Positions 1 to 64,000 of a stretch of 64,000 bases of DNA are shown here, piece after piece. The position numbers and the translations under genes were made by a program. The notes below the pieces were generated by a model, which was not told the DNA's origin, searched no databases, and saw nothing but the letters and a program-made list of their open reading frames with translations. The DNA is from a bacterium. GTDB lineage: Bacteria > Acidobacteriota > HRBIN11 > JAKEFK01. The stretch covers positions 572-64,571 of the forward strand of contig JAKEFK010000024.1 in assembly GCA_022616075.1 (NCBI GenBank), in the 5' to 3' direction. Numbering within the stretch: the stretch's first letter is position 1; each line of letters begins with the position of its first letter.

Positions 1-181
1 GATAGAGGCCGTACCATTGGAGTCGAACGATATCTTCTTCTGCCATGGATTCATAACCACGTTGGATCAGCATCGGCAAATCGCTCAAGATCTCGAGTGG
101 CGGCTTCTCTTTTTTTAGTCTCTCGCGAGAATTTTTCTTGAGCACTTGTTCCAGTGTCAGATCTTCATCTGCCAATTTCAC
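1..181 (-). CDS. Ferredoxin-type nitrite/sulfite reductase, N-terminal fragment; gene continues past the window edge
   Basis: Minus-strand translation (LADEDLTLEQVLKKNSRERLKKEKPPLEILSDLPMLIQRGYESMAEEDIVRLQWYGLY) matches the conserved N-terminus of NirA/Sir-type reductases. The only in-frame starts are TTG(175) or GTG(181) just after a U-tract. Confidence 0.45.
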   Translation of the reverse strand, partial: MKLADEDLTLEQVLKKNSRERLKKEKPPLEILSDLPMLIQRGYESMAEEDIVRLQWYGLY

Positions 182-198
182 TCCAAAAACTTTCGCCC

Positions 199-238
199 AA
201 AATAAAAAACCCGCTTCCTCTTCAGGGAGGACAGCGGG
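199..238 (-). terminator. Intrinsic-terminator-like hairpin plus U-tract in the leader, directly upstream of the reductase start (candidate attenuator)
   Basis: Minus-strand CCCGCTGTCCTCC-CTGAA-GAGGAAGCGGG followed by TTTTTTATTTT. An equivalent hairpin is present in copy 2 (4398..4436). Confidence 0.45.
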
Positions 239-294
239 TTAAGAATTTCAGATTTTTAAGGGATTGCTAGAACCGGCGCGTGTGCCGTCTAACG

Positions 295-360
295 GATTTC
301 AAAACCTGCTGCCCTGCCCCTACGAAAGGGGCGGATACAGCAGCAATGTGTTTTGAAATC
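295..360 (-). promoter_or_regulatory. 66-nt extended, near-perfect hairpin in the leader RNA
   Basis: gatttcaaaac...ctgctgccctgcccct-loop-aggggc...cagcag...gttttgaaatc. Stem arms are conserved in copy 2 and the loop differs. Confidence 0.45.
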
Positions 361-385
361 TTTTGTATTCATGAAGACAATTTGA

Positions 386-414
386 ACCTAAGTCAATTGT
401 CCTGAATTGTCAAG
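386..414 (-). promoter_or_regulatory. Sigma70-like promoter (TTGACA-17-TAGGTT) driving the structured leader
   Basis: -35 and -10 hexamers with 17 bp spacing on the minus strand. Confidence 0.3.
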
Positions 415-624
415 CCGTTAGCGATGAATACTTATCATGGATAAGATGAACGAACTTGTGTTTACGGCGATTTATAAATAACGCCGCCTTTTCGGACATG
501 AAGGGCCTTGTAACTATGCGCCCGAAAGTGGGTCAATTTTCAACGCCCCTTGACAGAACACATTCAGGATACGCGGCAAAGTCCAGCCGAAAAGCTGACA
601 ACTCCAGTAGATTTTGAGCCTGCA

Positions 625-2175
625 TCATTGGGAAATGTTCTTTTCAAGCTGCATCCAGAAGGGAAGCCAGAAATGGAATAAAGGAGGTGGAGCTGCTGCG
701 GCAATCTCGCCTGTCAATTTGTTATCCATGAGCCACAATCGAAAACGCGTGCGGTGATTGTGATTTGCTGTATCGGGATTCCGGATCGTTGCATCGGAGC
801 GTCCGGATACTCGACCTTCGATCCAGGTTAGATCGGTTACCGGATGTTCCGCATCATCACCGATTTTTAACCTCGCTGCGCTCTGATCGATCTGCAGCAG
901 GACCGGAATTGTTTTTTCCCATGTCACGATTTTCCCACTCCACCTTCCCTGCAAACCTTCAGGCGCATGGAAGGGAAGTTCAGGAGGTCTGGGTTTTCGC
1001 GTCGGATCGAGCACGCGGCGCGCAGGATAATCTTCAATCAACACATCGAGCACCGAGTCGGCGAGTGAATACGTCAAATCCTGTCGACTGTTCGATAGAA
1101 CAGCAATCACGATTCTTTGCTTCGGTGCAATTCTCAGAATGGTGGAAACACCCGGGGATCCACCTTCATGTCCATACCACAGGTGTCCGAATTTCGATTC
1201 CTCTCTACCTCCCCAACCCAACCCGTAAAACCAATCCAAGCCCCAGAATCCGGAGGCAGAGCCGGAAGACTTTTTCTCCTGGATCATCCGGTCAATGTTT
1301 TCTTTACTCAGAATCTGGCGCTGATCTTTTACCTGCTCTTTCAGGTGAAACATCCCGAACCGCACGAGATCGTGAGCTGTGGAATAGATTGTCCCCGATC
1401 CGCGAGAATCAAAATCATAATCTGGGATGAGGGTCTCTCCAGGCCCGAATCTTTTTGCGACGTTTCGATCCGCAGGACCAACCGAAGTCTGATAAAGCCC
1501 GAGCGGCTGGAAGAGCTCCTGTTGCATGAATCTGCTAAAGGATTGCCCGGATACGTCTTCGATGACCCGTTCGAGAATTCCGTACCCGAGGTTGGAGTAA
1601 TCGTGTTGTTCGTCCGGTTGGCGCACGACAATTGCGTAGCGTTGGACTGTCTCATCCAGGGAAGGGCGTCTTGTTTCATCGTTCGCAAAATAGTAGCGAT
1701 TCTGTTCTGCGAGCCCTGCCCTGTGCTGCAAAATCAGTTGCAACGTGGCATCCTTTGCATCGGCCGCATGTCCTGTAATTTTTGCGTTCTTTAAATAGTT
1801 GTTGGCCGGACGATTCAAATCGACCAGACCATTCTGGACCAGTAGCATCAGACCTGTTGCTGTAAGGGGTTTTGATACGGACGCGATCGGATATGTTGTG
1901 GCGGGAGTTGCCTTCCTCCTGCTGGAGATGTCAGAGAATCCAAATGCCTCCTGCCAGAGGATTACTCCTTTCATCGCAACAGCGATCGAAACGGAAACCG
2001 GCGTGCCTGTTTTCACGGATTGCAGTATCTGGGTGCGTATCGGCTCCAATCGCGAATCCTGTAAGGGGAGCGTTGTCGCTTCCCTGGTCGATGAAATTGT
2101 GATCTGTGTGAGCAGGGCAACCAGCAGGCTAAAGGTAAGCAAGGCGAAGAGAGCGCGCGGTTCGCGGGTGCTCAT
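625..2175 (-). CDS. Class-C beta-lactamase-like serine hydrolase with signal peptide and C-terminal extension domain
   Basis: 516 aa ORF with a hydrophobic N-terminal signal, an SxxK motif (ASVSK) and a YSN motif (DYSNLGYG). Confidence 0.85.
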   Translation of the reverse strand: MSTREPRALFALLTFSLLVALLTQITISSTREATTLPLQDSRLEPIRTQILQSVKTGTPVSVSIAVAMKGVILWQEAFGFSDISSRRKATPATTYPIASVSKPLTATGLMLLVQNGLVDLNRPANNYLKNAKITGHAADAKDATLQLILQHRAGLAEQNRYYFANDETRRPSLDETVQRYAIVVRQPDEQHDYSNLGYGILERVIEDVSGQSFSRFMQQELFQPLGLYQTSVGPADRNVAKRFGPGETLIPDYDFDSRGSGTIYSTAHDLVRFGMFHLKEQVKDQRQILSKENIDRMIQEKKSSGSASGFWGLDWFYGLGWGGREESKFGHLWYGHEGGSPGVSTILRIAPKQRIVIAVLSNSRQDLTYSLADSVLDVLIEDYPARRVLDPTRKPRPPELPFHAPEGLQGRWSGKIVTWEKTIPVLLQIDQSAARLKIGDDAEHPVTDLTWIEGRVSGRSDATIRNPDTANHNHRTRFRLWLMDNKLTGEIAAAAPPPLFHFWLPFWMQLEKNISQ

Positions 2176-2459
2176 GGTGCAAGCTTAAAATCAACGGAAC
2201 TGGCTGTCCAGTGAGTTATTTTCAGCATTTGGATGAGAGAATCTAATTTAGAATTTTTTCGGTCACGACTTCTCCTATCAAACCGATTCGGTAAAGCAAA
2301 CGGTGACCCCCACTGATTTGCCAAACTCCGATCATATAAGACATAACCGCATGAGCTCATGACGTTAATGAAAAAGATTAATTGGTTTCTGTCCAGTAGG
2401 AATCATTAGAATAAGCAAATGAAATTACAGGTTATGAAAGTTCAGGAAGAGAATTTGAG

Positions 2460-3483
2460 ATGAAACTGGTTGAATTACGCGAACGTTACGCAATTGATAA
2501 CCTCATGGTTGTAGAGGGTCCGGTACCGGAAGTACGTGCGGGCGAAGTGTTGATACAAATCAACGCATGTTCCCTGAATTATCGAGATTTGCTGATTGTG
2601 AGGGGTTATGGACGTTGGAAAAAAACCTTGCCGTTCGTGCCACTGTCTGATGCGGCTGGAGAAGTTGTGGAGGTTGGACCTGGAGTTTCAAGAGTTGCAA
2701 TTGGTGACAGTGTTGCTGCGATATTCGTTCCGGCGTGGTTAGATGGAGATCTTTCGGAGGAAAATGATGGGCCTGCCATGGGGGAAATGCTCCCAATACA
2801 GGGTTCTTCCAGAGGAAGTGCTGGTTCGAGTCCCGGAGCACCTGAATGATACGGAAGCGGCAACGCTGCCGTGCGCGGCCGTAACGGCATGGAACGCCTT
2901 GTCCGGAGAAGGTTCGCCGAAGCCCGGGGAGACGGTAGTTGTACTGGGTTCCGGGGGAGTATCGTTGTTTTCGCTTCAATTTGCTCGCCTCAAAAAAGCG
3001 CGTGTTATTGCATGCTCCCGGAGCGAAGCCAAGATAACCCAACTTTTAAAACTGGGTGCAGATCACGCAATCAACTCTGGAGTTTCACCTGGATGGCCTG
3101 AAGTTGTGATGCAATTAACGGAGGGCCGCGGGGCCGATTACATTATAGATGTTGTTGGCAGGCTCGCGGATTCCGTTCATGCACTCCGGTTCGGAGGTCT
3201 CATTAGCGTCATCGGAATGCTCGATCGATTTTCGACTGAAATCGATCCGGCTGTAATAATGGCAAAAAAGGCGCGTCTCCGCGGGCTCCAGGTTGGCTCA
3301 AGGGAAATGTTCGAAGCCATGAATCGCGCCCTTTTCCGCCACCGAATCCGTCCTGTCATCGATCGCGTTTACAACCTGACAGCCGTGCAGGCCGCCTACC
3401 GCAGACTTGAAAGCGGTGATCAGTTCGGCAAAGTATGCATCCGGCTCTGGCCTGATACTAAAGAAAAAAGCGACTTTAACTAA
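2460..3483 (+). CDS. MDR-superfamily NAD(P)H:quinone oxidoreductase/alcohol dehydrogenase, frameshifted
   Basis: The N-terminal half (2460..2849) and C-terminal half (2743..3483, motifs VVVLGSGGVS and EAATLPCAAVTAWNAL) lie in different frames. The shift falls at a G5 run (2779..2783). Confidence 0.75.
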
Positions 3484-3496
3484 GGAAATAGGAATC

Positions 3497-4246
3497 ATGA
3501 GATTCGTCGGAAAAATAGCTCTCGTGACGGGGGCCGGCAAAGGAATAGGGAAGGCTACAGCTCTCAAGCTGGCATCGGAAGGATCTGATGTCGCTGTACA
3601 CTATCTTCGTTCATCGGAACATGCCGAATCAGTTTGTGAGAAAATTCGTGCGCTGGGAGCTCGAGCCTTGGCGGTTCAGGCAGATATTGCCGACAGAGAA
3701 ACCGTAAATAAGATGGTAGCTTGCGTCACTGCGGAGCTTGGCCCGATCCAATTGCTGGTAAACAATGCGGGGGATATAGGGGATATCGATTTCCATCAAT
3801 TGCAGCCTGAGCATTGGGATCGGATTGTTGCAATAAACCTCACAGGCCCCTTCAATCTTATCTGGGCAGTGAAGGAGGGGATGCTTGCTCGACAATTCGG
3901 CAGGATCGTAAATATTTCCTCTATTGCGGCCTTAGCCGTTCGACCGAATCTTCTTCCGTACTCAGCTGCAAAAGCCGGGGTGATCTCATTGACAAAATCC
4001 TGTTGCGCTCCGTTTGCTCAAAAGAATATCAGAATCAATTCCGTCGCACCGGGCGCAATTGATACGGATATGTTGCGTGAGCTTTCCCCACAAACAGTAG
4101 AGCAATTGAAGTCCGCGACTCCGTTGGGCCGTTTGGGCGAACCGGAGGAAATCGCAAATGTTGTCGCGTTTCTTCTCAGTGAGGAATCAAGTTACATGAC
4201 GGGCTCTACAATCATCGTCAGCGGTGGCAGAATGCTGATTCCGTAA
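3497..4246 (+). CDS. SDR-family oxidoreductase (FabG-like)
   Basis: Glycine-rich motif GKIALVTGAGKGIGKA, NNAG, and catalytic YSAAK. RBS-like GGAAATAGGA precedes the ATG at 3497. Confidence 0.85.
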   Translation: MRFVGKIALVTGAGKGIGKATALKLASEGSDVAVHYLRSSEHAESVCEKIRALGARALAVQADIADRETVNKMVACVTAELGPIQLLVNNAGDIGDIDFHQLQPEHWDRIVAINLTGPFNLIWAVKEGMLARQFGRIVNISSIAALAVRPNLLPYSAAKAGVISLTKSCCAPFAQKNIRINSVAPGAIDTDMLRELSPQTVEQLKSATPLGRLGEPEEIANVVAFLLSEESSYMTGSTIIVSGGRMLIP

Positions 4247-4342
4247 TCATGCCATGCTGATTATCGAGCCTTCATAGATATGGCGTCTTTCTGCTGAACC
4301 AAACCGGATTTTGGTGTCAGAGTGACGTATGGACTGCCGCGA

Positions 4343-4649
4343 ACTTGTTCCAGTGTTAGATCATCCTCTGCCAATTTCACTCCAAAAACTTTCGCCCAAA
4401 ATAAAACCCCGCCTCCTCCTCAGAGAGGACAGCGGGTTAGGAATTTCAGATTTTTAAGGGATTGCTAGAACCGGCGGCTGCGCCATCTAACGGATTTCAA
4501 AACCTGCTGCCCTGCCCCTATGATAGGGGCGAATACAGGAGCAATTTGTTTTGAAATCTTTTGTATTCATGAAGATAATTTGAACCTAAGTCAATTGTCC
4601 TGAATTGTCAAGCCGTTAGCGATCAATACTTATCATGGATAAGATGAAA
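4343..4649. repeat. About 307 bp repeat, copy 2: orphan duplicate of the reductase 5' leader, downstream of the SDR gene
   Basis: Same hairpins as copy 1. On the minus strand it encodes FWAKVFGVKLAEDDLTLEQV and then diverges and stops. Confidence 0.8.
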
Positions 4650-4705
4650 TTATCAAATGAGGTGACGCTCATCTAGGAAATTCTTCCTTTCAGATCCTTA
4701 CAAAC

Positions 4706-5313
4706 TCAGCGGCTCTGAGATGTTTTCTGAAAGTAATATCCACCTTCGTAGAAGCCAACTACATTTCCCATTGAATCAAAGACAAAACTAAGAATTTCGC
4801 CAGGAGAATGCGGACCGGACATTCTGAATCTGTCTTTCCCTTCAGGCGTAAGCTCGGAATCGGAGTTTGGATACTCTACCCAACTCAATATCAACTGATT
4901 GTCCTTTATAGCGAGGTCCATACTAAAAGAGAGAACCTCGGATCGATATCGGCCGATGAATTTTCCGAAATCTTTTGACGTTTGGAGGGAAACCGATTGT
5001 TGTTTAGAACGGTGGATCCGATCAAAAATCGGAATTAGCAATCCAGGACTTCTCACAAGTGTTTCGTGGCCACTCCTTTGTATCCATATTCGTTAATATT
5101 ACGATTCCCAGTTTTGATTCCGGGACGAAAGCAATCATCGAATCATACCCGGGAGCGTCGCCTGCGTGACCAACTAGAGTGCGGTCGCTTTTTCGAAAAA
5201 GGGCGAACCCAATTCCGTAACCGAAACTCCAATTGCTATTCATGAACTGAGGCGTCCGCATTTCTCTCAGACTATGAGCTGATAATACTTCAGAATCGTC
5301 TTTGAACTGGCAC
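4706..5313 (-). pseudogene. Second class-C beta-lactamase-like gene, C-terminal part, separated from its N-terminal part by an inversion
   Basis: Encodes QFKDDSEVLSAHSLREMRTPQF...GHAGDAPGYDSMIAFVPESKLGIVILTNMD plus the C-terminal extension. It aligns to residues about 270-516 of the 625..2175 protein. Confidence 0.7.
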
Positions 5314-6258
5314 ACATTTACGCCAAAAAAACTTTGGAAGCCGGCTTTACGTCGGTTCGTGATCTTGGAGCCAGCGAACTGATCGACGTTGCCTTGAAAA
5401 AAGCGATTAACAATGGGAGGATCCCCGGTCCCCGCATGTTCGTTGCCACTCTCACCTTGGGCGCCACAGGTAGTCACGGAGATTGGGGGACCGGCTTTCC
5501 CCATACCTTCGTATGGAAGGATTGAGTAACACTGCGGATGGGGTTGAAGAGATCAGGAAAGCTATTCGACTTCAGATTAAGTACGGAGCCGATCAAATTA
5601 AATTTGCAGCCACTGGTGGGGTATTTAGTGAAGCGGGATCGGCCGAGGGTATGCAGTACTCTCCTAAGGAGATGAGAGCCATCGTGGATGAGGCGCATCT
5701 CTGGGGCAAGAGAGTTGCGGCGCACGCACACGGAACGCAAGGAATAAAAACTGCTGTGGAGGCAGGAGTCGATTCCATTGAACATGGAAGTCTTATAGAT
5801 GAAGAAGGAATTGAGATGATGAAGAAACGTGGCACTTATCTCATTCCCACAATTTTTGCGGCGGATGCTGTTGAAATTTACGGTAAGGATTGGAATCTGC
5901 CTGAAAGTATCCTCGCAAGAGGGCGGTCTATCAACAAAGAAAACGTGAAAACTACAGAAAGGCAATCAAGGCGGGTGTCAAGGTTGGGTTCGGATCAGAC
6001 GCCACCGTATTTCCCCACGGAATGAACGCTGTCGAATTTTCTCATCTAGTCGAAGTGGGAATGACGCCAATGCAGATAATCCAGGCCGCTACAGTTGTTA
6101 ATTCAGAACTGCTCGGTAAGAGCGACGAATTAGGATCCATCGAACCAGGAAAAATATGCTGATTTCATCGCCGTTTATGGAGATCCATTGAAGAATATCG
6201 AGGCGCTCAATGATGTACGATTTGTTATGAAAGGCGGCGTTATTTATAAATCGCCGTA
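5314..6258 (+). pseudogene. Amidohydrolase-family (metal-dependent hydrolase) gene body, detached from its N-terminus and multiply frameshifted
   Basis: LEAGFTSVRDLG...AAHAHGTQGI...GVDSIEHGS...GSDATVFPHGM...YKSP*. Lesions include an 8-nt insertion near 5940 and an extra A in an A5 run near 6150. Confidence 0.7.
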
Positions 6259-6321
6259 GACAGAAGTTCATCTTTACGAATCGAATTCTTTAACTCATTC
6301 GGAAATAAATGAGCTAAGATA

Positions 6322-7213
6322 GTGGTATTTTTGATGATTCCTCGTGGCGCATCATTGATTAAACGGACAAGAAATTCCCTTTTCATCTGTTTCTTTCTAC
6401 TCCTTCACTTCGAAACCGGCCAGAGTCCATCTGCGGCAGCGATGAAGGATGATCCTGAAATAAAAGCTGCCCTGCAAATTGTTGACGAAATCATCACCAG
6501 ACGCCATTCTGTGGCGGAAATATAGGACCTCAGCCGCAATTATTTACGGCGAGAAGGTGATATGGGCAAAGGGATATGGTTATTCCAATATTGAAGAAAA
6601 ACAGCCGGCCACCCCTGATACGATTTATCGAATCGCATCTATCACTAAAGTGTTTACTGCGACAATGCTCATGCAATTGCGAGATGAAGGCAAGCTACAG
6701 CTTGATGAGTCTCTAGTGAGCCATATCCCCAATCTTAAGATTCGCAACCGATTCTCGAGTTCCGCGCTCCTTTCGTTCAGGCAGGTCGCATCACACTCTT
6801 CAGGTCTGCAGCGGGAACCACCCGATATTCAAAAATACTGGGACACTCTTATTTTTCTTCCATTGAACTCATGATGCCTTCCATTATTGAGAAGGCTGAA
6901 ATGGCAACGCCACCGTTAACCTGCTTGAGCTACTCGAATCTGGCTGTCGCCTTGATGGGTCACGCCCTGGAGAGAATCGCAGGTCTGGACTATGAGACAT
7001 ACGTGACCGAGCGAATTACTCAACCTCTAGACATGACAGATACTTTTTTTCATCCTTCCCAGAAAGTCCAAAACAGGGTAGCAATTCCCTACACAAAGAC
7101 TGCGGGAACGGTATCAAAACAGAAGCTAATCTATTCGAGTCTGGGAGGTCTACAGCCCGCGGGAGGACTCTTTTCAACGGTAACGGATCTGGGAAGATTC
7201 ATTTCACTCCACA
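6322..7213 (+). pseudogene. Second class-C beta-lactamase-like gene, N-terminal part (signal peptide, SITK, YSN) with at least two frameshifts
   Basis: Three consecutive ORFs in different frames (6322..6525, 6479..6874, 6871..7320) together align to the N-terminal about 270 aa of a class-C enzyme. The match ends abruptly after ISLHKN at 7213. Confidence 0.7.
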
Positions 7214-7557
7214 AGAATTGCGCGATCGATTGGAGACATCCTGAACAATTCGGCTTCGTAGTTCTCAGCCTGTTCTGTGATATGCGTGTGGGCATCTATC
7301 AAGCCGGGCAGCACAGTTAATTGGGATAGATCAATTCTTCGTGCACTAACCGGAACCTGAACATGATCCGCCGTACCAACTGCTTCAATCGGTTCCCCTT
7401 TTACTAAAATCAGCTGATTATCAATCACTTTTCCAGTTTTGACGTCAATCATCCTACCGGCCTGGAGAACGGAATAACTAACTTCTTCTGCTTGCAAGTT
7501 TGCGAAAAGGGTGGCGAAAAGTGAAAAAACCACGATGAAGAATTGGAGTAATTTCAC
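7214..7557 (-). pseudogene. Amidohydrolase N-terminus (signal peptide plus HxH metal site DAHTH), now separated from the gene body at 5314..6258
   Basis: MKLLQFFIVVFSLFATLFAN...LPGLIDAHTHITEQ. The ORF terminates inside repeat R2 at the inversion junction. Confidence 0.65.
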
Positions 7558-7650
7558 AGTCTGTCCTCCTGTCCTTTTCTAGACTATCCGGAAGCATTGC
7601 TGATGGTATTGGACAAAAAAGATTGATTGGACAAAAAGCACAATCGGTGT
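7498..7650. repeat. About 150 bp repeat R1, copy A (upstream region plus signal-peptide codons MKLLQFFIVVFSLFATLFAN)
   Basis: Near-identical to 9815..9965. Confidence 0.8.
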
Positions 7651-7669
7651 AAGGGAAGCAATGACCACT

Positions 7670-9874
7670 TCAACCGGGTCCGAAGCCCAGAGGCGAAACA
7701 TTCAAGGCCGGTTCAGGCCCCGGCCCAAGGTGGCGCTCGAACCAGTCTAGCACCCGCTGCAGGACGTCCACCTGATGGGCTCGCTCGCTGATGCCATGCG
7801 GCTCGCGTGGGTAGACGACCATCTCGGTCTCTGTACCGACGAGCCTCAGAGCATGATAAAACTCCCACCCTTGGCCTACAGGAGCCAAGTCGTCCGCTTC
7901 GCCGTGCAAGACGAGAGTAGGCGTACGGCAGTTTTTGACATGCGCCAGCGGGGAGCGGTTCCAATAGGCATCGGGTCGATCGATGTGAGTACCGAGGAAG
8001 TAGGGCGAGAAGAACGACGGTGTAAACGTGCCGCTCCCATTGGAGCTCGCCAAATTCGACAGTCCGGCGCTCATGACGGCTGCCTTGAAGCGGTTGGTTT
8101 GAGTAACCGCCCAGGCGGTCATGTAGCCTCCGTACGACCCGCCCCCGATCCCGAGCCGGTGCGGATCGGCGATCTTCTGATCGATCAAATGGTCCAGGCC
8201 GTCCATGATGTCCGTGAAGTCTCCGCCTCCCCAGTCGTCGCGGTTCGCCTCGGCGAATCTCCAGCCCTGGCCGCTTGATCCACGAGGATTCGGCAGCAGA
8301 ACCACGAAGCCGTGAGACGCCAGGAGTTGGCCCCATTCCCACGCTGAGCCATGCCAACCTGCCCACCATGCCCACTCCGGCCCGCCGTGCACTTGCACGA
8401 CTGTCGGCTGCGGGTTTCCCTTTCGGAAACCCGGCGGGGTGATCAGCACACCATGGATTATACGGCCGTCCTGGCTGCTCTTCCACGATATTTCCTCACT
8501 CTCACCGAGCCGCCAGGAGGCGGCCTGCGGATGGAGAGAGGTAAGACGGCGACCGGGCTCGCCGATACGCAGCACCCACACATCATCGGGCGACTGGCCC
8601 GTACCGCTGACGTACGCCAGCACACGGGAATCGGCGCTCGCGCTGAATCTGCGGCCAGGCCACAGGAAGGTCTGAGCCTCGCCTAGCACCTGTACCGCTT
8701 CCGTCGAGACCTTCACGCGCAATAGGCGCGTCCGCGCAGCCTCGAAGCTCTGGAATAGCAGATGCTCAGAATCCGAATCCCATTCTGCGCCCCAGTCTCC
8801 CGTCCAGAGCGAGCCCGGGTAGTCGTCCAGCAGATAGCGCGGCCGACCGCCGGCGGCGGGAACCAAAGCCACCCGGATGGAAATGTTGGCGGGAGATGGG
8901 GTCGAGAAAGCGATGGTGTGTCCATCCGGCGACCAGCGGACTATCTGTTCCGAATAGGCAATCGCTTCGCTCAGGGTGCGCGCCACTTGGCCCCCCTGCC
9001 TTCGGATCACAACCAGTCTGGAGGGCTGATAGTGGACGTCTTCCATGCGAGGCGTCTTTGCGGTCACGATTGCGATCTCCTCTCCACCGGGCGACCAGTC
9101 AAAATCGCTGATCTCGAGACGCTGTGGTGATACCGGTTCGGCATGACCGTCGACCAAACGCACGACGTACAGTCGCGAGTACCTGTAATTATGGTCAGCG
9201 TACCGTGCATCGTCGCCATCCTTTGATTTTTTCACCTCTTCTTCGGAGGGAGCTTCGCGCAGCGTAAAGGCGATCATCGAGCCGTCTGGTGACCAGCGAA
9301 ATCGCAGTACCTCTCCCCGGAGCGCGGTGACCGGCTCGGCCTCACCACCGTCCAGACGCAGCAGCCAGAGCTGGGCCCCGGCTCCGCTCAGTGCCCCCTG
9401 TGGACACGGGCGATCGGAGAGGAAGGCGAGCCGCCTGCCTTCTGGGGACCAGCGAGGCGTGGTGTCGTTGGCTAGATGCGACGTCAACCTGCGAGCCGGT
9501 GCGTTGCCGTCGGTTGGGACGATCCAGATATCGGCCTTGGGGAGCGGATCAGGGCGTGCCGAATCGACCGCCTCACGTACCACGAAGGCGATCCGCAAGC
9601 CGTCTGGTGAGACTTGGGCGTCGCTGACCTCGCGGATGGCGACCAGATCCTCGGGGGTTACAGAGCGCTTCGCCTCGCTGATGGTGTCCGAAGACGCTGA
9701 TGTAAAGCCTGCTTCCAAAGTTCTTTGGCGTATGTGTGTGCAAAAATTGCGCGATCGATTGGAGACATTCTGAACATTTCGGTTTTCGTAGTTCCCCGCC
9801 TGGTCTGTTTGTCCGTTTGCGAAAAGGGTGGCGAAAAGTGAAAAAACCACGATGAAGAATTGGAGTAATTTCAC
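7670..9874 (-). CDS. S9-family serine peptidase (prolyl oligopeptidase/acylaminoacyl-peptidase-like) with N-terminal beta-propeller; GC-rich chimeric gene
   Basis: GGSYGG nucleophile elbow, and C-terminal Asp and His motifs (HGEADDLAP, REPHGI). The body is about 65% GC against about 48% in the flanks. The first about 60 codons come from the amidohydrolase leader (R1-R2-R3). Confidence 0.85.
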   Translation of the reverse strand: MKLLQFFIVVFSLFATLFANGQTDQAGNYENRNVQNVSNRSRNFCTHIRQRTLEAGFTSASSDTISEAKRSVTPEDLVAIREVSDAQVSPDGLRIAFVVREAVDSARPDPLPKADIWIVPTDGNAPARRLTSHLANDTTPRWSPEGRRLAFLSDRPCPQGALSGAGAQLWLLRLDGGEAEPVTALRGEVLRFRWSPDGSMIAFTLREAPSEEEVKKSKDGDDARYADHNYRYSRLYVVRLVDGHAEPVSPQRLEISDFDWSPGGEEIAIVTAKTPRMEDVHYQPSRLVVIRRQGGQVARTLSEAIAYSEQIVRWSPDGHTIAFSTPSPANISIRVALVPAAGGRPRYLLDDYPGSLWTGDWGAEWDSDSEHLLFQSFEAARTRLLRVKVSTEAVQVLGEAQTFLWPGRRFSASADSRVLAYVSGTGQSPDDVWVLRIGEPGRRLTSLHPQAASWRLGESEEISWKSSQDGRIIHGVLITPPGFRKGNPQPTVVQVHGGPEWAWWAGWHGSAWEWGQLLASHGFVVLLPNPRGSSGQGWRFAEANRDDWGGGDFTDIMDGLDHLIDQKIADPHRLGIGGGSYGGYMTAWAVTQTNRFKAAVMSAGLSNLASSNGSGTFTPSFFSPYFLGTHIDRPDAYWNRSPLAHVKNCRTPTLVLHGEADDLAPVGQGWEFYHALRLVGTETEMVVYPREPHGISERAHQVDVLQRVLDWFERHLGPGPEPALNVSPLGFGPG

Positions 9875-9965
9875 TGTCTGTCCTCCTGTCCTCTTCTAGA
9901 CTATCTGAAGCGGGGTTGATGGTATTGGACAAAGAAGATTGCTTGGACAAAAAGCACAATCGGTG
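9815..9965. repeat. About 150 bp repeat R1, copy B, fused onto the S9 peptidase gene; followed by R2/R3 at 9700..9800
   Basis: Near-identical to 7498..7650. The adjacent 9700..9800 matches 7215..7265 (R2) and 5314..5345 (R3, opposite orientation). Confidence 0.8.
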
Positions 9966-9986
9966 TTCGACCGCAGGAGCTACCAC

Positions 9987-10796
9987 TTACGAACAAAGAG
10001 TGCGATATTGCGCCGGCGTCAGTCCTGTCATGCGCTTGAAGACTCTACAAAAATGGCTTTGATCATAGAAACCGACATCAGCGGCGATCTTAGCCAGAGA
10101 TGGGTTGATGCGCGAAGAGAGAAGTTCGCAGGCAGCTTGAATGCGACGCTTCCGTAAATAAGCGCCTATCGAGTGGCCGTAAACTTTCCGAAACGATCGC
10201 GAGAGCCGCGTAGAGTTTACACCAGATCGGCGCGACAGTTCCTCGAGTTTGAGCGGACTTGCATAATTTGAATCAATGATCTCTTTTGTCATAACAAGCC
10301 ATGGCTGAAGCGTCGATGTCTTCATGCAGAAGGTCTCTCGAGAAACTTGTCCAAGCATCTCAAGAATGATCCCCTCTATGATTAACGGATGGGTTTTCCC
10401 TCCGTATCGTAATTCCTGTACTAGATTCGCGGCAAGCCAGGACAGACGACCACCGCGAAAAATAATCGATTCTCCAGTTTTTTGTAGAAGCTCAGCGAGG
10501 CAATGTGCCCATTGTTCACCAACTTCCACATGCAAGACGCGAGCTCCCCTGGAAGAAATCCGGTGGGAGTGTTCTTCGCTGGAAGGATGAAATCCAACCG
10601 TCCATGGGTTCCATTTAATGTTTTTGCGCCCATAAGTATCGACGAATGCACCTTTCAACAGTATCCCAATGGAAACGCAGGAATGAGAGTGAAGGGGTAT
10701 CACCAAATCCGGAGGATAAAAGTATTCGATCAATCGAAATCCGGTAAGCTGTCTATCGTCCAAGGTTTCTCGTTTATTATCGCATCCTGAACTCAT
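9987..10796 (-). CDS. AraC-family transcriptional regulator (cupin sensor plus dual HTH)
   Basis: C-terminal AraC HTH signature (YLRKRRIQAACELL...IAADVGFYDQSHFCRVFKRMTGLTPAQYR). Confidence 0.8.
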   Translation of the reverse strand: MSSGCDNKRETLDDRQLTGFRLIEYFYPPDLVIPLHSHSCVSIGILLKGAFVDTYGRKNIKWNPWTVGFHPSSEEHSHRISSRGARVLHVEVGEQWAHCLAELLQKTGESIIFRGGRLSWLAANLVQELRYGGKTHPLIIEGIILEMLGQVSRETFCMKTSTLQPWLVMTKEIIDSNYASPLKLEELSRRSGVNSTRLSRSFRKVYGHSIGAYLRKRRIQAACELLSSRINPSLAKIAADVGFYDQSHFCRVFKRMTGLTPAQYRTLCS

Positions 10797-10950
10797 ATTT
10801 TGGCAGGATAAACTGATAAGAATGATTATATCCTTTCATTTTCCAACAGACAGAATAAATGTTCTCTCTGTGTTTTGCATAACCTCGGAGATGGATCGTT
10901 CGCTGACCAAATACATTTTTCCTCTGAGAATTCTGATGCAGGTAGCTTTT

Positions 10951-11293
10951 CTATGGTTTGTTTGTTTGCCAACCCGGGAAAACGGCTGCTCGATCCCACC
11001 AGGTACTTTCGGGAAAATCAGTCGAAAGCTGTTTCCAATGTTCCTTTAAGATTTCGCGATTCCTTCCAGCTATTCGGTATGCTGCGATTCCCTTCCAAAA
11101 TAACGCTTCAGGAGTAACCGTCAAATTCTTTGTTGAGCAGTTGCGTCACCCGTTCGTTCGGATACGTCACGGCATCCATTTTCCCGCAACCCAGTCAACC
11201 GGGAACGTAGAAATCGATAAAAAGCGCCTTTTGTTTTTCTTGCGCCTTTCTTTGCGCTTCTTCAATGTTGGAACACCATAAGATGTCCGGCAT
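10951..11293 (-). pseudogene. Decayed paralog of the thioredoxin-fold UxxC gene at 35129; retains the in-frame TGA
   Basis: MPDILWCSNIEEAQRKAQEKQKALFIDFYVPG-TGA-LGCGKMDAVTYPNERVTQLLNKEF, then an internal deletion and frameshift, then a C-terminal match (EALFWKGIAAYRIAGRNREILKEHWKQLSTDFPESTWWDRAAVFPGW). Confidence 0.55.
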
Positions 11294-11459
11294 GTTTGCT
11301 CCTTCTTTCTGAACCAGAATAGATTCTTCAAGATCATTGGTCGAATTAATTGTTTTCAGCATGTCGATGAGACATTGTCATGAGAAAAGGGAGAAGTCAC
11401 GCATGATGGCTTCTCATGCAAATCTTGAATAAAACTAATTGGACAGGGACTCCTCTCCG

Positions 11460-11492
11460 ATTCTACAATCGTCGGCCACCACATTCTACAAT
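11460..11492 (+). promoter_or_regulatory. Direct repeat ATTCTACAAT x2 (23 bp centre-to-centre), about 30 bp upstream of the 11521 start
   Basis: Two exact 10-mers at 11460..11469 and 11483..11492. An AAGGAGG RBS follows. Confidence 0.3.
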
Positions 11493-11520
11493 AGCTAAGA
11501 GTTTAAGGAGGATGGTTTAA

Positions 11521-11964
11521 ATGAAATGGATAACAAGGGAAAAAGTAAAAGTTGATCGTGTTGCTTGTCCGTGGTTAATTCAGAGATTTCTCGATCCGCA
11601 GGCCGAGTTTCTCTTTGTTAAACCGAATCGAGTGATGCTCATTGCTGAAAAAGAAAATGCAATTCCATTTGATATTCCAGGCGCGGAGCTGGGCCATCAT
11701 GAGGGCAGATGTTCTTTTGAGGCCTTTCTAAGACATTACAAGTTAGAGGATTCTGCGCTCCATCGGCTAGCGAGAATTGTTCATGGAGCTGATGTGAAAG
11801 ACGATCTCTATCGATGCGCCGAAGCGCCCGGTTTGAAAGCAATTGCCCACGGATTTAGCCTACTTGGGTTGAATGATGAAGATATTCTTGCAAAGGAGTT
11901 CATCGTTTATGATGCTTTGTATGAATACTGCCGCAATACACCGGCAGAAACAGGAAACACGTAG
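11521..11964 (+). CDS. ChrB C-terminal-domain-like (chromate-resistance-associated) protein
   Basis: N-terminus MKWITREKVKVDRVACPWLIQRFLDPQAEFLFV resembles the Chrome_Resist/ChrB C-terminal family. Confidence 0.45.
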   Translation: MKWITREKVKVDRVACPWLIQRFLDPQAEFLFVKPNRVMLIAEKENAIPFDIPGAELGHHEGRCSFEAFLRHYKLEDSALHRLARIVHGADVKDDLYRCAEAPGLKAIAHGFSLLGLNDEDILAKEFIVYDALYEYCRNTPAETGNT

Positions 11965-12177
11965 TAGTATTCTCCGGATCTGCCCCAATCAGCGCACCCG
12001 CGCTTGAGGATAATAACCAAGGCTCTCACCGGTCAATACTGGCTGCTCTGCACGGAAGTTGATCCGTTCACGTTAGCTGCGGCAATGCGTCGCGAAATCC
12101 ACGCTGTTGAGCGAGATGTTCCATCTTCCAACATCCGAACGTGACAGGTTCTGATTTGAGCTTTCCAGCACAAAATT

Positions 12178-13104
12178 TCAGATAACGAGCTTGAGTCCTT
12201 TTGAGGAACGGAACGGGATCGCGGTCTCCGAAAGCAATCGCGCGAATTCGCGATAATATGTGGGCGCGGACTTGGAATTCAGTGTGACAGCGTGCCACTG
12301 GCGATGGACTCCGTTTTTTGTAAGCCGGACACCAATGAGCTGACGCGATTTTAAATACGATGCAACAGCCCATCTGGCCATCACAGCGATTCCCATCCCT
12401 GCTCTGACCATTTCCACGATTGCCTCCGTTAATGCCACTTTATAGGTTCTCTTTGGCCTGATGCCGGCTGGTCGCAAGAACCTACGAAAGACGAGGCTCT
12501 CTTCCGCTGGAATTGCGTACACGATCAAACTCTGATCGGCAAAATCTCGCGGTAGGATGTAGCGATGTGTAGCCAAAACGTTGTCCGGTTTCATGATTAC
12601 CAGAAGCTCGTCTTCAAACAGTGGAAAACAGGAAAGATTCTTTGTCTGAACTTTCGTGTTCATAATTGCAAGATCCAGCTTCCCCGCAAGTAAGAATTCC
12701 AACGGTCGATAAGTTGCTTCCAAAACGATCTCCACCTCAACTCCTGGAAATTTCTCTTGCATCGCTTTGAGCAAGGAAGGCAGCCATTGATAACATGTAT
12801 TACACTGCGTGCTGATCCGTAAAATTCCTTGTTCACCGTTGGCGAGCTTGCGGATGTTGTTTTCGGTGAGCTCTAATTCTTCTAACACGCGGCGGGCGGA
12901 ATTTAGTAACTGCTCTCCCGCTTCAGTAAGAATCATTTTGCGATTGATGCGCAAGAAGAGGGACGTGCTAAGGCGGTCTTCAATTCCCCTGAGTTGATGG
13001 CTCAATGCCGGTTGTGTGACATGCAACCTGTGGGAAGCCTTTGTCATGCTGCCTTCATCCGCAATTGCTTCGATCAATTTCAGATGACGAATTTCTAAAT
13101 TCAT
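12178..13104 (-). CDS. LysR-family transcriptional regulator
   Basis: N-terminal wHTH (LEIRHLKLIEAIADEGSMTKASHRLHVTQPALSHQLRGIE) plus a substrate-binding domain. Confidence 0.85.
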   Translation of the reverse strand: MNLEIRHLKLIEAIADEGSMTKASHRLHVTQPALSHQLRGIEDRLSTSLFLRINRKMILTEAGEQLLNSARRVLEELELTENNIRKLANGEQGILRISTQCNTCYQWLPSLLKAMQEKFPGVEVEIVLEATYRPLEFLLAGKLDLAIMNTKVQTKNLSCFPLFEDELLVIMKPDNVLATHRYILPRDFADQSLIVYAIPAEESLVFRRFLRPAGIRPKRTYKVALTEAIVEMVRAGMGIAVMARWAVASYLKSRQLIGVRLTKNGVHRQWHAVTLNSKSAPTYYREFARLLSETAIPFRSSKGLKLVI

Positions 13105-13257
13105 GTTACCAGGCAAGGAAAATAATATTATATCAGATAATGTATATTAGATAATCCATAATAATTTCTAATAGACTTGATGAGGATAAAGAATTGGACG
13201 GAAAGAAAGATGAGATAAATACTGTTTCGCAACGATGACCGAAGGAGAATCTAGTTG

Positions 13258-14332
13258 ATGCACAAGCTCGCGTGGGCTACGGCCGTACTCTTTCTTTTTC
13301 TTCAAGCGAGAATTTTCGGTGAAGGGGGATACGCTGGAGCGCGTCGCATCCGTGCCCCGGGAAAAGTGGGAAGGAATCGAGACACGATATGATGCCGTAC
13401 TCACGGAAAAAGGGCACTGGCTGCGCTCCATAGTGACGCGGCCATTAAACCGTACCGGAAAGATCCCGGGCATCCTCGTTGTAGGATGGTTGAGTTGTGA
13501 CACAGTTGAAATCGGTGCAGCGCCGCGCGGCGGTTTTGCAAAGTTGATGCATGGGCTTCTCACAAAATCAGGATACGCGATGATGCGGATCGACAAACCG
13601 GGAATTGGAGATAGCGGAGGCCCTTCTTGTAATACATGCGATTTCGAAACAGAGCTTGCCGGCTACAAAGCGGCGCTGCGGGTGTTTAAGAAATATGACT
13701 TCATTGATCCTGAAAGGATTGTTCTTTTAGGCTTGAGTAATGGGGGAGGCTTTGCGCCGCTTGTTGCTGAAAAAGAAAAAATCGCCGCTTACATCGTATC
13801 GGGAGGGTGGTCCAAAACCTGGCTCGAACACATGCTCGAGATCGAGCACCGCAGACTGGGTCTGGAAGGGAGATCTTCCGGAGAGATTTCGCGCGAAATG
13901 CAGCGTTTCGCAGAGTTCTACACATACTATCTGATCCATAAAATGACTCCCCGGCAGATCACCACAAAATATTCACATCTTGCCAATCTGTGGTACGACG
14001 AACCGGAACATAAATACGGACGACCGGCGGTTTTCTTTCAACAGTTACAGGCATTGAATCTCGCTGCGGCATGGGAACAGGTGAGGGTCCCGGTCCTTGT
14101 TATTTACGGTGAATATGACTGGATCATGAGCCGGTCGGACCATGAATGGATCGCGGAAATCGTAAATCGAAATGCTCCGGGACGCGCCCGCTACGTTGAG
14201 ATTCCAAAGATGGACCACGGCTTTACAATTCAGGAGAACATCCAGGAAAGCTTTCGGAATTTCGGTGGCGGAAGATTCGATGAATCGCTCGTAACTTTGA
14301 TTCAGGATTGGCTTCGCCAGACAGTGAAATAA
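13258..14332 (+). CDS. Secreted alpha/beta-hydrolase (GLSNGG nucleophile elbow), frameshifted at a G5 tract
   Basis: An ATG at 13258 with RBS GAAGGAGA encodes the signal peptide MHKLAWATAVLFLFLQARIFGEG. The main body (13319..14332) is in the +1 frame. Removing one G of G5 (13324..13328) joins the two. Confidence 0.7.
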
Positions 14333-14479
14333 GAAAAAAGCATTCTCCTTACCACAACCACAACCCGGCTATTTATAAATATTCCTCATGTTGATAAAAG
14401 AATCAATTACTATTTTTTATTAGGACCATGAGAAGAAAGAATTGGACTGCGAGCCGGAGCGGAAGAATATTACTGAGGG

Positions 14480-16726
14480 ATGAAGGTCCTGTTTTTTATC
14501 TTGCTTGCTCAGACAGCATTTGCGTTTACCAGGCCGGTCGTGGAGATTTCCCGAATCCATCAAGCGCCTCAAATAGAAGATTTTCTGGACATGGATTCCG
14601 ACAGCGAGAGAGACCTTCTGAAAATAGAAGGATTCCGGCAGCGGGAGCGGAATGACAATAAGCCCTCCACGCGTCTTACCAGGGTTTTTCTGGGTTATGA
14701 TGACCGCAATTTCTATGCAGTTTTTCAATGTTTCGAGAAGGATCGCGACAAAATTCGCGCGCGGATGATGAATCGCGGCAGTAACGCGATCTACAATGAC
14801 GACATCGTTACAGTTCAGCTGGACACGTTCAATGACCAGCGCCGCGCGTATCAGTTCGTGTCCAACCCATTCGGCGTCCAGCAGGATGCCGTTTGGTTTG
14901 AGGATTCCGCAACCTTTGATTACTCCTTCGATACTGTTTTCAAAACGAAAGCAAGGATCACTCAAGACGGATATGTTGTCTTGTTTGCGATTCCATTTCG
15001 CAGTTTACGGTTTTCGTCCGATGAGCGTCAAAACTGGGGAATTCTTTTAACTCGTTATATTCCCGGGATCGATGAGCAAACTTACTGGCCTCAGTATTCG
15101 AACAAAATCTCCGGACGACTGAACCAGACGGCGGTTCTGAATGGTCTGAGGAATATTTCACCCGGGCGTAATATTCAGCTTCTGCCGTACACTGCGTTTC
15201 GGTCTTTTCAGGCGCTTGATCTTCGGAACCTGTCCACTCCGCGGATTGTGGAGGACCCGGCGGAGAATGAGGTGGGAATAGATGGCAAATTCATCGCGAG
15301 GGACAGTCTTGTTGTCGATGTGACGGCGAATCCTGATTTCAGCCATGTAGAATCGGATGAACCGCAGGTCACGGTGAATCAAAGATTTGAGGTGCTCTTC
15401 CCTGAAAAACGTCCGTTCTTTCTGGAGAATCAAAGCTTTTTTGAAACTCCGATTAATTTACTGTTTACGCGGAGAATTGCTGATCCGCAATGGGGGACGC
15501 GCCTGACCGGAAAGATTGGGAATTACAGTCTGGGCGCTTTGCTTAGCGATGATGAATCGGAAGGAAAGAGTCTGCCTGAAGATCATCCGTTGTCGGGGGA
15601 ACGCGCATATTATGGCACCATCCGGGTAAGTCGCGATCTCGGACACCAATCTTCAATTGGGTTGATTTACGCCGACAGCCGATTTGCCAGCAGCTTCAAC
15701 CGCGCAGGCGGTGTTGATGCTCATATCAAATTCAGCGATCAGTGGGTTTCTACTTTTCAAGCTGTTACAACGTCCACCAGGAATCAAGATGGAACCAGAA
15801 GTGCCGGGCCCGGATACAGAGTGAACTTGCGGCGGAATGGGCGCCATTTTGTTTACAATTTCGACTACCATGATTTCAGTCCCGGATTTGTCTCGCGTAC
15901 TGGATTTGTGAATCGCACCGATATTCGACGATTCGATCAACAGGCAGGCTACAGTTTCCGCCCGGAAAGCAACTTTCTGTTCGCGTGGACGCCGCATTAC
16001 GATATTTCCTATGTCTATGATCACAGCGGAACACTGATAGATTGGTTTCACAATCCATGGGTATCGCTTGATATGGCTGGACAAACGTTCCTGGGGTTTG
16101 GTTATACCTTTTTGGCTACCAGGGTAAAACCGGACGACTTCCCGGTCCTCACTGAGAATCTCAGGATATCCCGTCACGAGTGGGGTGTGACCTTCAACAC
16201 GGAAGCATTGAGACGGCTCAGTGTCGCATCGTCACTATTTGTTGGCAGATCTGTAAATTTTGTGCCCCGCGAAGATAAGCCTCCCGCCGGTGCCGATTTT
16301 CTGAACGCAGCCTTAACCCTTTCCTTCCGCCCGACGAATTCCTTCACCATTGATACTGCGTACATCCTGAACAGGCTTACAGATCCTCAGACATCTTTCG
16401 ATATCTTCAACAATCACATTATCCGGACAAAATGGAATTATCAAATCAATCGCGAACTTTCGATTCGTGTCATTGTGCAGTATGACACTCTGCTGGCCAA
16501 TACGAATTTTACTAGGTTGCAAACAGTGAAAAACCTGAATGCGGATTTATTGGTCACCTACATGGTTCATCCAGGCACCGCGCTTTTTGTCGGATTCAAT
16601 AGCAATCTTCAAAATTTGGATCCGAGTCTTGCCATGACTGGCTCCGGCTTGCTGCGTACTCGCAACGATTTCCTGAACGATGGCAAACAGTTCTTCGTAA
16701 AATACTCACATTTGTTCCGATTCTGA
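14480..16726 (+). CDS. DUF5916-type protein: N-terminal CBM9-like domain plus putative outer-membrane beta-barrel; paralog 1
   Basis: 748 aa with a signal peptide and a C-terminus ending ...FFVKYSHLFRF. Paralogous to 31618..33903. Confidence 0.5.
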   Translation: MKVLFFILLAQTAFAFTRPVVEISRIHQAPQIEDFLDMDSDSERDLLKIEGFRQRERNDNKPSTRLTRVFLGYDDRNFYAVFQCFEKDRDKIRARMMNRGSNAIYNDDIVTVQLDTFNDQRRAYQFVSNPFGVQQDAVWFEDSATFDYSFDTVFKTKARITQDGYVVLFAIPFRSLRFSSDERQNWGILLTRYIPGIDEQTYWPQYSNKISGRLNQTAVLNGLRNISPGRNIQLLPYTAFRSFQALDLRNLSTPRIVEDPAENEVGIDGKFIARDSLVVDVTANPDFSHVESDEPQVTVNQRFEVLFPEKRPFFLENQSFFETPINLLFTRRIADPQWGTRLTGKIGNYSLGALLSDDESEGKSLPEDHPLSGERAYYGTIRVSRDLGHQSSIGLIYADSRFASSFNRAGGVDAHIKFSDQWVSTFQAVTTSTRNQDGTRSAGPGYRVNLRRNGRHFVYNFDYHDFSPGFVSRTGFVNRTDIRRFDQQAGYSFRPESNFLFAWTPHYDISYVYDHSGTLIDWFHNPWVSLDMAGQTFLGFGYTFLATRVKPDDFPVLTENLRISRHEWGVTFNTEALRRLSVASSLFVGRSVNFVPREDKPPAGADFLNAALTLSFRPTNSFTIDTAYILNRLTDPQTSFDIFNNHIIRTKWNYQINRELSIRVIVQYDTLLANTNFTRLQTVKNLNADLLVTYMVHPGTALFVGFNSNLQNLDPSLAMTGSGLLRTRNDFLNDGKQFFVKYSHLFRF

Positions 16727-16812
16727 CCGCTCTGACAACAATTCGTCTAACCGCAATAAGTTCGAATGGAGTTAAGGCGAATTACCGGGAGAGCGTCGAT
16801 AGCGGGAGCAAC

Positions 16813-18054
16813 TCAAACAATCGAGGAAAGAACGTTGCAAAATCTGACAATTTCCTCATCGGTATTGTAGTAATGTACGGAAGCTCGAACGAGCGCCTTC
16901 AGTGAGCGGGCTTCCATGTCCAGACGTGCCGAGCCAATCTGCGAGACCCACACGTTGATGTTCTGTTTTCTCATTTCCGATCGGATCTCGAATGGATCTT
17001 TTGTTTCTGCAAGAAAAGTCACGATTCCACACTTTTCTTTGCCAAGATCTGCGACTTTGACTCCCCGAATCGAATTCAACTTTTCGCGAAGGTGATCCGC
17101 AAGAGTGCTTATCCGATCCCGGATCGCTTCGATCCCCCAGGAGAGCGCATAATCGATGGCCACGCCTAGTCCAATTTTGGCAGCTATATTTGACTCAAAA
17201 TTCTCGAAGCGGCGCGCATCTTTTCGGATCTCGTATCGATCCCTTGAGATCCACTTCGCTGAATGTAAGTCTACAAATGGAGGTTCAAGAGTTTCATAAA
17301 GATTGCGCCGAACATAAAGGAATCCGGTTCCTCTTGGCGCCCGAAGATATTTGCGACCTGTAGCCGATAACATGTCGCACCCGATCTCATCGACCTGAAG
17401 TGGAATTTGACCGGCTGACTGACAGGCGTCCAGCAGATACGGAATCCCAGAACTCCTTGCGATTGTTCCAACGTCTGCAGCCGGATTTATGAGGCCTCCG
17501 TTGGTCGGAACATGGGTAATGGCGATTAACTTGACTCGCTCATCGATTGCGTGTTTGAGCGCATCGATGGAAATCTGTCCCGCCTCATCGTTAGGAATCA
17601 CCTCAATCATCACACCCGTCTTCGGGGCCAATTGCAAAAATGCAACATAGTTGCTGACATACTCCGCCATCGAAGTGAGAATGCGATCCCCCTTTTTCAA
17701 CGGCAATGAGTAAAACGCCATATCCCAGGCGCGAGTTGCGCTCTCCAGAACTGCAATCTCATCGCGCCCTGCACCGATCAGCTGAGCAATAGAATCATAA
17801 GTGTGCTCACACTTGCTTTCCATTTTCTCGGCAGCTTCGTAACCGCCTATTTCTGCTTCGAGCCGAAGATGGCGAATCACCGAATCCAGTACAGGCCGGG
17901 GAATGAGTGATGCGCCGGCGTTATTGAAATGAATTATTTTTTCGCATGCGGGTGTGTCCCGGCGTGCCTTATCCACATCAATCGACATTTCACACTCCTC
18001 TTCTGAAAGGGATCCTGATGCTCCCACTTCGAACGTTAATCCTTCTGGCGACAT
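16813..18054 (-). CDS. Class-V aminotransferase-fold PLP enzyme (cysteine desulfurase/selenocysteine lyase-like)
   Basis: Class-V aminotransferase fold pattern. The real start may be the internal Met at 17988. Confidence 0.7.
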   Translation of the reverse strand: MSPEGLTFEVGASGSLSEEECEMSIDVDKARRDTPACEKIIHFNNAGASLIPRPVLDSVIRHLRLEAEIGGYEAAEKMESKCEHTYDSIAQLIGAGRDEIAVLESATRAWDMAFYSLPLKKGDRILTSMAEYVSNYVAFLQLAPKTGVMIEVIPNDEAGQISIDALKHAIDERVKLIAITHVPTNGGLINPAADVGTIARSSGIPYLLDACQSAGQIPLQVDEIGCDMLSATGRKYLRAPRGTGFLYVRRNLYETLEPPFVDLHSAKWISRDRYEIRKDARRFENFESNIAAKIGLGVAIDYALSWGIEAIRDRISTLADHLREKLNSIRGVKVADLGKEKCGIVTFLAETKDPFEIRSEMRKQNINVWVSQIGSARLDMEARSLKALVRASVHYYNTDEEIVRFCNVLSSIV

Positions 18055-18076
18055 AGATAAAGTTAATTGTTCTAAT

Positions 18077-18133
18077 CATATCGATGAACTCTATACATCT
18101 ACTCGCGAATGCTTCATGTTCGAAATCGATATG
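18077..18133. promoter_or_regulatory. 9-bp inverted repeat CATATCGAT...ATCGATATG in the divergent intergenic region
   Basis: Arms at 18077..18085 and 18125..18133, between the aminotransferase (-) and RidA (+) genes. Confidence 0.25.
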
Positions 18134-18205
18134 TGTCATGAAAATTTTTTGTTTGATAAAGGATCAGAGTTGTAGTCACATCGAGAGAAACAAAGGAGGG
18201 TACGG

Positions 18206-18583
18206 ATGGAAGTTGTTTCAACGAAAGCAGCACCCGCGCCGATCGCACCTTATTCGCAGGCCATAAAGGCCGGAGGATTTCTTTTTATTTCAGGATCTGC
18301 GGGAACGGATCCCAACACAGGCGCAATCGTAGAAGGGGGCCTGGCCGCGCAGACAGAGCAAACGCTTAGAAACCTCAGTGCCACAGTCACAGCAGCAGGA
18401 TCGACACTGGAAAAAGTCGTAAAGGTTACGGTTTACCTGAAAAATATCGAAGATTATGAAGAGATGAATCGGATTTATCAGAGATGGTGGTTAAAGCATT
18501 TTCCCGCACGCACAACGGTCGGCGTTGCGGCTTTGCCCCGGCCGGAGATCCTGATCGAAATCGATGCTATAGCGATGCTGTGA
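18206..18583 (+). CDS. ridA: RidA/YjgF-family reactive-intermediate deaminase
   Basis: PIAPYSQAIKAGGFLFISGSAG...VKVTVYLKNIEDYEEMNRIY, the typical RidA fold. Confidence 0.8.
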   Translation: MEVVSTKAAPAPIAPYSQAIKAGGFLFISGSAGTDPNTGAIVEGGLAAQTEQTLRNLSATVTAAGSTLEKVVKVTVYLKNIEDYEEMNRIYQRWWLKHFPARTTVGVAALPRPEILIEIDAIAML

Positions 18584-18676
18584 TCTACACTACCTCGGTT
18601 GTCTTTGTTGTCAATAGAGTACAACGAAGCAAGCTCCGTACAAGATTGAGAGAGGAGCCGCCGTAGAATAAAAAGA

Positions 18677-20035
18677 ATGCACGAATCCTCATTGGCAGAA
18701 TTTATCAAGAGCAGCCGTGGAGATTTTGAGACAAAGCTGTGCCGGCTTGTTGAAATTCCAACGATCAGCGCGGACCCGGGGCGTGAGAGTGATTTTCACG
18801 CCGCCGCATTGCTGGCTGCCGGTTATTTAGAAGAATTTGGCGCTGAATCCGCGATCCATCAGACTGGCGGACATCCGGTTGTGGTAGGTAAGTTTTCGCA
18901 GCCTGACGCCAGAAAAACGTTGACGATCTATAACCATCTGGATGTGCAACCGGCAGAAGAACCGGAATGGAAACGCGCTTCGTTCGTGTTTGCCAGGGAA
19001 GGGGACAAATATTTCGGCCGTGGAACAACGGATGACAAAGGTCCTGCGTTAACGGCTCTCTTTGCAGCTCGTTATGCGATGGAATCAAAAATCCCACTGA
19101 ACATACAGTTTGTCTGGGAATTTGAAGAAGAAATTGGAAGTCCTCATTTCGAAGAATTTTTGCAGAGAAATGCTCCATCTTTGAAGAGTGACTCCGTCAT
19201 GGTAGTCGATTCGATCTGGACTACCAGCGATAAGCCGGGAATCTGTTATGGGATTCGAGGGAATCTCAGTGGATCCATGCTGCTGGAAACGGCCGAAGCG
19301 GGAGTCCATTCGGGAATTACAGGTGGCGTTGCCAGGAACCCTCTTACAGAATTATGTTGGGTCGCGGCCCAATGCTACGATCCAAAAACAGCAAAGGTGT
19401 TGATCCCTGGATTCTATGATGACGTCCACAAAGTTAGCAGAAGAGAGAAGGCAAACTTTGTGAATTCCGGGTTTGTTCTGAAAACATTTGCTGCGGCTTA
19501 CAGGCTAAAAAAGATTCGTGTTCAGCAAAGCAAAGAAGCCATGATGCGCCTATGGTGCCGACCTACATTTGAAGTTCACGGAGTTGTCGGAGGTTATTCA
19601 GGCGCAAAAGTGAAGACGGCAATTCCTCCTCGCGCGGAATTGAAGTTTAGCTGTCGCCTGGTGCCGAATCAGGACCCTGAAAGGATATCAAAGCTGATTC
19701 AGCGATTTGTTAAAAAGCTAAATCCTGATGTGGAAGTGGTCATTCATGCGAAACTGCAATGGTATGTCGGTGATATCACAAGCTCTTATGCGAAAGCAAT
19801 CTCGGATGCGATGAAATTTGGATTTTCGCGCTCGCCTGCTTTCGTTCGATCCGGCGGTTCGGATGGAGCAATCATTCTTCTTCAGCGTTACCTAAATGCT
19901 CCGGTTCTTATGCCGGGACTCTCCTTGCCTGAACATGGCTACCACGCTCCAAATGAATTCTTCGACTGGGGGCAGGTTGCCGGTGGGATTCGTACGTTTG
20001 TCCGTTACTTTGATACGATCTCGCGATTCGAATAA
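18677..20035 (+). CDS. M20-family metallopeptidase/dipeptidase
   Basis: HLDVQPAEEPEW, GRGTTDDKGP, and metal-ligand spacing typical of M20/ArgE/DapE. Confidence 0.8.
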   Translation: MHESSLAEFIKSSRGDFETKLCRLVEIPTISADPGRESDFHAAALLAAGYLEEFGAESAIHQTGGHPVVVGKFSQPDARKTLTIYNHLDVQPAEEPEWKRASFVFAREGDKYFGRGTTDDKGPALTALFAARYAMESKIPLNIQFVWEFEEEIGSPHFEEFLQRNAPSLKSDSVMVVDSIWTTSDKPGICYGIRGNLSGSMLLETAEAGVHSGITGGVARNPLTELCWVAAQCYDPKTAKVLIPGFYDDVHKVSRREKANFVNSGFVLKTFAAAYRLKKIRVQQSKEAMMRLWCRPTFEVHGVVGGYSGAKVKTAIPPRAELKFSCRLVPNQDPERISKLIQRFVKKLNPDVEVVIHAKLQWYVGDITSSYAKAISDAMKFGFSRSPAFVRSGGSDGAIILLQRYLNAPVLMPGLSLPEHGYHAPNEFFDWGQVAGGIRTFVRYFDTISRFE

Positions 20036-20064
20036 CGCCGATGTCATAAGATATCCTTTTCAAA

Positions 20065-21060
20065 ATGAAGAACAAAGGCAGTTTGATTCTGACACGAAGC
20101 GAAGTTGCGGATCTATTGGATCTGGAATCCTGCATCCAGGCCGTCGAAGACGCGTTCCGCTGGCATGAAGAAGGGGCGGCACTCCATCCAGGTGTTCTGA
20201 GCACACATGCTTCCGATGGAGCATTTCACGTGAAAGCTGCCGGCGTGCAATCGAGCAGGCTCTATTACGCGGCCAAGATCAATGCCAACTTCCCGCAAAA
20301 TACAAAAAAGTTTGGCTTGCCCAGTATTCAAGGGATCATTCTGTTGTGTGACGGCCAAAATGGCTATCCGCTGGCGGTCATAGATTCCATCGAGATTACA
20401 ATCTTGCGGACAGGAGCAGCGACTGCAGTGGCAGCGAAATATCTTGCGGCGCCGGAGGCAGAAACTGCGCTGATCTGGGGCTGCGGAAACCAGGGAAGAA
20501 TTCAGTTGAAATCGATTGCAAAAATCGTTTCGCTGAAACGCGTATTTGCTTATGATGCAGATTCCAAAGTTTTGAACAAATTTGTGGCAGATCTTAGCCA
20601 GGAACTGAATATTGAAGTGATTCCAACATCGGATCCTCTGTCTGCTGCACGGTTCAGCCAGATCTGCGTCACCTGTACTCCATCGCGTACTCCTTTGATC
20701 GGGCCTGAGAATATTTCGGAAGGCGCTTTCATTGCGGGCGTTGGGGCCGATAATCCACAAAAGCATGAACTTGCCCCGGAACTTCTTACTCGCGGCAAAA
20801 TTGTGGTGGATCTTTTGGACCAATGTCTTGTAATGGGGGATCTTCATCATGCAGTGGAAAGAGGTATCGTTCGGGCAGATCAAGTGCACGCAGAACTTGG
20901 CGAGATTGTTTGCGGTAAAAAGAAAGGTCGCGAATCAAAGCAGGAGATTATCATTTTCGACAGCACAGGGACCGCGCTGCAGGACGTGGCTGTTGCCACC
21001 ATTGTGTATGAAAAAGCACTGAAAAGACAAAGCGGTAGGTGGATCGATTTTCAAAAGTAA
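20065..21060 (+). CDS. Ornithine cyclodeaminase/mu-crystallin family enzyme
   Basis: Rossmann motif GCGNQGRIQL and OCD-family N-terminal region. Confidence 0.8.
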   Translation: MKNKGSLILTRSEVADLLDLESCIQAVEDAFRWHEEGAALHPGVLSTHASDGAFHVKAAGVQSSRLYYAAKINANFPQNTKKFGLPSIQGIILLCDGQNGYPLAVIDSIEITILRTGAATAVAAKYLAAPEAETALIWGCGNQGRIQLKSIAKIVSLKRVFAYDADSKVLNKFVADLSQELNIEVIPTSDPLSAARFSQICVTCTPSRTPLIGPENISEGAFIAGVGADNPQKHELAPELLTRGKIVVDLLDQCLVMGDLHHAVERGIVRADQVHAELGEIVCGKKKGRESKQEIIIFDSTGTALQDVAVATIVYEKALKRQSGRWIDFQK

Positions 21061-22415
21061 TTGGAGAAAATCATTTCTTTGCGTCTGCTCTAATGGATGC
21101 TGAAACCTCAAAAACGTATTCGGGCGTTTCATTTGGAGATGCCTTCCGCTTCTGGCTCGTGCTAGGGTTCATCAGCTTTGGTGGTCCCACCGGACAAATT
21201 TCCATCATGCACGAAGAGCTTGTCGAGAAACGGAAATGGATCAGCGAATCCCGCTTCCTTCATGCTCTCAATTACTGCATGCTCCTCCCTGGTCCCGAAG
21301 CGGCACAGCTCGCAATCTATATTGGCTGGCTTTTGCATCGGACGATCGGAGGAATTGTTGCGGGAGTGTTTTTCATCTTACCTTCCATTGTCATCCTGTG
21401 GCTTCTTTCTTACATCTATGTGATTTATGGAAACGTGTTCTGGATTGCTTCCTTATTTTATGGACTCAAGGGCGCCGTGATGGCAATCGTCGCTGCAGCA
21501 GTCCTGCGTATCGGAAAGAAAGCTCTAAAGAATGAAGTGATGTGGGTAGTGGCCGGCTGCGCGTTTATTGCGATTTTCTTTTTGAAAGTTGCTTTTCCCT
21601 GGGTCATCTTTTCCGCCTGTTTCATCGGCCTCCTGGGGGGAAAACTGTATCCGGCAAAATTCGCGGTCTTGCGTACTGCAAACAGAAATGTTTCCGATGT
21701 TGCGCAAATCAATGATCAGACGGCCTCACCTCCACACGCCAAACCATCGCTTGTGCGAGCGATCAAAATCTGTATTGTATCAATGTTCTTGTGGTGGACA
21801 CCGGTTTTCCTGACCGCAATGTTCCTGGGGCGCGAACACACAATCTTTCGAGAAGGTATTTTCTTTAGCAAAGCGGCTGTGATTACAGTTGGAGGCGCCT
21901 ACGCCGTGCTTCCCTACATATCCCAACAGGCTGTCGAGAAGTATAACTGGCTGCAGCCGGGTCAGATGATGGATGGTTTGGGATTGGCGGAAACCACACC
22001 CGGACCGTTGATCATGGTTGTTCAATTTGTAGGATTTCTGGGAGGCTGGAATCATCCCGGAGAACTTCCGCGTCTTTCAGCAGCAACGTGGGCCGCGCTT
22101 TTAACTACGTGGGTTACATTCGTTCCATGCTTTTTGTGGATTTTTTTAGGCGCTCCGCATGTGGAACAATTGCGGAGCAATCGCTCCCTGACGGCAATGT
22201 TATCCGTGATCACAGCCGCTGTCGTTGGAGTTGTTCTAAACCTTGCCGTTTGGTTCGCAATTCATTCTTTAATTCCTGCTCCCGGAACCATTGATTATTT
22301 TCTATTGTTTCTTTCTGTCACTTTCTTTATCGGGATCATCCGCTTTTCCTGGAATGTCGTCCCTGTGGTTATCGCTTCAGGAGCGCTTGGGATCGCTTAC
22401 AGAATCTTATCTTGA
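21039..22415 (+). CDS. chrA: Chromate ion transporter ChrA (duplicated CHR domains)
   Basis: FISFGGPTGQISIMHEELVEKRKWISESRFLHALNYCMLLPGPEAAQLAIYIGW plus a second CHR repeat. The start may be the internal Met near 21093. Confidence 0.8.
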   Translation: MDRFSKVIGENHFFASALMDAETSKTYSGVSFGDAFRFWLVLGFISFGGPTGQISIMHEELVEKRKWISESRFLHALNYCMLLPGPEAAQLAIYIGWLLHRTIGGIVAGVFFILPSIVILWLLSYIYVIYGNVFWIASLFYGLKGAVMAIVAAAVLRIGKKALKNEVMWVVAGCAFIAIFFLKVAFPWVIFSACFIGLLGGKLYPAKFAVLRTANRNVSDVAQINDQTASPPHAKPSLVRAIKICIVSMFLWWTPVFLTAMFLGREHTIFREGIFFSKAAVITVGGAYAVLPYISQQAVEKYNWLQPGQMMDGLGLAETTPGPLIMVVQFVGFLGGWNHPGELPRLSAATWAALLTTWVTFVPCFLWIFLGAPHVEQLRSNRSLTAMLSVITAAVVGVVLNLAVWFAIHSLIPAPGTIDYFLLFLSVTFFIGIIRFSWNVVPVVIASGALGIAYRILS

Positions 22416-23144
22416 ATTCCTGAATAGTTTGAATGGAGGGCAGGTTCTCTGTCTGAGTCTACAAGGATGCAGATTTTCCCAAAATGAGTTGCTCCTGCCA
22501 GATGCTGAAATGCCTGAGCCGCTTCATGGCAAATAAAGACACCCCTCCGGTTCCCAACACCACGACTGTGTCTTCCGGCCTGAGACGCCCTGCGCAAACC
22601 ACGGCATTCCATGCCGTAACTCCCGCGCACGGAAGCGTTGCAGCTTCTTCATCGGACAGATGCGGCGGGACCGGTACGACACTATCTTCGTCTACTGCGA
22701 TGTATTGTGCGAGAACCCATCGGCTACTGCGCCTCCGAGCGGAGAGACAAGTTTTTCCGGAGAGACTTCGCCCTCCAGCCACCTGGGATAAAAGATGGGC
22801 GCAACGCGATCTCCCTTCTTGACTCTGGTTACTCCGGTACCTGTCGTTTCGACAACGCCGGCTGCATCGGAGACAGGAACGCGGCCGGAAGGAGGTCTCC
22901 AACGGTTAACACCGTTTACTACGAGTAAGTCTCGATAATTGAGTGAAACCGCCCGGACGTTCAAGACAATCTGGCCGGGTTCGGCCACAGGCTCCGGACG
23001 TTCGACAACCTTTAAAGAATCAATACCAAATTTTTCACCAACTTTAATGACGCGCATGTTCCTGTCCTTTCCTTTATCACTCGTATCTAATTGCCACGGT
23101 TGGATCAACTCGCGATGCACGGCGAGCCGGAACAAAACATGCAA
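22397..23144 (-). pseudogene. Second MDR quinone-oxidoreductase paralog, frameshifted and C-terminally truncated
   Basis: N-terminal domain intact (SLNYRDLLVVNG; EEAATLPCAGVTAWNAV; VVVLGTGGVSLFAM), then frame breaks. About 80 aa of the C-terminus are missing where the ChrA gene ends. Confidence 0.6.
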
Positions 23145-25518
23145 ACAGAGCTACAAAAACCAGCAGCAATACGATCACAATGAATGTCTGCGGGTCGGTT
23201 ACACTGACACCGAAGAGCAGGTTCTTGATTAGCCGCGTCACCGCAAGCGACGCCACGAAACCAAGCGGTACGCCAATGAATGTTAGCTTCATACCTTGAC
23301 CGATCACGAGTTTCAATACGTCACTCCGCCTTGCTCCGAGCGCCATCCGAATGCCGATTTCATGAGTGCGTTGTGCTACTCCGTACGAGATCGCACCGTA
23401 GAGTCCTGTGGCCGCAAGCACCAATGCCGCGACTGCAAAAATGGTTAGCAGCCACGCATTGAAGCATCGCGGAGCGATTGAAGCGGACATGTACTGCTGC
23501 ATGGTCCGCATGTTCGAACTGGGCACATCGCGATCGACCGCCTGTATTTCGCGGCGCACCGCAGATGACAACGTCATAGGCTCAACTGCCGTGCGAATCA
23601 GCCAGTATTGATTTCTCGTCATCCACACCACGTCATCTTCGTGAAACTGATGGATCGGAAGGTAAATGTGAAGCGATGGGTCGCTGTCCAGGCTCGCATG
23701 TTTCACGTCTCCCATCACGCCTACTATTTCAACAGGACGGGGACCTGTGTCATTGTCATCGATGAGAAGATACGCCCCGATTGGGCTACTGTTTGGCCAG
23801 TACCGCCTGGCAAAATTCTGACTGATGAGAGCTACCGGTTTGGTCTGCGCCGTATCGTGCTCTTTGAATTCACGGCCAGTGATCAACGGAATCCTCATCG
23901 CCTCGAAGTAACCTGCGCTGGCAATACGAAAGTCTGCCATCATCGCTTCATCAGGAGGGGTTGCGCGCCCCTCTATGGTAACTGGTACGCGGGCCAAAAC
24001 GCCGCTCAGCGGAAGCGTGGAGACGAGGCCAACACTTTCGACTCCTGGCAAACTTTCAAGGCGTGGCCGGAGCTTTTCATAAAATCCGGTGACTGCAGCG
24101 CGGTTGGAGTAAGTTGTTTTTGGTAATGAAAGCCTTAGCGCCAGAACGTTATCTGCATCGAATCCGGGACTGACTTCTTGCAGCCGCAGAAAACTTTTAA
24201 CAAGCAAACCGGCGCCGGCCAGCAGAACAAGTGAGAGGGCGATTTGAAAGATGACCAGGAAGCCTCGCGCACGACTTTGTCGCGGTCCGCTGACAGATCC
24301 ACGAACCCTCTCTTTGAGTTCGTCATTCAGACTTACGCGTGTCGTTTGCCATGCTGGGGCCACACCGAAGATCATCGCAGTCAACAGCGAAAGCGCGAGC
24401 GTGAACAGAATCACGCGAAAGTCCACAGAGACTTCCGCAATGCGCGGCAGGTTTTCCGGGCTGAGCACAAGCAACAATGGACTGCCATAGTATGCAAGCA
24501 GCAATCCACCTACGGCGCCTAGCAGAGCAATCAACAAGCTCTCTGTTGCAAGTTGCTGAATTAAACGCCAGCGATTGGCGCCGAGGCCCATCCGAATGGC
24601 CATCTCGCGGCGCCGCGTTGATGCCCGCACCAGCGCCAGATTCGCCAGATTCACACAAGTGATCAGAAGCACCACACCGATTGCTCCAAACAAGACCCAC
24701 AACGCGACGCGGAAGTTTCCCACGACTTCTTCATGCAACGGAGTAAGCGTGACGCCAAGCTTTTGTCGATTGGCGACCGAGTATTGCTGCCGAACCCGCT
24801 CGGCTATGGAAGTTAAATCCGCTTCAGCTTGTTGGAGTGTGATGCCCTGCTTCCTCCGCGCAACGGCGAGCAAGAAATTTGTCGATGTGCGTATGTTGCG
24901 CGATGGATCGGCATCAGGAGCCAGCGGAACCGCGAGTTCCGCTTCTCTGATCGGAAAGAAAAACTGTGGCGGCAGGACGCCCACCACCGTGTAGCTCGCG
25001 CCATTCAGTGTGAGCGTTTGTCCATCGAGCAGCGGATCAGCGCCAAATCGCCGCTGCCACAAACCGTGACCTACGACTACTACATTTTCCTGACCGGGTG
25101 TGTCCTCTGCAGCCAGCAAAGTACGCCCGATCAACGCTTCCACGCCAAGTAACTGAAAGGCGTTTGCTGAAATTCGGAGGCCTTGCAATCGCTCAGGGTC
25201 ACCGCGGCCGGTTAGATTCGCACTCCAATTCGCAAACGCTCCGATGTCGTCCAGGCTTCGATTCTGGTCTCGAAAGTCGATGAAATCAGGAAGATTAAAC
25301 GGGCGCTTGCCCGGGTCCACGCGGCGCGAAGTCATCCACACCAATTGTTCCGGCTGCTTGAAGGGAAGTTGGCGCAACAGGATGCCATTGACTAGACTGA
25401 AGATCGCTGTATTACCACCGATGCCGAGTGTAAGTGCAAGCACTGCCTCCAGTGAAAAGCCCGGTTGCTTGAGCATTGTTCGAATTGCGTACCGTAAGTC
25501 TTGCCAGAGATCTTCCAC
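23077..25518 (-). CDS. ADOP-family (Acidobacterial duplicated orphan permease) FtsX/MacB-like ABC permease
   Basis: 813 aa with a duplicated FtsX architecture and the MEDLWQDLRYAIRTMLKQPGFSLEAVLALTLGIGGNTAIFS N-terminus characteristic of ADOP proteins. Confidence 0.85.
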   Translation of the reverse strand: MEDLWQDLRYAIRTMLKQPGFSLEAVLALTLGIGGNTAIFSLVNGILLRQLPFKQPEQLVWMTSRRVDPGKRPFNLPDFIDFRDQNRSLDDIGAFANWSANLTGRGDPERLQGLRISANAFQLLGVEALIGRTLLAAEDTPGQENVVVVGHGLWQRRFGADPLLDGQTLTLNGASYTVVGVLPPQFFFPIREAELAVPLAPDADPSRNIRTSTNFLLAVARRKQGITLQQAEADLTSIAERVRQQYSVANRQKLGVTLTPLHEEVVGNFRVALWVLFGAIGVVLLITCVNLANLALVRASTRRREMAIRMGLGANRWRLIQQLATESLLIALLGAVGGLLLAYYGSPLLLVLSPENLPRIAEVSVDFRVILFTLALSLLTAMIFGVAPAWQTTRVSLNDELKERVRGSVSGPRQSRARGFLVIFQIALSLVLLAGAGLLVKSFLRLQEVSPGFDADNVLALRLSLPKTTYSNRAAVTGFYEKLRPRLESLPGVESVGLVSTLPLSGVLARVPVTIEGRATPPDEAMMADFRIASAGYFEAMRIPLITGREFKEHDTAQTKPVALISQNFARRYWPNSSPIGAYLLIDDNDTGPRPVEIVGVMGDVKHASLDSDPSLHIYLPIHQFHEDDVVWMTRNQYWLIRTAVEPMTLSSAVRREIQAVDRDVPSSNMRTMQQYMSASIAPRCFNAWLLTIFAVAALVLAATGLYGAISYGVAQRTHEIGIRMALGARRSDVLKLVIGQGMKLTFIGVPLGFVASLAVTRLIKNLLFGVSVTDPQTFIVIVLLLVFVALFACFVPARRASRVDPTVAIRYE

Positions 25519-25547
25519 AATATTTTCCTCCTTGAAGAAACTAAGGA

Positions 25548-26528
25548 TCCGTTAGCGCATGACGGTATCTGTGTGGAGTGGTTCCTAAAGAACGTACAAA
25601 AGCGCGTCGCATCACAGCGGCATTTGCGAATCCGCAGATAGAGGCAATCTGTTTGAGACCTCTGTCCGTTCGTTCGAGCTGGAGCCGTGCTGCTTCCACA
25701 CGAATTCGCAGAAGACATCCGTTCGAAGTTTCGAACGCTCATGGCTACGCGGTCTGCAAGGATCTGAACAGTGAGTTTCCTGTGAACGTTTTCCCGAATC
25801 CAAACTTGAAGCTCCTGTATCGCTTTCATTTCCGATGCCTGAGCGGCCAACGATACGCTTACCTGTTTCTGTTTGCCGGATCTGCGGAGAAACAAAACCA
25901 GTTCGCGCGCTATTTCCTGCGCAACGGAGACGCCGCAATCTTCTTCCACCCAGGCAAGGGCCAGATCGATTCCCGCCGAAATGCCTGCGGAGGTATAAAT
26001 GTTTCCATCCTTCACCCAGATCGGCTCCGATTCGACTTTCACCCTCGGATAGCGATTTGCCATCTCCTGTCCGAATTTCCAATGTGTAGTCGCTCTTTTG
26101 CCATCCAGCAAACCGGCTTCTGCCAGCAAAAACGAGGCAACGCAAACGGAGCCGAATCTGCGAACAATGGGAGCTGTTTTTTTCATCCATGCGAACAGAA
26201 CCGGATCGTATTCGGTGCGCGTTTTAAGTCCGCACACAAGCAGCACCGAATCGAATTTCCCCTTCACATCCTGAATGTAACCGTGTGCAGCAAAGGAAAG
26301 CAGACCTTCCTCTCCCTGAACAACCAGTTCTTTCTTGTTGGTGACAACTTCCACTTCATAAACTGCCTTGCCGGACAGACGATTTGCAGCACCAAGAACT
26401 TTGAGGAGGCCCACGAGATCCATCTCATCAACAGGCGGGACGACTACTACAATGATCCGCTTTCCATTCGATCCTGTAGCCTGATAGTTCTTCGTCATCT
26501 TTTGCCCAAGTATACTCGGCCAAAACAT
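25548..26528 (-). CDS. GlxA-type regulator (DJ-1/PfpI domain plus AraC HTH), C-terminal HTH region frameshifted or deleted
   Basis: DJ-1/PfpI N-terminus. The AraC HTH (LLRIRVEAARLQLERTDRGLKQIASICGFANAAVMRRAFVRSLGTTPHRYR) is recovered only in another frame. The called frame runs 127 nt into the permease gene. Confidence 0.6.
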
Positions 26529-26715
26529 TTTCGAGCAAGAGAATATGTACCGTTTGGCGGAAAATGACTTTCTTCTGTCGCGAAACGGCGTTAAGCAATC
26601 TGTAAGAGCCGAGAATAGGTTTTTAATCTTGGCATCTTGGCGGTTAGAATTACATGTTTAGAAATCGGTAGCGCAGATTTTTCGCAAATTTTATGATAAC
26701 GGCAGATTCAAGAAA

Positions 26716-27603
26716 ATGCTTTCACAGAGACGACTGTTTCTGGTCCTCGCCGTATCAGCAACAGTCCTTTTTTGGGGCTCATCCTTTGTGGCGATCAGGG
26801 CGGCTCTAAAGGATTATGGAGCGGAGCAGCTTGTGTGTCTTCGATTTTTGGTCAGCTCATTCATACTGTTCGGTATAGCAATCGTGAGGCGGGTTCCACT
26901 TCCCAGAATATCGGATGTACTGGCAATCTTTCTTTGCGGTGTGCTCGGAATAACCTTCTACCAGCTTGCATTAAGCTTCGGGCAGAAGACTGTAAATGCC
27001 GGAGCAGCCTGCTTGATAATCAACACGGCGCCTATTTACACGATCTTGTTGGCGCGCGTTTTCTTGAAAGAACAATTCTCACCAAGGATCTGGATCGGAA
27101 CAACGATCAGTTTAGCCGGAACTACTTTGATTGCTCTTGGCGAGAGTGGAGGGATTGTAATCAACCGGGGCGCCATTCTGATTGCCCTTGCCGCTTTATG
27201 TTATGCGGCGTCTGTCATCTTGCAAAAACCGTTGATGAAACGATACGAACCAGCCGCCTTCTCAAGTTACTTGATCTGGTCAGGTTCCGTCTTGCTACTT
27301 CCCTTTATTCCCGGCGCTGTTTCCAGAGCCAACGAGGCAAGCATCACCACAAGCGGCGCTATCGTTTATTTGAGTGTGTTTCCTACTGTGATCGGCTTCT
27401 ATTCTTGGTCCTTTGTACTATCGCATCTGCCCGCGAGCAAGACAGTTTCATTTCTTTACATGATGCCTGTTGTTGCTGTGCTTTTGGAGTGGATCATCTT
27501 TCGTGAATTGCCGCGATCTTTGACTGCTGTTGGTGGACTTTTCTCGCTGGTGGGCGTGGTTCTTGTAAACACTTCTAAATTTGCTAAAAACAAAAACACC
27601 TGA
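26716..27603 (+). CDS. EamA/DMT-family transporter
   Basis: Ten predicted transmembrane segments with two EamA repeats. Confidence 0.8.
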   Translation: MLSQRRLFLVLAVSATVLFWGSSFVAIRAALKDYGAEQLVCLRFLVSSFILFGIAIVRRVPLPRISDVLAIFLCGVLGITFYQLALSFGQKTVNAGAACLIINTAPIYTILLARVFLKEQFSPRIWIGTTISLAGTTLIALGESGGIVINRGAILIALAALCYAASVILQKPLMKRYEPAAFSSYLIWSGSVLLLPFIPGAVSRANEASITTSGAIVYLSVFPTVIGFYSWSFVLSHLPASKTVSFLYMMPVVAVLLEWIIFRELPRSLTAVGGLFSLVGVVLVNTSKFAKNKNT

Positions 27604-27673
27604 CACGTGCGCCAGTGTAATCGCCAGTTCAAAAACGCCGGGAAACGAACTTTTCCACAGCTACTCCACTGAC

Positions 27674-28355
27674 TTAGAATTGCACGTTGACTTCCGATGA
27701 ACAGGATTGAAAGGATCCGTTTTCACAAACCTTATATCGAAAGGAGGCTCCTTTTTTACTAGTCGCGTCGTCCCAGTGATAACTATCGTTCGGAGTTGTC
27801 AGGCGTTTGACTCCATTTCTGAATAAAACGACATTTTCCGAGCGCACATCCGTTCCCCAATCCAGATAAACGAGTCTCCGACCATTAGAGACAACGGCTT
27901 TGCCGAAGAGTGGAACGATGATCTTGTTTGGGACGAACGCAGGAGGTACGGGGCATGAATTGAACCCGTTGTTTGACAAGATTCCCACGGTTTCGCTTTT
28001 TTCATTTAACACAATGACATCCGGTTTAGAATCGCGATTCACATCCTTAATCGCCACATCGAAACCCGGGCCAAACTCCGTCGCTTCGGGTCGGGCACAG
28101 ATTCTCGTAGTTCAGGAATGCATCGAAGCAACCTGCGCCATTGTTTATGAGAATCCGGAGGTGGCCTTGTCTGTTAATGATTGCCAGATCATCATCACCA
28201 TCACCGTCCAAATCGCCAACCGCCACAACTTCCGGGATTGCGCCAGCATTGTAGTTCAACGGACTTGCCAGGTTAATTTGCGCTGTTGTTATTAAAGGAA
28301 ACAATAACAAGGAACACACAACAAGGATCACAATGGTGAAAGCAATTTCACTCCT
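27674..28355 (-). CDS. Secreted FG-GAP/VCBS-repeat protein, frameshifted near 28070-28100
   Basis: Signal peptide MRSEIAFTIVILVVCSLLLFPLITTAQ, then DLDGDGDDDLAIIN and FGPGFDVAIKDVNRDSKPDVIV repeats in two frames. Confidence 0.6.
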
Positions 28356-28616
28356 CATATCTTCTCCTCGATCCGACGAGATCTTTACTTTCCAATATAG
28401 GTCCGGCAAGCAGAACAGATTTGTTATGACAGCGTAAAATTTTTCTTTATTTTTATTCATCATATCGATGAGACAAAAGAATTAGTCTTATGAACGCCAC
28501 GGTGAGGCTAAGGAAGGATGGAAGGATATGATTAGCCGATGAGATCGTGCCGCAGATCTCAACGCTCTAAAACTTGAGTGAGGTCCTGCCACTGTCAGGC
28601 GCTTGCGTCGTTAATA

Positions 28617-29312
28617 CTAATAGAGTAGTTTTTGGACAACAGCGTTTACATGAATCCGGGTTGTATCGAGCAAAGGGACTTGAGCGCCCGCCTGATTATC
28701 CAAAATCAGCGGTAATTCGGTTCCCGCCAGAATCAGACCCTGAATCTGTTCCCGTTCCAACATCCTGCCGGCAATCTTCAGAAGCTGACTACGAGTTTCT
28801 GGAAAAAACATCCCTTTGAGTAACTCATTCATGTATTTGTCATGAATAAAGTCACGTTCATTTTTATCGGGAACCACCAGCGCCATTTGTCTCTTTCGAA
28901 ATATGGTTGCGTAAAACTCTCCCTCCATTGTGAAACGAGTGCCAAACAGCCCAAGCTTTTGCAAACCCACAGATGAGGCAAAGTCACAGGCGGCCTCTAC
29001 GATACTTATCAAGGGGAGAGCCACCTTTTTGCAGATCTCATCAAAAACAATGTGCGGCGTGTTTGCGGCCATAATTCCGAAATCGGCTCCTGCCCTTTCG
29101 AGTCGTTCGATTTCATTAGCAAGATACTCGACAAGTTTTGGCAGTTCGTTTGCGGCAGCCATTTGGAGCATTCTGTTCACGTCTATGCTGTTTATGATGA
29201 TGGAAGGGTAGCTGCCGTCACGCTTTTGCTCGCGATACACTGCAATGATAGACTTGTAGTAATCGACAGTCGATTCCGGCCCGATACCGCCAATAATTCC
29301 TACAGTCTTCAT
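28617..29312 (-). CDS. Asp/Glu/hydantoin racemase-family protein (aspartate racemase-like)
   Basis: GGIGPESTVDYY plus a second catalytic Cys region. This is the Asp/Glu racemase fold. Confidence 0.75.
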   Translation of the reverse strand: MKTVGIIGGIGPESTVDYYKSIIAVYREQKRDGSYPSIIINSIDVNRMLQMAAANELPKLVEYLANEIERLERAGADFGIMAANTPHIVFDEICKKVALPLISIVEAACDFASSVGLQKLGLFGTRFTMEGEFYATIFRKRQMALVVPDKNERDFIHDKYMNELLKGMFFPETRSQLLKIAGRMLEREQIQGLILAGTELPLILDNQAGAQVPLLDTTRIHVNAVVQKLLY

Positions 29313-29337
29313 CCGAATTTATTACGGTTCCTAACGC

Positions 29338-29721
29338 CTATTCTAGAGCGGTTGCTTCAATTTCAATCAAGCAGTCCATAGGTAACCGGCTTGCTTCGAT
29401 TGTTGTTCGAACTGGAGGCTTTTCTCTGAAGAACGTTGCGTAAACCTCGTTCATGCCGGCAAAATCATCCATGGTTTTGAGATAGACAACGCACCTCACA
29501 ACTTTCCTCATGCTGGTTCCGGCGGCTTCCAGCAGACTGGATACATTCTGAAGAGCGCGTTTAGTCTGACGATCGATTCCTCCTTTGACGAGCTCTTGCG
29601 TCGTGGGATCAAGAGGAATCTGTCCTGTAGCAAATACAAATCCATTCGCTTTAATCGCTTGCGAATACGGCCCGATGGGATTTGGAGCGGCATCCGTGGT
29701 TACAACCTCAATCATAAACAC
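29338..29721 (-). CDS. RidA/YjgF-family protein, second paralog
   Basis: PIGPYSQAIKANGFVFATGQIP...VVYLKTMDDFAGMNEVY. Confidence 0.8.
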   Translation of the reverse strand: MFMIEVVTTDAAPNPIGPYSQAIKANGFVFATGQIPLDPTTQELVKGGIDRQTKRALQNVSSLLEAAGTSMRKVVRCVVYLKTMDDFAGMNEVYATFFREKPPVRTTIEASRLPMDCLIEIEATALE

Positions 29722-30069
29722 TCCCTTCGATCATTATTTTTCTCGGCTGTGGTTTTAATTCCATTCCGCACTTCGCACAAAGATTCCATTGCAAATGTTG
29801 TTATGAGAGAACCGGACAGCAAAAGGGTACGCATCTCTTTTCCTCGCTTTTTAGCGCAGGTACTTTCTAGACAGGTTACTGCCTGAGAAAGTGTTTGTAA
29901 AATTGATTGTTTTCATTACTGTGATGAAAAATCTAAATTCATTGGAAAGGGATTCAAATCTTTATTTCCCACTGAAAAAGCGTAAGTGCCTCCATTTTCG
30001 ACTTCCATATTACGCATCGAGAATTGCCCCAGGTCCGATGTGCTTCAATCTTTCGCAGTTGTCAAATTC

Positions 30070-31351
30070 TTAGAATGATGACAAATCGTAAAGCGAAGGA
30101 CTCCAAACGGCGGAAATAAACCCTTGATACGGCCGGCGCTCGTCGTAGGGATCCGCAAACATTCCGGCTTCGACAACCTTCCGATTGGTCACTGCAAACA
30201 TGTAGTGCCAGAGCTGATTAAAGACTTGCTCGTACGGGACTCCATACTTAAGCGGTGTAATTCCCCGCAATTCTTTCCGGATGTCCTGATAGTTATCCAT
30301 CAAGAATTCCTGAATAATTTCGCGTCCTGTTATCAGCATTGAGGAAACGAGAGCCTTGTCGGAAACAGAAAGTACCGGTACTACTGGAGCAAAAAGACCA
30401 TCCGTTGACTCAATCCAGTGAATCGCTATGAGAAAATCCACAGCGTCCTGGACTTGTTCGGGGGGGTAGATGCAGCGAGGAAGCCAAGTTGAGCGAGGTC
30501 GCGCGATTCTTTTCAAGACCAAACATTATTCTTCCCAACAGGCTCCACATTTGATGATCCACGGCTCTGCGGAGAGTATGAAGGGACGGTTTTAAAGAAT
30601 CAGGCAAATTGCCAGGTGTATAATCCCAACTGATTGCCCATAGCAAATCCGGAAGCGTATAACGTGGCAGGGAATGGTGATCTCCGAAAGATGTGATAAC
30701 GACATCCTGTGACTCTTCGTTGTGGCTTCCCCAATATAATCCTTTCAATATTGACGGGTCTTTTTCCTGAGCCCAGGGAACATAACCATTTCCCATCGCA
30801 TCTTTCGGAGGTTTATAGCGATACCCTTTATCTGCTGTAATTCTTAAACCGTCCCAGTCCAGTGAGAAACAGCCTAGAAGAATAAACGCGAGTTCCTTCT
30901 TGCGATCGGTGGAAAGAGATGGATCGGTCGAAAGGATCGATTCGATCTCATTTTTTCTTCCCAAAAACCCCTTTGTCATTTTCTCCGCTTTTGCTTCGGA
31001 AACGCGAAGAATCGTCTTCAGATCTTCTCGGGTAAATAAAGTGAAGTTGATTGTGTACCGATTCTCAGAAAAACGGATCAACCCGAGGGCTTTCAGATCT
31101 TTTCGTCCGACAGTTGATCCTTGGAGTGCTTGATCCAAATATTCTTTGTCACGGGGCTCACGTGCTATGTCCAGAAGAATCTGCTGCACTTGCGGGTGTC
31201 CCATTGCGCTCGAATATTCACCGGTTTCTGAACCGACGATTCCATAACTCAACACACCGCGGCCGGGATTCTCTCCAAGTAATCCCGTTTGGAATAGTAA
31301 GAAAGAAGAGAGCAATAGAATCACGCATCGATTCGATGATTTTTCGGCCAT
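30070..31351 (-). CDS. Secreted hypothetical protein (about 430 aa), frameshifted near 30440-30520
   Basis: Signal peptide MAEKSSNRCVILLLSSFLLFQTG. Two overlapping ORFs (30410..31468 and 30070..30522) in different frames. Confidence 0.45.
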
Positions 31352-31617
31352 TTCCTCTGGACCCGTAGATTTAGACCAGGACCTTGAACTTTTGGTTGGG
31401 CAATTAATGGCTTGTTTGTGTGGCCTGCAAAGAAGCTGATCATTGTACGGCATGGTGAGCGCTATCACCTTGATCCACCCAGCCGGTGGATTGTGTTATT
31501 CATCCGTGCAGCAGAGCGCATGGCCATTCCACGGATGATAAATAAATGAGTTGTTTTCATTGATATTATCTAAATAATTAATTTGAATCACATAATCGAG
31601 GCGATTATGCTTCGGGG

Positions 31618-33903
31618 ATGATCTCAATCATCAGTCGTGTGCTGCTTGCATTGTTGATATTTCACGCAATCGAATCGGAAGCACAAATCCATTCGAATCT
31701 GACGCCTAAGATATTGCAGATCCGGCGTATAGACGACGCGCCAGTTTTGGAAGATTTTCTGGACATGGAACCTGACTCACAGATTGAAAAGTCTCTCACG
31801 AAAGTAGAAGGTTTCATTCAGCGGGTTCCGTCTGATGGATCTCCATCGAGCCGCCGGACTGTCGTTTATCTCGGCTATGATTCATCGCATTTTTACGCAG
31901 TCTTTCTATGTTTTGATCCGGAGCCGGAAAAGATTCGGGCAAGAATGTTCAACCGCGGCAGTGAAATCATACTCTCCGACGATGTAGTGACGCTTCAACT
32001 GGACACGTTTCACGACAAGCGGCAGGCTTATGTTTTCGGATCGAATCCTCTTGGAGTGCAATCCGATTGGGTCTGGGTGGAGGGACGGGGCTTCGATCAA
32101 TCTTACGATGCCGTATTCCAAACTAAGGGCCAATTGACGGACCGGGGCTACGTAGTGTGGATGGCGATTCCATTTACAACTTTGCGTTTTCCATCAAAAC
32201 CGAACCAGGAATGGGGAGTTCTTCTCACTCGCGACATCCCTCGATTGAATGAAGAAACATTCTGGCCTCACTACTGCAGCCATATTGAAGGTCGCTTGAA
32301 TCAAATTGCAGACCTTACAGGTCTGGAGCAAATTACTTCCGGGAAAAATACTCAGTTGATCCCATATGCCTCCGCACGATCTTTTCGAGCACTGGATCAG
32401 AGACCAGATGTGACGCCTCATTTCATTGACAGCCGCTTGGATCCGGAGCTGGGCTTAGATACGAAACTGATTATTAATGACAGCCTGGTTCTCGATCTAA
32501 CCTTGAACCCCGATTTCAGCCAGGTTGAATCGGACGAACCTCAGGTTACAGTGAACGAACGTTTTGAAGTCTTCTTCCCGGAAAAGCGGCAGTTCTTTTT
32601 GGAGAACGCCAGCTCGTTTCAGACTCCGATGAACCTCTTGTTTACGCGAAGAATCGCAGATCCACAGATCGGAGCTCGACTGACGGGCAAGATCGGAAAA
32701 TATGCCATAGGCGCTCTCTCAGTCAACGACGAGTCGCCCGGTAAGAATGTCGCCGAACACCATCCAATATCGGGAGATAAAGCTATATTTTCGGTATTCC
32801 GGATTAGCCGGGACATTCTGGAAGGGTCCAACCTGGGTATCCTGTTTACGGACCGCGAATTCGAAAGCTCATTTAATCGTGTAGCGGGGATTGATGGACG
32901 TTTGAAGCTAAATTCGAATTGGGCGGGATCTTTTCAAGCCGTCACCAGCGTTACGCAGTTATTGGACGGGAGACATCTATCAGGACCTGCTTACCAATTG
33001 GATTTATTGCGAAGCGGGCGAAAGTTGTCCTACGAATTCATTTACGCCGGCATAAGCCCAGACTTTCGAACTCAGTCAGGATTTGTTGAACGAACGGACA
33101 TCCATAGTTTTCATCAGTCCGCAACCTACAGCTTTCGTCCCGAAGGAAAGCATCTTATTAACTGGGGTCCTGCTCTATTCACAGATTACATACTGGACTA
33201 TTCGGGAAAGCGCCTGGACTGGGTATTCAATCCCCATTTCTTAATGGAATTCACAGGGCAAACCTTGATCTCGTTGCGATACGCAGCATTCAGGGAGAAA
33301 TTACGTGCCGTTGATTTTCCTGTTCTTGCCAAAGATCAAGACTTTTCACACCATCAATTCGCAGCCTCTTTTGCAACCCAATTGATTCCCCAGTTCAGTG
33401 TCAATGCTTTCGGGTTTCATGGAAGTAAAGTCAATTTCAATCCAGCCGAAGGAACGATCCCCTTCTTGGGTCAAACAACACACCTGGAATTGACGTTGAC
33501 TCTCAGACCAGGCAGATCTTTGACTGTCGATCACACTTATCTTCTTACTGACATGAATCAACGAAAGACGGGCGTTCCTATTTTCACAGACCACATTCTT
33601 CGTTCCCGTTGGAGCTATCAATTCAGCCGTGAACTCTCCATGCGGGTCATCCTACAGTACAATGCGTTGCTGACCAATCCTGAGCTTACCGATCTCCCTA
33701 CGATCAAATCCCTGAATGCCGACTTTCTGCTGACCTATCTAATTCATCCCGGAACAGCTCTGTACATTGGTTACAACAGCAATCTGGAGAACCTGCATCC
33801 TGATTTGATCCGGAGTTCCACAGGTCTGGTTCGAACCAGGAACAGCTTCATTAATAATGGAAGGCAATTCTTTGTAAAGTATTCCTATCTGCTTCGCTTG
33901 TGA
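31618..33903 (+). CDS. DUF5916-type CBM9-like/outer-membrane beta-barrel protein, paralog 2
   Basis: 761 aa, collinear with 14480..16726 (LEDFLDME..., VYLGYDSSHFYAVF, ...FFVKYSYLLRL). Confidence 0.5.
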   Translation: MISIISRVLLALLIFHAIESEAQIHSNLTPKILQIRRIDDAPVLEDFLDMEPDSQIEKSLTKVEGFIQRVPSDGSPSSRRTVVYLGYDSSHFYAVFLCFDPEPEKIRARMFNRGSEIILSDDVVTLQLDTFHDKRQAYVFGSNPLGVQSDWVWVEGRGFDQSYDAVFQTKGQLTDRGYVVWMAIPFTTLRFPSKPNQEWGVLLTRDIPRLNEETFWPHYCSHIEGRLNQIADLTGLEQITSGKNTQLIPYASARSFRALDQRPDVTPHFIDSRLDPELGLDTKLIINDSLVLDLTLNPDFSQVESDEPQVTVNERFEVFFPEKRQFFLENASSFQTPMNLLFTRRIADPQIGARLTGKIGKYAIGALSVNDESPGKNVAEHHPISGDKAIFSVFRISRDILEGSNLGILFTDREFESSFNRVAGIDGRLKLNSNWAGSFQAVTSVTQLLDGRHLSGPAYQLDLLRSGRKLSYEFIYAGISPDFRTQSGFVERTDIHSFHQSATYSFRPEGKHLINWGPALFTDYILDYSGKRLDWVFNPHFLMEFTGQTLISLRYAAFREKLRAVDFPVLAKDQDFSHHQFAASFATQLIPQFSVNAFGFHGSKVNFNPAEGTIPFLGQTTHLELTLTLRPGRSLTVDHTYLLTDMNQRKTGVPIFTDHILRSRWSYQFSRELSMRVILQYNALLTNPELTDLPTIKSLNADFLLTYLIHPGTALYIGYNSNLENLHPDLIRSSTGLVRTRNSFINNGRQFFVKYSYLLRL

Positions 33904-33925
33904 CGTGGGGAAATTGTAACGTTCA

Positions 33926-34891
33926 TCAAGGGATCATCAGCACGATCTTGCCGTAGTGTCCCGGCTCCAGGATAGCTTCATGAGCGAACGCGGCTTCGTG
34001 GAGCGGGTATCGGCGCCCGATTACAGGCCGGACAACCCCGCTTTGCAGCCCAGCGCCCAGCGCTGCGTGGATCACAGAGACGTCTTCATCAGAGGCGTTA
34101 GACAGAAGCATGCCTAGAATCGATGCATCACGCGACATTGTATCGCGTGGATTGATTTCGATCGTTCCACGATTGCCGATCACAACGACGCGTCCATTTC
34201 TAGACAACATCGCCAGGTCCCGATTGAGATTTTGGTTCGCCAACATTTCCAGAACAATTGACACGCCGGCGCCACCTGTGGATTGCAATACTTCTTCCAC
34301 AAGGTTGGCGGAATTGTGATCGAACACCTGATGCGCTCCATTTTCACTGACGATCACACGTCCCTCATGGGTCCCGGCTGTCCCTATCACACGCATGCCC
34401 CAGGCATGAGCTAACTGAACCGCGGCCAGACCAACTCCTCCGCTGGCCCCATGGATCAGAACCGATTCTCCCGGGCGCGCATTTGCCTTCTGAAAAAGCG
34501 CACGAAACGCTGTCGCATACGGGACTCCAAGGGCTGCTCCCTGCTCGAACGTCACGTTGGGAGGAAGCGGATGCGCTTGCGCTTCTGTGCACAGAGCCGT
34601 TTGCGCATACGTCCCTGTGAGACTGCCCGAAAGATAAACACGTTCACCGATCTTAAATCGCGTATTCCCGCCTCCAACAACCGCCACTTTTCCCGCCCCA
34701 TCACGCCCTGGCGTGTATGGAAGCTGAGGAGATTTGGCATAAGTGCCCGCGCGAATGTATGTATCCACCGGATTCACACCTGCAGCATGGATCTCAACCA
34801 GCAGCTGGTCTCCCCCGGGTTGAAGATTCGGAACCTCTTCCAGTAGCAGCTTTTCAGGACCGCCAAACTCACGTACAACAATCGCTTTCAT
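33926..34891 (-). CDS. qor: NADPH:quinone oxidoreductase (zeta-crystallin-like MDR)
   Basis: MKAIVVREFGGPEKL...GVNPVDTYIRAG...HGASGGVGLAAVQLA. GC is higher than in the neighbouring genes. Confidence 0.8.
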   Translation of the reverse strand: MKAIVVREFGGPEKLLLEEVPNLQPGGDQLLVEIHAAGVNPVDTYIRAGTYAKSPQLPYTPGRDGAGKVAVVGGGNTRFKIGERVYLSGSLTGTYAQTALCTEAQAHPLPPNVTFEQGAALGVPYATAFRALFQKANARPGESVLIHGASGGVGLAAVQLAHAWGMRVIGTAGTHEGRVIVSENGAHQVFDHNSANLVEEVLQSTGGAGVSIVLEMLANQNLNRDLAMLSRNGRVVVIGNRGTIEINPRDTMSRDASILGMLLSNASDEDVSVIHAALGAGLQSGVVRPVIGRRYPLHEAAFAHEAILEPGHYGKIVLMIP

Positions 34892-35014
34892 TCAACTTCC
34901 CTCAACGCGATTTCCCTAAGAGTCTCTTTGCCACATCCATCAGATCGGCCCGCTAAGTAGTATTGCCCATTTTATGGATGCGAATCGAATTCTTTTTTCG
35001 AATTATCCAAATGA

Positions 35015-35035
35015 AATCCTTTCATCGAAAGGATT
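35015..35035. promoter_or_regulatory. Perfect-arm palindrome AATCCTTT-N5-AAAGGATT about 95 bp upstream of the UxxC thioredoxin-fold gene
   Basis: 8-bp inverted arms. The half-site resembles the AATCTT/AAGATT arms upstream of 35786 and 36828. Confidence 0.35.
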
Positions 35036-35128
35036 CTCATGATAGTCCTTCATCGAAATACTGAAAACAATTAATTTGACAAATGAATGATCCAGCCCGT
35101 ATTCTATTTGCTGAAACGGAGTGCATAT

Positions 35129-35722
35129 ATGCCGGGAATCCTGTGGTCTTCTAACGTTGATGACGCGCTCATGAAAGCCCAAAAAGAAAAAAAAGCGCTT
35201 TTTATCGATTTCTACGTTCCCGGTTGACTGGGTTGCGGGAAAATGGATGCCGTGACGTATCCGAACGAACCGGTGGCGCAACTGCTCAACAAAGAATTTG
35301 CCTGTGTCAAATGCAACGTGCAGGAGAAAGTGCCCGAGCTGCTATTGAATTTCGGAAAAATCCAATGGACTCCCACGTTTGTCATCGCGGATCACGCGAA
35401 AAATCAGATCCGAAGGATTATCGGGTATCGGCCGCCTGTCGAATTCCAGGCCGAACTTCACGTTTCGCTCGGCCTGATTGATTTGCTTCACAATCGTAAC
35501 AGGGAGGCTCTCCTGCAATTTGAGGGCATTGCGAATCGATTCCCGAAGTCATTGGTTGCGGCGGAATCTGTGTTCTGGAAGGGAATAGCTGCATATCGAA
35601 CTGCAGGCAGGAATCGAGAAGTTTTAAAAGAATACTGGAATCAGCTTTTAACCGACTATCCGGAAAGTACGTGGTGGGATCGAGCGGCTGTTTTTCCTGG
35701 CTGGGAACCAAACCGCCCATAA
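35129..35722 (+). CDS. Thioredoxin-fold (Thioredoxin_7/DsbD-gamma-like) protein with in-frame TGA in a UxxC redox motif; putative selenoprotein
   Basis: ATG 35129 ...ALFIDFYVPG-TGA(35225..35227)-LGCGKMDAVTYPNEPV... continues in frame to 35722. The TGA sits exactly where the first Cys of CxxC is expected. A hairpin GGATGC-CGUGAC-GUAUCC lies 20 nt downstream (SECIS candidate). Confidence 0.6.
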
Positions 35723-35756
35723 TCTCAATCAGCAGCAGGAATAGGAAGTTCGTTGC

Positions 35757-35779
35757 AATCTTAGACTTATGAGAAGATT
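35757..35779. promoter_or_regulatory. Palindrome AATCTT-N11-AAGATT abutting the RBS of the arginase-family gene; part of a roughly 50 bp leader shared with 36828
   Basis: 35752..35800 and 36795..36843 are near-identical through the first 5 codons (MAARS versus MTARS). Confidence 0.4.
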
Positions 35780-35785
35780 GGAGAA

Positions 35786-36640
35786 ATGGCGGCAAGATCC
35801 TCTAAAGTGACGATTCTTAATGTTCCTTACGATTCTGGTTACCGTGATACGCGGATGGGGCGTGGTCCCGAGCGCATCTTGAGTGTCGGATTGTTACAAA
35901 AGCTGGCAGATGCCGGAATCGAGGTCGAATCCGAAGTGATTGAAGCGCCCGTCAAATTTCACACTGAAGTGACCACAGCATTTCAGCTTAACAGGATACT
36001 GGCAAAGCGAGTTCACGAAGCGACTCAAAAAGGTCGCTTCCCAATTCTGCTTTCAGGCAATTGTGGTTGTTCGATCGGACTGATGTCAGGCCTGCCACAA
36101 GACTCCGGTGTTATCTGGTTTGATGCTCACGGCGACTTCAACACGCCGGAAACGACTTTAAGCGGCTTTCTGGATGGGATGGCGCTTGCGATTCTCACAG
36201 GAAAATGCTGGACTTCGCTGTCCTCCGCTATCGATGGATTCCGCGCGCTCCCTGAATCAAAGGCATTGCTGGTTGGGGCACGCGATGTGGATGAAGAGGA
36301 AGGGCGTTTGATTCAATCGTCCGGATTAGAATGGATTCGTCCGCAAGAAATGCAACAGCGGTTCATTCCAGCACTGGTATCGCTGAAATCCCGTACTCCC
36401 GCCGTGCATTTGCATTTTGATCTCGATGTTCTGGATCCGGCTTTAGCGCCAGCAAATCAGTATGTCGCGCCAAACGGACTTACGCCCAATCAACTGATCG
36501 ACGCGGCAAAACTGATCACCGATCGATTCGAAATTACTTCCATTTGCATTGCTGCCTACGACCCGGAATTCGATCCGGATGCAAAGGCCGCGCGCGTGGC
36601 ATGCGATTTGATTCTTGGTTTGTTGCTCCACCAACGCTGA
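35786..36640 (+). CDS. Arginase/agmatinase/formiminoglutamase-family ureohydrolase
   Basis: WFDAHGDFNTPE and DLDVLDP metal-binding motifs. Confidence 0.8.
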   Translation: MAARSSKVTILNVPYDSGYRDTRMGRGPERILSVGLLQKLADAGIEVESEVIEAPVKFHTEVTTAFQLNRILAKRVHEATQKGRFPILLSGNCGCSIGLMSGLPQDSGVIWFDAHGDFNTPETTLSGFLDGMALAILTGKCWTSLSSAIDGFRALPESKALLVGARDVDEEEGRLIQSSGLEWIRPQEMQQRFIPALVSLKSRTPAVHLHFDLDVLDPALAPANQYVAPNGLTPNQLIDAAKLITDRFEITSICIAAYDPEFDPDAKAARVACDLILGLLLHQR

Positions 36641-36798
36641 GACGCTTGCGCGGCTAAAGAAAGCTTTGCCGCTGTTCGGATGAACAGTACTCATTATTTT
36701 GATGAGAACAATCAATTTTACTTGAGCCATACTTGCTACTACACTTACCCCTCATGTCAAATAATCTCGAAAGAAACGGATAGTTCCATTCACTGTGC

Positions 36799-36821
36799 AA
36801 TCTTAGAATTATGAGAAGATT
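36799..36821. promoter_or_regulatory. Second copy of the AATCTT-N11-AAGATT leader palindrome upstream of the GGCT-like gene
   Basis: See 35757..35779. Confidence 0.4.
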
Positions 36822-36827
36822 AGAGAA

Positions 36828-37295
36828 ATGACTGCAAGATCGATTGATGTTTTCTTCTACGGCTATTTCATGGACGTTGATCTGTTGCGGAGTCAAGGGG
36901 TGTCGCCAACAAATCCTCGGCGCGCCTTTGTCGACGAATTCGCGCTGCGAATCGGTCGCCGCGCGACGCTTGTTCCAGCCGCAGGCCAACGAGTCTACGG
37001 AATGATCATTTCGCTGACCCACGACGAAATCTTGCGGCTTTATTCGGCGCCCGGACTGGAGCACTATCTTCCCGAAGCGGTAATAGCCCATACATTCGAA
37101 GGCCGTGACATTCCAGCGCTCTGTTACAGCCTTGCACAACCGCCGGCGGCCTCCGAGCAAAATCGAGAGTATTTATCAAAACTACTTTCAGCCCTTCGTA
37201 AGCTTGGTTTTCCTCCGGAGTATATTTCTTCGGTAGAACATGCAACGGACATGCAGAGTCCGGAACCTATCGCCTCACGCTTACGTTTCCAATGA
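36828..37295 (+). CDS. Gamma-glutamylcyclotransferase/AIG2-like protein
   Basis: N-terminal VFFYGYFMD... pattern typical of the GGCT/AIG2 fold. Confidence 0.45.
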   Translation: MTARSIDVFFYGYFMDVDLLRSQGVSPTNPRRAFVDEFALRIGRRATLVPAAGQRVYGMIISLTHDEILRLYSAPGLEHYLPEAVIAHTFEGRDIPALCYSLAQPPAASEQNREYLSKLLSALRKLGFPPEYISSVEHATDMQSPEPIASRLRFQ

Positions 37296-37799
37296 AGTGA
37301 AATCCAAACTTTCGTTAGACAAGTTAGAAGTTGGATTGTTTCTCGGAAAAGCACTAGGGGAACTGCAAAAGCTGTTTGCTTGCTGAGCAAAAGAGGAAGT
37401 GCGATTCGGCCGTCCTGAGAACTTTTTCTTCTTCCGGGTTGATTCTCATCTACTGTTGTCCCGGAATATTGAAGCGCAATTTCCGAATTTCAAGAAATTC
37501 ATTTCACCCCATAATGAAAAACTATCAAACATTTGCGCAACGTCGAGAAAGCGAACTCGTCGGTTTTCCCTACTATTGGGACGCTACTAGTGTCCCCGCA
37601 CCAGAACAACCCGGAGCGTTTCCGGTTCGGCGCGAAGCACTGCAGAACGCACGAGTCAATCCGACGGCATGCAAACAAACTCCAAATTCCATTATGGGAA
37701 TAACCCCTGAACGAAGAGCGTTACGTGAGAATGCGATATATGAGAACCTCCGATGCCAAAGTCGGCCGTAGAAATATGCGCTTTCAATCACCACAAGGA

Positions 37800-38010
37800 T
37801 AGCTGCTTCCTAAATTCCCGTTAGGGTCGCACGGCTCTCCTGCTAGACGTTTTGCACTCCTACCGGCGGGATTTTGGGCACGTGGCGGCCGATCGGGCGC
37901 ACCAGCACCATTTTCCAATTCGCTCACAACATACACAGTTCAAATACCAGAAGAACGATCAGCACGGCCGCTGCGGCGCAGTATGCGATGTATTCCTTCA
38001 TGTCAAATCC
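37800..38010 (-). pseudogene. Remnant of a paralog of the secreted Cys-rich protein at 40354..40857
   Basis: A roughly 45 bp 3' end is near-identical to 40363..40405. A short signal-peptide ORF is followed by HVPKIPPVGVQNV* (compare HIPKIPPAGLQNV in 40354..40857). Confidence 0.4.
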
Positions 38011-38171
38011 TCCGCCGCAGCCTTTATCAACAAACGTGCCAGGAGTCTTATCGACGAGAAGAAGTGCTTCGCGTGTATGTGAGGTCGAAAACTATTGCAT
38101 GTACGGTGAAATCATTTCGACTCGTTACGTTTCTTTTTATGCTTGACGTAACGCATAACGCATGCTTATGA

Positions 38172-38462
38172 TTGGAAATGATCATCAGCTACCGGGACAA
38201 GCGAACCAGAAACTTTGCGGATGGAAAACGAATCAAGTCATTTTCTGGCATTGAGCGTTCGGCGCGTTTGAAGCTTGATCGCCTTGAAGCGGCCATCTCC
38301 TTAAAAGACCTTGCTGCATTGCCCGGTAACTGTTTGGAGGCGCTGTCTGGGGATCGGGAAGGTCAATACAGCATCCGAATTAATGACCGATGGCGGATTT
38401 GCTTTGAATGGCCCGACAAATCTCCCGGCCCTTTAAACGTGGAGATTGTTGATTATCATTAG
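38172..38462 (+). CDS. higB: HigB-like (RelE/ParE superfamily) toxin
   Basis: 96 aa in the plasmid-maintenance killer family, immediately upstream of and overlapping an XRE antitoxin. Confidence 0.75.
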   Translation: MEMIISYRDKRTRNFADGKRIKSFSGIERSARLKLDRLEAAISLKDLAALPGNCLEALSGDREGQYSIRINDRWRICFEWPDKSPGPLNVEIVDYH

Positions 38463-38472
38463 GAGAACCACC

Positions 38473-38775
38473 ATGACAATAACCGCTATTCACCCTGGGG
38501 AACATTTGGCGGAAGAACTCAAAGAGTTAAGGATGAGTGCTGCAGAGTTAGCGCGTCAGCTCGATGTGCCCACGAACAGAATTACCGAAATCCTGAATGG
38601 ACAGCGAGCGATCAGTGCTGATACCGCATTGCGCATGGCACATTTTTTTGGCACGAGCCCCGAGTTTTGGTTGAACCTTCAGAGCATTTATGACCTGCGT
38701 CTGGCGCAAGAGAAAGCCGGCAAAACCATCAAGGAGTTACCGAGACTCAGGCGTCGTGTTACTGCTAAGGTGTGA
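38473..38775 (+). CDS. higA: HigA antitoxin (XRE-family HTH)
   Basis: MTITAIHPGEHLAEELKELRMSAAELARQLDVPTNRITEILNGQRAISADTALRMAHFFGTSPEFWLNLQ. Confidence 0.8.
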   Translation: MTITAIHPGEHLAEELKELRMSAAELARQLDVPTNRITEILNGQRAISADTALRMAHFFGTSPEFWLNLQSIYDLRLAQEKAGKTIKELPRLRRRVTAKV

Positions 38776-38867
38776 CTGAAACGGCCTATTTGCGTGGGCC
38801 TTCATTTAAGCTCGTCGGCTTAATTTCGTAAAACACTGGCATAATACGATAGAGCATAAATGTAAGG

Positions 38868-40142
38868 ATGCATCGCGACTTTCCACTTGATGTGGACATC
38901 CCAATCAAATTCATCGACAGGCGCGTAGAGCGGTTGCGAACGGACCCGAGGTCCGATCTACGGATGGCATTGAACCCAAACATTCATTGCCAGTTTTCAG
39001 TGCCCGATCTCAGTGAAGAGGATGTCTTCCTCGTACGACAATGGTGCACTCAGACGTCGGACCTAGAGCGAAATACTTCCGCCAGAAAGGCGGAAATCAT
39101 CGCGAAGCGTTTTTACGAGAGTTACGGGCTTTCAGTTCGTGATGTTTCAATTACACAGTTACAGACGCAACGTTCTTCCGGAGAGTGGAAGCTTTACGAT
39201 CTGCAGGTGAATGATTCCCCGGTCGACGTGAAAAACTATCGTAGCTTAAGGAGAAGATCATCGCGTTACCGGGAGCATCGAGTGAAGCACTTCAAAAGAA
39301 CCGATCAGGGCTTGGAAATATCAATTGCCGGTGTTGTTTCTCCGTGGACCAATGTGGACGAAATCGTATTCCTGGGCGAGAATACCTTTAGTGAAATAGA
39401 GTCGGTCCGCAAATACTTTCAACAAGGTGATCTACTCACCCTTGATTTTTCTGGAAATGCGATTCACCGCGGAACTCTTTTGCCACCATGGATGTTTGAC
39501 TACCCTTTGCAATGCTACAAGCAACGGATTCAAAGCCTTGAGAGGATGAAGAACAGCAAATTGTTTGATTTTGCTCAGTGGCCAGCATGGGAGTTGAATC
39601 CTTTCGCGATTTCGATTCTCTTACGGCGCGACGTTACAGAAATCCCTGAGATTAGAACCAAGATGGAAGACTGGGAAGTCGAGTATTACAGAGAGCTGTT
39701 CGAAGCATGTAGGCATTGCGGAGTGCTCCTTTCGGTTGTATTTTTCGCCACGCTTCGACATTTTCTAGCAATGTTGCGTTCGTCATATGGCACAAGCGCG
39801 AAATACAGGCCTTCGGACTATCGGAAGTTCCTTTACTTCCATCCGGAATGGGTCCATCCGGTTGGAATCCACGATCCGCTGGGAACAGTATCAGTACTTG
39901 TTTCAACTTTGGATGCCCTTTGGAGAGGTTCTCACTATCTTATAAAAGATTATCGGGATTTTCGTCTCGACGCGATGGGAATTCTAAGAGGCAGGAAGGA
40001 AGCGCAAAAAGATTGGAAGACAATTATTGCTTATTGCGCAAAATGTCCCCGTGACCCACTTCTCCTTTCAGAGGAAACAAGACATTGCAGATATGGAAGA
40101 ATTATTTGCGAGTGTGGGCATTGTTGCTCGGACTGCAAGTAA
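38868..40142 (+). CDS. Hypothetical 424-aa protein with a possible PD-(D/E)xK-like core (YDLQV...VDVK) and a C-terminal Cys-rich zinc-finger-like tail
   Basis: No recognisable family. C-terminal CAKCPRDP...CRYGRIICECGHCCSDCK. Confidence 0.45.
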   Translation: MHRDFPLDVDIPIKFIDRRVERLRTDPRSDLRMALNPNIHCQFSVPDLSEEDVFLVRQWCTQTSDLERNTSARKAEIIAKRFYESYGLSVRDVSITQLQTQRSSGEWKLYDLQVNDSPVDVKNYRSLRRRSSRYREHRVKHFKRTDQGLEISIAGVVSPWTNVDEIVFLGENTFSEIESVRKYFQQGDLLTLDFSGNAIHRGTLLPPWMFDYPLQCYKQRIQSLERMKNSKLFDFAQWPAWELNPFAISILLRRDVTEIPEIRTKMEDWEVEYYRELFEACRHCGVLLSVVFFATLRHFLAMLRSSYGTSAKYRPSDYRKFLYFHPEWVHPVGIHDPLGTVSVLVSTLDALWRGSHYLIKDYRDFRLDAMGILRGRKEAQKDWKTIIAYCAKCPRDPLLLSEETRHCRYGRIICECGHCCSDCK

Positions 40143-40353
40143 GAGAGCTGTAGATGCGCAAATCAATGGAAGTTGCAATTTCAATTATGAACCGTAGCCG
40201 CCTGTCTTGTGAGCGTGTGCGGGGCATTGTGAATCTAGCTGCGCAGAGTCGGCCTTCGCATCAGTTCCTGATATCGGACTCTCGGGCATCATTTAACAAT
40301 ATCTACCGGTCTCAAACTGCATCGCCACACTGCCTCTATTCTCTGAAAGTACG

Positions 40354-40857
40354 TCAATCAACGCAAGGATAGCTGCTCCCTAAATCGCCGTTGGAATCGC
40401 AAGGCTTTCCGGCTAAGAACGCATCGAAGCAGGTGCAGTCCTGCCAGTGAAGATAGACATTCTGTAATCCTGCGGGCGGGATCTTTGGGATGTGATTCGT
40501 TATCGGGCTTACATATACCTTGAAGATATTTCCGCCAAGATCACTCATCGCGGTGATCATTCCAAGCCATACTTCTTTCGGCGCGTTCGGATCCCTTCCA
40601 ATATCGCCGCCGAACTTCACATCGCCGCATTTGTAAAATGCCTTTGCGCAGGTTGCTGGTTTATAGAGCTGGATCGTGATGACTCCGCGCGAAGCTGCTA
40701 CAACCGTTCCATAGAGATCAGGACTTCTGTGCGTGAGGGGCGTTGTGCAAACGATTTCCCCGGTTTGCACAATCGCTGCAGCTCCAAAGAAGCAGCAGGT
40801 TAAGTAAAGCAGGATGATTTTCCGTGAAGACTTACATGGAGCGTTTCTATTTCGCAT
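40354..40857 (-). CDS. Secreted Cys-rich hypothetical protein
   Basis: Signal peptide plus 10 Cys residues. C-terminus GKPCDSNGDLGSSYPCVD. Confidence 0.5.
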   Translation of the reverse strand: MRNRNAPCKSSRKIILLYLTCCFFGAAAIVQTGEIVCTTPLTHRSPDLYGTVVAASRGVITIQLYKPATCAKAFYKCGDVKFGGDIGRDPNAPKEVWLGMITAMSDLGGNIFKVYVSPITNHIPKIPPAGLQNVYLHWQDCTCFDAFLAGKPCDSNGDLGSSYPCVD

Positions 40858-41101
40858 ACCCGATTACGAAACTCAAGAACTGTGCCAGCTAAACGCCACG
40901 GCACCTGACTCGGTGGAGATCCATTTGAACGGCCCAAAGGTCGAAGACTTTCTGGGTCGCGGTCGAAAGATTTCGACCCCGACACTCATTTTTGATATGC
41001 GATATCTATGGAATGATATCCACAACGTCGACGTGATCTCTCCCTGACCGACGAAGAAAAGCTGGCCAAGTTCTTGCTTTTACGGTGCCAGAGAGGTTGC
41101 G

Positions 41102-41575
41102 ATGGGTCTGCTTTATTTTGAGCTAACGGGTAACGTTGAATTCTTCAGGCTGCGGGCGATGGAACACGGATTCGATCTGTTGATGGCGCGCACGCCTTAC
41201 GGAATTGCAGGGTTGGGTGAAACGCACGCGATCACCACATTGATTGAGGAAATGCGCGCTGAACCTGCGATGGAGTTCCGCTTTTCTTTGCGCAATCTTT
41301 CCAGCCAATGTCTCAAGGAGCTCGTGGATCTTCACGTTCCGGAAGATGAGCTTCGCTACTACATCGTAACTTCATTAGACATCAAGAACCGCGACCTGCT
41401 CGTTTGTGAAAAGTCGCAAGGGCGATATTTCGTGATCAGACGTCCCAGCAAGAAAGAATGCCAGAACAGAAGCAACGCCCCCATTCTTATCACAAGGGAG
41501 AAAACTCAGTACTTCGCTGAGTTCGGCACTGATTTTGATATCGACCAGGCCGATTTTTCCAGGTTCGCTTTTTAG
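41102..41575 (+). CDS. Hypothetical protein, first gene of a four-gene operon
   Basis: 157 aa with no recognised domain. There is a 9-nt gap to the next gene. Confidence 0.4.
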   Translation: MGLLYFELTGNVEFFRLRAMEHGFDLLMARTPYGIAGLGETHAITTLIEEMRAEPAMEFRFSLRNLSSQCLKELVDLHVPEDELRYYIVTSLDIKNRDLLVCEKSQGRYFVIRRPSKKECQNRSNAPILITREKTQYFAEFGTDFDIDQADFSRFAF

Positions 41576-41584
41576 GGAGTACAT

Positions 41585-43174
41585 ATGATCGATGAAATCC
41601 GTTGTTTGAGATGCAATGCAAGGTTCGAAGAAATCGAATTCTGCAACCACGGTGAGATTGTTTCACCAACGCCGTTTTGCGAGGTTTGCGGCGATTGTAT
41701 TTGCGAAAAAAATGGAGATTCAACAGAAAACCGGCAACTGATGGAAATTTTCTATTCAGGAGTTTCTTCAGAGATCCTTGATGAACTTCCACGAAGGAGA
41801 GAGCATGAAGAAAAACTCCTTTCCATGTTTAGGAACTCGACGCATCCTTTGAGCTCAATTGATCATCTGCGTTCGACCTTCACACCGATCGCAGTGAATC
41901 AAATGCTCCGCTTTATCGTCAATGGAGGCATCCGCCGCTATCTTGTGAAAGCCATAAACGAGGACCTTCTTCCCGCCAGATCTCTTTTTTCGCGATCTGA
42001 GTGTTCCGTATTTCGTACTCATTCTCTTTATCCGATTAAAGTGTTCAATTTCGGCTCGCGAAGCAAAGGGGTCGTTCTTCTTGCTGGAACTGCTCACACA
42101 TTGAAGGGCTTATCCCAGCTTGAGCTTGGAAGAGAGGAAGTAGTTTTTGTGGGGGTTGAACTCAATGAGTCCCCCAAGCTTCTTGTCGATCAGTACCAGG
42201 AAGAGCGCGACTATACTCACGTCCTGCGAGTCTTCCGGGCATGGGTGGAGAGAGTGCGTCCTGAATTTGTCCGTTTTACCGAAAATGGAATTCCGCAATG
42301 CCTGATCGGAAAAAAGTGGGTCAAACCGCAGGGCTTCGATTCCACTGACGAATGGATTTCTGACGCGGAAAGGCTCAAGGATGGTTTTGCAGATTCCAGC
42401 GAGTTTTCATTCCGGTTCACTGGGACAACTGATAACTCCATCATCATGACTGTTTCTCCAACAAGAATCTCTGAAGATTCATTGTGGCCGACGTGCGAAC
42501 GCGTCTGGAAAGAGTTGCTGATCGCGCTTGAAAGAGCATCGGGAATATTGCTTATCGCATCGCACCGTGAGGAAGTGGGTTCTGTGCGCCAGTTCCTCAT
42601 GGATAGACTGAAGGAAAGGTTGGTGGAGTTTTCCGATTTCTCCAACTGGGGAATCGATGGCTCCGACTTTTACGCCGGTAACGTCGTATTTGCCGACCAC
42701 ACTCATCTCAAAACAGATCCTCATGATCTGATCGATCTGTCGCAAAGCGTTCCGGTCATTCTCTTCTACACAGGAATTCATCCTTCTGAGTATCTTCGTG
42801 AGCGGCCGATCCGAAGAAGGTTTGAAGCATGCATCGTCGGGCATTATCTCTTTACGAGTTTTCGCCCGCTCTGCAAATGTGCAGAAGGCGTTTCTTCTCA
42901 CGCAGTAAAAATTGCAAATGGCCGAATTGTTGATGCGGACTTTCTCGAACCAAAGGGCTGCGGACAGTGCTATGACTCCGGTTACCGCGACAAATATCTC
43001 CTGCTGTTTCCATATGAAGCACTGGTTCCGGAACCCGATGGAGATCCCTTTATTGATCAAAAGATGTTTGACGATTTTCTCGGTCTGAAGGTGTTGGATT
43101 TTTTCTACGCCTCGCGGCTGTTCGGCGCCTGTTTGAAAAACCAAACGGTAGTCGCAAGACTCGGATCTGAATGA
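41585..43174 (+). CDS. N-terminal Zn-ribbon protein with degenerate PilB/GspE-like secretion-ATPase features (Walker A lost, C-terminal tetracysteine retained)
   Basis: N-terminus CLRCN...CNHG...CEVCGDC. VLLAGTAHTLKG replaces GPTGSGKT. ILLIASHREE sits at the His-box position. C-terminal CKC...GCGQCYDSGYRDKYLLLFPYE resembles the GspE CxxC...CxxC-tGYkGR motif. Confidence 0.4.
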   Translation: MIDEIRCLRCNARFEEIEFCNHGEIVSPTPFCEVCGDCICEKNGDSTENRQLMEIFYSGVSSEILDELPRRREHEEKLLSMFRNSTHPLSSIDHLRSTFTPIAVNQMLRFIVNGGIRRYLVKAINEDLLPARSLFSRSECSVFRTHSLYPIKVFNFGSRSKGVVLLAGTAHTLKGLSQLELGREEVVFVGVELNESPKLLVDQYQEERDYTHVLRVFRAWVERVRPEFVRFTENGIPQCLIGKKWVKPQGFDSTDEWISDAERLKDGFADSSEFSFRFTGTTDNSIIMTVSPTRISEDSLWPTCERVWKELLIALERASGILLIASHREEVGSVRQFLMDRLKERLVEFSDFSNWGIDGSDFYAGNVVFADHTHLKTDPHDLIDLSQSVPVILFYTGIHPSEYLRERPIRRRFEACIVGHYLFTSFRPLCKCAEGVSSHAVKIANGRIVDADFLEPKGCGQCYDSGYRDKYLLLFPYEALVPEPDGDPFIDQKMFDDFLGLKVLDFFYASRLFGACLKNQTVVARLGSE

Positions 43175-43178
43175 TCTC

Positions 43179-44501
43179 ATGGCACTGGAGCTCAATAGAA
43201 CGCGAACGGCACCGATTACTGTTGTCCTGGTGGGTAGTGATAGGGAGGTTTCTCAAATGGAGCTGGCGAATACGAAAGTGAAAGCATTCCGCTTTACCTC
43301 CGGAGAGGAAGCCTTTGATTGGTGCCGTCGGAATGAGGAAACCTTTTCCCTGGTTATCGTTGGTCCACATACAGATGATATGACCGGAAAGAAACTTTCC
43401 AGGCTGATCAAGCAAGAGGTGGTTATGGATGTAATTCTGATTCTTGAATCGAATGACTCAGAGGAGACCGTAAAAAATCACACTGCCGCAGACATTTTGC
43501 TCTACCCAACAGAGTCGGTTATCGATCTTGTGCGGCAGTACATTGCCAATTACGCCTCTTACGGAAAAGGCGTTCCTGATGCTGAAATCATAATGCCGGA
43601 ATTCGAACAAATTTCGGGCTTGAGTAAAGGCGTCACCCTTAAGGGCTATACTCTTATCAACCTGATTGAATCCGGCGGGATGTCGGCTGTCTGGGAAGCG
43701 TATTCGAACATCAACAAGTCCGAGCGCGTCGCTATTAAGTTTCTTCATTCAACCTGGCTGCAGAGTGCAAGGATTTCGGAGTCGTTTAACCATGAAGCGA
43801 TCCTTCTTTCCAAATTTTCTCACAAGAACATTCTGAAGCTTTTGCTGTCCGGTTGCTGGAATTCTTATCAGTACATGATTCTGCCTTACGTTGATGGAAT
43901 GAGAGGTGACGATCTCTTTTCAGTGATTGAGCCTGCTCGCAGCGAAGTTGTGAGTTTCATTGCCTGTGAGCTCTTCAGCACGCTGGAGTACATTCACAAC
44001 TTTGCTGATGATGGATTGCAGCTGAATGTTCAGCATCGAGACGTGTGTCCGGATAATCTTCTCTTTTCGAAATCCGGATCGATGTTTCTAATCGACTTTG
44101 GAAGCGCGCGATCCGGACTGTTTGAGACCGGCTGCGACATTCGTCCTGTTCGTGAAAGCATCGCAGGGCATCATTTATATAATGCTCCCGAACAACTGGA
44201 CCGTTTTCATCCTCAACACAGTCGGCAATCTGATGTCTATTCTGCAGGTTTGACTTTGTACCGGCTCTTCGTACCCAGGCTCTATGCGGATGAGAATCAA
44301 ATATACGCTGACGTAGGGTCGCGAGCGCTTTATCCCCTTCCGGACAACGTTCCGGAGTATTACTGTGACTTTTTTCAAAAAACCCTCGCGCGGGCGCCCG
44401 AAAATCGCCCGACAGCAGCACACGCGCTCGCTTATATCAAGCGTCACTTTCCGCTTTTACAACAAGACGAGTTTAAAAATTACCTTCGTAATTTTATTTG
44501 A
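43179..44501 (+). CDS. Receiver-like N-domain fused to a Ser/Thr protein-kinase domain with an atypical catalytic loop (HRDVCPDN)
   Basis: Gly-loop/VAIK, HRD, DFG (IDFGSA) and APE (YNAPEQ) motifs. The catalytic-loop Lys is replaced by Cys. Confidence 0.7.
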   Translation: MALELNRTRTAPITVVLVGSDREVSQMELANTKVKAFRFTSGEEAFDWCRRNEETFSLVIVGPHTDDMTGKKLSRLIKQEVVMDVILILESNDSEETVKNHTAADILLYPTESVIDLVRQYIANYASYGKGVPDAEIIMPEFEQISGLSKGVTLKGYTLINLIESGGMSAVWEAYSNINKSERVAIKFLHSTWLQSARISESFNHEAILLSKFSHKNILKLLLSGCWNSYQYMILPYVDGMRGDDLFSVIEPARSEVVSFIACELFSTLEYIHNFADDGLQLNVQHRDVCPDNLLFSKSGSMFLIDFGSARSGLFETGCDIRPVRESIAGHHLYNAPEQLDRFHPQHSRQSDVYSAGLTLYRLFVPRLYADENQIYADVGSRALYPLPDNVPEYYCDFFQKTLARAPENRPTAAHALAYIKRHFPLLQQDEFKNYLRNFI

Positions 44502-46156
44502 GCTGTGAGGTTAGGATGATTGACTACAAAAAGAAGCAGATCGTTCTGGACGTTCTTGAACATCTTCGGGAATTTATCCGGTCTGATAATTTGGCTTTCG
44601 AAATTCATAAAGTCATCAAAGACGTTATGAGTGCTGACAACGTCACGGTGATTTTTGGTGACGATCAAGTTGATCAGTACTGGATCACGAGCCAGCCGGC
44701 AGAGGAACGCGGTGTGAGCTACACAGTTGTGAACAAGGCCAAAGCTGATGACAACGATACAGGCTACTGGTTTGCGGAAGTCGCGGAGCGGAGTAAAACG
44801 AAAAGCCAGATGGACTACGACATGAAATATTGCCTGGCTGCGGTTGTAGACACAGCGTCTGTTGTAGATCGCAGGCTCGGAACAATCTATTGTGATGTGC
44901 GCCGGGGACCGCATCGATACACCGAGCAGGATGCGAGATTCTTGAAGTATCTTGCTGACCACCTTGCTGTGTACTTGGAGTTGGTGATCGCCCGAAGAAA
45001 TTCCGCAAAACTCAGAGACCGGAATGATAAGTTTATGGAACTGCAGAAGCAGAATCCTGCAACTGTTCTAGAACGTCTCGTTGGATTTTCTCCGAAGATT
45101 GTGGAGATCAAAAACGACATCATGACTGTGATTTCATGTGTTGAGGAACCGGTCTTGATTCAGGGTGAAACCGGCACGGGCAAAGGTGTCGTTGCAAAGA
45201 TTATCCACGACCTTTCCTCACGCAGCTCAAAGGAGTTTGTAACAGTTGAGTGCAGCAATCTTCAGAAGGAGCTTGCGTATTCCGAACTCTGGGGGCATAA
45301 GAAAGGCGCTTATTCAGATGCGCGCGAAGGCCGTACCGGCCTTGTGCGAACGGCGCATGGCGGAACGCTGTTTCTTGATGAGATCGGGGACCTGCCTCTG
45401 ATCCAACAGGGAATGCTTCTACGAGTTTTACAGGAGGGTAAGGTTCGACCTTTAGGCGAGGATAGAGAAGAAGTGGTAAATTTCCGGCTGATTTGCGCCA
45501 CAAACCGCAATCTCCACAAGATGGTTCAGGAAGGTAAGTTTCGGGAAGACCTTTACTGGCGCATCAACAAGTTCCCAATTTATCTGCCGCCGCTTCGCGA
45601 TAGAAAAGAAGACATTTCGGTTCTTGCTGACCATTTCGCAAAAACGAAGTCCATTTCTCCAGACGCAATATGCTTGCTCAAAGCACTTCCTCTTACCGGA
45701 AACGTCCGTGAGCTGCAGGACCTCATTGGAATGGCGAAAGCATATGCGAAGTCCATGGAGATTACTCTTAAGGACGTGGAACTTGTTCTTGAAAGATGCA
45801 GTGCGAACTGTGTTGCATATCCCGACAACACTTCTTCTACTGAACCCGTGGATGGAAAAGTGCTCTTAAGCAGAGTCTTTTTGCACCAGTTGAGTTTTCA
45901 AGAACTTCAAGAGATGTGGAACAAGAAACGGATCACCAAAGAACAACTCAGGGCTCTTTTTGATGTTCTTTTTACTGTTACGCGTGGAGCGGTTGCTCCC
46001 ATCGGCCGTAGGCTGGGTATTACTGAGCAGAAGGTTATGGATCAGTTCATCGATTGGGTCGGCTACCTGCGCAAGCAGCGAATCCTGCCGCTGAAGGACG
46101 AGTTTGACTTCCCGGCCCGGATTTCACCTGAATCCCTCGATCAAGCTTTTGTCTAG
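44498..46156 (+). CDS. Sigma54-dependent enhancer-binding protein (GAF-like N-domain, AAA+ core, C-terminal HTH) with variant GAFTGA loop (GAYSDA)
   Basis: Walker A GETGTGKG, SELWGHKKGAYSDA, Walker B LFLDEIGDL, R-finger region, C-terminal HTH. Confidence 0.8.
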   Translation: MSCEVRMIDYKKKQIVLDVLEHLREFIRSDNLAFEIHKVIKDVMSADNVTVIFGDDQVDQYWITSQPAEERGVSYTVVNKAKADDNDTGYWFAEVAERSKTKSQMDYDMKYCLAAVVDTASVVDRRLGTIYCDVRRGPHRYTEQDARFLKYLADHLAVYLELVIARRNSAKLRDRNDKFMELQKQNPATVLERLVGFSPKIVEIKNDIMTVISCVEEPVLIQGETGTGKGVVAKIIHDLSSRSSKEFVTVECSNLQKELAYSELWGHKKGAYSDAREGRTGLVRTAHGGTLFLDEIGDLPLIQQGMLLRVLQEGKVRPLGEDREEVVNFRLICATNRNLHKMVQEGKFREDLYWRINKFPIYLPPLRDRKEDISVLADHFAKTKSISPDAICLLKALPLTGNVRELQDLIGMAKAYAKSMEITLKDVELVLERCSANCVAYPDNTSSTEPVDGKVLLSRVFLHQLSFQELQEMWNKKRITKEQLRALFDVLFTVTRGAVAPIGRRLGITEQKVMDQFIDWVGYLRKQRILPLKDEFDFPARISPESLDQAFV

Positions 46157-46268
46157 AACACTTCTTGAACGATCCTTGAGCGGGTAGAAGAGAAAGACCC
46201 AACCGAAAGGGATTGGATTCGAAAATAAGGTCAGCAATTTGGCGAGCAGAGCGAACTCAATGCTTAAT

Positions 46269-46724
46269 TTATAAACGCTGCCACCATTGTTTCACTATCT
46301 GCCAAAATCCGGTTTTTCCTTTGTCGGTTTCCGACATCACTCGGGTATCTTCTGCTGCACCCTCGATTGCCATCTCACCGATGTTGAAGTATCTCTCTTT
46401 CTCAGAGCGGTCGTATGCTCTTCCGGCCTCAATCTCGTTTCTAGACCATCGAGCAGCCCAATGAACATTGTTATTCGTTATCCAATAATGAGACTGGCAC
46501 TCGAAGCTCCAGTTCCCGATCGAAGGATGAAGCGAAATCGTCTTGCCATCAAAGATGAGCTTCCAATCCGTTGGTCCCAGCGGAGTAACGACTTCTTTTC
46601 CACAGCCACAGCAGCACTTGTGGACTACGGTTGCATACCTAATCGATATGTAAAGGGTCTCCTTCTCGATATGATCGGGAATAGATTCGACGAATTCATG
46701 TTTAAGAACTCTCTTCCTTCTCAT
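46269..46724 (-). CDS. Prokaryotic E2-like (UBC-fold) protein
   Basis: HPS-x7-C spacing (HPSIGNWSFEC) like the eukaryotic E2 HPN...C signature. Its stop/start overlaps the E1 gene. Confidence 0.5.
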   Translation of the reverse strand: MRRKRVLKHEFVESIPDHIEKETLYISIRYATVVHKCCCGCGKEVVTPLGPTDWKLIFDGKTISLHPSIGNWSFECQSHYWITNNNVHWAARWSRNEIEAGRAYDRSEKERYFNIGEMAIEGAAEDTRVMSETDKGKTGFWQIVKQWWQRL

Positions 46725-47911
46725 TAACGCATGTCTTCATTTGTGAGCAAGTCGCAATCGATCGTATACGTGCTGTGATGTTCACGCTTGAGGTCGCGAT
46801 AAAAGCCAAACAGTTTCTTCCATTTGATGACAGCTAAGGCGGCGTTGAGAGCGTTGAGATCAGCAATCTGGATATTCGTATCATATTGATTGTCTCTACC
46901 ACCATCCGAAAAAGAGATCCTGTTACGAACATGGTCACGCTGTTTCGGCGTGCTGGTCGTGATCCTTAGAATGCCGCCCAATGAATCATCAGTCACATTA
47001 ACACCCATACCGACGTCGATGAACGGAACGCCGCAGTATTCGAGCATTTCCACGATCATCTTTTTTGCCGAGCTGCGATCCAGGCAAAGAAAACCGAAGT
47101 CCATGTTTTGCAGTTCCCCGACATTCCCTGCATCTACATAAACCGCATGATCAATGACACCCCGGTGCATTTTCGAGTACAGACTCTTCAGGTAGACAAC
47201 CTTAGGTGGCTTCGTCATCAGGTCGTCAATCGAAGGAGCGCCCGGGGATCTGAAAGCGTTGTGCTGCAAAAAAGCATCTCCGTCAAAAAGGTGGATTTCC
47301 TTTACAGGGGTCTTAGCAACAAGATCCAGCACGTAACAGCCGGTTCCGCCCAACCCCACGATTGCAATCTTTAGTGGTTCTAGCTTTTTTGCGACGAAGT
47401 CAATTTCGGCCCTGCTTGAAGCGGTATCGATGTAATTGAATACAGTTTCCTCATTCTCTTTATCTGGTTCGATAACGGGAAACGTTTTTGACGTAATCAA
47501 TGGATCGATCAACTGAGCCGGGCCGGATATGATTGCGACATATGTGGTCACTTTAACGTAATAATCCTCATACAATCCGCTCGGCTTGGGCTTCGCTGAG
47601 AACCTGTGTTGGACCACGACGCCCTCAGCGAGGGTGCGGTTTTCACATGAATTTCTGATCTGCTCTATTTCCTTTCCATCCGCATTGCAGGGGTAATCGC
47701 CGACAAAATGAGCAACATGATCCTCAGGACGTGAGGTTATATCGCCCGCCAGGGTTAATGTTGAGACCAGAATTCCGAGCTTTATTTCTTTGCGGGAGTT
47801 TACATACGGAACATCCTTCACGAGTAAATAGCCGGAACGGATTTGGAGATCATAACCCTCGTCGCGCAGCTTTTTCAGGTCAGCGCTATGACTTATCAGT
47901 TTGCGTGACAT
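46724..47911 (-). CDS. ThiF/MoeB-family E1-like activating enzyme with a roughly 180-aa N-terminal extension
   Basis: Rossmann motif IAIVGLGGTGCYVLDLV...HLFDGDAF typical of E1/ThiF. The N-terminal domain is of unknown function. Confidence 0.7.
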   Translation of the reverse strand: MSRKLISHSADLKKLRDEGYDLQIRSGYLLVKDVPYVNSRKEIKLGILVSTLTLAGDITSRPEDHVAHFVGDYPCNADGKEIEQIRNSCENRTLAEGVVVQHRFSAKPKPSGLYEDYYVKVTTYVAIISGPAQLIDPLITSKTFPVIEPDKENEETVFNYIDTASSRAEIDFVAKKLEPLKIAIVGLGGTGCYVLDLVAKTPVKEIHLFDGDAFLQHNAFRSPGAPSIDDLMTKPPKVVYLKSLYSKMHRGVIDHAVYVDAGNVGELQNMDFGFLCLDRSSAKKMIVEMLEYCGVPFIDVGMGVNVTDDSLGGILRITTSTPKQRDHVRNRISFSDGGRDNQYDTNIQIADLNALNAALAVIKWKKLFGFYRDLKREHHSTYTIDCDLLTNEDMR

Positions 47912-48368
47912 TGAAGATCATTCCATCCTTGATCTTAACTTTTCCTCCAGGCATCAACGTACCTTCTAGGTTCGGATGAGGGCCGCCCTCATATGTGATT
48001 GTGAACAAGATGTTCTCTCCGGTCGGCACAGGGTCGAACGCAAGGGCGACGATTTCATTGAACGACAACTCCTTCTTCGTTACGACTTTCTTTCGGCCAT
48101 TTACGATGATCGTGAATTCCTTGCCCTTGGCGGAACCACTGTGGAAATGCTCGCCATCTTTCAGATGGATTATCTCTTGGTCGTTTGGAATAGGCTGATC
48201 TTCTCTATTGCCGGTAACCTCGCGATATAGCACGAGTCCTGGTTCTATATCGCCGAGCTTATATATGGCCTCGCCTATGGTGGGATTTGGCGATACGTGC
48301 AGCTTCTGATCAATATGAATCCTCACCTCATCGTGTTTCTGGTCCGCTTTCGTTTTTTGTTCAGACAT
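47886..48368 (-). CDS. Multiubiquitin-family (tandem beta-grasp) Ubl protein
   Basis: 160 aa with two beta-grasp-like halves. Operon context with E1 and E2. The C-terminus is ...TQTDKS with no GG. Confidence 0.5.
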   Translation of the reverse strand: MSEQKTKADQKHDEVRIHIDQKLHVSPNPTIGEAIYKLGDIEPGLVLYREVTGNREDQPIPNDQEIIHLKDGEHFHSGSAKGKEFTIIVNGRKKVVTKKELSFNEIVALAFDPVPTGENILFTITYEGGPHPNLEGTLMPGGKVKIKDGMIFNVTQTDKS

Positions 48369-48438
48369 TAAATCATCCTCCTTAAATGTGTTTGGTAACT
48401 CTTCCTTTGCGGCACTGCTTCGCTAATTTCGATTGGCA

Positions 48439-48894
48439 TCAGTTGTCCTGCTGGCATAACCGCGCCCGCAAGCGTGAAATGAGTGTTCTTGCGCGGCCCA
48501 CCTTTGTTTTGGTCAATTCGTGGTAGGAAAATCCGCGCGCAATAGAAACAAGAAGTCGCCATTCCGCCACGCTCATGTCGCCCCGGAGCTCTGCCAGACG
48601 AAGGCGAGCCAGCATCCGATGTTCTGCATGTGGTTCGAGCTGCTCTTGAAGATATTTACGCTTGAGCCGCGCATGGTTCCGTTCAACCCAGGAGCCGGTG
48701 GAAATGGCCGTGTTGAATTTGCGCTGAAATTCTTCTTGATCTGCGGGAACGCCGGTGGATTCAACGGTCGCCAGCAAGAAGGCGAGACCGTTTTCAATAC
48801 CCCAAGTTCGGTGAGTTACTTTGCCGCAACGCGCGGCCTGTGATTGGTGCTCCGCATAAACGCACCAAGGAAAAGGTAAGTCTTCCATGTTCAT
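48439..48894 (-). CDS. Hypothetical protein with C-terminal sigma70-region-4/LuxR-like HTH
   Basis: ...MSVAEWRLLVSIARGFSYHELTKTKVGRARTLISRLRARL. First gene of the Ubl/E1/E2 transcription unit. Confidence 0.4.
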   Translation of the reverse strand: MNMEDLPFPWCVYAEHQSQAARCGKVTHRTWGIENGLAFLLATVESTGVPADQEEFQRKFNTAISTGSWVERNHARLKRKYLQEQLEPHAEHRMLARLRLAELRGDMSVAEWRLLVSIARGFSYHELTKTKVGRARTLISRLRARLCQQDN

Positions 48895-49086
48895 CTCCTT
48901 TTGTGGGGATCGCTATTGTCCCCGCGATGACTGAGTGCAGATGAACCTTTTCATTGGCTTGCTGAACCGCGAACCGGAACGCTGTGCCCGATTCGAGGCC
49001 TATACCAGCCGCCTAGCAAGGCCGTTCTGCCCCACAATTATTGTAGTCCAAAATCGCTTAATGTTACAGATGGTTAGAAAAAAAGA

Positions 49087-50988
49087 TCAGAAAGTTGTCA
49101 ATTGCGTCGCATAAGTGTCTGACCACTCCTTTCGGAGAAGGTCGAACATCTGCTTCCGCTCAGGATCCTGCTGAGCCATCAAACTCTGCGCCCGAGCTAG
49201 CGACAGGAGCATCAACTGGAGTGCTACTAAAGTCTGCTGCGCACCATTGAATGTCTGCGGCTCGGAGGCATTATTTTCCGCACTTGTAGGAGCACCCTCG
49301 GCGACTCGCGCGTCCAGTGTCAGCGCAGCATTGCTCAACGGCTCGTAAAGCCGTCCGTAAAATGGATGTGCCGTGTTGATCGTCAGAATGATTTTGCCGA
49401 ATCGTTGATCTACATGATAAAACGGCCAGTACTCGTCATGCTTATAATGTATGATGTGCTTCGAGCTCTTAACGCGCTCAAAGGCTTCCTCATCAGTCTC
49501 CATTTCCCGCTTGAGCATCATCGCGAGAGTACGGAGGTTCTCATCGAGCTGCCGCTGTTCCTCCGGAGTGTTCGGCGTAGGCTCGATCAAGGCCTTTGCC
49601 TGGCGAAGCTCGGCCTCATCAGCCTTCATTTCACCGGCGCTTGGCTTGCTTCCATGGCGTATTACCGTCTGCTCGCTTTGATATTTCTTGATCTGCTCGC
49701 GAAGTGCAGTTATTTCTCCAGATAGCGCTTCAGAGATGTCCTGCAGCACATAATCCTTGGGACGAATGCCCTGCTTATTCGCGGCTACTCCGAATGCCTC
49801 GTCCAACTCGCCTGGGAAATCGATCTGGATGCGGAGCCAGTTCGCGTCACTGTGACGCTTCATGATCTCTGGAATCGTTCCGATGAAAACCTCGCGGTCG
49901 TTCCGCAAAACAGAGACCGTATTGTCGTCGTATAGGTGCAGGTCGTTTTTGCGAACCTTGAGAGGAAGCGCTCCCCAATCTGAGATCGGCAGGGCGTAGA
50001 GGCGAATAGTGACGGGTGCACGCTCGACGTTTTCCGATTCCTGACTGTGGTTTTCGCTCCGCTTCACTTGGATGACCTTAGAAAAAACTACCCGGCTTTC
50101 TTTCACTCTGATCTCAGGAATTCTGGTGTGCCGAGCAGAGACCATGGAGTATGTCGGATCGAAAGGCTCTACCAGCCGATTATTCACGTAGAGTTTTGTG
50201 CCTTTTGCAAGCGCGCGGCGATAGACACGGGACATCTCTTTGATCGCATGCTCACACAGCGTCCGAGCTTTCGCAAAAGTGAGCCGGTCGCACAACGGCA
50301 AATAAACGATCGTACCTGACTTCCCGAGCCTATCCTTGAGTTCGTCCACATCTTGCGCAAAAAGCGACTGCTCGTTTCGATCGGGAAAAGAGAGTGCTTT
50401 CGTCAAAATATCAGAGACCTCACTCGGCAGCAGGTCCATAAGAGTAGGGTCTGGCAGCTCGATGAGGTTTGATTTTTCCTTTCCGATGGCTTCGACATCG
50501 AGGGTCATATTGTAATAGGCTCCCGATTCCTGCCATGAATAAATGTCAAGAATCGGACTCATGCTGAGCGCCGCAGTTTTCATGCCCATGCCGAAGCGCC
50601 CGATGCCGGAACGGTTGTCAAAGACCATGGAACCGCCGAACGATGTTGCGAATTTTAGGACATTGGGTGCCATCCCGTTGCCGTTATCGAGTACCAAAAT
50701 ATTTGTCTGGTAAGCGCCTTTCTTACCAGTCTGGCTAAAATAGACGCGAACTTCGGTGGCGCCCCACTGGATAGCGTTGTCAATATGCTCGCACAACGCA
50801 GACGTTGTGCTGTTATAACCGACATCGCGCAAAGATCTGATGAGTGTTTGCCCGAAAAAGAGCGGTACGGTCGCCTTTTCCTTGATGATCCGATTCAGTA
50901 CAGTCTTCCCGCCGCGCGGGGCATTCTCGCCCCAAACTGGGGTTTGAGCATCAGCTTCCGACGAGGTGGGAGTATTTTGTTCTAGCAT
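49087..50988 (-). CDS. GHKL/MORC-like ATPase (HATPase_c_3 Bergerat fold) with long coiled-coil C-terminus
   Basis: EHIDNAIQWGATEVRVYF, VLDNGNGMA and GRFGMGMK motifs. The start at 50988 has an AGGAGA RBS. Confidence 0.7.
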   Translation of the reverse strand: MLEQNTPTSSEADAQTPVWGENAPRGGKTVLNRIIKEKATVPLFFGQTLIRSLRDVGYNSTTSALCEHIDNAIQWGATEVRVYFSQTGKKGAYQTNILVLDNGNGMAPNVLKFATSFGGSMVFDNRSGIGRFGMGMKTAALSMSPILDIYSWQESGAYYNMTLDVEAIGKEKSNLIELPDPTLMDLLPSEVSDILTKALSFPDRNEQSLFAQDVDELKDRLGKSGTIVYLPLCDRLTFAKARTLCEHAIKEMSRVYRRALAKGTKLYVNNRLVEPFDPTYSMVSARHTRIPEIRVKESRVVFSKVIQVKRSENHSQESENVERAPVTIRLYALPISDWGALPLKVRKNDLHLYDDNTVSVLRNDREVFIGTIPEIMKRHSDANWLRIQIDFPGELDEAFGVAANKQGIRPKDYVLQDISEALSGEITALREQIKKYQSEQTVIRHGSKPSAGEMKADEAELRQAKALIEPTPNTPEEQRQLDENLRTLAMMLKREMETDEEAFERVKSSKHIIHYKHDEYWPFYHVDQRFGKIILTINTAHPFYGRLYEPLSNAALTLDARVAEGAPTSAENNASEPQTFNGAQQTLVALQLMLLSLARAQSLMAQQDPERKQMFDLLRKEWSDTYATQLTTF

Positions 50989-51369
50989 TTCGATTCTCCT
51001 GTTTTGTGACCACCGGCTGTTCGGGGTCAGAGTCGAGAGCATAATGGCTCTCATTAAATAAGTAGTTGAAAACGCCCAAAAGTTACATTGTGGCCAGAAA
51101 TCGCGTGGAATTTTAGAAGTTTGATCGTTATTGTAAGAATGAGTGACAACGGTTTTCTGCGCGACTGATTCAATCTTTCGATAACGTCTCACGCATTTTG
51201 CTGCAGCCCGAGCGCATTTATGATTTCCGTTGCAATTCTTGTTTTCTCTTTGCTGTTGGAATCATATCCCAGACGAAAGTCTCGGAAATCATTATCTCCG
51301 GAATAAGGACCATAGACTCCACCGTTTGGGGAAGGTACTTCGTAACACAGCCCATTCTTCGAAGCTCCT

Positions 51370-52473
51370 TTACTTGTTTTGTCTAAACATCAATATGTTC
51401 GAATCTGCAGTGGCTTTCGATCTTGATTGTGATTTTTCTCTATAGCCCTCAATAATGGTTTTAAGCATGCCTTCGCCCAATTGCGAATGTGAAGACAGCT
51501 GGGCGAGATCAATAGGAACCCCGTATATAGCCTCGATCATCTGTCGAATTAGCCGTGGTTTTTCTGCCGGTATGTCTAGGCTTTCAGGTTCTTTCATTCT
51601 CCACCCATTAGCGGATAACTGCTCAAATAAGTAACGATATTGTCGCTCCGAAATAGCTCGCACATCAAAGGCTCGCCTGATTAAGGCTTGTATGGAAACG
51701 CCCCATTTTGGTTTTAGCTGTGCGATCCTAGAAAGAGTAAGTGGCGATACAAAATCTCGAACGATGCCTTTCTGAGGCATCAAGAACTCTGCTGCGAACT
51801 GGTTGGCACTCTTCTCCTGTTCAACGCCTAGTCTTTTCTTGTGCCCCAAAATAAGATGGCCTAATTCGTGAGCAATGGTTAGCCTCATCCTGTCAGCAGG
51901 TCTGTTCTTGGAAATCGCAATGAGAGGCACTTGGTCTCCAGGAGTATCATGAACGATTTTGCACGAAAATGCGTCACGTCTTGGAAGCTCGACTGGCAGA
52001 GCCAAAATCAAAACTCCAATTCGTTCTAAAGTATCTATCAAATTCACAATGGGACCATCTTCGGTGAGAATACAATGCATTCTAGTTTCAATGGCTGCTT
52101 GCTGAGGATCACTCGATGGGGATTTTGGGAGAGAGGGGGGGACTGGGCTAATCTTGGCGGCGAGCAGTGTGAAAAGCTCGTAGAGTACTTCTGCATACCG
52201 CTTAGCCTCTACCAATTCCCGTCTTGTCATCGTGGCGTGTGCCCTAAATACAACGGCGCTTGAGTCGAACTCAATCAAAGGATCGTTGGAAAAAAAGGAA
52301 AGAGGGAAGCGGGTGTATCTTGAAATATCAGATATCAAATCGGCGGAAGGCTCTTTGAATCCTCCTTCAATCTGAGCTATCGCGCTCTGAGAAACTTCAA
52401 TTTTGTCAGCCAATTGTTTTTGAGTCCACCCATGAAGTTCCCTTGCTTGTCGTATGCGTTTTCCGCTATACAT
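51370..52473 (-). CDS. Fused XRE-HTH plus ImmA/IrrE-family zinc metallopeptidase (CapH/CapP-like or DdrO/IrrE-like damage-responsive regulator)
   Basis: N-terminal HTH (IRQARELHGWTQKQLADKIEVSQSAIAQIEGG) and an HEXXH motif (HELGHLILGH). Confidence 0.8.
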   Translation of the reverse strand: MYSGKRIRQARELHGWTQKQLADKIEVSQSAIAQIEGGFKEPSADLISDISRYTRFPLSFFSNDPLIEFDSSAVVFRAHATMTRRELVEAKRYAEVLYELFTLLAAKISPVPPSLPKSPSSDPQQAAIETRMHCILTEDGPIVNLIDTLERIGVLILALPVELPRRDAFSCKIVHDTPGDQVPLIAISKNRPADRMRLTIAHELGHLILGHKKRLGVEQEKSANQFAAEFLMPQKGIVRDFVSPLTLSRIAQLKPKWGVSIQALIRRAFDVRAISERQYRYLFEQLSANGWRMKEPESLDIPAEKPRLIRQMIEAIYGVPIDLAQLSSHSQLGEGMLKTIIEGYREKSQSRSKATADSNILMFRQNK

Positions 52474-52479
52474 TTGTTT

Positions 52480-53061
52480 TCATCCATTTTCTTTCTTTTT
52501 GTCCTCTTGTTTCGGTTCGATAGGAAGTTCTCCCGGATCATTCGGAGGTGGAGGCGCGGAAGAAGAAAGACCGGGATTTTTTATTTCCATTATCCAATGA
52601 GCTTCAACGGATTCTTCGTCAGCGTATTTTGGACAAACCAACCAAAGCCGAGAAAGGTTGTGAAGTTTATCAGAATTCCAGATGATGATGAGTTTTAGCG
52701 GGTCAACACCGGTAAAGAGAAGCTGTTGGCAATACGCTTGTCTAGGGTCGGACTTTGACGCCGGCGGATTTTGATCATTTGCTTTCCAAATTCTGATACC
52801 GTAATTTGGAAGTTGGAGCCACAAACCAGCGTTATTGATATGCTCCATCTTGAGATCTGCAAATTCTTTCTTCTGTAAATAGTTCTTGGCATAAGCTCGA
52901 ACATTGCCAGCCCAAATGGTACCATCAAATTCGAGATCGTCAGCATCAACTATTTCTTTTGATTTCATCGCGCCCCATTCCAAGGCGTAATAAATCTCGC
53001 GCAGGAGCCAGTCCAATTCTTGATAAGTTTCTTCAGGATTAGGAAAGTGCGGTAGGTTCAT
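52480..53061 (-). CDS. Hypothetical protein (about 193 aa) upstream of the HTH-ImmA regulator and probably co-transcribed with it
   Basis: Start MNLPHFPN with a GAGGT RBS. No recognised domain. Pro-rich and acidic tail. Confidence 0.4.
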   Translation of the reverse strand: MNLPHFPNPEETYQELDWLLREIYYALEWGAMKSKEIVDADDLEFDGTIWAGNVRAYAKNYLQKKEFADLKMEHINNAGLWLQLPNYGIRIWKANDQNPPASKSDPRQAYCQQLLFTGVDPLKLIIIWNSDKLHNLSRLWLVCPKYADEESVEAHWIMEIKNPGLSSSAPPPPNDPGELPIEPKQEDKKKENG

Positions 53062-53130
53062 CTTCTTATTATTACCTCGTATCGGTAATAAAATTACCAG
53101 CAAATTACCATTCTGTCAATGGCTCCCCGC

Positions 53131-53190
53131 ATTGCTGCACTTTATTCCGGATTGCTCGACTTTATTCTGCGTTGCCGCGCGGTTTATTCC
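53131..53190. repeat. Three tandem 20-bp direct repeats (ATTGCTGCACTTTATTCCGG / ATTGCTCGACTTTATTCTGC / GTTGCCGCGCGGTTTATTCC)
   Basis: Exact 20-bp periodicity, in the 400-bp non-coding gap between brxL and the 52480..53061 operon. Confidence 0.7.
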
Positions 53191-53499
53191 AATCTACACT
53201 CGTGGGGTCTGTTGCAAAGGATGTGAAACTCTGCATCATCAAGAGTGTTGGAGTCGTAATGGCAACAAGTGCTCCATCTTTGCATGTGATTGAAGAGAAG
53301 TTCCGGAGAAGAAATAGGCATGGGCCAGATGCGAATAATCAGTGGATTGTTGAAAGACGGGCAGGATTCCAGATCATCTCGGCAATCATCATATAAAGCT
53401 TCTGCCGAGCCATCTAATTCGGCTTTCTTGAATTCGTGATACGCCTGGAACGGTCAGGCTCTTGTCTCTCACAAATTTCAAGAATCCGGGGTTGCGTGT

Positions 53500-55548
53500 T
53501 TACGTCAAGCCAAGCGATTTAAGCGCTGCCGTCATTGGATCGCTGTAAAAGATCGGGTCGACGCGTTCCATGATGTCGGCCGGAACGGCAAGGAAATCGC
53601 GCTTGTTCTCTATCGGAACCATTGCACGGCGAGCACCATTTTCCTTTCCTAATTGAAGGGCTTGGTCTAAGGAGCGCAAAGCCTTAATGTTCCCCTGAAT
53701 GCTCAGATCTCCAAGCACCATTAGCGCTGGCAAAGTCGAAGATTTCTTCAATGCAGAATATATCGAGACAACAAGCGCAACGCCCGTCTCTCCGGTGACG
53801 TGATTGTGCAATAAATCGATGACCTCGACATGGAAGTCAGTCGTATCCACTTGCTGAGCAATTCCCATATCCACCTTATGACCCTGTATGTAGGAGAACG
53901 CGCGACGAAGCGACTCGCGCATCCCGGGATCGATTGCACCTGACAAACTCAGCTTTCCAGTTCCAGATGAGCAACCGACCTCCAGTCGAAACAAACCAAC
54001 TTTTCCTTGATCATCAACGGAGGCCGTGTAAAGCGACCCGGGTGCAAGCGGATCCGCAGAAATCAGATTCCGCCCGCCTTCCTCCGGAACACCGACGTAA
54101 CGCTCCTCACCTGTCTCCTTTTCTATATAGGAGAAAGATGTGTTGAAGAATTCAAATGAACCCATCTTCTTCAACTGCTCTTTGACCCTTCGCCTTCCTT
54201 CCAGTGCGAGCTCCAATATTTCTTGGAGTTCGTCTTTCGTCATCTCGCCATGGGGATAAATTAGTTTGGCCAGCCCTGCAACGGTTTTTCGTGATGCTTT
54301 AACATCACGAGATTTCAATTGCGATCCAAGAGAAAAATGCGTATCAATAATCTCGGTGAAATTGCGGCGGCGGAGCTCACGAAGCGCCTCAGCAAGATAG
54401 TCCACGACGAATCCATACCCTGAAGTGAACATGCTGGTCTGCATTTTCGGAATCTCCCACCCAGGAACATAAAAATGAATGCGGTCCAGAAAGGCGGTGT
54501 CTTCCCGGATCACATCCGGCAAAGGAGCAAATAAATGCGACGACCGGACCATCACATCAACCGCCTGGTGGATATTTCCAAAGAATGCAACCGAAGCAGT
54601 GCCGCTCAATTGCTCTTTTCCTCGCGCAAAACTTCCTGATTCGCAATAGGTCTTCAGCGTGGTAATCACTTCTCGCGGCATCTTCTGCAGGTCGGCCACT
54701 TCATCAAATGCGACCGCATCCCACAAGCCAACCAATCCAATCTTGTTCGTGCTCATGTTGTAGAAAAGATTGGCAACGGTTGTAGGACCAGTTAGAAGAA
54801 TTGCGTACGGAGAGAGTTGCTGGTACGCGAACGATTTTCCGGTTTCGCGGGGTCCCAATTCAATCAGGTTATAATTTTGCTCGCATAATGGCACGAGCCG
54901 CATCAGATAAAGGAGTTTCAACCGCCGGCTCATCCCGATGGGTTCTAGCCCGATTGTGCGAACTAATAAATCGACCCACTCTTCTGATGTGAAACCTTCT
55001 CGCCCGTTAAAATATTCCTGGATATCGAATGTAGCCACCTGAATCGGCTTCAGATCATCAATCCAAAACGGACTCCGGCGACCCTGAACCTGATCATCAT
55101 ATTCATGGCGTAATTCGACCTCGGACCAAACGCCATCCACGAGAAGACGATCGAAATTCCGCACGAACCGGTCCGGGACATGAATGAAGCGGTTCCCGAA
55201 GTTTACGATTTCCGCCCAGTACTTATCATCTTCAGCCAGATACCGAACTTTGACTTTATCAATGAGGATGTGTCGTCCTTTTTCTTTGACAACGGACTGT
55301 GCCTTATTCGCTTCATCGGGGCGCACGAAATTTTCCGCAAGAGTCGAGTTGACGATTTTTAATCCTGCTTCGACTGCGACAGGATCATCGGTTGCACAGT
55401 ACTTGCCTAACAAGTATTCCAGAACATAAACCGGCACTGTTGATCCGAACTTGAGCTTGCGCACCAATTCTTTTCGGACGACCTTACCGGCGAAAGTTTT
55501 GCTGACCTTGGCGTCCAGCGCGTCCGGAACCGACTGGTTAGAAAGCAA
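53500..55548 (-). CDS. brxL: BREX Lon-like protease BrxL
   Basis: 682 aa. The N-terminus (...KVVRKELVRKLKFGSTVPVYVLEYLLGKYC) and a C-terminal Lon protease-like domain are typical of BrxL. Confidence 0.8.
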   Translation of the reverse strand: MLSNQSVPDALDAKVSKTFAGKVVRKELVRKLKFGSTVPVYVLEYLLGKYCATDDPVAVEAGLKIVNSTLAENFVRPDEANKAQSVVKEKGRHILIDKVKVRYLAEDDKYWAEIVNFGNRFIHVPDRFVRNFDRLLVDGVWSEVELRHEYDDQVQGRRSPFWIDDLKPIQVATFDIQEYFNGREGFTSEEWVDLLVRTIGLEPIGMSRRLKLLYLMRLVPLCEQNYNLIELGPRETGKSFAYQQLSPYAILLTGPTTVANLFYNMSTNKIGLVGLWDAVAFDEVADLQKMPREVITTLKTYCESGSFARGKEQLSGTASVAFFGNIHQAVDVMVRSSHLFAPLPDVIREDTAFLDRIHFYVPGWEIPKMQTSMFTSGYGFVVDYLAEALRELRRRNFTEIIDTHFSLGSQLKSRDVKASRKTVAGLAKLIYPHGEMTKDELQEILELALEGRRRVKEQLKKMGSFEFFNTSFSYIEKETGEERYVGVPEEGGRNLISADPLAPGSLYTASVDDQGKVGLFRLEVGCSSGTGKLSLSGAIDPGMRESLRRAFSYIQGHKVDMGIAQQVDTTDFHVEVIDLLHNHVTGETGVALVVSIYSALKKSSTLPALMVLGDLSIQGNIKALRSLDQALQLGKENGARRAMVPIENKRDFLAVPADIMERVDPIFYSDPMTAALKSLGLT

Positions 55549-58099
55549 GCGATACCTCCACAGGATTCGGTTTTACGAGTTCCATTCCGGTTAACGAATC
55601 AATCAGATGGATGGTAACGGATCCTGACGCTGGCGCCTTTTCGGTAAGCATTAAAGCAATGGTATTGGGTTCCACGCTGTTCGGGCTTTGCGTGGATTCG
55701 CGTAGCGCAAAATCTGCCGTTGTCTGGTTGAACCCATAGCTGCCACTGACAGGAATCGAGCAACTCTCGTTTCCGACCCGCGCTTCCACCTTGATCCGGG
55801 GCCATTCCATCTCGAGCACTCGCGATTCCCCTGTAACTGTAACGGAAAAAAAACGGCTGGTAATTTTCGGAGTCCCAAGTGCCAGCTTCCATGAGATGCC
55901 TTTCACTGTGTCGTAATGCTGGGTCACTTTAGGGCGGGCTGTCAGAACTGGGATGATGAGTTCTTGAGGGGATGCCCCGCCGTGGAAATAAGAAACCGAT
56001 CCGCCCGAACGGAATACAGCCAGGTTCAAGGGAACGGCGATGTCAAGATCGCTGTTGATGCCGAACTTCGAAAGCGGTTCCATAAAATAGCTTGGACTGC
56101 TAGCGCCGTTTCGCCCTACCCAGACGCGACGATGCAGCAGCGCGGTCTTTCCTCCGGGCGCATCAATCTTCATCGAGTCGTCCATTTCTTCTCCATACAG
56201 AAATCCATGATCTGCAGCAACGACGATATGTTCGACTCCTACCTCCGCCAGTCGCCTCATCGCGATACAGAGCTGACTTAAAACATCATCCATCATTTGC
56301 CTGGTCGATGTAAAACCTTTTTCTCCACTGCTGTCGATTTCCTGAGAGGTCAGCAGGACGATAAATGGGCCGCTCGGCACTTCTTTCAGCTTCCTTTTTA
56401 TTGCTTTGTATTCTTCCAGCTTCAAAACCACAACCGGCATATCGATGTTTGACGCAAAGTATTCGATCCGCTTTTCCCGATTTGCGAGGACTTTATCGCC
56501 CATTACGACTTCCAACGCCTTATTGGGAGCACGAAGTTGCATGGATTGCCGGGCCCTTGGTAACAAAGCGGCCATCCCAACTTCAGTAACCGCCGGAAGC
56601 GTTCCAATCACAGCATTGAGCTGAAGATCAAACTCCTTTCCCAGTAGTCCGTTCAGCTCCGTCGCCATTTCGTAGCGTAATGCGTCTACGAAAATGTATG
56701 CGGTTTTCTTCTGATGAAAATGAGGTTCTACAAAAATCTCGAAAACTTCACTTTGCTTGTAAAAGTCCGGTATATGAAAAGAGGCATCTTTCAAGGCTCT
56801 TAAAAAAGTTTCAGCTAACAGAGTGGCCGCTTCGTGGTGTGCTTTTCTCGCGGATGAGACGAGCTTGTCAAGATCATCCGGCAGCTTTAAATGCACTTCA
56901 AGGTTGGACGTTTGCTTTTCCAGATAACGATGGAGAGTATCCATCCGGTGCCATTCATCGATATAAGAACGGACTATGGATGAGGCGTTCTTCTTGCCGA
57001 CCTGTGATTGAACAAAAGAGCTGAACTGAATCAACTGAGCGGCAAGGTTAAGAATATTCCACTGGCCCTTGAGTTCTGGGTCCTGCGTAGCCCAGAAACC
57101 CTTCGCTCGTTTGCTAGCAAAGGCCAATACGTCCTCACCAATCCGCTCGATTAGTTTCTTTGCAGTATTCGTTAATAGGATAGCGTCGATCTTGGCAAAT
57201 GTTTCCACTTTCTGGCAGATTTCAAATGGTAAAGACATGCTGTTGACGTGCAGTGACTTCTCCACTTGGGCCGCCGCTCGTTTGTAACTTTCAGCGAGAC
57301 CAAGCTGTCCACGCCAGGATGCCGCCAATTCAGAGCATTTCCTCAATGCGTACGCATCGATCGTTCCGGCAAGAGTCACGAGCGCCGGAGGGATATCATC
57401 AGCCAGTGAATAAAGGAAATCAGCTATCAGAACGTGTCTCGCAAAGACGCTTCTCAACTGTTCGGGCGATTTTTCTGTTTTGATCGGAGCTTTATATATT
57501 GAAGAGAGAGAATTAATGAGCTCTGATGACGCTTTTTTGTCGAGTAACACTTGGTCGTATCTGTCAGATGAGACAAACTTCAATGCTGCTTCTTCCGGCA
57601 TGTCGACACCAAAAATCACATTGAGTACCGGGGACAATCGGAGATCACTCCCTTCGTCGGCGAGGCGTTCTAGATCCGCAAGTTTGAGTTGTCCACTATC
57701 GATTTGTTTTTCCAGTTCATCCAATCGATGATCCGGAATGCGTCCCTTCAGAGATCTTCTTGCAACTAATGATAATCGTGTGTTCCGTAGCACGGAACGA
57801 TCCCCCGGTTGCGCGACCGCTCCCAGCGCTGCCAGCTCAGCAAGCGCCTGTTTCGTTTGATCGCGATGGAGCGGAACATAAACGAGCATGTGAGGACGAT
57901 GCGGTCCGCGTAAGGCTTCTTCGATCTGCGCGCGCAGATCGTAATAGCTTGTGTTATACCGGGCAATCTTACAAGACGGAATTTTGAGAGTCTCAATCAG
58001 TGATGAGTACGTTTGGTCAGGGTCAAACCATAGAACAATTCCTTGCTCGGCGACCTGCCGGGCCAACATCTCCTGCAGATGATCTGCTATGACTCCCAT
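55538..58099 (-). CDS. pglZ: BREX alkaline-phosphatase-superfamily protein PglZ
   Basis: 853 aa. PglZ-domain motif region (IFVDALRYEMATEL...) in the C-terminal half. Confidence 0.8.
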   Translation of the reverse strand: MGVIADHLQEMLARQVAEQGIVLWFDPDQTYSSLIETLKIPSCKIARYNTSYYDLRAQIEEALRGPHRPHMLVYVPLHRDQTKQALAELAALGAVAQPGDRSVLRNTRLSLVARRSLKGRIPDHRLDELEKQIDSGQLKLADLERLADEGSDLRLSPVLNVIFGVDMPEEAALKFVSSDRYDQVLLDKKASSELINSLSSIYKAPIKTEKSPEQLRSVFARHVLIADFLYSLADDIPPALVTLAGTIDAYALRKCSELAASWRGQLGLAESYKRAAAQVEKSLHVNSMSLPFEICQKVETFAKIDAILLTNTAKKLIERIGEDVLAFASKRAKGFWATQDPELKGQWNILNLAAQLIQFSSFVQSQVGKKNASSIVRSYIDEWHRMDTLHRYLEKQTSNLEVHLKLPDDLDKLVSSARKAHHEAATLLAETFLRALKDASFHIPDFYKQSEVFEIFVEPHFHQKKTAYIFVDALRYEMATELNGLLGKEFDLQLNAVIGTLPAVTEVGMAALLPRARQSMQLRAPNKALEVVMGDKVLANREKRIEYFASNIDMPVVVLKLEEYKAIKRKLKEVPSGPFIVLLTSQEIDSSGEKGFTSTRQMMDDVLSQLCIAMRRLAEVGVEHIVVAADHGFLYGEEMDDSMKIDAPGGKTALLHRRVWVGRNGASSPSYFMEPLSKFGINSDLDIAVPLNLAVFRSGGSVSYFHGGASPQELIIPVLTARPKVTQHYDTVKGISWKLALGTPKITSRFFSVTVTGESRVLEMEWPRIKVEARVGNESCSIPVSGSYGFNQTTADFALRESTQSPNSVEPNTIALMLTEKAPASGSVTIHLIDSLTGMELVKPNPVEVSLAF

Positions 58100-58101
58100 C
58101 T

Positions 58102-61100
58102 TTACTTATCCAGCCCGTGTGCGATTGCATAGCTCTTGTTTTTCTTGCACGCTTCGATGACCCGCTGCGGCCAATACCGCATGGCAGTGTATGCCCAATC
58201 ATACTCGCCGGCTTTCAATTCCTCCCACGCTTTCTTCGGTTCCGGTTTCCAAGAAGGCATCAGGAAATGAATAGGCGCTGCGTTCAACAGCACTCCATCA
58301 TCAAACTCCGGTTTCCATCCCACAACTTTGTGTTTGCCGTCCACTCCTGTGATCTCGACGTTAGCGGCTTCCTGGAGTTTTTTATCAAACTGCTTCAAGT
58401 CCTCGAGCAATTCCGCCAGCTCAGATATTTTTCTGCCCAACAATGCTTTCTCCTTTCCCGTTTTCTTCGGTTCCATCTGTTGTGCCTGTTGCAAGTCGGA
58501 GGTTGCGCGGTTGATTCGGCCACCTAAGTATCGGTTGCCTCTTAATAAGGATAGAGTATCGCCTGTCAGCTTTTCGTAAAAGGCGAAAACGTTGTAACTC
58601 TTCTCCGGTGATTGGAATAGCCAATAGATTGGACGCTTGCGATAGCGGCGAATATGCTCTTTGAAGAAATCACCAAGCAAATACTTTTCGAGATCTCCGC
58701 GCAGAGCACCGGCTTTACCGGTTGCCGTCTGAATGATCGCTGTTGCTTCCTTATCCTTATAGATCTCGGTCAGAATGCGGGGTACTCTTACTGCAAGATC
58801 ATCTGGATGGCCTTCTTCCAGCACCATGAGTCCATCCGCATCAGAAAGCTCGCGAAGTCGCTTTGCAGTTTCCACAGGGAATCTTCCGCAACCAAGTTCA
58901 CCTTCAATTCCCGGCTGAAATCGGCCTAATGTGATTCCAACAGCGTAGCTGATCCATCGGAATGCGAGTTCCCGCTTTGATAAAATCTCTGCTTCAGCTT
59001 TTTCCTCTTCTTCATCACCGTTTGATTCTTCTTCGCCGGATGCTGCCGGTTCAGCAAGTTCTGCCTCAATGGCTTTGCGATCCTCTTCTCCGATTTCGTA
59101 AAGTCGATAAACTTCTTCATCAATCCTTTCTTCAATTTCTTTCAGTTGCCCGCGTCTCGCTTTGATCTGTTCGATTCCGTTTACCCAGTCATGAGGTGCA
59201 ATGAAATCGTAAGTCGTTTCATCATCTTCGCTGCCCTGTTTTGCAATAGACACAGTCTGTTCAGAAAGCGATTGCAGTTTGGAACTCGCATGTTGAGGCA
59301 TTGGTAGTCGGGCAAGATCACCTACCTGGACATGAACCGTGGGATTGATCAACTTCAGTGCATACTGAGCGAACTGCGAGTTCATTACACCTAGTACATG
59401 ATAAACATCTTCTGGAAAAGCAGAGGACCCGGAAACATCGAAGATGAATCCGCCGGGGGACAACCGGGCGCTAAAGTGGCCGCCGGTTAAATCGGTCCAC
59501 GTAACGCCACGACGGAAATAGAATTCCGTCGATTTAATAATTCTTGACCAGCCTGAATTGCCGTATAACGGGTCGGCCCAAGCCTTTATTTCGTGACCAT
59601 TCTTCCCGTAATTAATGACATAATCTTGATTTCCAAACCATTTCTTGAATACTCCTCCTTTATTGTACGGGTACCATCTTTCAACTCGCCGCTCGCACTC
59701 TTCTCCATCTTGGCAATCGAAACCGATATTTGAAGACTTCACTTCCCACCAAAATTTCAAGAATCTGAAGTTGTCTGCAGTAGCCAAACCCTGCCTGGGC
59801 TCAGCGAATTGGTCAAGTGACAATGAAGTTTTGAATACGTTGCGTAGCTTTTCCGTGATCCAATACACCCATGGAGCTCCAGAAATGGCCGCGAAATCAC
59901 GCTGTCGGTATTCGTACACAAGTGCATCAGGTTCACCGGCTTTTCTGCGCCCGATCGCATTTTCGAACGCGAGCTGCTTCGCCACCGCATCGGGCTCCTT
60001 GACCAAACGAAAGTAAACACCGATAGAATTCTCCCGGTCATTCGGAAACGATTCACGCCGCAAAATAAAAGCTGTTGTATTTACTTTCTCACCTTGCACT
60101 TCTGGAAAGGCACGTGGCCCATGATGCGTCATCGCTTCGATCGCAAAGTTTTCGAGCAGCCACTCACGAAATTTTTCATAGCTGCTGATAAACATGAACG
60201 ACTGCTGTGTTACCATGGCCATTCGGCCGTCTTCATTCAATAGCTCGCCGCAACGCTGAATGAATGCTGCATAAAGATCACCCTTGCTGGCCGGGTACTC
60301 ATCCTTCAAAAACTGGACCATCTCAGGATTCATATTTCGGCTCGACATGTAGGGGGGATTCGTGAACACAACGTCGTATCGTTGTGATAGAAGTTGCAAC
60401 AGTCTCAAACCCTTGCTCGTTTCGCCAAGGAAAAACGACTCATCAGAGGCTTTTTTTTCGGCGTACGAATCAACAACACGTTTAATTTCCGGACCCGCAA
60501 TGCCTTGAAAATGTTCTTCAAGTCGTACGAGCGAACCCATTAATGCACCATCATCAACAGCTCGACAAAAATCCTGCATCAATTTTGTTGATATCTGTTG
60601 AGGAAGCTTGACACCAGATAAAGCCTGCTCCAGATGCTGTCCACGAAACATTGCAACATCAGAAGAGGCAAGATTACTGTCTTTGATTAAGCAATCTCTG
60701 TTTAAGGATTTCGCCCGAATATATAAGGTTAATGCTGACAACTGAACGGCGCGTAAATCGATATCAATTCCGTGGACATTTTTCCCAACGATCGCGGCTG
60801 GTATGTCTCCCTCACGTTCAACCGAAGAATGTTCTGGCCAGCCGGGCCTGCCTGCATTTGCAATCTCTTCACGATACATTTCGGCCAGTAAATCAAACGC
60901 AACCAACCCAAAATGCATCGTTCCTGTTGCCGGATCAAGCACTTTGACATCCGCTACTCGTTTCTCTGTCTTTGCTGCCGGTGTTTTTGGAATGGGAACG
61001 AGGTACTCCATACGGTTTGCAAGCTGAGAATCGGGATGCATTGTTAACCACAAACGGCCCAGGCTATTCTCAACCAAAAATTTAACGATCCAGCGTGGAG

Positions 61101-61848
61101 TGAATACTTGAGTGGCGGCAGGGATATCATCCTTTTGAAATTTCTTCTTTTGCTTGAACACCCGATCGAAGGCAGCGTCCTTTTCCTCCGCAATGAAGAA
61201 CTGATACACCCACCCGATGGTTTCTTCGTTGCCTGGCTCCCATGCCTCTTTTAAATCTTCGCGATTCAGCTCATCGATCAACTGGCGCAATATCTTCGGC
61301 CGCGGGAAAAGGCGGCTCGGGAGATTACCGGCATCAAAAAGCACTCGAATTTCAGAAGCGAGGGTGGCATATTGGGAAAGCAGAAAGTGGCGATAAGCCT
61401 TGTCTCTTGGACCTTCGCTTAGATCATCAACCGGAGTGCTGCCAGCTTCATAGAGCTTGAGATCTTGGTCGTGATCTCCTGAGCCAAGATATTTCTTAAA
61501 TGCGTTCGAGTCATGGTATTTGTTGATTGTTCCGGGCAGTAGCTTCCGGCCTTCAAGCATCTTTAGAGCCACCAACCGGTTCAAGTGAGTGAAAGCTACT
61601 TCTTTAACCAATCTGCTGCAGGCTTGCTCAGCCGTAAAACCCGCATCTTGTTCATCATTGAACAGCTTTTCCAGATCGCTTCGTGTTTGGAGTGCTTCTT
61701 CTGATCTGGCTAAGGCGGGAATTTGATTCTTCGGTAGGAAAGTGCCGTCCGTTGTTAACCCATACACCTGAAGAAGCAGTTCTTCGGCTTCGCGGCTCAG
61801 CAACTCACGCGCCCAGAGTGTTAGTTCACGTATTTTGTCTGTATTCAT
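58102..61848 (-). CDS. pglX: BREX N6-adenine DNA methyltransferase PglX
   Basis: 1248 aa. NPPY catalytic motif (VVFTNPPYMSS), an AdoMet-binding region and a large C-terminal TRD-like region. Confidence 0.85.
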   Translation of the reverse strand: MNTDKIRELTLWARELLSREAEELLLQVYGLTTDGTFLPKNQIPALARSEEALQTRSDLEKLFNDEQDAGFTAEQACSRLVKEVAFTHLNRLVALKMLEGRKLLPGTINKYHDSNAFKKYLGSGDHDQDLKLYEAGSTPVDDLSEGPRDKAYRHFLLSQYATLASEIRVLFDAGNLPSRLFPRPKILRQLIDELNREDLKEAWEPGNEETIGWVYQFFIAEEKDAAFDRVFKQKKKFQKDDIPAATQVFTPRWIVKFLVENSLGRLWLTMHPDSQLANRMEYLVPIPKTPAAKTEKRVADVKVLDPATGTMHFGLVAFDLLAEMYREEIANAGRPGWPEHSSVEREGDIPAAIVGKNVHGIDIDLRAVQLSALTLYIRAKSLNRDCLIKDSNLASSDVAMFRGQHLEQALSGVKLPQQISTKLMQDFCRAVDDGALMGSLVRLEEHFQGIAGPEIKRVVDSYAEKKASDESFFLGETSKGLRLLQLLSQRYDVVFTNPPYMSSRNMNPEMVQFLKDEYPASKGDLYAAFIQRCGELLNEDGRMAMVTQQSFMFISSYEKFREWLLENFAIEAMTHHGPRAFPEVQGEKVNTTAFILRRESFPNDRENSIGVYFRLVKEPDAVAKQLAFENAIGRRKAGEPDALVYEYRQRDFAAISGAPWVYWITEKLRNVFKTSLSLDQFAEPRQGLATADNFRFLKFWWEVKSSNIGFDCQDGEECERRVERWYPYNKGGVFKKWFGNQDYVINYGKNGHEIKAWADPLYGNSGWSRIIKSTEFYFRRGVTWTDLTGGHFSARLSPGGFIFDVSGSSAFPEDVYHVLGVMNSQFAQYALKLINPTVHVQVGDLARLPMPQHASSKLQSLSEQTVSIAKQGSEDDETTYDFIAPHDWVNGIEQIKARRGQLKEIEERIDEEVYRLYEIGEEDRKAIEAELAEPAASGEEESNGDEEEEKAEAEILSKRELAFRWISYAVGITLGRFQPGIEGELGCGRFPVETAKRLRELSDADGLMVLEEGHPDDLAVRVPRILTEIYKDKEATAIIQTATGKAGALRGDLEKYLLGDFFKEHIRRYRKRPIYWLFQSPEKSYNVFAFYEKLTGDTLSLLRGNRYLGGRINRATSDLQQAQQMEPKKTGKEKALLGRKISELAELLEDLKQFDKKLQEAANVEITGVDGKHKVVGWKPEFDDGVLLNAAPIHFLMPSWKPEPKKAWEELKAGEYDWAYTAMRYWPQRVIEACKKNKSYAIAHGLDK

Positions 61849-62705
61849 TTGGGAGGAGGATTATCTAATGCTTGCAAGAAGAACTTTTGGGCCACTAAAA
61901 ACTCTTCCCGGAGTTGAATCAGGCGTTGTGCAACAATTTCATCTAAGGCGAGACAAACATGGCGGGTCGTATCAACCGCCTGAGAGGTCCAGGAAAAGGC
62001 GATAGGCTGTCTGGTTCCTGATTCGTCATTTAGAACTCGATCACTCCTGTGAACGATATCGTTTCTTCTTTGGAGACAGTCTCCGACCACTTTTGTAACC
62101 TCAGCCGCTTTGCGATTTAGGCGAGCACCAACATCTGTCCAAGGATCCTTAAGACCGAGAAGCAACCCCACCGTCTTTAAACCATTAACAGATCCAAGAT
62201 TCTTATTTTGGACGTAGGAAACTATTTTTCTTCCCAAAAAAACTGAACTTTCCTCATCGTTTAACAGACGAAACGCTTCTCCTATTGGGAGCGACAAACC
62301 CTTAAAATATTCCGTCACGTCCTTGTCGCTTGGAAAGAAATCAGCACCCTTCATATCGATAACATCATGTATATGTTCCCCCAGCAGAGTGGACAGGTAT
62401 GTTTCGTAAGCTGTACATGCACTGACAACAGCTTGACGAAGGAGGTTATCAAGTGATTCGCGTTTCAGGGTTGATGGATGAATGCGCGCCTCTTCGCGAA
62501 TGATCCCAACAAAAATCGAATTAAGAATCAACTGCAACATTTCATCGGATCTGGCGCCCACAACACCCCGCAGTTTCGTGAGAAGCTCACTTTCGGTAAT
62601 TACCTTGTCGTTTTCCAACATTCGATACACATCCAACATTAGCTGGGCCAAACGAAAGCTGTTTTCGAAAACCTCTTTAGGCGAAAGAGTAGTGCTTACT
62701 CCCAT
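61845..62705 (-). CDS. Hypothetical protein embedded between brxC and pglX; possible HEPN-like Rx4H motif (RRNDIVHR)
   Basis: 286 aa. 4-nt overlaps with both neighbours suggest translational coupling within the BREX operon. Confidence 0.45.
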   Translation of the reverse strand: MGVSTTLSPKEVFENSFRLAQLMLDVYRMLENDKVITESELLTKLRGVVGARSDEMLQLILNSIFVGIIREEARIHPSTLKRESLDNLLRQAVVSACTAYETYLSTLLGEHIHDVIDMKGADFFPSDKDVTEYFKGLSLPIGEAFRLLNDEESSVFLGRKIVSYVQNKNLGSVNGLKTVGLLLGLKDPWTDVGARLNRKAAEVTKVVGDCLQRRNDIVHRSDRVLNDESGTRQPIAFSWTSQAVDTTRHVCLALDEIVAQRLIQLREEFLVAQKFFLQALDNPPPK

Positions 62706-64000
62706 ATAATTTTTTTGCCCTGTTCTAGTAGATTGAACAAATATTCCTGCAGACGTTCGATTGAGGCTTTCACGTTTTCGATTTCACTCTTCTCCGGATC
62801 TTTCGGGCCTGTAAAGAAACTCGCCAATTGCACTCGAGCAATATCCTCTTCACTTCCTCCTGCTGCAGCCACAATCTCCTGAATGCGTCTCTTTGCTGTA
62901 TTCACCAATCCAGGCAGAGCATCGAGATCTGTATTTAGGACAGCAAGCGTAGCGCCAGTCGTTCGATCTGCTTCTGCGAATGGAGGAAGATCAATCTCTT
63001 CAATAGCCCTTCTTCTCAAAGGCTCCAAGACTGTCTCCGCTTCAACATCTTTGAGTTGCAAGAATTCAGGCATTCCCTGTATTTCCTGAATTGCTTTGTC
63101 ATAAGACTCAAATCGTCGTTTGTGCAGGCCTTCATAGACTTCACGGTACACAGCCGCGATGGAATTGGCGAGGCGCCCGGCATCCTTGAACACGCTCGTT
63201 ATGTCAGGCGATTCCAGGATTGCCTTCAGCTCTGAAACAGCGTCTTGCACGCGGCCCTCCTCTCCTGCCAATCGAAGCGCGGGTGGAAGGGAATCAGTCG
63301 CTCTCCGATACATCCGGATCTTTTCAAGATTTTCGTCGTTCAAAAACTTCTCAATTTGATTGGCGGTGTCGCGCAACGATTGAATTGTTTTCCCCTGGCC
63401 TGAGAGCAATCTGACGCAATCGTCCGAAGCACCCGTGGTTACTGTCTCGAGAGTCTCTCTCCATTCTTCCAACAATCCTGTAAATGGAAGACGGTGCGCG
63501 CGGGCAGTCGCAAGAGCCGGCAACAACTTTTCCTTTTCCACGTCAGCTAATTTCCGGAACGACTCCGCAATCGCCCCTTCCTCGACATCCACTTCCTGTC
63601 CAATCATTGCCTCTAAGTTTCGTACTGCTGTTGTGAGCGTCTTCAAATCGATCGTTTCTCGCGGGGCAAAAGCAGCATTTCGAAAAGCAGGAGTATTGGT
63701 GAATGGAAGTCTGGCGAGAGGCTCCTGATAATTCCGGTAGGTGCGCCCCTGATGCGTTACATCAATGCTGCCTGACCGGAATAATGTGGCAAGGACTAGA
63801 CGGATAACATCCTGGTCCCACCCATATCCGAAATCGCCGAAGTGTTCTGCAATCTGTTTACCGGTTATTTTATTGCCAAACTGATGCTGAGCCTTCAAAT
63901 AATCCAGAATTTCGCGAGCAGATTCGGCATTAGAGTTAAGCACATAACGGTTCCCTTCAGTGGTAACAAGGTTCAGGCCTTCACCACCATGAAAAACAGC
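62696..64000 (-). CDS. brxC: BREX BrxC/PglY, C-terminal portion; continues past the window edge
   Basis: The open frame runs to position 64000 without a stop. Position is immediately upstream of pglX in the canonical type-1 order. Confidence 0.55.
   Translation of the reverse strand, partial: AVFHGGEGLNLVTTEGNRYVLNSNAESAREILDYLKAQHQFGNKITGKQIAEHFGDFGYGWDQDVIRLVLATLFRSGSIDVTHQGRTYRNYQEPLARLPFTNTPAFRNAAFAPRETIDLKTLTTAVRNLEAMIGQEVDVEEGAIAESFRKLADVEKEKLLPALATARAHRLPFTGLLEEWRETLETVTTGASDDCVRLLSGQGKTIQSLRDTANQIEKFLNDENLEKIRMYRRATDSLPPALRLAGEEGRVQDAVSELKAILESPDITSVFKDAGRLANSIAAVYREVYEGLHKRRFESYDKAIQEIQGMPEFLQLKDVEAETVLEPLRRRAIEEIDLPPFAEADRTTGATLAVLNTDLDALPGLVNTAKRRIQEIVAAAGGSEEDIARVQLASFFTGPKDPEKSEIENVKASIERLQEYLFNLLEQGKKIIWE

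Follow-up and report, generated by a model that had tools for sequence, protein, structure and literature searches.

At positions 35129-35722 of the window, by which we mean the whole stretch of DNA analysed (64 kb), a thioredoxin-like gene is interrupted by an in-frame TGA, and this raises the question of whether the codon ends a protein or is read as selenocysteine (Sec). We translated the region and found that the start ATG (35129-35131), the TGA (35225-35227) and a TAA stop (35720-35722) lie in one frame throughout. A preliminary description of the sequence had stated that the ATG at 35129 opens the frame of a 159-aa ORF; its coordinates proved correct, and the same frame continues to the TAA. 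It had also pointed out that a standard ORF scan misses the upstream part, and the program-made ORF list indeed holds a 159-aa piece starting from the ATG at 35243, together with a 46-aa piece (35087-35227) that ends at the TGA. Translation across the TGA gave KALFIDFYVPG, the interrupting codon and then LGCGKMDAVTYP, which forms a U-L-G-C motif when the TGA is taken as Sec. The coordinates of the features discussed here are collected in Table 1.

Table 1. Features of the candidate selenoprotein locus and its surroundings, in window coordinates, with the evidence on which each assignment is based.
Feature	Position	Strand	Description	Evidence
Sigma-70-like promoter	35076..35105	+	TTGACA, 18-nt spacer, TATTCT	Consensus scan, 10/12 positions; consensus match only
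Shine-Dalgarno	35118..35121	+	GGAG, 7 nt 5' of ATG 35129	Direct sequence reading
Full selenoprotein CDS (predicted)	35129..35722	+	197 codons + stop; Sec = codon 33	Translation, domain matches, N-terminal conservation
UGA, almost certainly read as Sec	35225..35227	+	Position 1 of the U-L-G-C redox motif	Homologous-codon conservation, Cys/Ser homologues
TGC, resolving Cys	35234..35236	+	Cys of the UxxC motif	T, G and Y at these columns family-invariant
SECIS stem-loop	35245..35262	+	Stem 35245-35250 with 35257-35262; loop 35251-35256	Comparative evidence
Hairpin apex	35251-35254	+	C35251:G35254 around G35252 U35253	
W-T-P-T loop	35366..35377	+	Presumed cis-proline loop facing the active site	Pro invariant, Trp nearly so in 60 members
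C-terminal helical TPR-like domain	35489..35674	+	YbgF/CpoB type	NCBIfam, weak Pfam, model, Foldseek
Arginase-family gene	35786..36640	+	Downstream, possibly co-transcribed	Pfam Arginase 1.6e-34

The ATG at 35243 is directly preceded by GGGAAA only, unlike the ATG at 35129 with its GGAG. Further upstream, a 92%-identical relative (L001) carries the TTGACA and its surrounding bases at an equal relative position, with a different second hexamer. An open frame interrupted by TGA is by itself common by chance, with 83 sites in the window at which an in-frame TGA is open on both sides; the case for a selenoprotein therefore rests on homology and conservation. What is non-random at this site is a Thioredoxin_7 match that runs across the TGA, together with the conservation of the TGA and that of a hairpin behind it. 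A scan of the window for other in-frame TGA codons with redox motifs yielded no convincing second selenoprotein candidate.

For the domain search the stop (U) at the TGA was replaced by Cys in the query. We detected Pfam Thioredoxin_7 (PF13899) at residues 6-86 with an E-value of 5.5e-11 (42.9 bits against a cut-off of 27) and Thioredoxin_2 (PF13098) with 3.2e-09 (37.5 bits, cut-off 27); both matches extend across the TGA, as does a match to the Pfam family Thioredox_DsbH. The C-terminal part matched the NCBIfam model tol_pal_ybgF (residues 121-182, E 3e-4) and, weakly, Pfam TPR_6. An AlphaFold2 model was built not for the window protein but for a Cys homologue (P0153), from a 38-sequence alignment, and reached a pLDDT of 94.4. 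The fold in this model is that of a thioredoxin, helix 32-41 begins with the CxxC, and four or five C-terminal helices come after residue 97; the W-T-P-T motif just precedes a beta-strand, and in thioredoxin folds generally the corresponding loop holds its proline in the cis conformation. In a Foldseek search of the P0153 model against PDB, the N-terminal part resembled the DsbD gamma domain (E 5e-6 to 2e-5, 25-30% identity) and the C-terminal part the YbgF TPR domain 2xev, while the sole matches covering both domains were E. coli YbbN (3qou) and its Salmonella homologue (3qdn). The thioredoxin fold put forward in the preliminary description, which had named Thioredoxin_7/DsbD-gamma-like families for comparison, is thus borne out as Thioredoxin_7/DsbD-gamma-like by the Pfam match and Foldseek alike. 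The N-terminus shows no recognisable signal peptide, which makes a cytoplasmic location probable.

We then looked at what homologues carry at the position of the TGA. An initial protein search returned two matches, one of 159 aa with 92% identity and the other of 150 aa with 28%, and each starts at the equivalent Met; when their contigs were read, both showed a TGA six codons 5' of that Met and about 32 conserved codons before the TGA. An exhaustive HMMER search with the part after the TGA recovered 7038 relatives at an E-value of 1e-3 or better. Among the best 150 cluster representatives of that search, 89 begin no more than 6 residues from the Met that follows the UGA, 26 have the full length (186-215 aa) with CxxC or, in some cases, SxxC at the site, and a further 26 are long TPR proteins that match the C-terminal half only. 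The TGA therefore occupies position 1 of the CxxC site, as had been proposed, and its homologues have Cys there or, more rarely, Ser. The first 32 codons are conserved at the amino-acid level among homologues. The claim that the upstream segment is coding holds, with a Pfam domain lying across the TGA and these codons conserved as protein; the possibility that homologues might all begin at the downstream Met is countered by the existence of full-length homologues and by the same conservation.

A scan of GTDB species genomes with the peptide motif MDAVTYP found 80 loci. Desulfobacterota, among them the cultured Geomobilimonas luticola and Geobacter sp. AOG1, contributed most of these, and others belonged to Nitrospirota, Planctomycetota, Bacillota, Chloroflexota, Armatimonadota and further phyla. 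When these loci were taken together with those found earlier, the homologous codon was TGA in 85 out of 86 and TGC in one. The MDAVTYP motif overlaps the hairpin described below, and a second search, of metagenome contigs, was therefore made with a C-terminal-domain motif that has no connection with this site; here 77 out of 80 loci had TGA, and three had TGC or TGT. The loci with TGC or TGT in place of TGA are L011, L091, L093 and L105. The window gene itself was absent among the GTDB representative genomes, in which the best match was 40% identical, and apart from the one 92%-identical relative the window protein is at most 46% identical to any relative found. An identical protein is recorded on a 2.8 kb Logan contig and nowhere else. 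From this conservation we conclude that the in-frame TGA almost certainly specifies selenocysteine.

The preliminary description had further noted a hairpin with a GU-containing loop at 35245..35262 as a possible bacterial SECIS element. We found that it is exactly this stem-loop that is conserved across the family. The hairpin starts 18 nt past the UGA and, in the window, consists of the stem GGAUGC/GUAUCC and the loop CGUGAC. Numbered from the U of the UGA, the 5' arm is G21 G22 A23 U24 G25 C26, the loop N27 G28 U29 N30 A31 C32, and the 3' arm G33 U34 A35 U36 C37 C38. Every one of the 77 unique Sec-form sequences keeps the stem paired. Its synonymous positions are fixed in a set of 76 unique sequences (Asp GAU in 76/76, Tyr UAU in 76/76, Thr ACG in 75/76, the sole non-ACG Thr being that of a Cys-form gene), where the search pattern had permitted either pyrimidine or any base at these sites, and where, in the MDAVTYP locus set, the peptide motif fixes two of three stem bases by ascertainment. 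In the same 76 sequences there is free variation at the wobble positions of the Ala, Val, Pro, Cys and Asn/Asp codons.

The apex of the hairpin covaries. Positions N27 and N30 are complementary in 76 out of 77 sequences, with pair types AU (27), GU (22), CG (19), GC (7) and UA (1); none of 500 shuffles, which ignore shared ancestry, equalled this number, and sliding the partner column abolished the signal. A separate count gave 74/75 complementary pairs against a shuffle mean of 42.6, a value equalled in none of 100,000 shuffles that likewise ignore shared ancestry. Compensatory changes were also found in the stem. Three loci (L088-L090), which are the closest relatives in the metagenome set with 41-46% identity to the window protein, have Gly GGU for Asp GAU and Tyr UAC for UAU, which amounts to a change of the A23-U36 pair to G23-C36; in two other loci of that set (L092 and L096) G25.U34 is replaced by A25-U34. 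In each of the 8 distinct Cys-form genes that were read, 1-4 pairs of the stem are lost, and this holds also for genes whose peptide has remained MDAVT(Y/F).

Folding of 35225-35290 gives a minimum-energy structure that contains the hairpin, but the folding energy is no better than that of shuffled sequence (z = -0.09 for 35225-35290, and -0.73), and in a 46-nt context a non-conserved alternative pairing is the minimum-energy fold. Single-sequence folding energy is therefore uninformative, and the evidence for the hairpin is comparative. Rfam gave no match to the sequence at either the gathering or a permissive threshold; the bacterial SECIS elements of the present family are not modelled there. 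By the published criterion (PMC1088965), a bacterial SECIS is a stem-loop that lies immediately 3' of the UGA and has a G in its small apical loop; the hairpin at 35245-35262 has this form. A check for a SECIS-like fold behind the TGA thus turned up a conserved, covarying stem-loop with GU in its loop. Judged from these comparative patterns, the hairpin is the SECIS of the gene, and SelB would presumably be the factor that binds it.

A proven element of this kind, the E. coli fdhF SECIS, is likewise a stem-loop inside the coding region just past the UGA. Its apex, G22-G23U24-C25 as read from NC_000913.3, resembles N27-G28U29-N30 of the present family in presenting GU within a complementary pair. 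The two differ in that here the GU lies 5 nt farther from the UGA, the apex is followed on its 3' side by two unpaired bases (A31 C32), a bulged U is not apparent, and there is no extended lower stem conserved throughout the family. A second, soil-dominated subfamily with the motif LLDFSAAPM-U-GACARLDAEVYP has a different hairpin, 5 nt closer to the UGA, composed of CUCGGC, the loop UGGAN and GCCGAG. Over 57 unique sequences its pairing amounts to 99.4%, and compensatory changes from C-G to U-A and from G-C to A-U occur. The hairpins of the two subfamilies thus differ, are offset by 5 nt and partly overlap.

We also examined the genetic code and the surroundings of the gene. In 31 confident window genes the stops are TAA (14), TGA (13) and TAG (4). 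TGA thus ends 13 out of 31 genes, so UGA is a normal stop here and the code has not been reassigned; only the site at 35225 is recoded. The preliminary description had reported no selA, selB or selD gene in the window, and we obtained the same result: none of the 40 ORFs of at least 150 aa in the 64 kb window has a Pfam match to the SelA, SelB or SelD families. A search of the same 64 kb for tRNA genes, tRNA-Sec included, found none. The window also carries an ADOP duplicated permease (974 bits), a family typical of Acidobacteriota. Acidobacteria have been reported to include selenoprotein users.

The arginase-family gene downstream scores below the NCBIfam cut-offs for arginase, agmatinase and HutG. 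No terminator-like site was found between 35722 and 35786, and the first one, at 36671-36688, comes after the arginase-family gene. This neighbour recurs in near-identical contigs only, which makes it a lineage-specific feature and not a conserved partner. Among about 120 loci no conserved gene neighbour was found and the surroundings offer no hint of function, the largest cluster being a heavy-metal P-type ATPase at 7 loci. At 4 of the roughly 120 loci a neighbour resembles the catalytic subunit of ferredoxin:thioredoxin reductase, and 4 have a neighbour resembling an ArsR-type regulator, both labels coming from sequence reading.

Three other readings of the TGA were weighed against these results. 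The codon may be an ordinary stop, in which case the product would be the 159-aa protein from the ATG at 35243, perhaps accompanied by a 32-aa peptide, in a host that may have lost the Sec machinery. Gene callers and RefSeq do annotate products of 150-159 aa for such genes (e.g. as "tetratricopeptide repeat protein" or "BamD"), and both the lack of sel genes in the window and its stop usage, with UGA closing 13 of 31 genes, count in its favour. However, the 159-aa piece begins midway through the thioredoxin fold and lacks strand beta-1, helix alpha-1 and the active site, and the 32 codons before the TGA are conserved as protein. The good Shine-Dalgarno and the promoter-like site serve the ATG at 35129 and not that at 35243, and the conserved hairpin would be left unexplained; we regard termination at the TGA as very improbable. 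Even less probable in our judgement is that the UGA is read as Cys, Trp or Gly through a changed code or near-cognate suppression. The failure to find Sec machinery within 64 kb would fit such a reading, but the same stop usage speaks against code 4 or 25, a conserved stem-loop directly behind the UGA whose small apical loop contains GU is what marks SelB-dependent recoding, and the family has members in Geobacter and Syntrophus, for which the use of selenocysteine is documented.

The TGA might finally reflect a pseudogene or a sequencing error, with a Cys codon (TGC or TGT) mutated or misread. A single base separates TGA from either codon, Cys forms of the family exist, and two related loci do look damaged upstream, one with extra stops (L060) and one with a non-homologous N-terminus (L098). 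Against this, the TGA recurs in independent assemblies in both locus sets (85/86 and 77/80), the 92%-identical relative keeps it yet differs elsewhere, the frame is intact on both sides, and the hairpin, which is specific to the TGA-bearing genes, is kept at synonymous sites. The conservation of the TGA across independent assemblies excludes this explanation for practical purposes, and we give it the smallest chance of the three. The reading that we prefer, and hold with high confidence, is that 35129-35722 encodes one 197-residue cytoplasmic thioredoxin-fold selenoprotein, in which the UGA is recoded as Sec by means of the hairpin SECIS.

The family to which the gene belongs has been predicted before. 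A 2026 review of prokaryotic selenoproteomes (PMC13188914) lists a "thiol:disulfide interchange protein" family (PF13098, UxxC) with WP_011366075.1, and gives it only as "predicted with high confidence", citing a 2004 survey (Kryukov and Gladyshev 2004). In Table S1 of the deep-Sep paper the sequence of WP_011366075.1 reads LLDFFNPGUIGCKQMDAVAYP. The 2006 survey reported three genes of the family, in Syntrophus aciditrophicus, Geobacter metallireducens and G. uraniumreducens, and the occurrence of our homologues in Geobacter and Syntrophus agrees with this published distribution. BLASTP of the window protein against WP_011366075.1 aligned window residues 1-186 with 30% identity over 186 residues (E 1e-31) and placed Sec on Sec, residue 33 aligning with residue 33; hhalign of the family profile against the same protein gave 100% probability (E 4.5e-56, 189 columns). 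Both have Sec in the equal column of a PG-U-xGC-xxMDAV.YP motif and share the Trx and TPR-like architecture, whereas the window protein has LGC for IGC and the C-terminus YPESTWWDRAAVF. Given this full-length homology with Sec aligned on Sec, the window gene is a new member of the known predicted family, on a divergent branch. Judged from the ADOP permease, the window protein probably comes from an Acidobacteriota genome and not from a deltaproteobacterium. That the family is already published as a predicted selenoprotein family lowers the novelty of the observation and leaves its correctness unaffected. The peptide motif itself had no match in a full-text literature search.

Other families were compared as well, and no NCBIfam model reached its cut-off for the window protein. 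Membership in TsoB (NF045694), the best-scoring model at 41 bits against a cut-off of 805, and in DsbD (NF001419; 30 against 330) was rejected, as those profiles were matched only in their C-terminal gamma-like domain; the C-termini of DsbD and TsoB are nevertheless the best local sequence matches. The VPGUxxT selenoproteins (NF041382 and NF041383; 20.4 and 21.8 bits against cut-offs of 350 and 275) and the NCBIfam Trx7/PDZ selenoprotein model were likewise rejected, their scores lying far below the cut-offs. The VPGUxxT families share the VPG-U tetrapeptide and a Thioredoxin_7-like N-terminal region with the present protein, with weak local matches (E 1e-4), but they have xxT where we find xxC, and their models are 287-349 residues long against 197 residues here. 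The DsbD gamma domain and DsbH/Thioredoxin_7 proteins were the best structural matches to the N-terminal domain (target-normalised TM-score of about 0.7). Compared with DsbD, the present protein is without membrane domain or signal peptide, has Sec for the first Cys and carries an added TPR-like domain.

The order of a Trx followed by a TPR domain is shared with the chaperedoxin YbbN/CnoX (3qou and 3qdn, matched over 196-200 columns with E 6e-6 to 1e-5). SxxC occurs in some members of the present family, as it does in E. coli YbbN. The identity to YbbN is only 14-16% and the rmsd 11-12 angstroms, so that the domains sit differently; YbbN is also longer (about 285 residues against about 190 here), and the present protein has no Pfam match to a YbbN-type TPR.

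We propose that the active site is formed by Sec33-Leu-Gly-Cys36 in a DsbD-gamma/Thioredoxin_7-like domain, which would be followed by a short TPR-like helical domain. In this organism selenium would be inserted at UGA 35225, with the hairpin presenting its GU within the complementary pair and SelB, carrying Sec-tRNASec, binding the hairpin while the ribosome stands at the UGA. The protein would then cycle between a selenolate/thiol and a selenenylsulfide form, reducing or exchanging the disulfides of a partner that may be held by the TPR-like domain. Its role is most likely that of a Sec-dependent thiol-disulfide oxidoreductase with the TPR-like domain as the site of partner binding. A wider reading that draws these points together is speculative, and we doubt that it will hold in full: the protein would be a selenium-dependent, CnoX-like cytoplasmic Trx-TPR "mini-chaperedoxin" that captures clients via a selenenylsulfide, such proteins would be far commoner than the literature suggests, and the SECIS would have been replaced at least once while the UGA was kept.

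The finding lengthens the gene model from 159 to 197 residues, which brings the active site back into it. More generally, RefSeq and MAG annotation continues to truncate, in a systematic way, a selenoprotein family that was published in 2004: WP_223905972.1 and WP_214174094.1 are truncated 150-aa "tetratricopeptide repeat protein" entries for Sec forms, and MAG entries of Sec forms are labelled "BamD" or hypothetical. Misannotation of bacterial selenoproteins is a recognised general problem, and this family lacks an NCBIfam model that recognises its members. The signature UGA-N17-GGAUGC-N-GU-N'-AC-GUAUCC, or its soil variant, could serve for re-annotation, and the family offers a clean natural data set on the apex requirements of the bacterial SECIS. 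A limited literature search found no prior description of the preponderance of Sec over Cys forms, of the covarying N-GU-N' apex or of the two alternative hairpins. Sec-form relatives numbered in the hundreds across genomes and soil and sediment metagenomes, against the three genes of the 2006 survey, and most of them are annotated as truncated "TPR" or "BamD" proteins. The family is abundant in sediment and soil bacteria, Sec forms make up most of the genes found, and the presence of one of them in the window implies that its organism, probably a member of Acidobacteriota, decodes selenocysteine.

The window had a GC content of 48.9% over its whole length, and several of the genes that it contained besides the selenoprotein gene were recovered with a recognisable family assignment (see the table). 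Among them was an ADOP family duplicated permease; such permeases are typical of Acidobacteriota, a hint as to the phylum from which the window comes. The two large DUF5916 paralogues were found about 15 kb apart. The selenoprotein gene followed the second of them at a distance of about 1.2 kb, with an ADH gene on the opposite strand in between. This DUF5916-ADH-selenoprotein gene order was also syntenic in L001, the contig of the 92%-identical relative. At window 5022-5965 (- strand), a 160-aa ORF matched a beta-lactamase family profile over no more than the C-terminal part of that profile, and was overlapped by a neighbouring 163-aa ORF without a match; the pair may correspond to a frameshifted or split gene. 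Finally, we identified a BREX type 1 anti-phage system (53500-63943, - strand), adjoined by a cluster on the same strand that resembled a defence island (46269-52473).

Genes and gene clusters of the window other than the selenoprotein gene (positions are those of the window)
Feature	Position	Strand	Remarks
DUF5916 paralogue 1	14480-16726	+	748 aa
ADOP family duplicated permease	23077-25518	-	TIGR03434, 974 bits vs cut-off 622
DUF5916 paralogue 2	31618-33903	+	761 aa
DUF6527	46269-46724	-	
E1-like DUF6791+ThiF protein	46724-47911	-	
Multiubiquitin-domain protein	47886-48368	-	
HATPase_c_3 protein	49087-51192	-	
HTH + Peptidase_M78 regulator	51370-52473	-	
BrxL	53500-55548	-	BREX type 1
PglZ	55538-58099	-	BREX type 1
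PglX methyltransferase	58102-61848	-	NF033452, 880 bits
Unassigned ORF in BREX cluster	61845-62705	-	
BrxC-like ORF	62696-63943	-	close to window edge

The selenoprotein family was recognised by no NCBIfam model in a profile search against NCBIfam. The genes with UGA at the selenocysteine site in Geobacter sp. AOG1 (L041:2884-3450) and Geomobilimonas luticola (L032) were shortened to 150 aa in RefSeq, where both are entered as "tetratricopeptide repeat protein" (WP_223905972.1, WP_214174094.1), and the copies from MAGs either went under the name "outer membrane protein assembly factor BamD" or were annotated as hypothetical. Two relatives looked damaged: one contained additional stop codons within the N-terminal 30 codons (L060:952-1023 and upstream), and the other had a segment 5' of the UGA that was not homologous to the family (L098:997-1044 and upstream); these may represent pseudogenes or assembly chimeras.

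In 4 of about 120 loci (L084 and three more in the same neighbour cluster) the selenoprotein gene was followed on the same strand by a gene resembling the catalytic subunit of ferredoxin:thioredoxin reductase (L084:3803-4135), a label given by eye from its CPC...CxC motifs. The neighbour could be the electron donor, but no more than these 4 loci have it.

Regarding the hairpin downstream of the UGA, an alternative pairing of GUUGCGG with CCGUGAC (window 35232-35256) competes with the SECIS stem and was preferred in a 46-nt context. When L001 and the consensus of the family were inspected by eye, this pairing was not conserved in the relatives. We also found a large soil subfamily of the selenoprotein, with the motif LLDFSAAPM-U-GACARLDAEVYP, in the soil metagenome loci L098-L167 (e.g. 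L099:2774-2821). Its SECIS hairpin differed from that of the window, being formed by CUCGGC, a UGGAN loop and GCCGAG, lay 5 nt nearer to the UGA, and presented compensatory changes. Within this single family, one SECIS seems to have taken the place of another.

What the first reader, a model, noticed from the sequence alone, without database searches (positions are those of the whole stretch)
41102..46156. Intact four-gene operon: unknown protein, Zn-ribbon/degenerate PilB-like pseudo-ATPase, REC-like/Ser-Thr kinase, sigma54 activator, all with altered catalytic or contact motifs
The genes are separated by no more than 10 nt. The 529-aa protein keeps PilB/GspE hallmarks: the C-terminal tetracysteine CxC…CxxC, a GYRDKY-type box and a His-box-like ILLIASH. 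It has lost the Walker A P-loop and gained an N-terminal C4 zinc ribbon. The kinase has HRDVCPDN instead of HRDxKxxN and a receiver-like N-domain. The enhancer-binding protein has GAYSDA in place of GAFTGA. The neighbourhood is full of frameshifted genes, yet these four are all open. That argues for selection on a regulatory module built from catalytically modified parts. Kinase plus sigma54 EBP plus secretion-ATPase-like components recalls T6SS or type IV pilus post-translational control, but no structural genes are nearby. It faces the Ubl operon convergently.
Basis: partly seen in the sequence, partly recalled or inferred. Interest (0 to 1): 0.65.

Follow-up and report, generated by a model that had tools for sequence, protein, structure and literature searches.

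The report
Sigma-54 regulatory cassette with dead secretion-ATPase
A very rare, conserved four-gene switch (unknown small protein, a secretion-motor ATPase relic with no ATP-binding loop, an atypical protein kinase, a sigma-54 activator) that has its own sigma-54 promoters and, in related DNA from other samples, sits beside conjugation genes carrying the same promoter type, so it probably regulates a mobile element.

Summary
The four tightly packed intact ORFs are real (41102-46156, + strand) and under purifying selection (dN/dS 0.10-0.19 for the three genes that could be tested). The kinase and the sigma-54 activator are confirmed. The 529-aa protein matches no Pfam model. However, its predicted structure hits almost only GspE/PilB/PilT/DotB/VirB11 ATPases (Foldseek E down to 1e-7), its C-terminal Zn knuckle aligns to GspE/PilF, and the Walker A loop is absent in all seven family members. 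The "pseudo-ATPase" reading is therefore supported.

- All seven known loci keep the same gene order and a GG-N10-GC sigma-54 promoter 13-25 nt upstream of the first gene.
- A second promoter type (TGGCACA-NN-T-N-TTG) points the other way. It faces a small secreted protein gene in the window, and TrbC/VirB2-VirB4 type IV secretion genes or SSB in relatives.
- Paired palindromes lie between the two promoters.

GAYSDA is specific to the window; three orthologues have GAFTGA, so it is not a hallmark of the system. Best reading: an autoregulated sigma-54 control cassette of a conjugative element family, present here without its T4SS, at the edge of a defence island. The signal and the kinase substrate are unknown. 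The family is very rare and I found no description of it.

The parts
40354..40857 (-). Gene E: divergent 167-aa secreted Cys-rich protein with an N-terminal signal peptide. It is the probable output gene of the cassette in this window.
   Evidence: ORF, no Pfam hit. Homologues sit at the same divergent position in L001, L002 and L003. dN/dS is 0.125 against L002.
40872..40887 (-). Sigma-54-type promoter TGGCACAGTTCTTGAG, reading towards gene E. The -12 element is TTGA rather than TTGC.
   Evidence: The pattern TGGCACA-NN-T-N-TTG occurs only 7 times in 264 kb of strand sequence. All 7 are on the strand divergent from the cassette: upstream of E (window, L001, L002, L003), of TrbC (L001, L006) and of SSB (L005).
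40939..40983 (.). Paired or overlapping palindromes (GGTCGAAGACTTTC / GAAAGATTTCGACC, core TCGAAAGATTTCGA). They are a candidate enhancer (UAS) for the activator, about 105 bp upstream of the + promoter and about 72 bp upstream of the - promoter.
   Evidence: The core palindrome is unique in the 64-kb window. Paired dyads occupy the equivalent position in L001 (TGCTGAAATCAGCA x2), L002, L003 and L006 (TGTCTGAAAATTTCAGACAA x2). Binding by the activator is inferred, not shown.
41063..41078 (+). Sigma-54-type promoter TGGCCAAGTTCTTGCT (GG-N10-GC), 23 nt upstream of the ATG of gene A.
   Evidence: GG-N8-TTGC lies within 60 nt of the first gene's start in 7 of 7 loci. The background rate is 3e-4 per position, giving p about 0.014 per locus and about 5e-10 for five independent lineages. 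No sigma-70-like site is found in the intergenic region.
41102..41575 (+). Gene A: 157-aa protein with no detectable domain. It is always the first gene of the cassette.
   Evidence: No Pfam, NCBIfam or PDB match. Only 6 database relatives, all from cassette loci. dN/dS 0.10-0.12.
41585..43174 (+). Gene B: 529-aa protein. It has an N-terminal Cys-rich zinc module (aa 7-40), a helical region, a GspE/PilT/VirB11-like two-domain fold with a degenerate nucleotide site, and a GspE-type tetracysteine knuckle (aa 430-471).
42539..42583 (+). Degenerate Walker A position in B: SGILLIASHREEVGS where GspE has GIILVTGPTGSGKS.
   Evidence: Family alignment shows no GxxGxGK[ST] in any of the 7 members. The correspondence comes from the colinear low-stringency hhalign and the beta-strand/helix order in the model.
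42872..42997 (+). Tetracysteine zinc knuckle of B: C430-x-C432 ... C459-xx-C462-xx-SGYRDKY.
   Evidence: These Cys residues are invariant in the family. The top PDB profile hits are Thermus PilF at exactly this motif (E 0.26). hhalign to the GspE profile gives E 1e-5 to 1.6e-6.
43179..44501 (+). Gene C: 440-aa protein with a pseudo-receiver domain (about aa 12-125) and a Hanks-type kinase domain (aa 158-418).
   Evidence: Pkinase E 2.4e-30; PknA/StkP/PknB are the top PDB hits. The N-domain profile hits the DrrB receiver at E 5e-4, with the phospho-acceptor Asp aligned to an invariant Gly (FSLVIVG, nt 43344-43364). VAIK Lys, HRD Asp, Asn, DFG and APE are kept. The catalytic-loop Lys is Cys or Asn in all orthologues (HRDVCPDN, nt 44034-44057).
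44498..46156 (+). Gene D: sigma-54 enhancer-binding protein with GAF-like N-domain, AAA+ domain and a probable C-terminal HTH. The likely true start is ATG 44516.
   Evidence: Sigma54_activat E 1.4e-58 and AAA_lid_14; NtrC1/FleQ/NifA/PspF structures at E 1e-56 to 1e-41. The N-domain profile hits GAF domains (6uv8 E 1.3e-6, 1ykd E 9e-4). Walker A GETGTGKG and Walker B LFLDEIGD are intact. The GAFTGA position reads GAYSDA (nt 45305-45322), whereas orthologues have GAFTGA.

Best explanation
This is a self-contained, sigma-54-dependent regulatory cassette that belongs to a rare family of conjugative (T4SS-bearing) mobile elements.

Shown:
- The operon A-B-C-D is preceded in every known locus by a -24/-12 (GG-N10-GC) promoter.
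- A second, very uniform -24/-12-type promoter points the other way. It faces a small secreted protein gene (E) in the window. In relatives it faces TrbC/VirB2-VirB4-type conjugation genes or an SSB gene.
- Paired palindromes sit between the two promoters.
- D is a GAF-AAA+ sigma-54 activator.

Inferred mechanism:
- D binds the palindromes and uses ATP hydrolysis to open sigma-54 RNA polymerase complexes at both promoters. It thereby activates its own operon (positive feedback) and the divergent transfer or secreted-protein genes.
- A, B and C form the signal-input layer that gates D. C is a Hanks-type kinase with a non-phosphorylatable receiver-like domain. B is a catalytically dead descendant of a GspE/PilB/VirB11-type traffic ATPase that has kept its zinc knuckle and gained an N-terminal zinc module. 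B most plausibly acts as a scaffold or sensor, for example reporting T4SS or envelope state or binding a ligand, and not as a motor.

In this window the cassette, with E, both promoters and the palindromes, is intact and under purifying selection. However, no T4SS genes are within reach. It lies at the left edge of a genomic island that carries HigBA, a Ubl/E1 operon and BREX.
For: Gene order:
- The order is conserved in all 7 known loci.

Promoters and palindromes:
- The sigma-54 promoter upstream of gene A is present in 7 of 7 loci, about 5e-10 by chance over five lineages.
- The divergent promoter family is found only at E, TrbC and SSB upstream regions.
- Paired palindromes lie between the promoters in 5 loci, and the window's core is unique in 64 kb.
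- No sigma-70-like promoter is in the intergenic region.

Activator D:
- It has an intact AAA+ domain with Walker A and B and a GAF N-domain.
- Orthologues have GAFTGA. Natural GAYTDA, GAFSGA and GAFTDA activators have sigma-54 regulons (PMC4641369).

T4SS context in relatives:
- L001: TrbC E 2.6e-15, TraG/VirB4-type P-loop E 1.7e-9, TrbL/VirB6-like.
- L006: TrbC, VirB4-like, SSB, RecT, RepB-primase-like.

Protein B:
- There is no Walker A in the family.

Selection:
- dN/dS is 0.10-0.19 for A, B, C and E.
Against: - No experiment, no transcription start sites, and no proof that the host encodes sigma-54 (rpoN is not in the window).
- The divergent promoter has TTGA/TTGG instead of the canonical -12 TTGC in 6 of 7 cases. 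That is unusual for sigma-54 promoters.
- In the window the promoter ends only 14 nt before E's ATG, implying an almost leaderless mRNA.
- Binding of D to the palindromes is only inferred. No Pfam HTH was detected in D's C-terminus.
- The T4SS link rests on two loci (L001, L006) plus an SSB in L005. The window clade (window, L002, L003) shows no T4SS genes in the sequence available.
- The roles of A, B and C are guesses. The kinase lacks the catalytic-loop Lys and might be inactive.
Confidence: 0.6

Rival explanations
1. An anti-phage or anti-plasmid defence (or abortive-infection) system. The Ser/Thr kinase is the effector or sensor, as in Stk2/PD-T4-6 or the MADS kinase. The activator switches on a toxic or protective output (gene E) on infection.
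For: In this window the cassette lies in a defence island: HigBA, a Ubl/E1 operon, an MzaB-like GHKL ATPase, IrrE-HTH and BREX. The kinase domain hits PADLOC mad6 (E 3.7e-37) and PD-T4-6 models. The activator's AAA+ domain hits RtcR_PspF2 models.
Against: The PADLOC hits are generic kinase and AAA+ domain similarities, and no PADLOC model matches A or B. In other lineages the cassette sits beside T4SS, SSB and RecT genes, and its promoter type precedes those genes; that fits element self-regulation better. Mobile islands routinely carry defence cargo, so co-location is weak evidence.
Confidence: 0.15
2. An orphan remnant of a degraded conjugative element. It is still transcribed and autoregulated but has no remaining function beyond expressing itself and gene E, and is on its way to decay.
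For: No T4SS genes lie within 41 kb to the left or 18 kb to the right in the window. A frameshifted second copy of E's 3' end at 37784-37912 points to past rearrangement. GAYSDA is a window-specific change in a key loop.
Against: All five genes, both promoters and the palindrome are intact. dN/dS is 0.10-0.19 against L002 and L003 at dS 0.6-1.2, which indicates long-term purifying selection in this clade. L002 has the cassette at the same chromosomal site next to the arginase-family gene, so the arrangement has been stably inherited.
Confidence: 0.15
3. An ordinary chromosomal signal-transduction operon (kinase plus sigma-54 activator) controlling a host function such as envelope or secreted-protein production, unrelated to mobile elements. 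B would be an independent zinc-binding protein of a different fold.
For: Kinase/activator pairs are common in sigma-54-rich soil bacteria (general knowledge). B has no Pfam hit, and sequence-level similarity to GspE is limited to about 23-56 residues.
Against: Every locus with enough flank shows mobile-element genes (TrbC, VirB4-like, SSB, RecT, TSCPD, HTH_17). The family is absent from 185,579 GTDB species representatives, which fits a rare accessory element. The Foldseek hit list for B is almost exclusively traffic ATPases.
Confidence: 0.08

Closest known systems
GspE/PilB/PilT/VirB11(DotB, HP0525, TrbB) secretion ('traffic') ATPase superfamily
   Different: There is no Walker A (SHREEVGS in place of GPTGSGKS) and no recognisable Walker B or catalytic Glu. 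About 35 residues between the His box and the Zn knuckle are deleted. It has an extra N-terminal Cys-rich zinc module and no Pfam T2SSE hit even at E<=1. It is encoded in a regulatory operon, not among the structural genes. It should not be filed as a T2SSE-family ATPase; it is a probable non-catalytic derivative.
GAF-domain sigma-54 enhancer-binding proteins (NifA, NorR, FhlA class)
   Same: It shares the GAF-like N-domain + AAA+ sigma-54 interaction domain + C-terminal region architecture. NCBIfam NorR and NifA models are among the best hits. GAF structures match the N-domain. Sigma-54 promoters and upstream dyads lie nearby.
   Different: It scores far below every equivalog cut-off, for example RtcR 280 against 650 and NorR 262 against 476. 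No HTH_8 was detected. The window copy has GAYSDA. It is partnered with a Hanks-type kinase instead of NifL, NO or formate sensing.
PilS-PilR / sigma-54 control of type IV pilin genes
   Same: A sigma-54 activator drives a pilin gene from a -24/-12 promoter. Here a TrbC/VirB2 conjugative pilin gene carries the cassette's promoter type in L001 and L006.
   Different: There is no histidine kinase, and the activator has a GAF domain instead of a receiver domain. The pilin is of the T4SS (VirB2) type, not type IV pilin. The comparison rests on my knowledge of PilR and was not tested here.
T6SS threonine-phosphorylation pathway (PpkA/PppA/Fha1) and T6SS sigma-54 activators (VasH, Sfa2/3).
   Same: A Hanks-type kinase and a sigma-54 activator are associated with a secretion apparatus.
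   Different: No FHA protein, PP2C phosphatase or T6SS gene is found in any of the seven loci. The apparatus linked here is a conjugative T4SS.
Defence kinases Stk2/PD-T4-6 and MADS MAD6
   Same: The kinase domain scores best against these PADLOC models and the NCBIfam MAD6 model.
   Different: The NCBIfam MAD6 score is 105 against a cut-off of 460. The similarity covers only the generic kinase domain. The partner genes are different.

Membership tests
Secretion ATPase superfamily (Pfam T2SSE PF00437; GspE/PilB/PilT/VirB11) | Significant match to the family sequence profile | tested here: not met
   No Pfam hit for B at E<=1 and no NCBIfam hit. hmmsearch of the family profile against PDB gives PilF only at E 0.26.
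Secretion ATPase superfamily (Pfam T2SSE PF00437; GspE/PilB/PilT/VirB11) | Walker A P-loop GxxGxGK[ST] | tested here: not met
   No such motif in any of the 7 members. The equivalent segment is SHREEVGS / TMRNDAAV / TNRQDAPY and similar.
Secretion ATPase superfamily (Pfam T2SSE PF00437; GspE/PilB/PilT/VirB11) | Walker B / catalytic Glu, Asp box and His box | tested here: inconclusive
   A His-box-like GH(Y/F)L strand and an invariant D351 (possibly the Asp box) are colinear with GspE in a low-confidence alignment. No GE(I)RD Walker B is recognisable.
Secretion ATPase superfamily (Pfam T2SSE PF00437; GspE/PilB/PilT/VirB11) | N2 (PAS-like) + RecA-like C-terminal domain fold | tested here: met
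GspE/PilB subfamily | C-terminal tetracysteine zinc-binding motif | tested here: met
   C430, C432, C459 and C462 are invariant. They align to the GspE and PilF motif (prob 82-90%).
Bacterial enhancer-binding proteins (sigma-54 activators, PF00158) | AAA+ sigma-54 interaction domain with Walker A/B | tested here: met
   E 1.4e-58. GETGTGKG and LFLDEIGD are present. NtrC1, FleQ and PspF structures match.
Bacterial enhancer-binding proteins (sigma-54 activators, PF00158) | GAFTGA sigma-54 contact loop | tested here: inconclusive
   The window has GAYSDA. Orthologues in L001, L005 and L006 have GAFTGA. Natural variants GAYTDA, GAFSGA and GAFTDA are reported as compatible with sigma-54 regulons (PMC4641369). 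The triple variant itself is untested.
Bacterial enhancer-binding proteins (sigma-54 activators, PF00158) | Cognate -24/-12 promoters with upstream activator sites | tested here: met
   Conserved GG-N10-GC sites flank the cassette in all loci. Paired palindromes lie 70-125 bp upstream. Function has not been shown.
Bacterial enhancer-binding proteins (sigma-54 activators, PF00158) | C-terminal DNA-binding HTH | tested here: inconclusive
   No Pfam HTH_8 hit. There is a conserved C-terminal segment with an HTH-like pattern (GRRLGITEQKV, aa 503-513).
Hanks-type Ser/Thr protein kinases (PF00069) | Kinase domain with VAIK Lys, HRD Asp, Asn, DFG, APE | tested here: met
   Pkinase E 2.4e-30. The motifs are located.
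Hanks-type Ser/Thr protein kinases (PF00069) | Catalytic-loop Lys (HRDxKxxN) | tested here: not met
   HRDVCPDN (window, L003), HRDICPDN (L001), HRDVNPTN (L006). Activity cannot be tested with these tools.
Response-regulator receiver domain (PF00072) | Receiver fold with phospho-acceptor Asp | tested here: not met
   The profile of the N-domain hits receiver domains (DrrB E 5e-4), so it is receiver-like. However, the acceptor Asp aligns to an invariant Gly, and the Pfam score of 13.9 is below the cut-off of 30.2. It is a pseudo-receiver.
Conjugative T4SS-bearing mobile element (ICE/plasmid) | T4SS, relaxase/coupling protein and integrase genes in the same element | tested here: inconclusive
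   Relatives carry TrbC/VirB2, VirB4-like, VirB6-like, SSB, RecT and a primase-like gene. The window has none of these, and no relaxase or integrase was seen in any locus fetched.

The most novel reading that the evidence does not exclude
A previously undescribed decision switch for conjugative transfer. A fossil VirB11/GspE-type traffic ATPase with a dead nucleotide site, an extra zinc module and a retained zinc knuckle has been recruited as a sensor or scaffold. Together with a small partner protein and a pseudo-receiver Hanks-type kinase, it gates a GAF-type sigma-54 activator. That activator drives its own operon in a positive feedback loop, and drives the element's T4SS, SSB and secreted-protein genes from a dedicated, unusually uniform -24/-12 promoter family. 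In this genome the switch has been uncoupled from the T4SS and retained with one secreted protein as its output.
Probability: 0.3. Interest if true: 0.7.

Novelty: new variant of a known kind. Interest (0 to 1): 0.55.

Why it matters
Control of conjugative transfer genes by sigma-54 and an enhancer-binding protein did not turn up in my literature searches.

A traffic-ATPase descendant that has lost its P-loop yet stays under strong purifying selection inside a regulatory operon would be an example of a molecular motor re-used as a signalling part.

The cassette is compact: two promoters, one palindromic site and five genes. It offers a directly testable sigma-54 circuit with positive feedback, the kind of design that gives on/off (bistable) behaviour in mobile elements.

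Its extreme rarity limits its general importance. There are seven known family members among about 15 billion proteins, and none in 185,579 reference genomes, 72,556 plasmids or 50,697 phages.

Tried and rejected
- Pfam, NCBIfam, PADLOC and PDB sequence searches of A and B gave nothing significant.
- The first AF2 run, with 4 sequences, was unusable (pLDDT 45). The 7-sequence run was used instead.
- hhalign of the B family against E. coli HofB alone was insignificant (prob 1.8%).
- Profile-profile comparison with a 16-sequence GspE alignment did not extend beyond the 23-residue knuckle at normal stringency. The colinear extension at mact 0.05 is only a lead.
- The AFDB Foldseek library was unavailable.
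- Scans of GTDB genomes (two scans), plasmids and phages found no relative.
- The source contig could not be looked up, so the organism remains 'bacterium'.
- Rfam found no RNA family in the window.
- A general search for the sigma-54 consensus over the whole window is not enriched over shuffles (38 against 30.4 +/- 5.3). The evidence lies in position and cross-locus conservation, not in counts.
- I rejected the T6SS and type IV pilus analogy because no such genes are present in any locus.
- I rejected 'GAYSDA marks a sigma-54-independent activator' because the orthologues have GAFTGA and sigma-54 promoters flank the operon.
- Palindrome-like sites upstream of the T4SS promoters in L001 and L006 were not convincingly similar to those next to the cassette.

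Full report
**Observation.** The window has four co-directional ORFs at 41102-41575 (A, 157 aa), 41585-43174 (B, 529 aa), 43179-44501 (C, 440 aa) and 44498-46156 (D, 552 aa). The spacers are 9 nt, 4 nt and a 4-nt overlap. D more probably starts at ATG 44516, behind a GAGG Shine-Dalgarno, which makes the last spacer 14 nt.

The genes are real and constrained. Against the orthologous loci L002 and L003 (77-88% amino-acid identity, dS 0.6-1.2), dN/dS is 0.10-0.12 for A, 0.12-0.19 for B, 0.11 for C and 0.125 for the divergent gene E. D could not be tested this way, because those two contigs end before or just inside it and the comparison with L001 is saturated.

**Known parts.**
- C has a Hanks-type kinase domain (Pkinase E 2.4e-30; PknA, StkP and PknB are the best solved relatives).
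- A profile of C's N-terminal 140 residues hits receiver domains (DrrB E 5e-4). The phospho-acceptor Asp aligns to a Gly that is invariant in the family, so this is a pseudo-receiver.
- The kinase keeps the VAIK Lys, HRD Asp, Asn, DFG and APE. It lacks the catalytic-loop Lys in every orthologue: HRDVCPDN, HRDICPDN or HRDVNPTN.
- D is a sigma-54 enhancer-binding protein (Sigma54_activat E 1.4e-58; NtrC1, FleQ, NifA and PspF structures). Its Walker A and B are intact and its N-domain is GAF-like (6uv8 E 1.3e-6, 1ykd E 9e-4).
- D falls far below every NCBIfam equivalog cut-off, so it is not RtcR, NorR or NifA.

**GAYSDA.** Orthologues of D in L001, L005 and L006 carry canonical GAFTGA. GAYSDA is therefore a change in the window's lineage, not a property of the system. 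In Desulfovibrio vulgaris, natural activators with GAYTDA, GAFSGA, GAFTDA and GAFSEA are assigned sigma-54 regulons (PMC4641369, read). Each of the three substitutions thus has a working natural precedent. The triple combination itself is untested.

**Protein B.**
- *Sequence.* B has no Pfam, NCBIfam or PADLOC hit. The family is tiny: four proteins in the 5.8-billion-cluster search and three more in an exhaustive HMMER scan of 1.84 billion representatives.
- *Conserved residues.* The seven-member alignment shows an invariant N-terminal Cys cluster, an invariant R-x-S-G before a hydrophobic strand, and invariant C430, C432, C459, C462, G466 and Y467.
- *PDB and GspE comparisons.* The family profile's best PDB matches are Thermus PilF chains, aligned exactly on the tetracysteine motif (E 0.26). 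hhalign against E. coli GspE, and against a 16-sequence GspE/HofB profile, gives 82-90% probability for the same knuckle.
- *Predicted structure.* With seven sequences AlphaFold gave a medium-quality model: mean pLDDT 65.5, with most 10-residue blocks at 70-88 over residues 70-420.
- *Colinear alignment.* A low-stringency hhalign is colinear with GspE:
  - SGILLIASHREEVGS pairs with GIILVTGPTGSGKS (Walker A).
  - FEACIVGHYLFT pairs with VQASLTGHLVLST (His box).
  - A deletion of about 35 residues follows, and then the zinc knuckle.
  - Only the knuckle is statistically supported.
- *Nucleotide site.* No member has a GxxGxGK[ST] loop.

I conclude that B is a non-catalytic derivative of a GspE/PilB/VirB11-type traffic ATPase with an added N-terminal zinc module. 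It resembles the family in fold and in the zinc motif, but it fails the family's catalytic definition and its sequence profile. It should not be annotated as a T2SSE ATPase.

**Protein A.** A has no detectable relative outside the cassette loci.

**Synteny and context.**
- All six other loci that carry a B homologue have the same order: small protein, B, kinase, activator. This holds as far as each contig reaches.
- In L001 (B 43-45% identical) the divergent strand carries a homologue of the window's gene E. After it come TrbC/VirB2 (E 2.6e-15), an 81-aa gene, a 1113-aa VirB4/TraG-type P-loop protein (E 1.7e-9) and a TrbL/VirB6-like protein.
- In L006 (35% identical) the divergent strand carries SSB, an 81-aa gene, TrbC and a VirB4-like protein. 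RecT, TSCPD and a RepB-primase-like gene lie downstream.
- L005 has SSB, TSCPD and an HTH_17 gene.
- The cassette is therefore part of a rare conjugative element family. It is absent from 185,579 GTDB species representatives, PLSDB plasmids and INPHARED phages.

**Promoters.**
- *Upstream of gene A.* A GG-N10-GC element with a TTGC(A/T) -12 box lies 13-25 nt upstream of the first gene's start codon in all seven loci. Examples are the window's TGGCCAAGTTCTTGCT at 41063-41078, L001's TGGCTCCCTTCTTGCT, L005's TGGTGTAATCCTTGCA and L006's TGGCTAATGACTTGCT. From the measured background rate (3e-4 per position), the chance of this is about 0.014 per locus and about 5e-10 for five independent lineages.
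- *Divergent promoter type.* A second type, TGGCACA-NN-T-N-TTG, occurs only seven times in the 264 kb of strand sequence examined, always on the divergent strand. It is found upstream of E in the window (40872-40887), L001, L002 and L003. It is also upstream of TrbC in L001 and L006 and upstream of SSB in L005.
- *Palindromes.* Paired palindromes lie between the two promoters: 40939-40983 in the window, with a core TCGAAAGATTTCGA that is unique in 64 kb. Equivalent dyads occur in L001, L002, L003 and L006. In the window they are about 105 bp and about 72 bp from the two -24 elements, a typical enhancer geometry for sigma-54 activators.
- *No sigma-70 site.* No sigma-70-like promoter is found in the intergenic region.

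**Mechanism.** Shown: the parts, their conservation, and the promoter and dyad arrangement. Inferred: D binds the dyads and activates sigma-54 polymerase at both promoters. This produces positive autoregulation of A-B-C-D and expression of the divergent genes, which are T4SS and SSB genes in relatives and gene E here. By analogy with NorR and NifA (established knowledge), the GAF domain probably keeps the AAA+ ring inactive until a signal arrives. A, B and C are the candidates for delivering that signal. C may phosphorylate D, B or A, if it is active without the catalytic-loop Lys. B may serve as a docking or sensing module derived from the T4SS's own ATPase. These last steps are speculation.

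**Situation in this window.**
- The cassette lies at the left edge of a genomic island.
- The close relative L002 has E and the cassette about 400 nt from the end of the same arginase-family gene (92% identical). In the window, 3.7 kb lie between them. This stretch holds a GGACT-like ORF, a frameshifted remnant of a second E copy at 37784-37912, HigBA and a 424-aa Cys-rich protein.
- To the right are the convergent DUF6527 / DUF6791-ThiF / Multiubiquitin operon, a GHKL ATPase, an IrrE-HTH pair and a BREX cluster.
- No T4SS gene is in the window. Here the cassette is either uncoupled from its original targets or controls genes beyond the 64 kb.

**Rivals.**
- *Defence function.* The island context and the PADLOC kinase and AAA+ hits suggest it. 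Those hits are generic, though, and the T4SS-linked promoters in other lineages argue for element self-regulation.
- *Decaying remnant.* The purifying selection and the intact regulatory DNA argue against it.
- *Ordinary host operon.* The mobile-element context of every sufficiently long locus, and the absence from reference genomes, argue against it.

**Novelty and interest.** The components D and C are new members of known kinds. B and A are undescribed families. The combination of a sigma-54 activator, a pseudo-receiver kinase, a dead traffic ATPase and dedicated -24/-12 promoters on conjugation genes did not turn up in the literature I could search. I rate it a new variant of a known kind (a sigma-54 regulatory module). 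Interest is moderate to high, tempered by the lack of experimental data, the medium-quality structure model and the extreme rarity of the family.

Noticed in passing
window 37784-37912 (- strand); also 38026-38041 (-): A frameshifted remnant of a second copy of gene E, covering the C-terminal ~45 aa (82% nt identity over 62 nt to 40354-40415). A sigma-54-like site, TGGCACGTTTGTTGAT, lies about 115 nt upstream. This suggests a past duplication or insertion that split an older E copy.
   Followed up: partly
L002 3-198 vs window 36461-36656: The related contig L002 carries the end of the same arginase-family gene (92% aa identity) only about 400 nt from gene E. The cassette therefore occupies the same chromosomal site in two organisms. 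The window has gained about 3.3 kb there: a GGACT-like ORF, the E remnant, HigBA and a 424-aa Cys-rich ORF at 38868-40142.
   Followed up: partly
window 46269-48368 (- strand): A convergent three-gene operon: DUF6527 (151 aa), DUF6791 + ThiF E1-like (395 aa) and Multiubiquitin (160 aa). It is a bacterial ubiquitin-like conjugation operon of the defence-associated type. A 151-aa unknown gene at 48439-48894 lies upstream of it.
   Followed up: no
window 49087-63943 (- strand): Defence-island cargo. It comprises a 701-aa HATPase_c_3 (MzaB-like GHKL ATPase), an IrrE/M78 peptidase with HTH (51370-52473), and a BREX cluster. The BREX genes are brxL (53500-55548), pglZ (55538-58099), a pglX-like methylase (58102-61848), a RiboL-PSP HEPN gene (61845-62705) and the C-terminal part of brxC, which runs off the window.
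   Followed up: no
window 2460-3483; 5022-5504; 6479-7320: Split genes: a zinc alcohol dehydrogenase in two overlapping frames, and beta-lactamase-family fragments. They are either real pseudogenes or assembly errors of the metagenome-assembled genome.
   Followed up: partly
window 38172-38775 (+): A HigB-like toxin (96 aa) and HTH antitoxin (109 aa) pair, immediately left of the 424-aa unknown ORF.
   Followed up: no
window 40857-40887; L002 and L003 equivalents: In the window, L002 and L003 the divergent promoter 16-mer ends exactly 14 nt before the ATG of gene E. This implies an almost leaderless transcript, or a different start codon.
   Followed up: no
L005 2809-5797; L002 3414-4738: In contigs L005 and L002 the kinase is split by a frameshift, and in L005 the activator is split as well. 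These are either sequencing errors in low-coverage metagenome assemblies or decaying copies of the cassette.
   Followed up: no
P0004 (L001 10001-11605): JGI names this B homologue 'ribosomal protein L31', presumably because of the N-terminal CxxC zinc ribbon. This is a misannotation.
   Followed up: no

What the first reader, a model, noticed from the sequence alone, without database searches (positions are those of the whole stretch)
46269..48894. Multiubiquitin-E1-E2 operon with an HTH protein, apparently lacking a JAB/DUB
Four tightly packed minus-strand genes encode (i) a small protein with a sigma70-region-4-like HTH, (ii) a multiubiquitin-type tandem beta-grasp protein, (iii) a ThiF/E1 enzyme with an unexplained roughly 180-aa N-terminal domain, and (iv) a 151-aa protein with the E2 hallmark HPS-x7-C. 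This resembles prokaryotic Ubl-conjugation operons (multiubiquitin/ThiF/Prok-E2 of Aravind and colleagues; recently described Bil/Bub-type antiphage systems). It differs from them in three ways. No JAB/Mov34 peptidase is present. The Ubl does not end in Gly-Gly (…NVTQTDKS). A DNA-binding-type partner is included. It sits inside a defence island next to BREX, so a defence role is plausible. It may be a distinct variant.
Basis: partly seen in the sequence, partly recalled or inferred. Interest (0 to 1): 0.75.

Follow-up and report, generated by a model that had tools for sequence, protein, structure and literature searches.

The report
Ordinary Type II Bub ubiquitin-like operon
This is a typical member of an already described bacterial ubiquitin-like conjugation operon (Type II Bub: tag protein, fused E2-E1 enzyme, serine peptidase); the neighbouring DNA-binding gene belongs to a separate two-gene module next door.

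Summary
The four minus-strand genes exist at the stated coordinates, but two were mis-assigned. The three genes at 46269-48368 are a textbook Type II Bub (formerly 6E.2/DUF6527) operon, as defined by Ye et al. 2024 (bioRxiv 10.1101/2024.11.21.623953). They encode BubA (Ubl), BubBD (E2-E1 fusion) and BubE.

- **The 151-aa "E2 with HPS-x7-C" is BubE.** It is the DUF6527 Ser-His peptidase with a C4 zinc site, so the deconjugating enzyme is present.
- **The missing JAB and the non-Gly C-terminus are family traits.** All 120 closest BubA homologues, and the biochemically active E. coli BubA, end in ...T[D/N]KS.
- **All published catalytic residues are conserved.** These are E2 Ser105 with His102/Lys107, E1 Arg221 and Tyr343, and BubE Ser68/His79.
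- **The sigma-70-region-4-type HTH protein is not a Bub component.** In about 35 Acidobacteriota loci it follows a GHKL ATPase gene. The slot downstream of it varies, and Bub occupies it in only about a quarter of loci.

The defence-island setting (BREX, RosmerTA-like) is confirmed. Verdict: an ordinary member of a known kind, of low interest. The GHKL-HTH module is a minor lead.

The parts
47886..48368 (-). bubA: ubiquitin-like protein, 160 aa. It has a C-terminal Multi_ubiq beta-grasp (residues 85-158) and ends in ...VTQTDKS. The N-terminal domain (about residues 1-82) is conserved, but its fold was not verified.
   Evidence: Pfam PF14452, 2.2e-20. Residues 82-160 align to PDB 9cd2 (E. coli ZDHYS365 BubA), including an identical VTQTDKS terminus. 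All 120 homologues end in Ser. The N-terminal half shows no similarity to the C-terminal half.
47423..47884 (-). E2 (BubB-type) domain of bubBD, residues 10-163. Predicted catalytic Ser105, flanked by His102 and Lys107.
46727..47389 (-). E1 (ThiF-type adenylation) domain of bubBD, residues 175-395. It carries the GxGGxG nucleotide loop (186-191), Arg221, Asp299 and the crossover-loop Tyr343. No conserved cysteine lies in the crossover region.
   Evidence: Pfam ThiF, 1.3e-9; NCBIfam PRK06153.1-4, 602 bits. It matches PDB Citrobacter BubCD. The full protein is 44% identical to E. coli ZDHYS365 BubBD. R221 is conserved in 121/121 and Y343 in 120/121 aligned sequences.
46269..46724 (-). bubE: DUF6527 serine peptidase, 151 aa. 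It has zinc ligands Cys37/39/41/76, the catalytic dyad Ser68-His79, and a Trp-rich amphipathic C-terminal tail (GFWQIVKQWWQRL).
   Evidence: Pfam PF20137, 8.5e-26. It is 46% identical to E. coli ZDHYS365 BubE. C39, C41, C76, S68 and H79 are invariant in an alignment that includes Citrobacter and E. coli BubE. The functions of these residues come from the paper.
48439..48894 (-). Neighbour, not a core Bub part: a 151-aa protein (probable start at Met3, 48888). It has a conserved N-terminal LPFPWxxYxxxQ...WGIExGL region and a C-terminal sigma-70 region 4/LuxR-type HTH (about residues 96-146). It is the partner of the upstream GHKL ATPase gene.
   Evidence: 91 close homologues and 511 cluster representatives, with no Pfam family. 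12 of 43 superfamily members hit Sigma70_r4_2. The family profile hits PDB sigma-4/LuxR HTH domains at about 1e-3 over positions 96-145. The gene always follows the GHKL gene.
49087..51192 (-). Neighbour: a GHKL (HATPase_c_3) ATPase. The ORF is 701 aa, but the likely true start is Met69 at 50988, giving 633 aa as in homologues. It forms a conserved two-gene module with the HTH protein.
   Evidence: Pfam HATPase_c_3, 1.3e-18. Only its N-terminal ATPase fold resembles MzaB, far below that family's cutoff. No PDB relative was found by sequence. It is present upstream of the HTH gene in every locus with enough sequence.

Best explanation

Inferred mechanism, taken from the characterised E. coli and Citrobacter homologues:
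1. The ThiF-type E1 domain of a BubBD dimer adenylates the C-terminal carboxylate of BubA (...TDKS-COOH), using ATP and Arg221.
2. BubA is passed as an oxyester to the crossover-loop Tyr343.
3. It then moves to Ser105 in the N-terminal E2 domain, assisted by His102 and Lys107. This probably occurs on the opposite protomer.
4. It is finally attached to lysines of still unknown targets.
5. BubE, a zinc-stabilised Ser68-His79 peptidase, removes BubA from targets and so fills the deubiquitinase role. This explains why no JAB is present.

Shown here: family membership, domain folds, conservation of every published catalytic residue, and the defence-island context. Inferred by homology: the chemistry. 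Unknown, here as in the literature: the targets and the biological role. An antiphage or stress role is presumed.

The upstream HTH gene belongs to a separate GHKL-ATPase + HTH module that sits next to Bub in a minority of its occurrences.
For: - **Family hits.** Pfam Multi_ubiq, DUF6791+ThiF and DUF6527, and NCBIfam PRK06153.1-4 at 602 bits.
- **Literature definition of Type II Bub.** BubA + an E2-E1 fusion (BubBD) + a DUF6527 protein (BubE), typically without a JAB.
- **Similarity to the tested E. coli ZDHYS365 proteins.** BubBD 44% identity, BubE 46%, and the BubA C-terminal domain including an identical terminus.
- **Catalytic residues conserved.** BubBD H102/S105/K107, R221 and Y343; BubE C37/39/41/76, S68 and H79.
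- **BubA C-terminus.** All 120 homologues end in Ser.
- **Same cassette elsewhere.** The closest BubBD homologues occur as the same three-gene cassette without the HTH or GHKL genes.
- **Defence island.** BREX-1 and a RosmerTA-like pair lie directly upstream.
Against: - No biochemistry exists for this locus. The oxyester mechanism rests on a single preprint's work on homologues that are only 44-46% identical.
- The position of the E. coli catalytic Tyr342 could only be matched through a machine-read supplementary sequence that contains reading errors. It reads V at the aligned position.
- The fold of the BubA N-terminal domain was not established.
- The authors found no phage protection for any Bub operon, so the biological role is open.
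- The HTH gene is only 70 bp upstream of bubA and co-oriented, so co-transcription or regulation cannot be excluded.
Confidence: 0.92

Rival explanations
1. One reading: a new JAB-less variant made of four dedicated parts. These would be an HTH regulator, a multiubiquitin, an E1 with a novel N-terminal domain, and a separate 151-aa cysteine-based E2 (HPS-x7-C). The Ubl would need unusual processing because it lacks Gly-Gly.
For: The gene order and the tight packing. The 151-aa protein does contain HPS...C. No JAB was found.
Against: - The 151-aa protein is DUF6527/BubE (8.5e-26). In that family the Ser and a downstream His form a peptidase dyad and the Cys is a zinc ligand.
- The E2 fold lies in the N-terminal domain of the 395-aa protein.
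- The JAB-less state and the ...TDKS terminus are family-wide.
- The HTH gene tracks the GHKL gene, not Bub.
Confidence: 0.03
2. A composite system. The GHKL ATPase and its sigma-4-type HTH partner would form a sensor or regulator core that drives interchangeable downstream effector cassettes, with the Bub operon as one of them. In this lineage Bub would then work as part of a five-gene unit (49087/50988 down to 46269).
For: - The GHKL+HTH pair is invariant in about 35 loci, and the next gene is always co-oriented and often overlapping or abutting.
- The downstream slot holds alternative modules: Bub in about 5-7 of about 28 informative loci, an unknown family F3 in 7, an MBL-like family F2 in 7, and split helicases in 2.
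- The window's BubBD is closer (77-78%) to BubBDs in non-GHKL contexts than to the BubBD of GHKL locus L003 (70%). This suggests that Bub cassettes were captured repeatedly at this slot.
- The HTH-to-bubA gap is only 56-70 bp.
Against: - The same pattern is expected if the pair simply flanks a hot spot for defence-gene insertion.
- In L001 a DUF3892 gene and a divergent HTH + M78 regulator pair lie between the HTH gene and Bub.
- Bub cassettes usually stand alone or carry CapH/CapP-like regulators.
- No functional or expression data exist.
- The promoter and terminator scans are at chance level.
Confidence: 0.17
3. A sulfur-carrier (ThiS/MoaD-type) activation system for cofactor or thio-modification biosynthesis, not protein conjugation.
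For: The E1 domain has weak ThiF/MoeB hits. Some database names call homologues 'molybdopterin/thiamine biosynthesis adenylyltransferase'.
Against: - The scores for the ThiF and MoeB equivalogs are far below their cutoffs (21-23 bits against 159-275).
- BubA lacks the Gly-Gly terminus that sulfur carriers need.
- A fused E2 fold and a dedicated peptidase are present.
- No thiamine or molybdopterin genes are nearby. The neighbours are BREX, a RosmerTA-like pair, integrases and transposases.
Confidence: 0.01

Closest known systems
Type II Bub operon (bacterial ubiquitination-like; formerly 6E.2/DUF6527 operons), e.g. E. coli ZDHYS365 BubA/BubBD/BubE (Ye, Gong, Chambers & Corbett 2024, bioRxiv 10.1101/2024.11.21.623953)
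   Same: - Same three genes in the same order, with overlapping reading frames.
- Same domain architecture: Ubl; DUF6791 E2 fused to a ThiF E1; DUF6527 peptidase.
- 44-46% identity to the tested proteins.
- The same catalytic Ser/Lys/His, Arg and Tyr in BubBD, and the same Ser-His dyad and C4 zinc site in BubE.
- Identical BubA C-terminus (VTQTDKS).
- No JAB.
- Defence-island or mobile-element context.
   Different: - BubA here is 160 aa, with one verified beta-grasp plus an about 80-aa N-terminal domain. E. coli BubA is a 222-aa Ubl with three beta-grasp domains.
- The host is an uncultured, probably acidobacterial, MAG.
- The cassette sits directly downstream of a GHKL-ATPase + HTH pair, rather than next to a CapW/BrxR or divergently transcribed CapH/CapP regulator.
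Type I Bub operon (formerly 6E.1), e.g. Citrobacter sp. RHBSTW-00271 BubAB/BubCD/BubE
   Same: - BubE family with the same Ser-His dyad and zinc cysteines.
- An E1 with a crossover-loop Tyr and no catalytic Cys.
   Different: - Type I fuses the Ubl to the E2, and a JAB peptidase to the E1.
- Its BubA ends in Gly after JAB cleavage.
- Its E2 Ser is accompanied by His+Asp, not Lys+His.
- None of these features is present here.
Bil (bacterial ISG15-like) systems and Type II CBASS Cap2/Cap3
   Same: Bacterial E1/E2-based conjugation systems found in defence islands. Cap2 is also an E2-E1 fusion, and the window's BubBD gives weak PADLOC 'E1-E2' hits over the E1 nucleotide-binding region only.
   Different: - Bil and CBASS use catalytic cysteines (thioesters) and JAB peptidases.
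- Their substrates end in Gly after processing.
- No Bil or Cap2 family model reaches significance over the whole protein here.
ECF sigma factor region 4 / LuxR-GerE HTH domains (for the 151-aa neighbour)
   Same: The C-terminal roughly 50 residues match sigma-70 r4_2/GerE profiles and solved sigma-4 and VraR/NarL DNA-binding domains.
   Different: - No sigma region 2 was detected.
- The N-terminal roughly 90 residues (LPFPW...WGIENGL) match no known family.
- The window protein itself scores below every Pfam threshold.
- The AF2 model is of low confidence (pLDDT 61).

Membership tests
Type II Bub operon | [quoted passage not shown] | tested here: met
   Pfam Multi_ubiq; DUF6791+ThiF on one 395-aa protein; DUF6527. 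The ORFs overlap. The definition is quoted.
Type II Bub operon | The N-terminal domain of BubBD has an E2 (UBC-like, BubB) fold | tested here: met
Type II Bub operon | An invariant E2 Ser accompanied by Lys and His, instead of a catalytic Cys | tested here: met
   S105 (121/121), H102 (119/121) and K107 (113/121) are conserved and align to E. coli S106/H103/K108.
Type II Bub operon | An E1 adenylation domain with a conserved Arg and an invariant crossover-loop Tyr, and no catalytic Cys | tested here: met
   R221 is conserved in 121/121 and Y343 in 120/121 aligned sequences. The only conserved cysteines are C75 (E2 domain) and C276, and neither lies in the crossover region. Caveat: the E. coli reference sequence was machine-read and shows V at the Tyr column.
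Type II Bub operon | BubE with a C4 zinc site and a Ser-His dyad, plus a hydrophobic terminal extension | tested here: met
   C37/C39/C41/C76, S68 and H79 align with Citrobacter C57/59/61/99, S92 and H102. The Ser-to-His spacing equals that of E. coli (S65/H76). The C-terminal tail is GFWQIVKQWWQRL.
Type II Bub operon | No JAB/JAMM peptidase in the operon | tested here: met
   No JAB hit in the four proteins or in ten scanned neighbours.
Type II Bub operon | ATP-dependent BubA conjugation through oxyester intermediates; BubE cleaves the conjugates | not testable with these tools
   Shown only for the E. coli and Citrobacter proteins. Inferred here by homology.
Type I Bub operon | A Ubl-E2 fusion and a JAB-E1 fusion | tested here: not met
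   The Ubl is a separate gene, the E2 is fused to the E1, and there is no JAB.
Bil / Type II CBASS (Cap2-Cap3) conjugation systems | Catalytic Cys in the E1 and E2, a JAB peptidase, and a Gly C-terminus on the substrate | tested here: not met
   Ser and Tyr occupy the catalytic positions. No JAB is present. BubA ends in Ser. There are only weak local PADLOC E1-E2 hits.
ThiS/MoaD sulfur-carrier activation (ThiF/MoeB) | An equivalog-level match to ThiF/MoeB, a Gly-Gly carrier protein, and a biosynthetic gene neighbourhood | tested here: not met
   ThiF and MoeB scores of 13-23 bits against cutoffs of 152-377. The carrier ends in Ser. The neighbourhood is defence-related.
Sigma-70 region 4 / LuxR-type HTH (151-aa neighbour) | A significant match of the C-terminal domain to r4/GerE profiles or structures | tested here: inconclusive
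   The window protein has no Pfham-level hit: it has no Pfam hit. However, 12 of 43 superfamily members hit Sigma70_r4_2 (best 2.9e-6), and the family profile hits PDB sigma-4/VraR domains at about 1e-3. The Foldseek hits of the low-confidence model are non-significant.

The most novel reading that the evidence does not exclude
In Acidobacteriota, a conserved GHKL-ATPase + sigma-4-type HTH pair may be a previously undescribed sensor or regulator core that carries interchangeable downstream cassettes: a Bub operon, an unknown 230-370-aa family, an MBL-like family, or split helicases. The Bub operon in this window would then act as the output module of a five-gene system. That could explain why isolated Bub operons have shown no phage protection so far.
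Probability: 0.15. Interest if true: 0.6.

Novelty: new member of a known kind. Interest (0 to 1): 0.2.

Why it matters
Taken by itself, this matters little. The operon is one of thousands of Type II Bub cassettes: at least 8,000 BubBD homologues were scored, and Pfam already names PF20137 'BubE'. Its architecture, its lack of a JAB and its non-Gly terminus are the published norm.

The main value is corrective. The 'E2' is the peptidase, and the 'unknown domain' is the E2.

Two open points keep some interest alive. First, the biological role and targets of Bub systems are still unknown. Second, Bub cassettes recur directly downstream of a GHKL-ATPase/HTH pair in one phylum. This gives a concrete, testable candidate for a missing regulator or partner.

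Tried and rejected
- **PADLOC 2023 models.** They contain no Bub models. The only hits were weak Cap2-type 'E1-E2' matches over the nucleotide-binding loop, so this was not informative.
- **Exact-sequence contig lookup for the window's BubBD.** Nothing was found, although search for homologous proteins later returned a 100% match.
- **AF2 model of the HTH protein.** Low confidence (pLDDT 61). Its Foldseek search gave only non-significant hits, though these were enriched in ECF sigma factors. The HTH assignment rests on profile searches instead.
- **Tests for a second beta-grasp in BubA.** hhalign of the N-terminal half against the C-terminal half, and an HMM of the N-terminal half against E. 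coli and Citrobacter BubA, were both negative.
- **Promoter and terminator scan of 46000-51500.** At chance level.
- **tRNA scan of the window.** None found, so no tRNA-anchored island boundary lies in the window.
- **Is the XRE-M78 protein at 51370-52473 a CapH/CapP-type Bub regulator?** Considered and rejected. It scores far better as RmrA (RosmerTA antitoxin) and has an RmrT-like partner. It is also separated from Bub by the GHKL/HTH pair.
Full report
**Observation**

- 48439-48894 (151 aa)
- 47886-48368 (160 aa)
- 46724-47911 (395 aa)
- 46269-46724 (151 aa)

The last three overlap, by 26 nt and by 1 nt, as in a translationally coupled operon. The first is separated from the second by 70 bp. 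All are real genes. Sequences identical or nearly identical to them are deposited at NCBI from a 74,110-bp contig of an unclassified bacterial MAG. They are annotated 'hypothetical protein', 'multiubiquitin domain-containing protein' and 'ThiF family adenylyltransferase'.

**Domain content**

Pfam gives the following:
- Multi_ubiq (2e-20, residues 85-158) for the 160-aa protein.
- DUF6791 (1.4e-57, residues 10-163) plus ThiF (residues 175-302) for the 395-aa protein.
- Nothing for the upstream 151-aa protein.

NCBIfam places the 395-aa protein in PRK06153.1-4 at 602 bits (cutoff 352). The ThiF and MoeB equivalogs score far below their cutoffs.

**What is known**

A full-text search for DUF6527 led to Ye, Gong, Chambers & Corbett 2024 (bioRxiv 10.1101/2024.11.21.623953) and a companion paper. 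These papers rename the '6E/DUF6527' operons of earlier comparative genomics as Bub (bacterial ubiquitination-like).
[quoted passage not shown] The adenylation Arg is R219.
- BubE is a new serine peptidase with a Ser-His dyad and a C4 zinc site. It removes BubA-target conjugates.
- No phage protection has yet been shown. The operons sit in mobile elements and defence loci, often alongside CapW/BrxR or CapH+CapP regulators.

**Membership tests on the window proteins**

*BubBD.*
- It is 44% identical over its full length to E. coli BubBD.
- In an alignment with 120 homologues plus E. coli, S105, R221 and Y343 are conserved in at least 120 of 121 sequences. H102 is conserved in 119/121 and K107 in 113/121. 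These align to the published E. coli residues.
- One caveat applies. The E. coli sequence I used was machine-read from the supplementary PDF and contains reading errors. It shows V at the Tyr column, and its numbering drifts by 1-2 residues.
- The 'unexplained N-terminal domain' is therefore the E2.

*BubE.*
- It is 46% identical to E. coli BubE.
- An alignment with eight other Type II BubEs and with Citrobacter BubE keeps C39, C41, C76, S68 and H79 invariant.
- The Trp-rich C-terminal tail matches the hydrophobic extension described for BubE.

*BubA.*
- Residues 82-160 align to PDB 9cd2 (E. coli BubA), down to an identical C-terminus, VTQTDKS.
- All 120 closest homologues end in Ser, with the motif T-x-T-[D/N]-K-S.
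- E. coli BubA with this terminus is conjugated by BubBD and ATP alone. The missing Gly-Gly is therefore a clade trait and not an anomaly.
- The N-terminal 82 residues are conserved. They show no detectable similarity to the C-terminal beta-grasp or to other BubA domains, so a 'tandem beta-grasp' remains unproven.

**The HTH protein**

It belongs to a well-conserved family: 91 close homologues and 511 cluster representatives at profile level. All are about 150 aa and all are unannotated.
- 12 of 43 distant members hit Pfam Sigma70_r4_2 (best 2.9e-6).
- The family profile hits solved sigma-4 and LuxR-type DNA-binding domains at about 1e-3, always over positions 96-145.
The window protein itself scores below threshold, however, and its AF2 model is poor.

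Its genomic partner is not Bub.
- In every locus with enough upstream sequence, it directly follows a highly conserved GHKL (HATPase_c_3) ATPase of about 633-641 aa. This covers about 35 loci; every one of the eight genome loci with a named source is from Terriglobia or Bryobacterales.
- The window's copy of that ATPase is the ORF at 49087-51192.
- The gene after the HTH gene is co-oriented and variable:
  - Bub in about 5-7 of about 28 informative loci.
  - An unknown family in 7 loci.
  - A weakly MBL-like family in 7 loci.
  - Split ResIII helicases in 2 loci.
  - Other genes in the rest.
- Conversely, four of the closest BubBD homologues from other lineages (70-78% identity) sit in bare three-gene cassettes. 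Upstream of them are HTH and/or M78 genes on the opposite strand. No GHKL/HTH pair is present, even when searched with the broad family profile.
- The window's BubBD is closer to these (77-78%) than to the BubBD of another GHKL locus (70%). This points to repeated capture of Bub cassettes at this slot.

Two readings fit this pattern. The pair may flank an insertion hot spot, or it may be a core with swappable output modules. The second is the most novel reading that the evidence does not exclude. I put it at about 15%.

**Context**

Directly upstream on the same strand are:
- A RosmerTA-like pair: RmrA at 1e-67 and RmrT at 1e-9 (51370-53103).
- A type 1 BREX cluster, BrxL, PglZ, PglX and part of BrxC, with a HEPN gene inserted (53500-63943).

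Downstream and convergent are a 529-aa unknown protein, a Ser/Thr kinase and a sigma-54-type AAA+ protein (41585-46156). Genes left of about 37 kb look like housekeeping genes. The window contains no tRNA. The defence-island claim holds.

**Verdict**

This is an ordinary Type II Bub operon. It is correctly recognised as a Ubl-conjugation system in a defence island, but it is not a distinct variant.
- The deconjugating peptidase is present. It is BubE, which was mistaken for the E2.
- The E2 is the N-terminal domain of the E1 protein.
- The non-Gly terminus and the missing JAB are defining family features.
- The HTH gene belongs to a neighbouring GHKL module.

Novelty: a new member of a known kind. 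Interest is low (0.2). The GHKL-HTH module and its variable cargo are a modest side lead.

Noticed in passing
window 48439-51192 (-); loci L001, L003, L005, L007, L009-L014, L019-L046: A GHKL (HATPase_c_3) ATPase of about 633 aa and a 150-aa sigma-4-type HTH protein form an invariant two-gene module in Acidobacteriota. A variable, co-oriented cassette follows it: Bub, an unknown 230-370-aa family, an MBL-like family, split helicases, or DUF3892. Neither protein matches a curated defence family beyond the ATPase fold.
   Followed up: partly
window 53500-63943 (-): A type 1 BREX cluster (BrxL, PglZ, PglX, and the C-terminal part of BrxC cut by the window end). A 286-aa RiboL-PSP HEPN gene (61845-62705) is inserted between pglX and brxC.
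   Followed up: no
window 51370-53103 (-): A RosmerTA-like pair: a 367-aa XRE-HTH + M78 peptidase fusion (RmrA, 1e-67) preceded by a 207-aa weak RmrT match (1e-9). It lies between BREX and the GHKL gene.
   Followed up: no
window 41585-46156 (+): A three-gene block convergent with Bub: a 529-aa Cys-rich protein with no family hit, a 440-aa Ser/Thr kinase (PD-T4-6/mad6-like kinase domain), and a 552-aa sigma-54-interaction AAA+ protein (RtcR/PspF-like PADLOC hit). It may be another defence or regulatory module.
   Followed up: no
window 47687-47689 (Cys75 of BubBD): Cys75 in the E2 domain (motif D-Y-P-C-N) is invariant in all 121 aligned BubBDs, including E. coli (C76). The family is nevertheless described as working without catalytic cysteines, so the role of this residue is unexplained.
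   Followed up: no
window 48123-48368 (BubA residues 1-82): The N-terminal half of BubA is strongly conserved (R16-I-H-I-D20 ... E73-H-F-H76). It shows no sequence similarity to the C-terminal beta-grasp or to the other domains of E. coli or Citrobacter BubA, and its fold is undetermined.
   Followed up: partly
L022 8957-10140: In this GHKL-HTH-Bub locus, bubBD appears split into two ORFs by a frameshift or stop. This may be a pseudogene or an assembly error.
   Followed up: no
L001 8498-10693: Here a DUF3892 gene, a divergently transcribed M78 peptidase + XRE HTH pair (CapP/CapH-like), and a 158-aa ORF with a weak GIY-YIG hit lie between the HTH gene and bubA.
   Followed up: no
L016 7877-10831: Immediately downstream of a Bub cassette in another MAG lies a different weak HATPase_c_3 protein (427 aa), followed by a 177-aa protein and a SIR2_2 protein. 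The 177-aa protein is not related to the HTH family.
   Followed up: partly
window 46197-46218 (-): A terminator-like hairpin about 50 nt after the bubE stop codon. A sigma-70-like promoter match lies at 49040-49067 (-), in the gap between the GHKL and HTH genes. Both kinds of match occur at chance frequency in this region.
   Followed up: no
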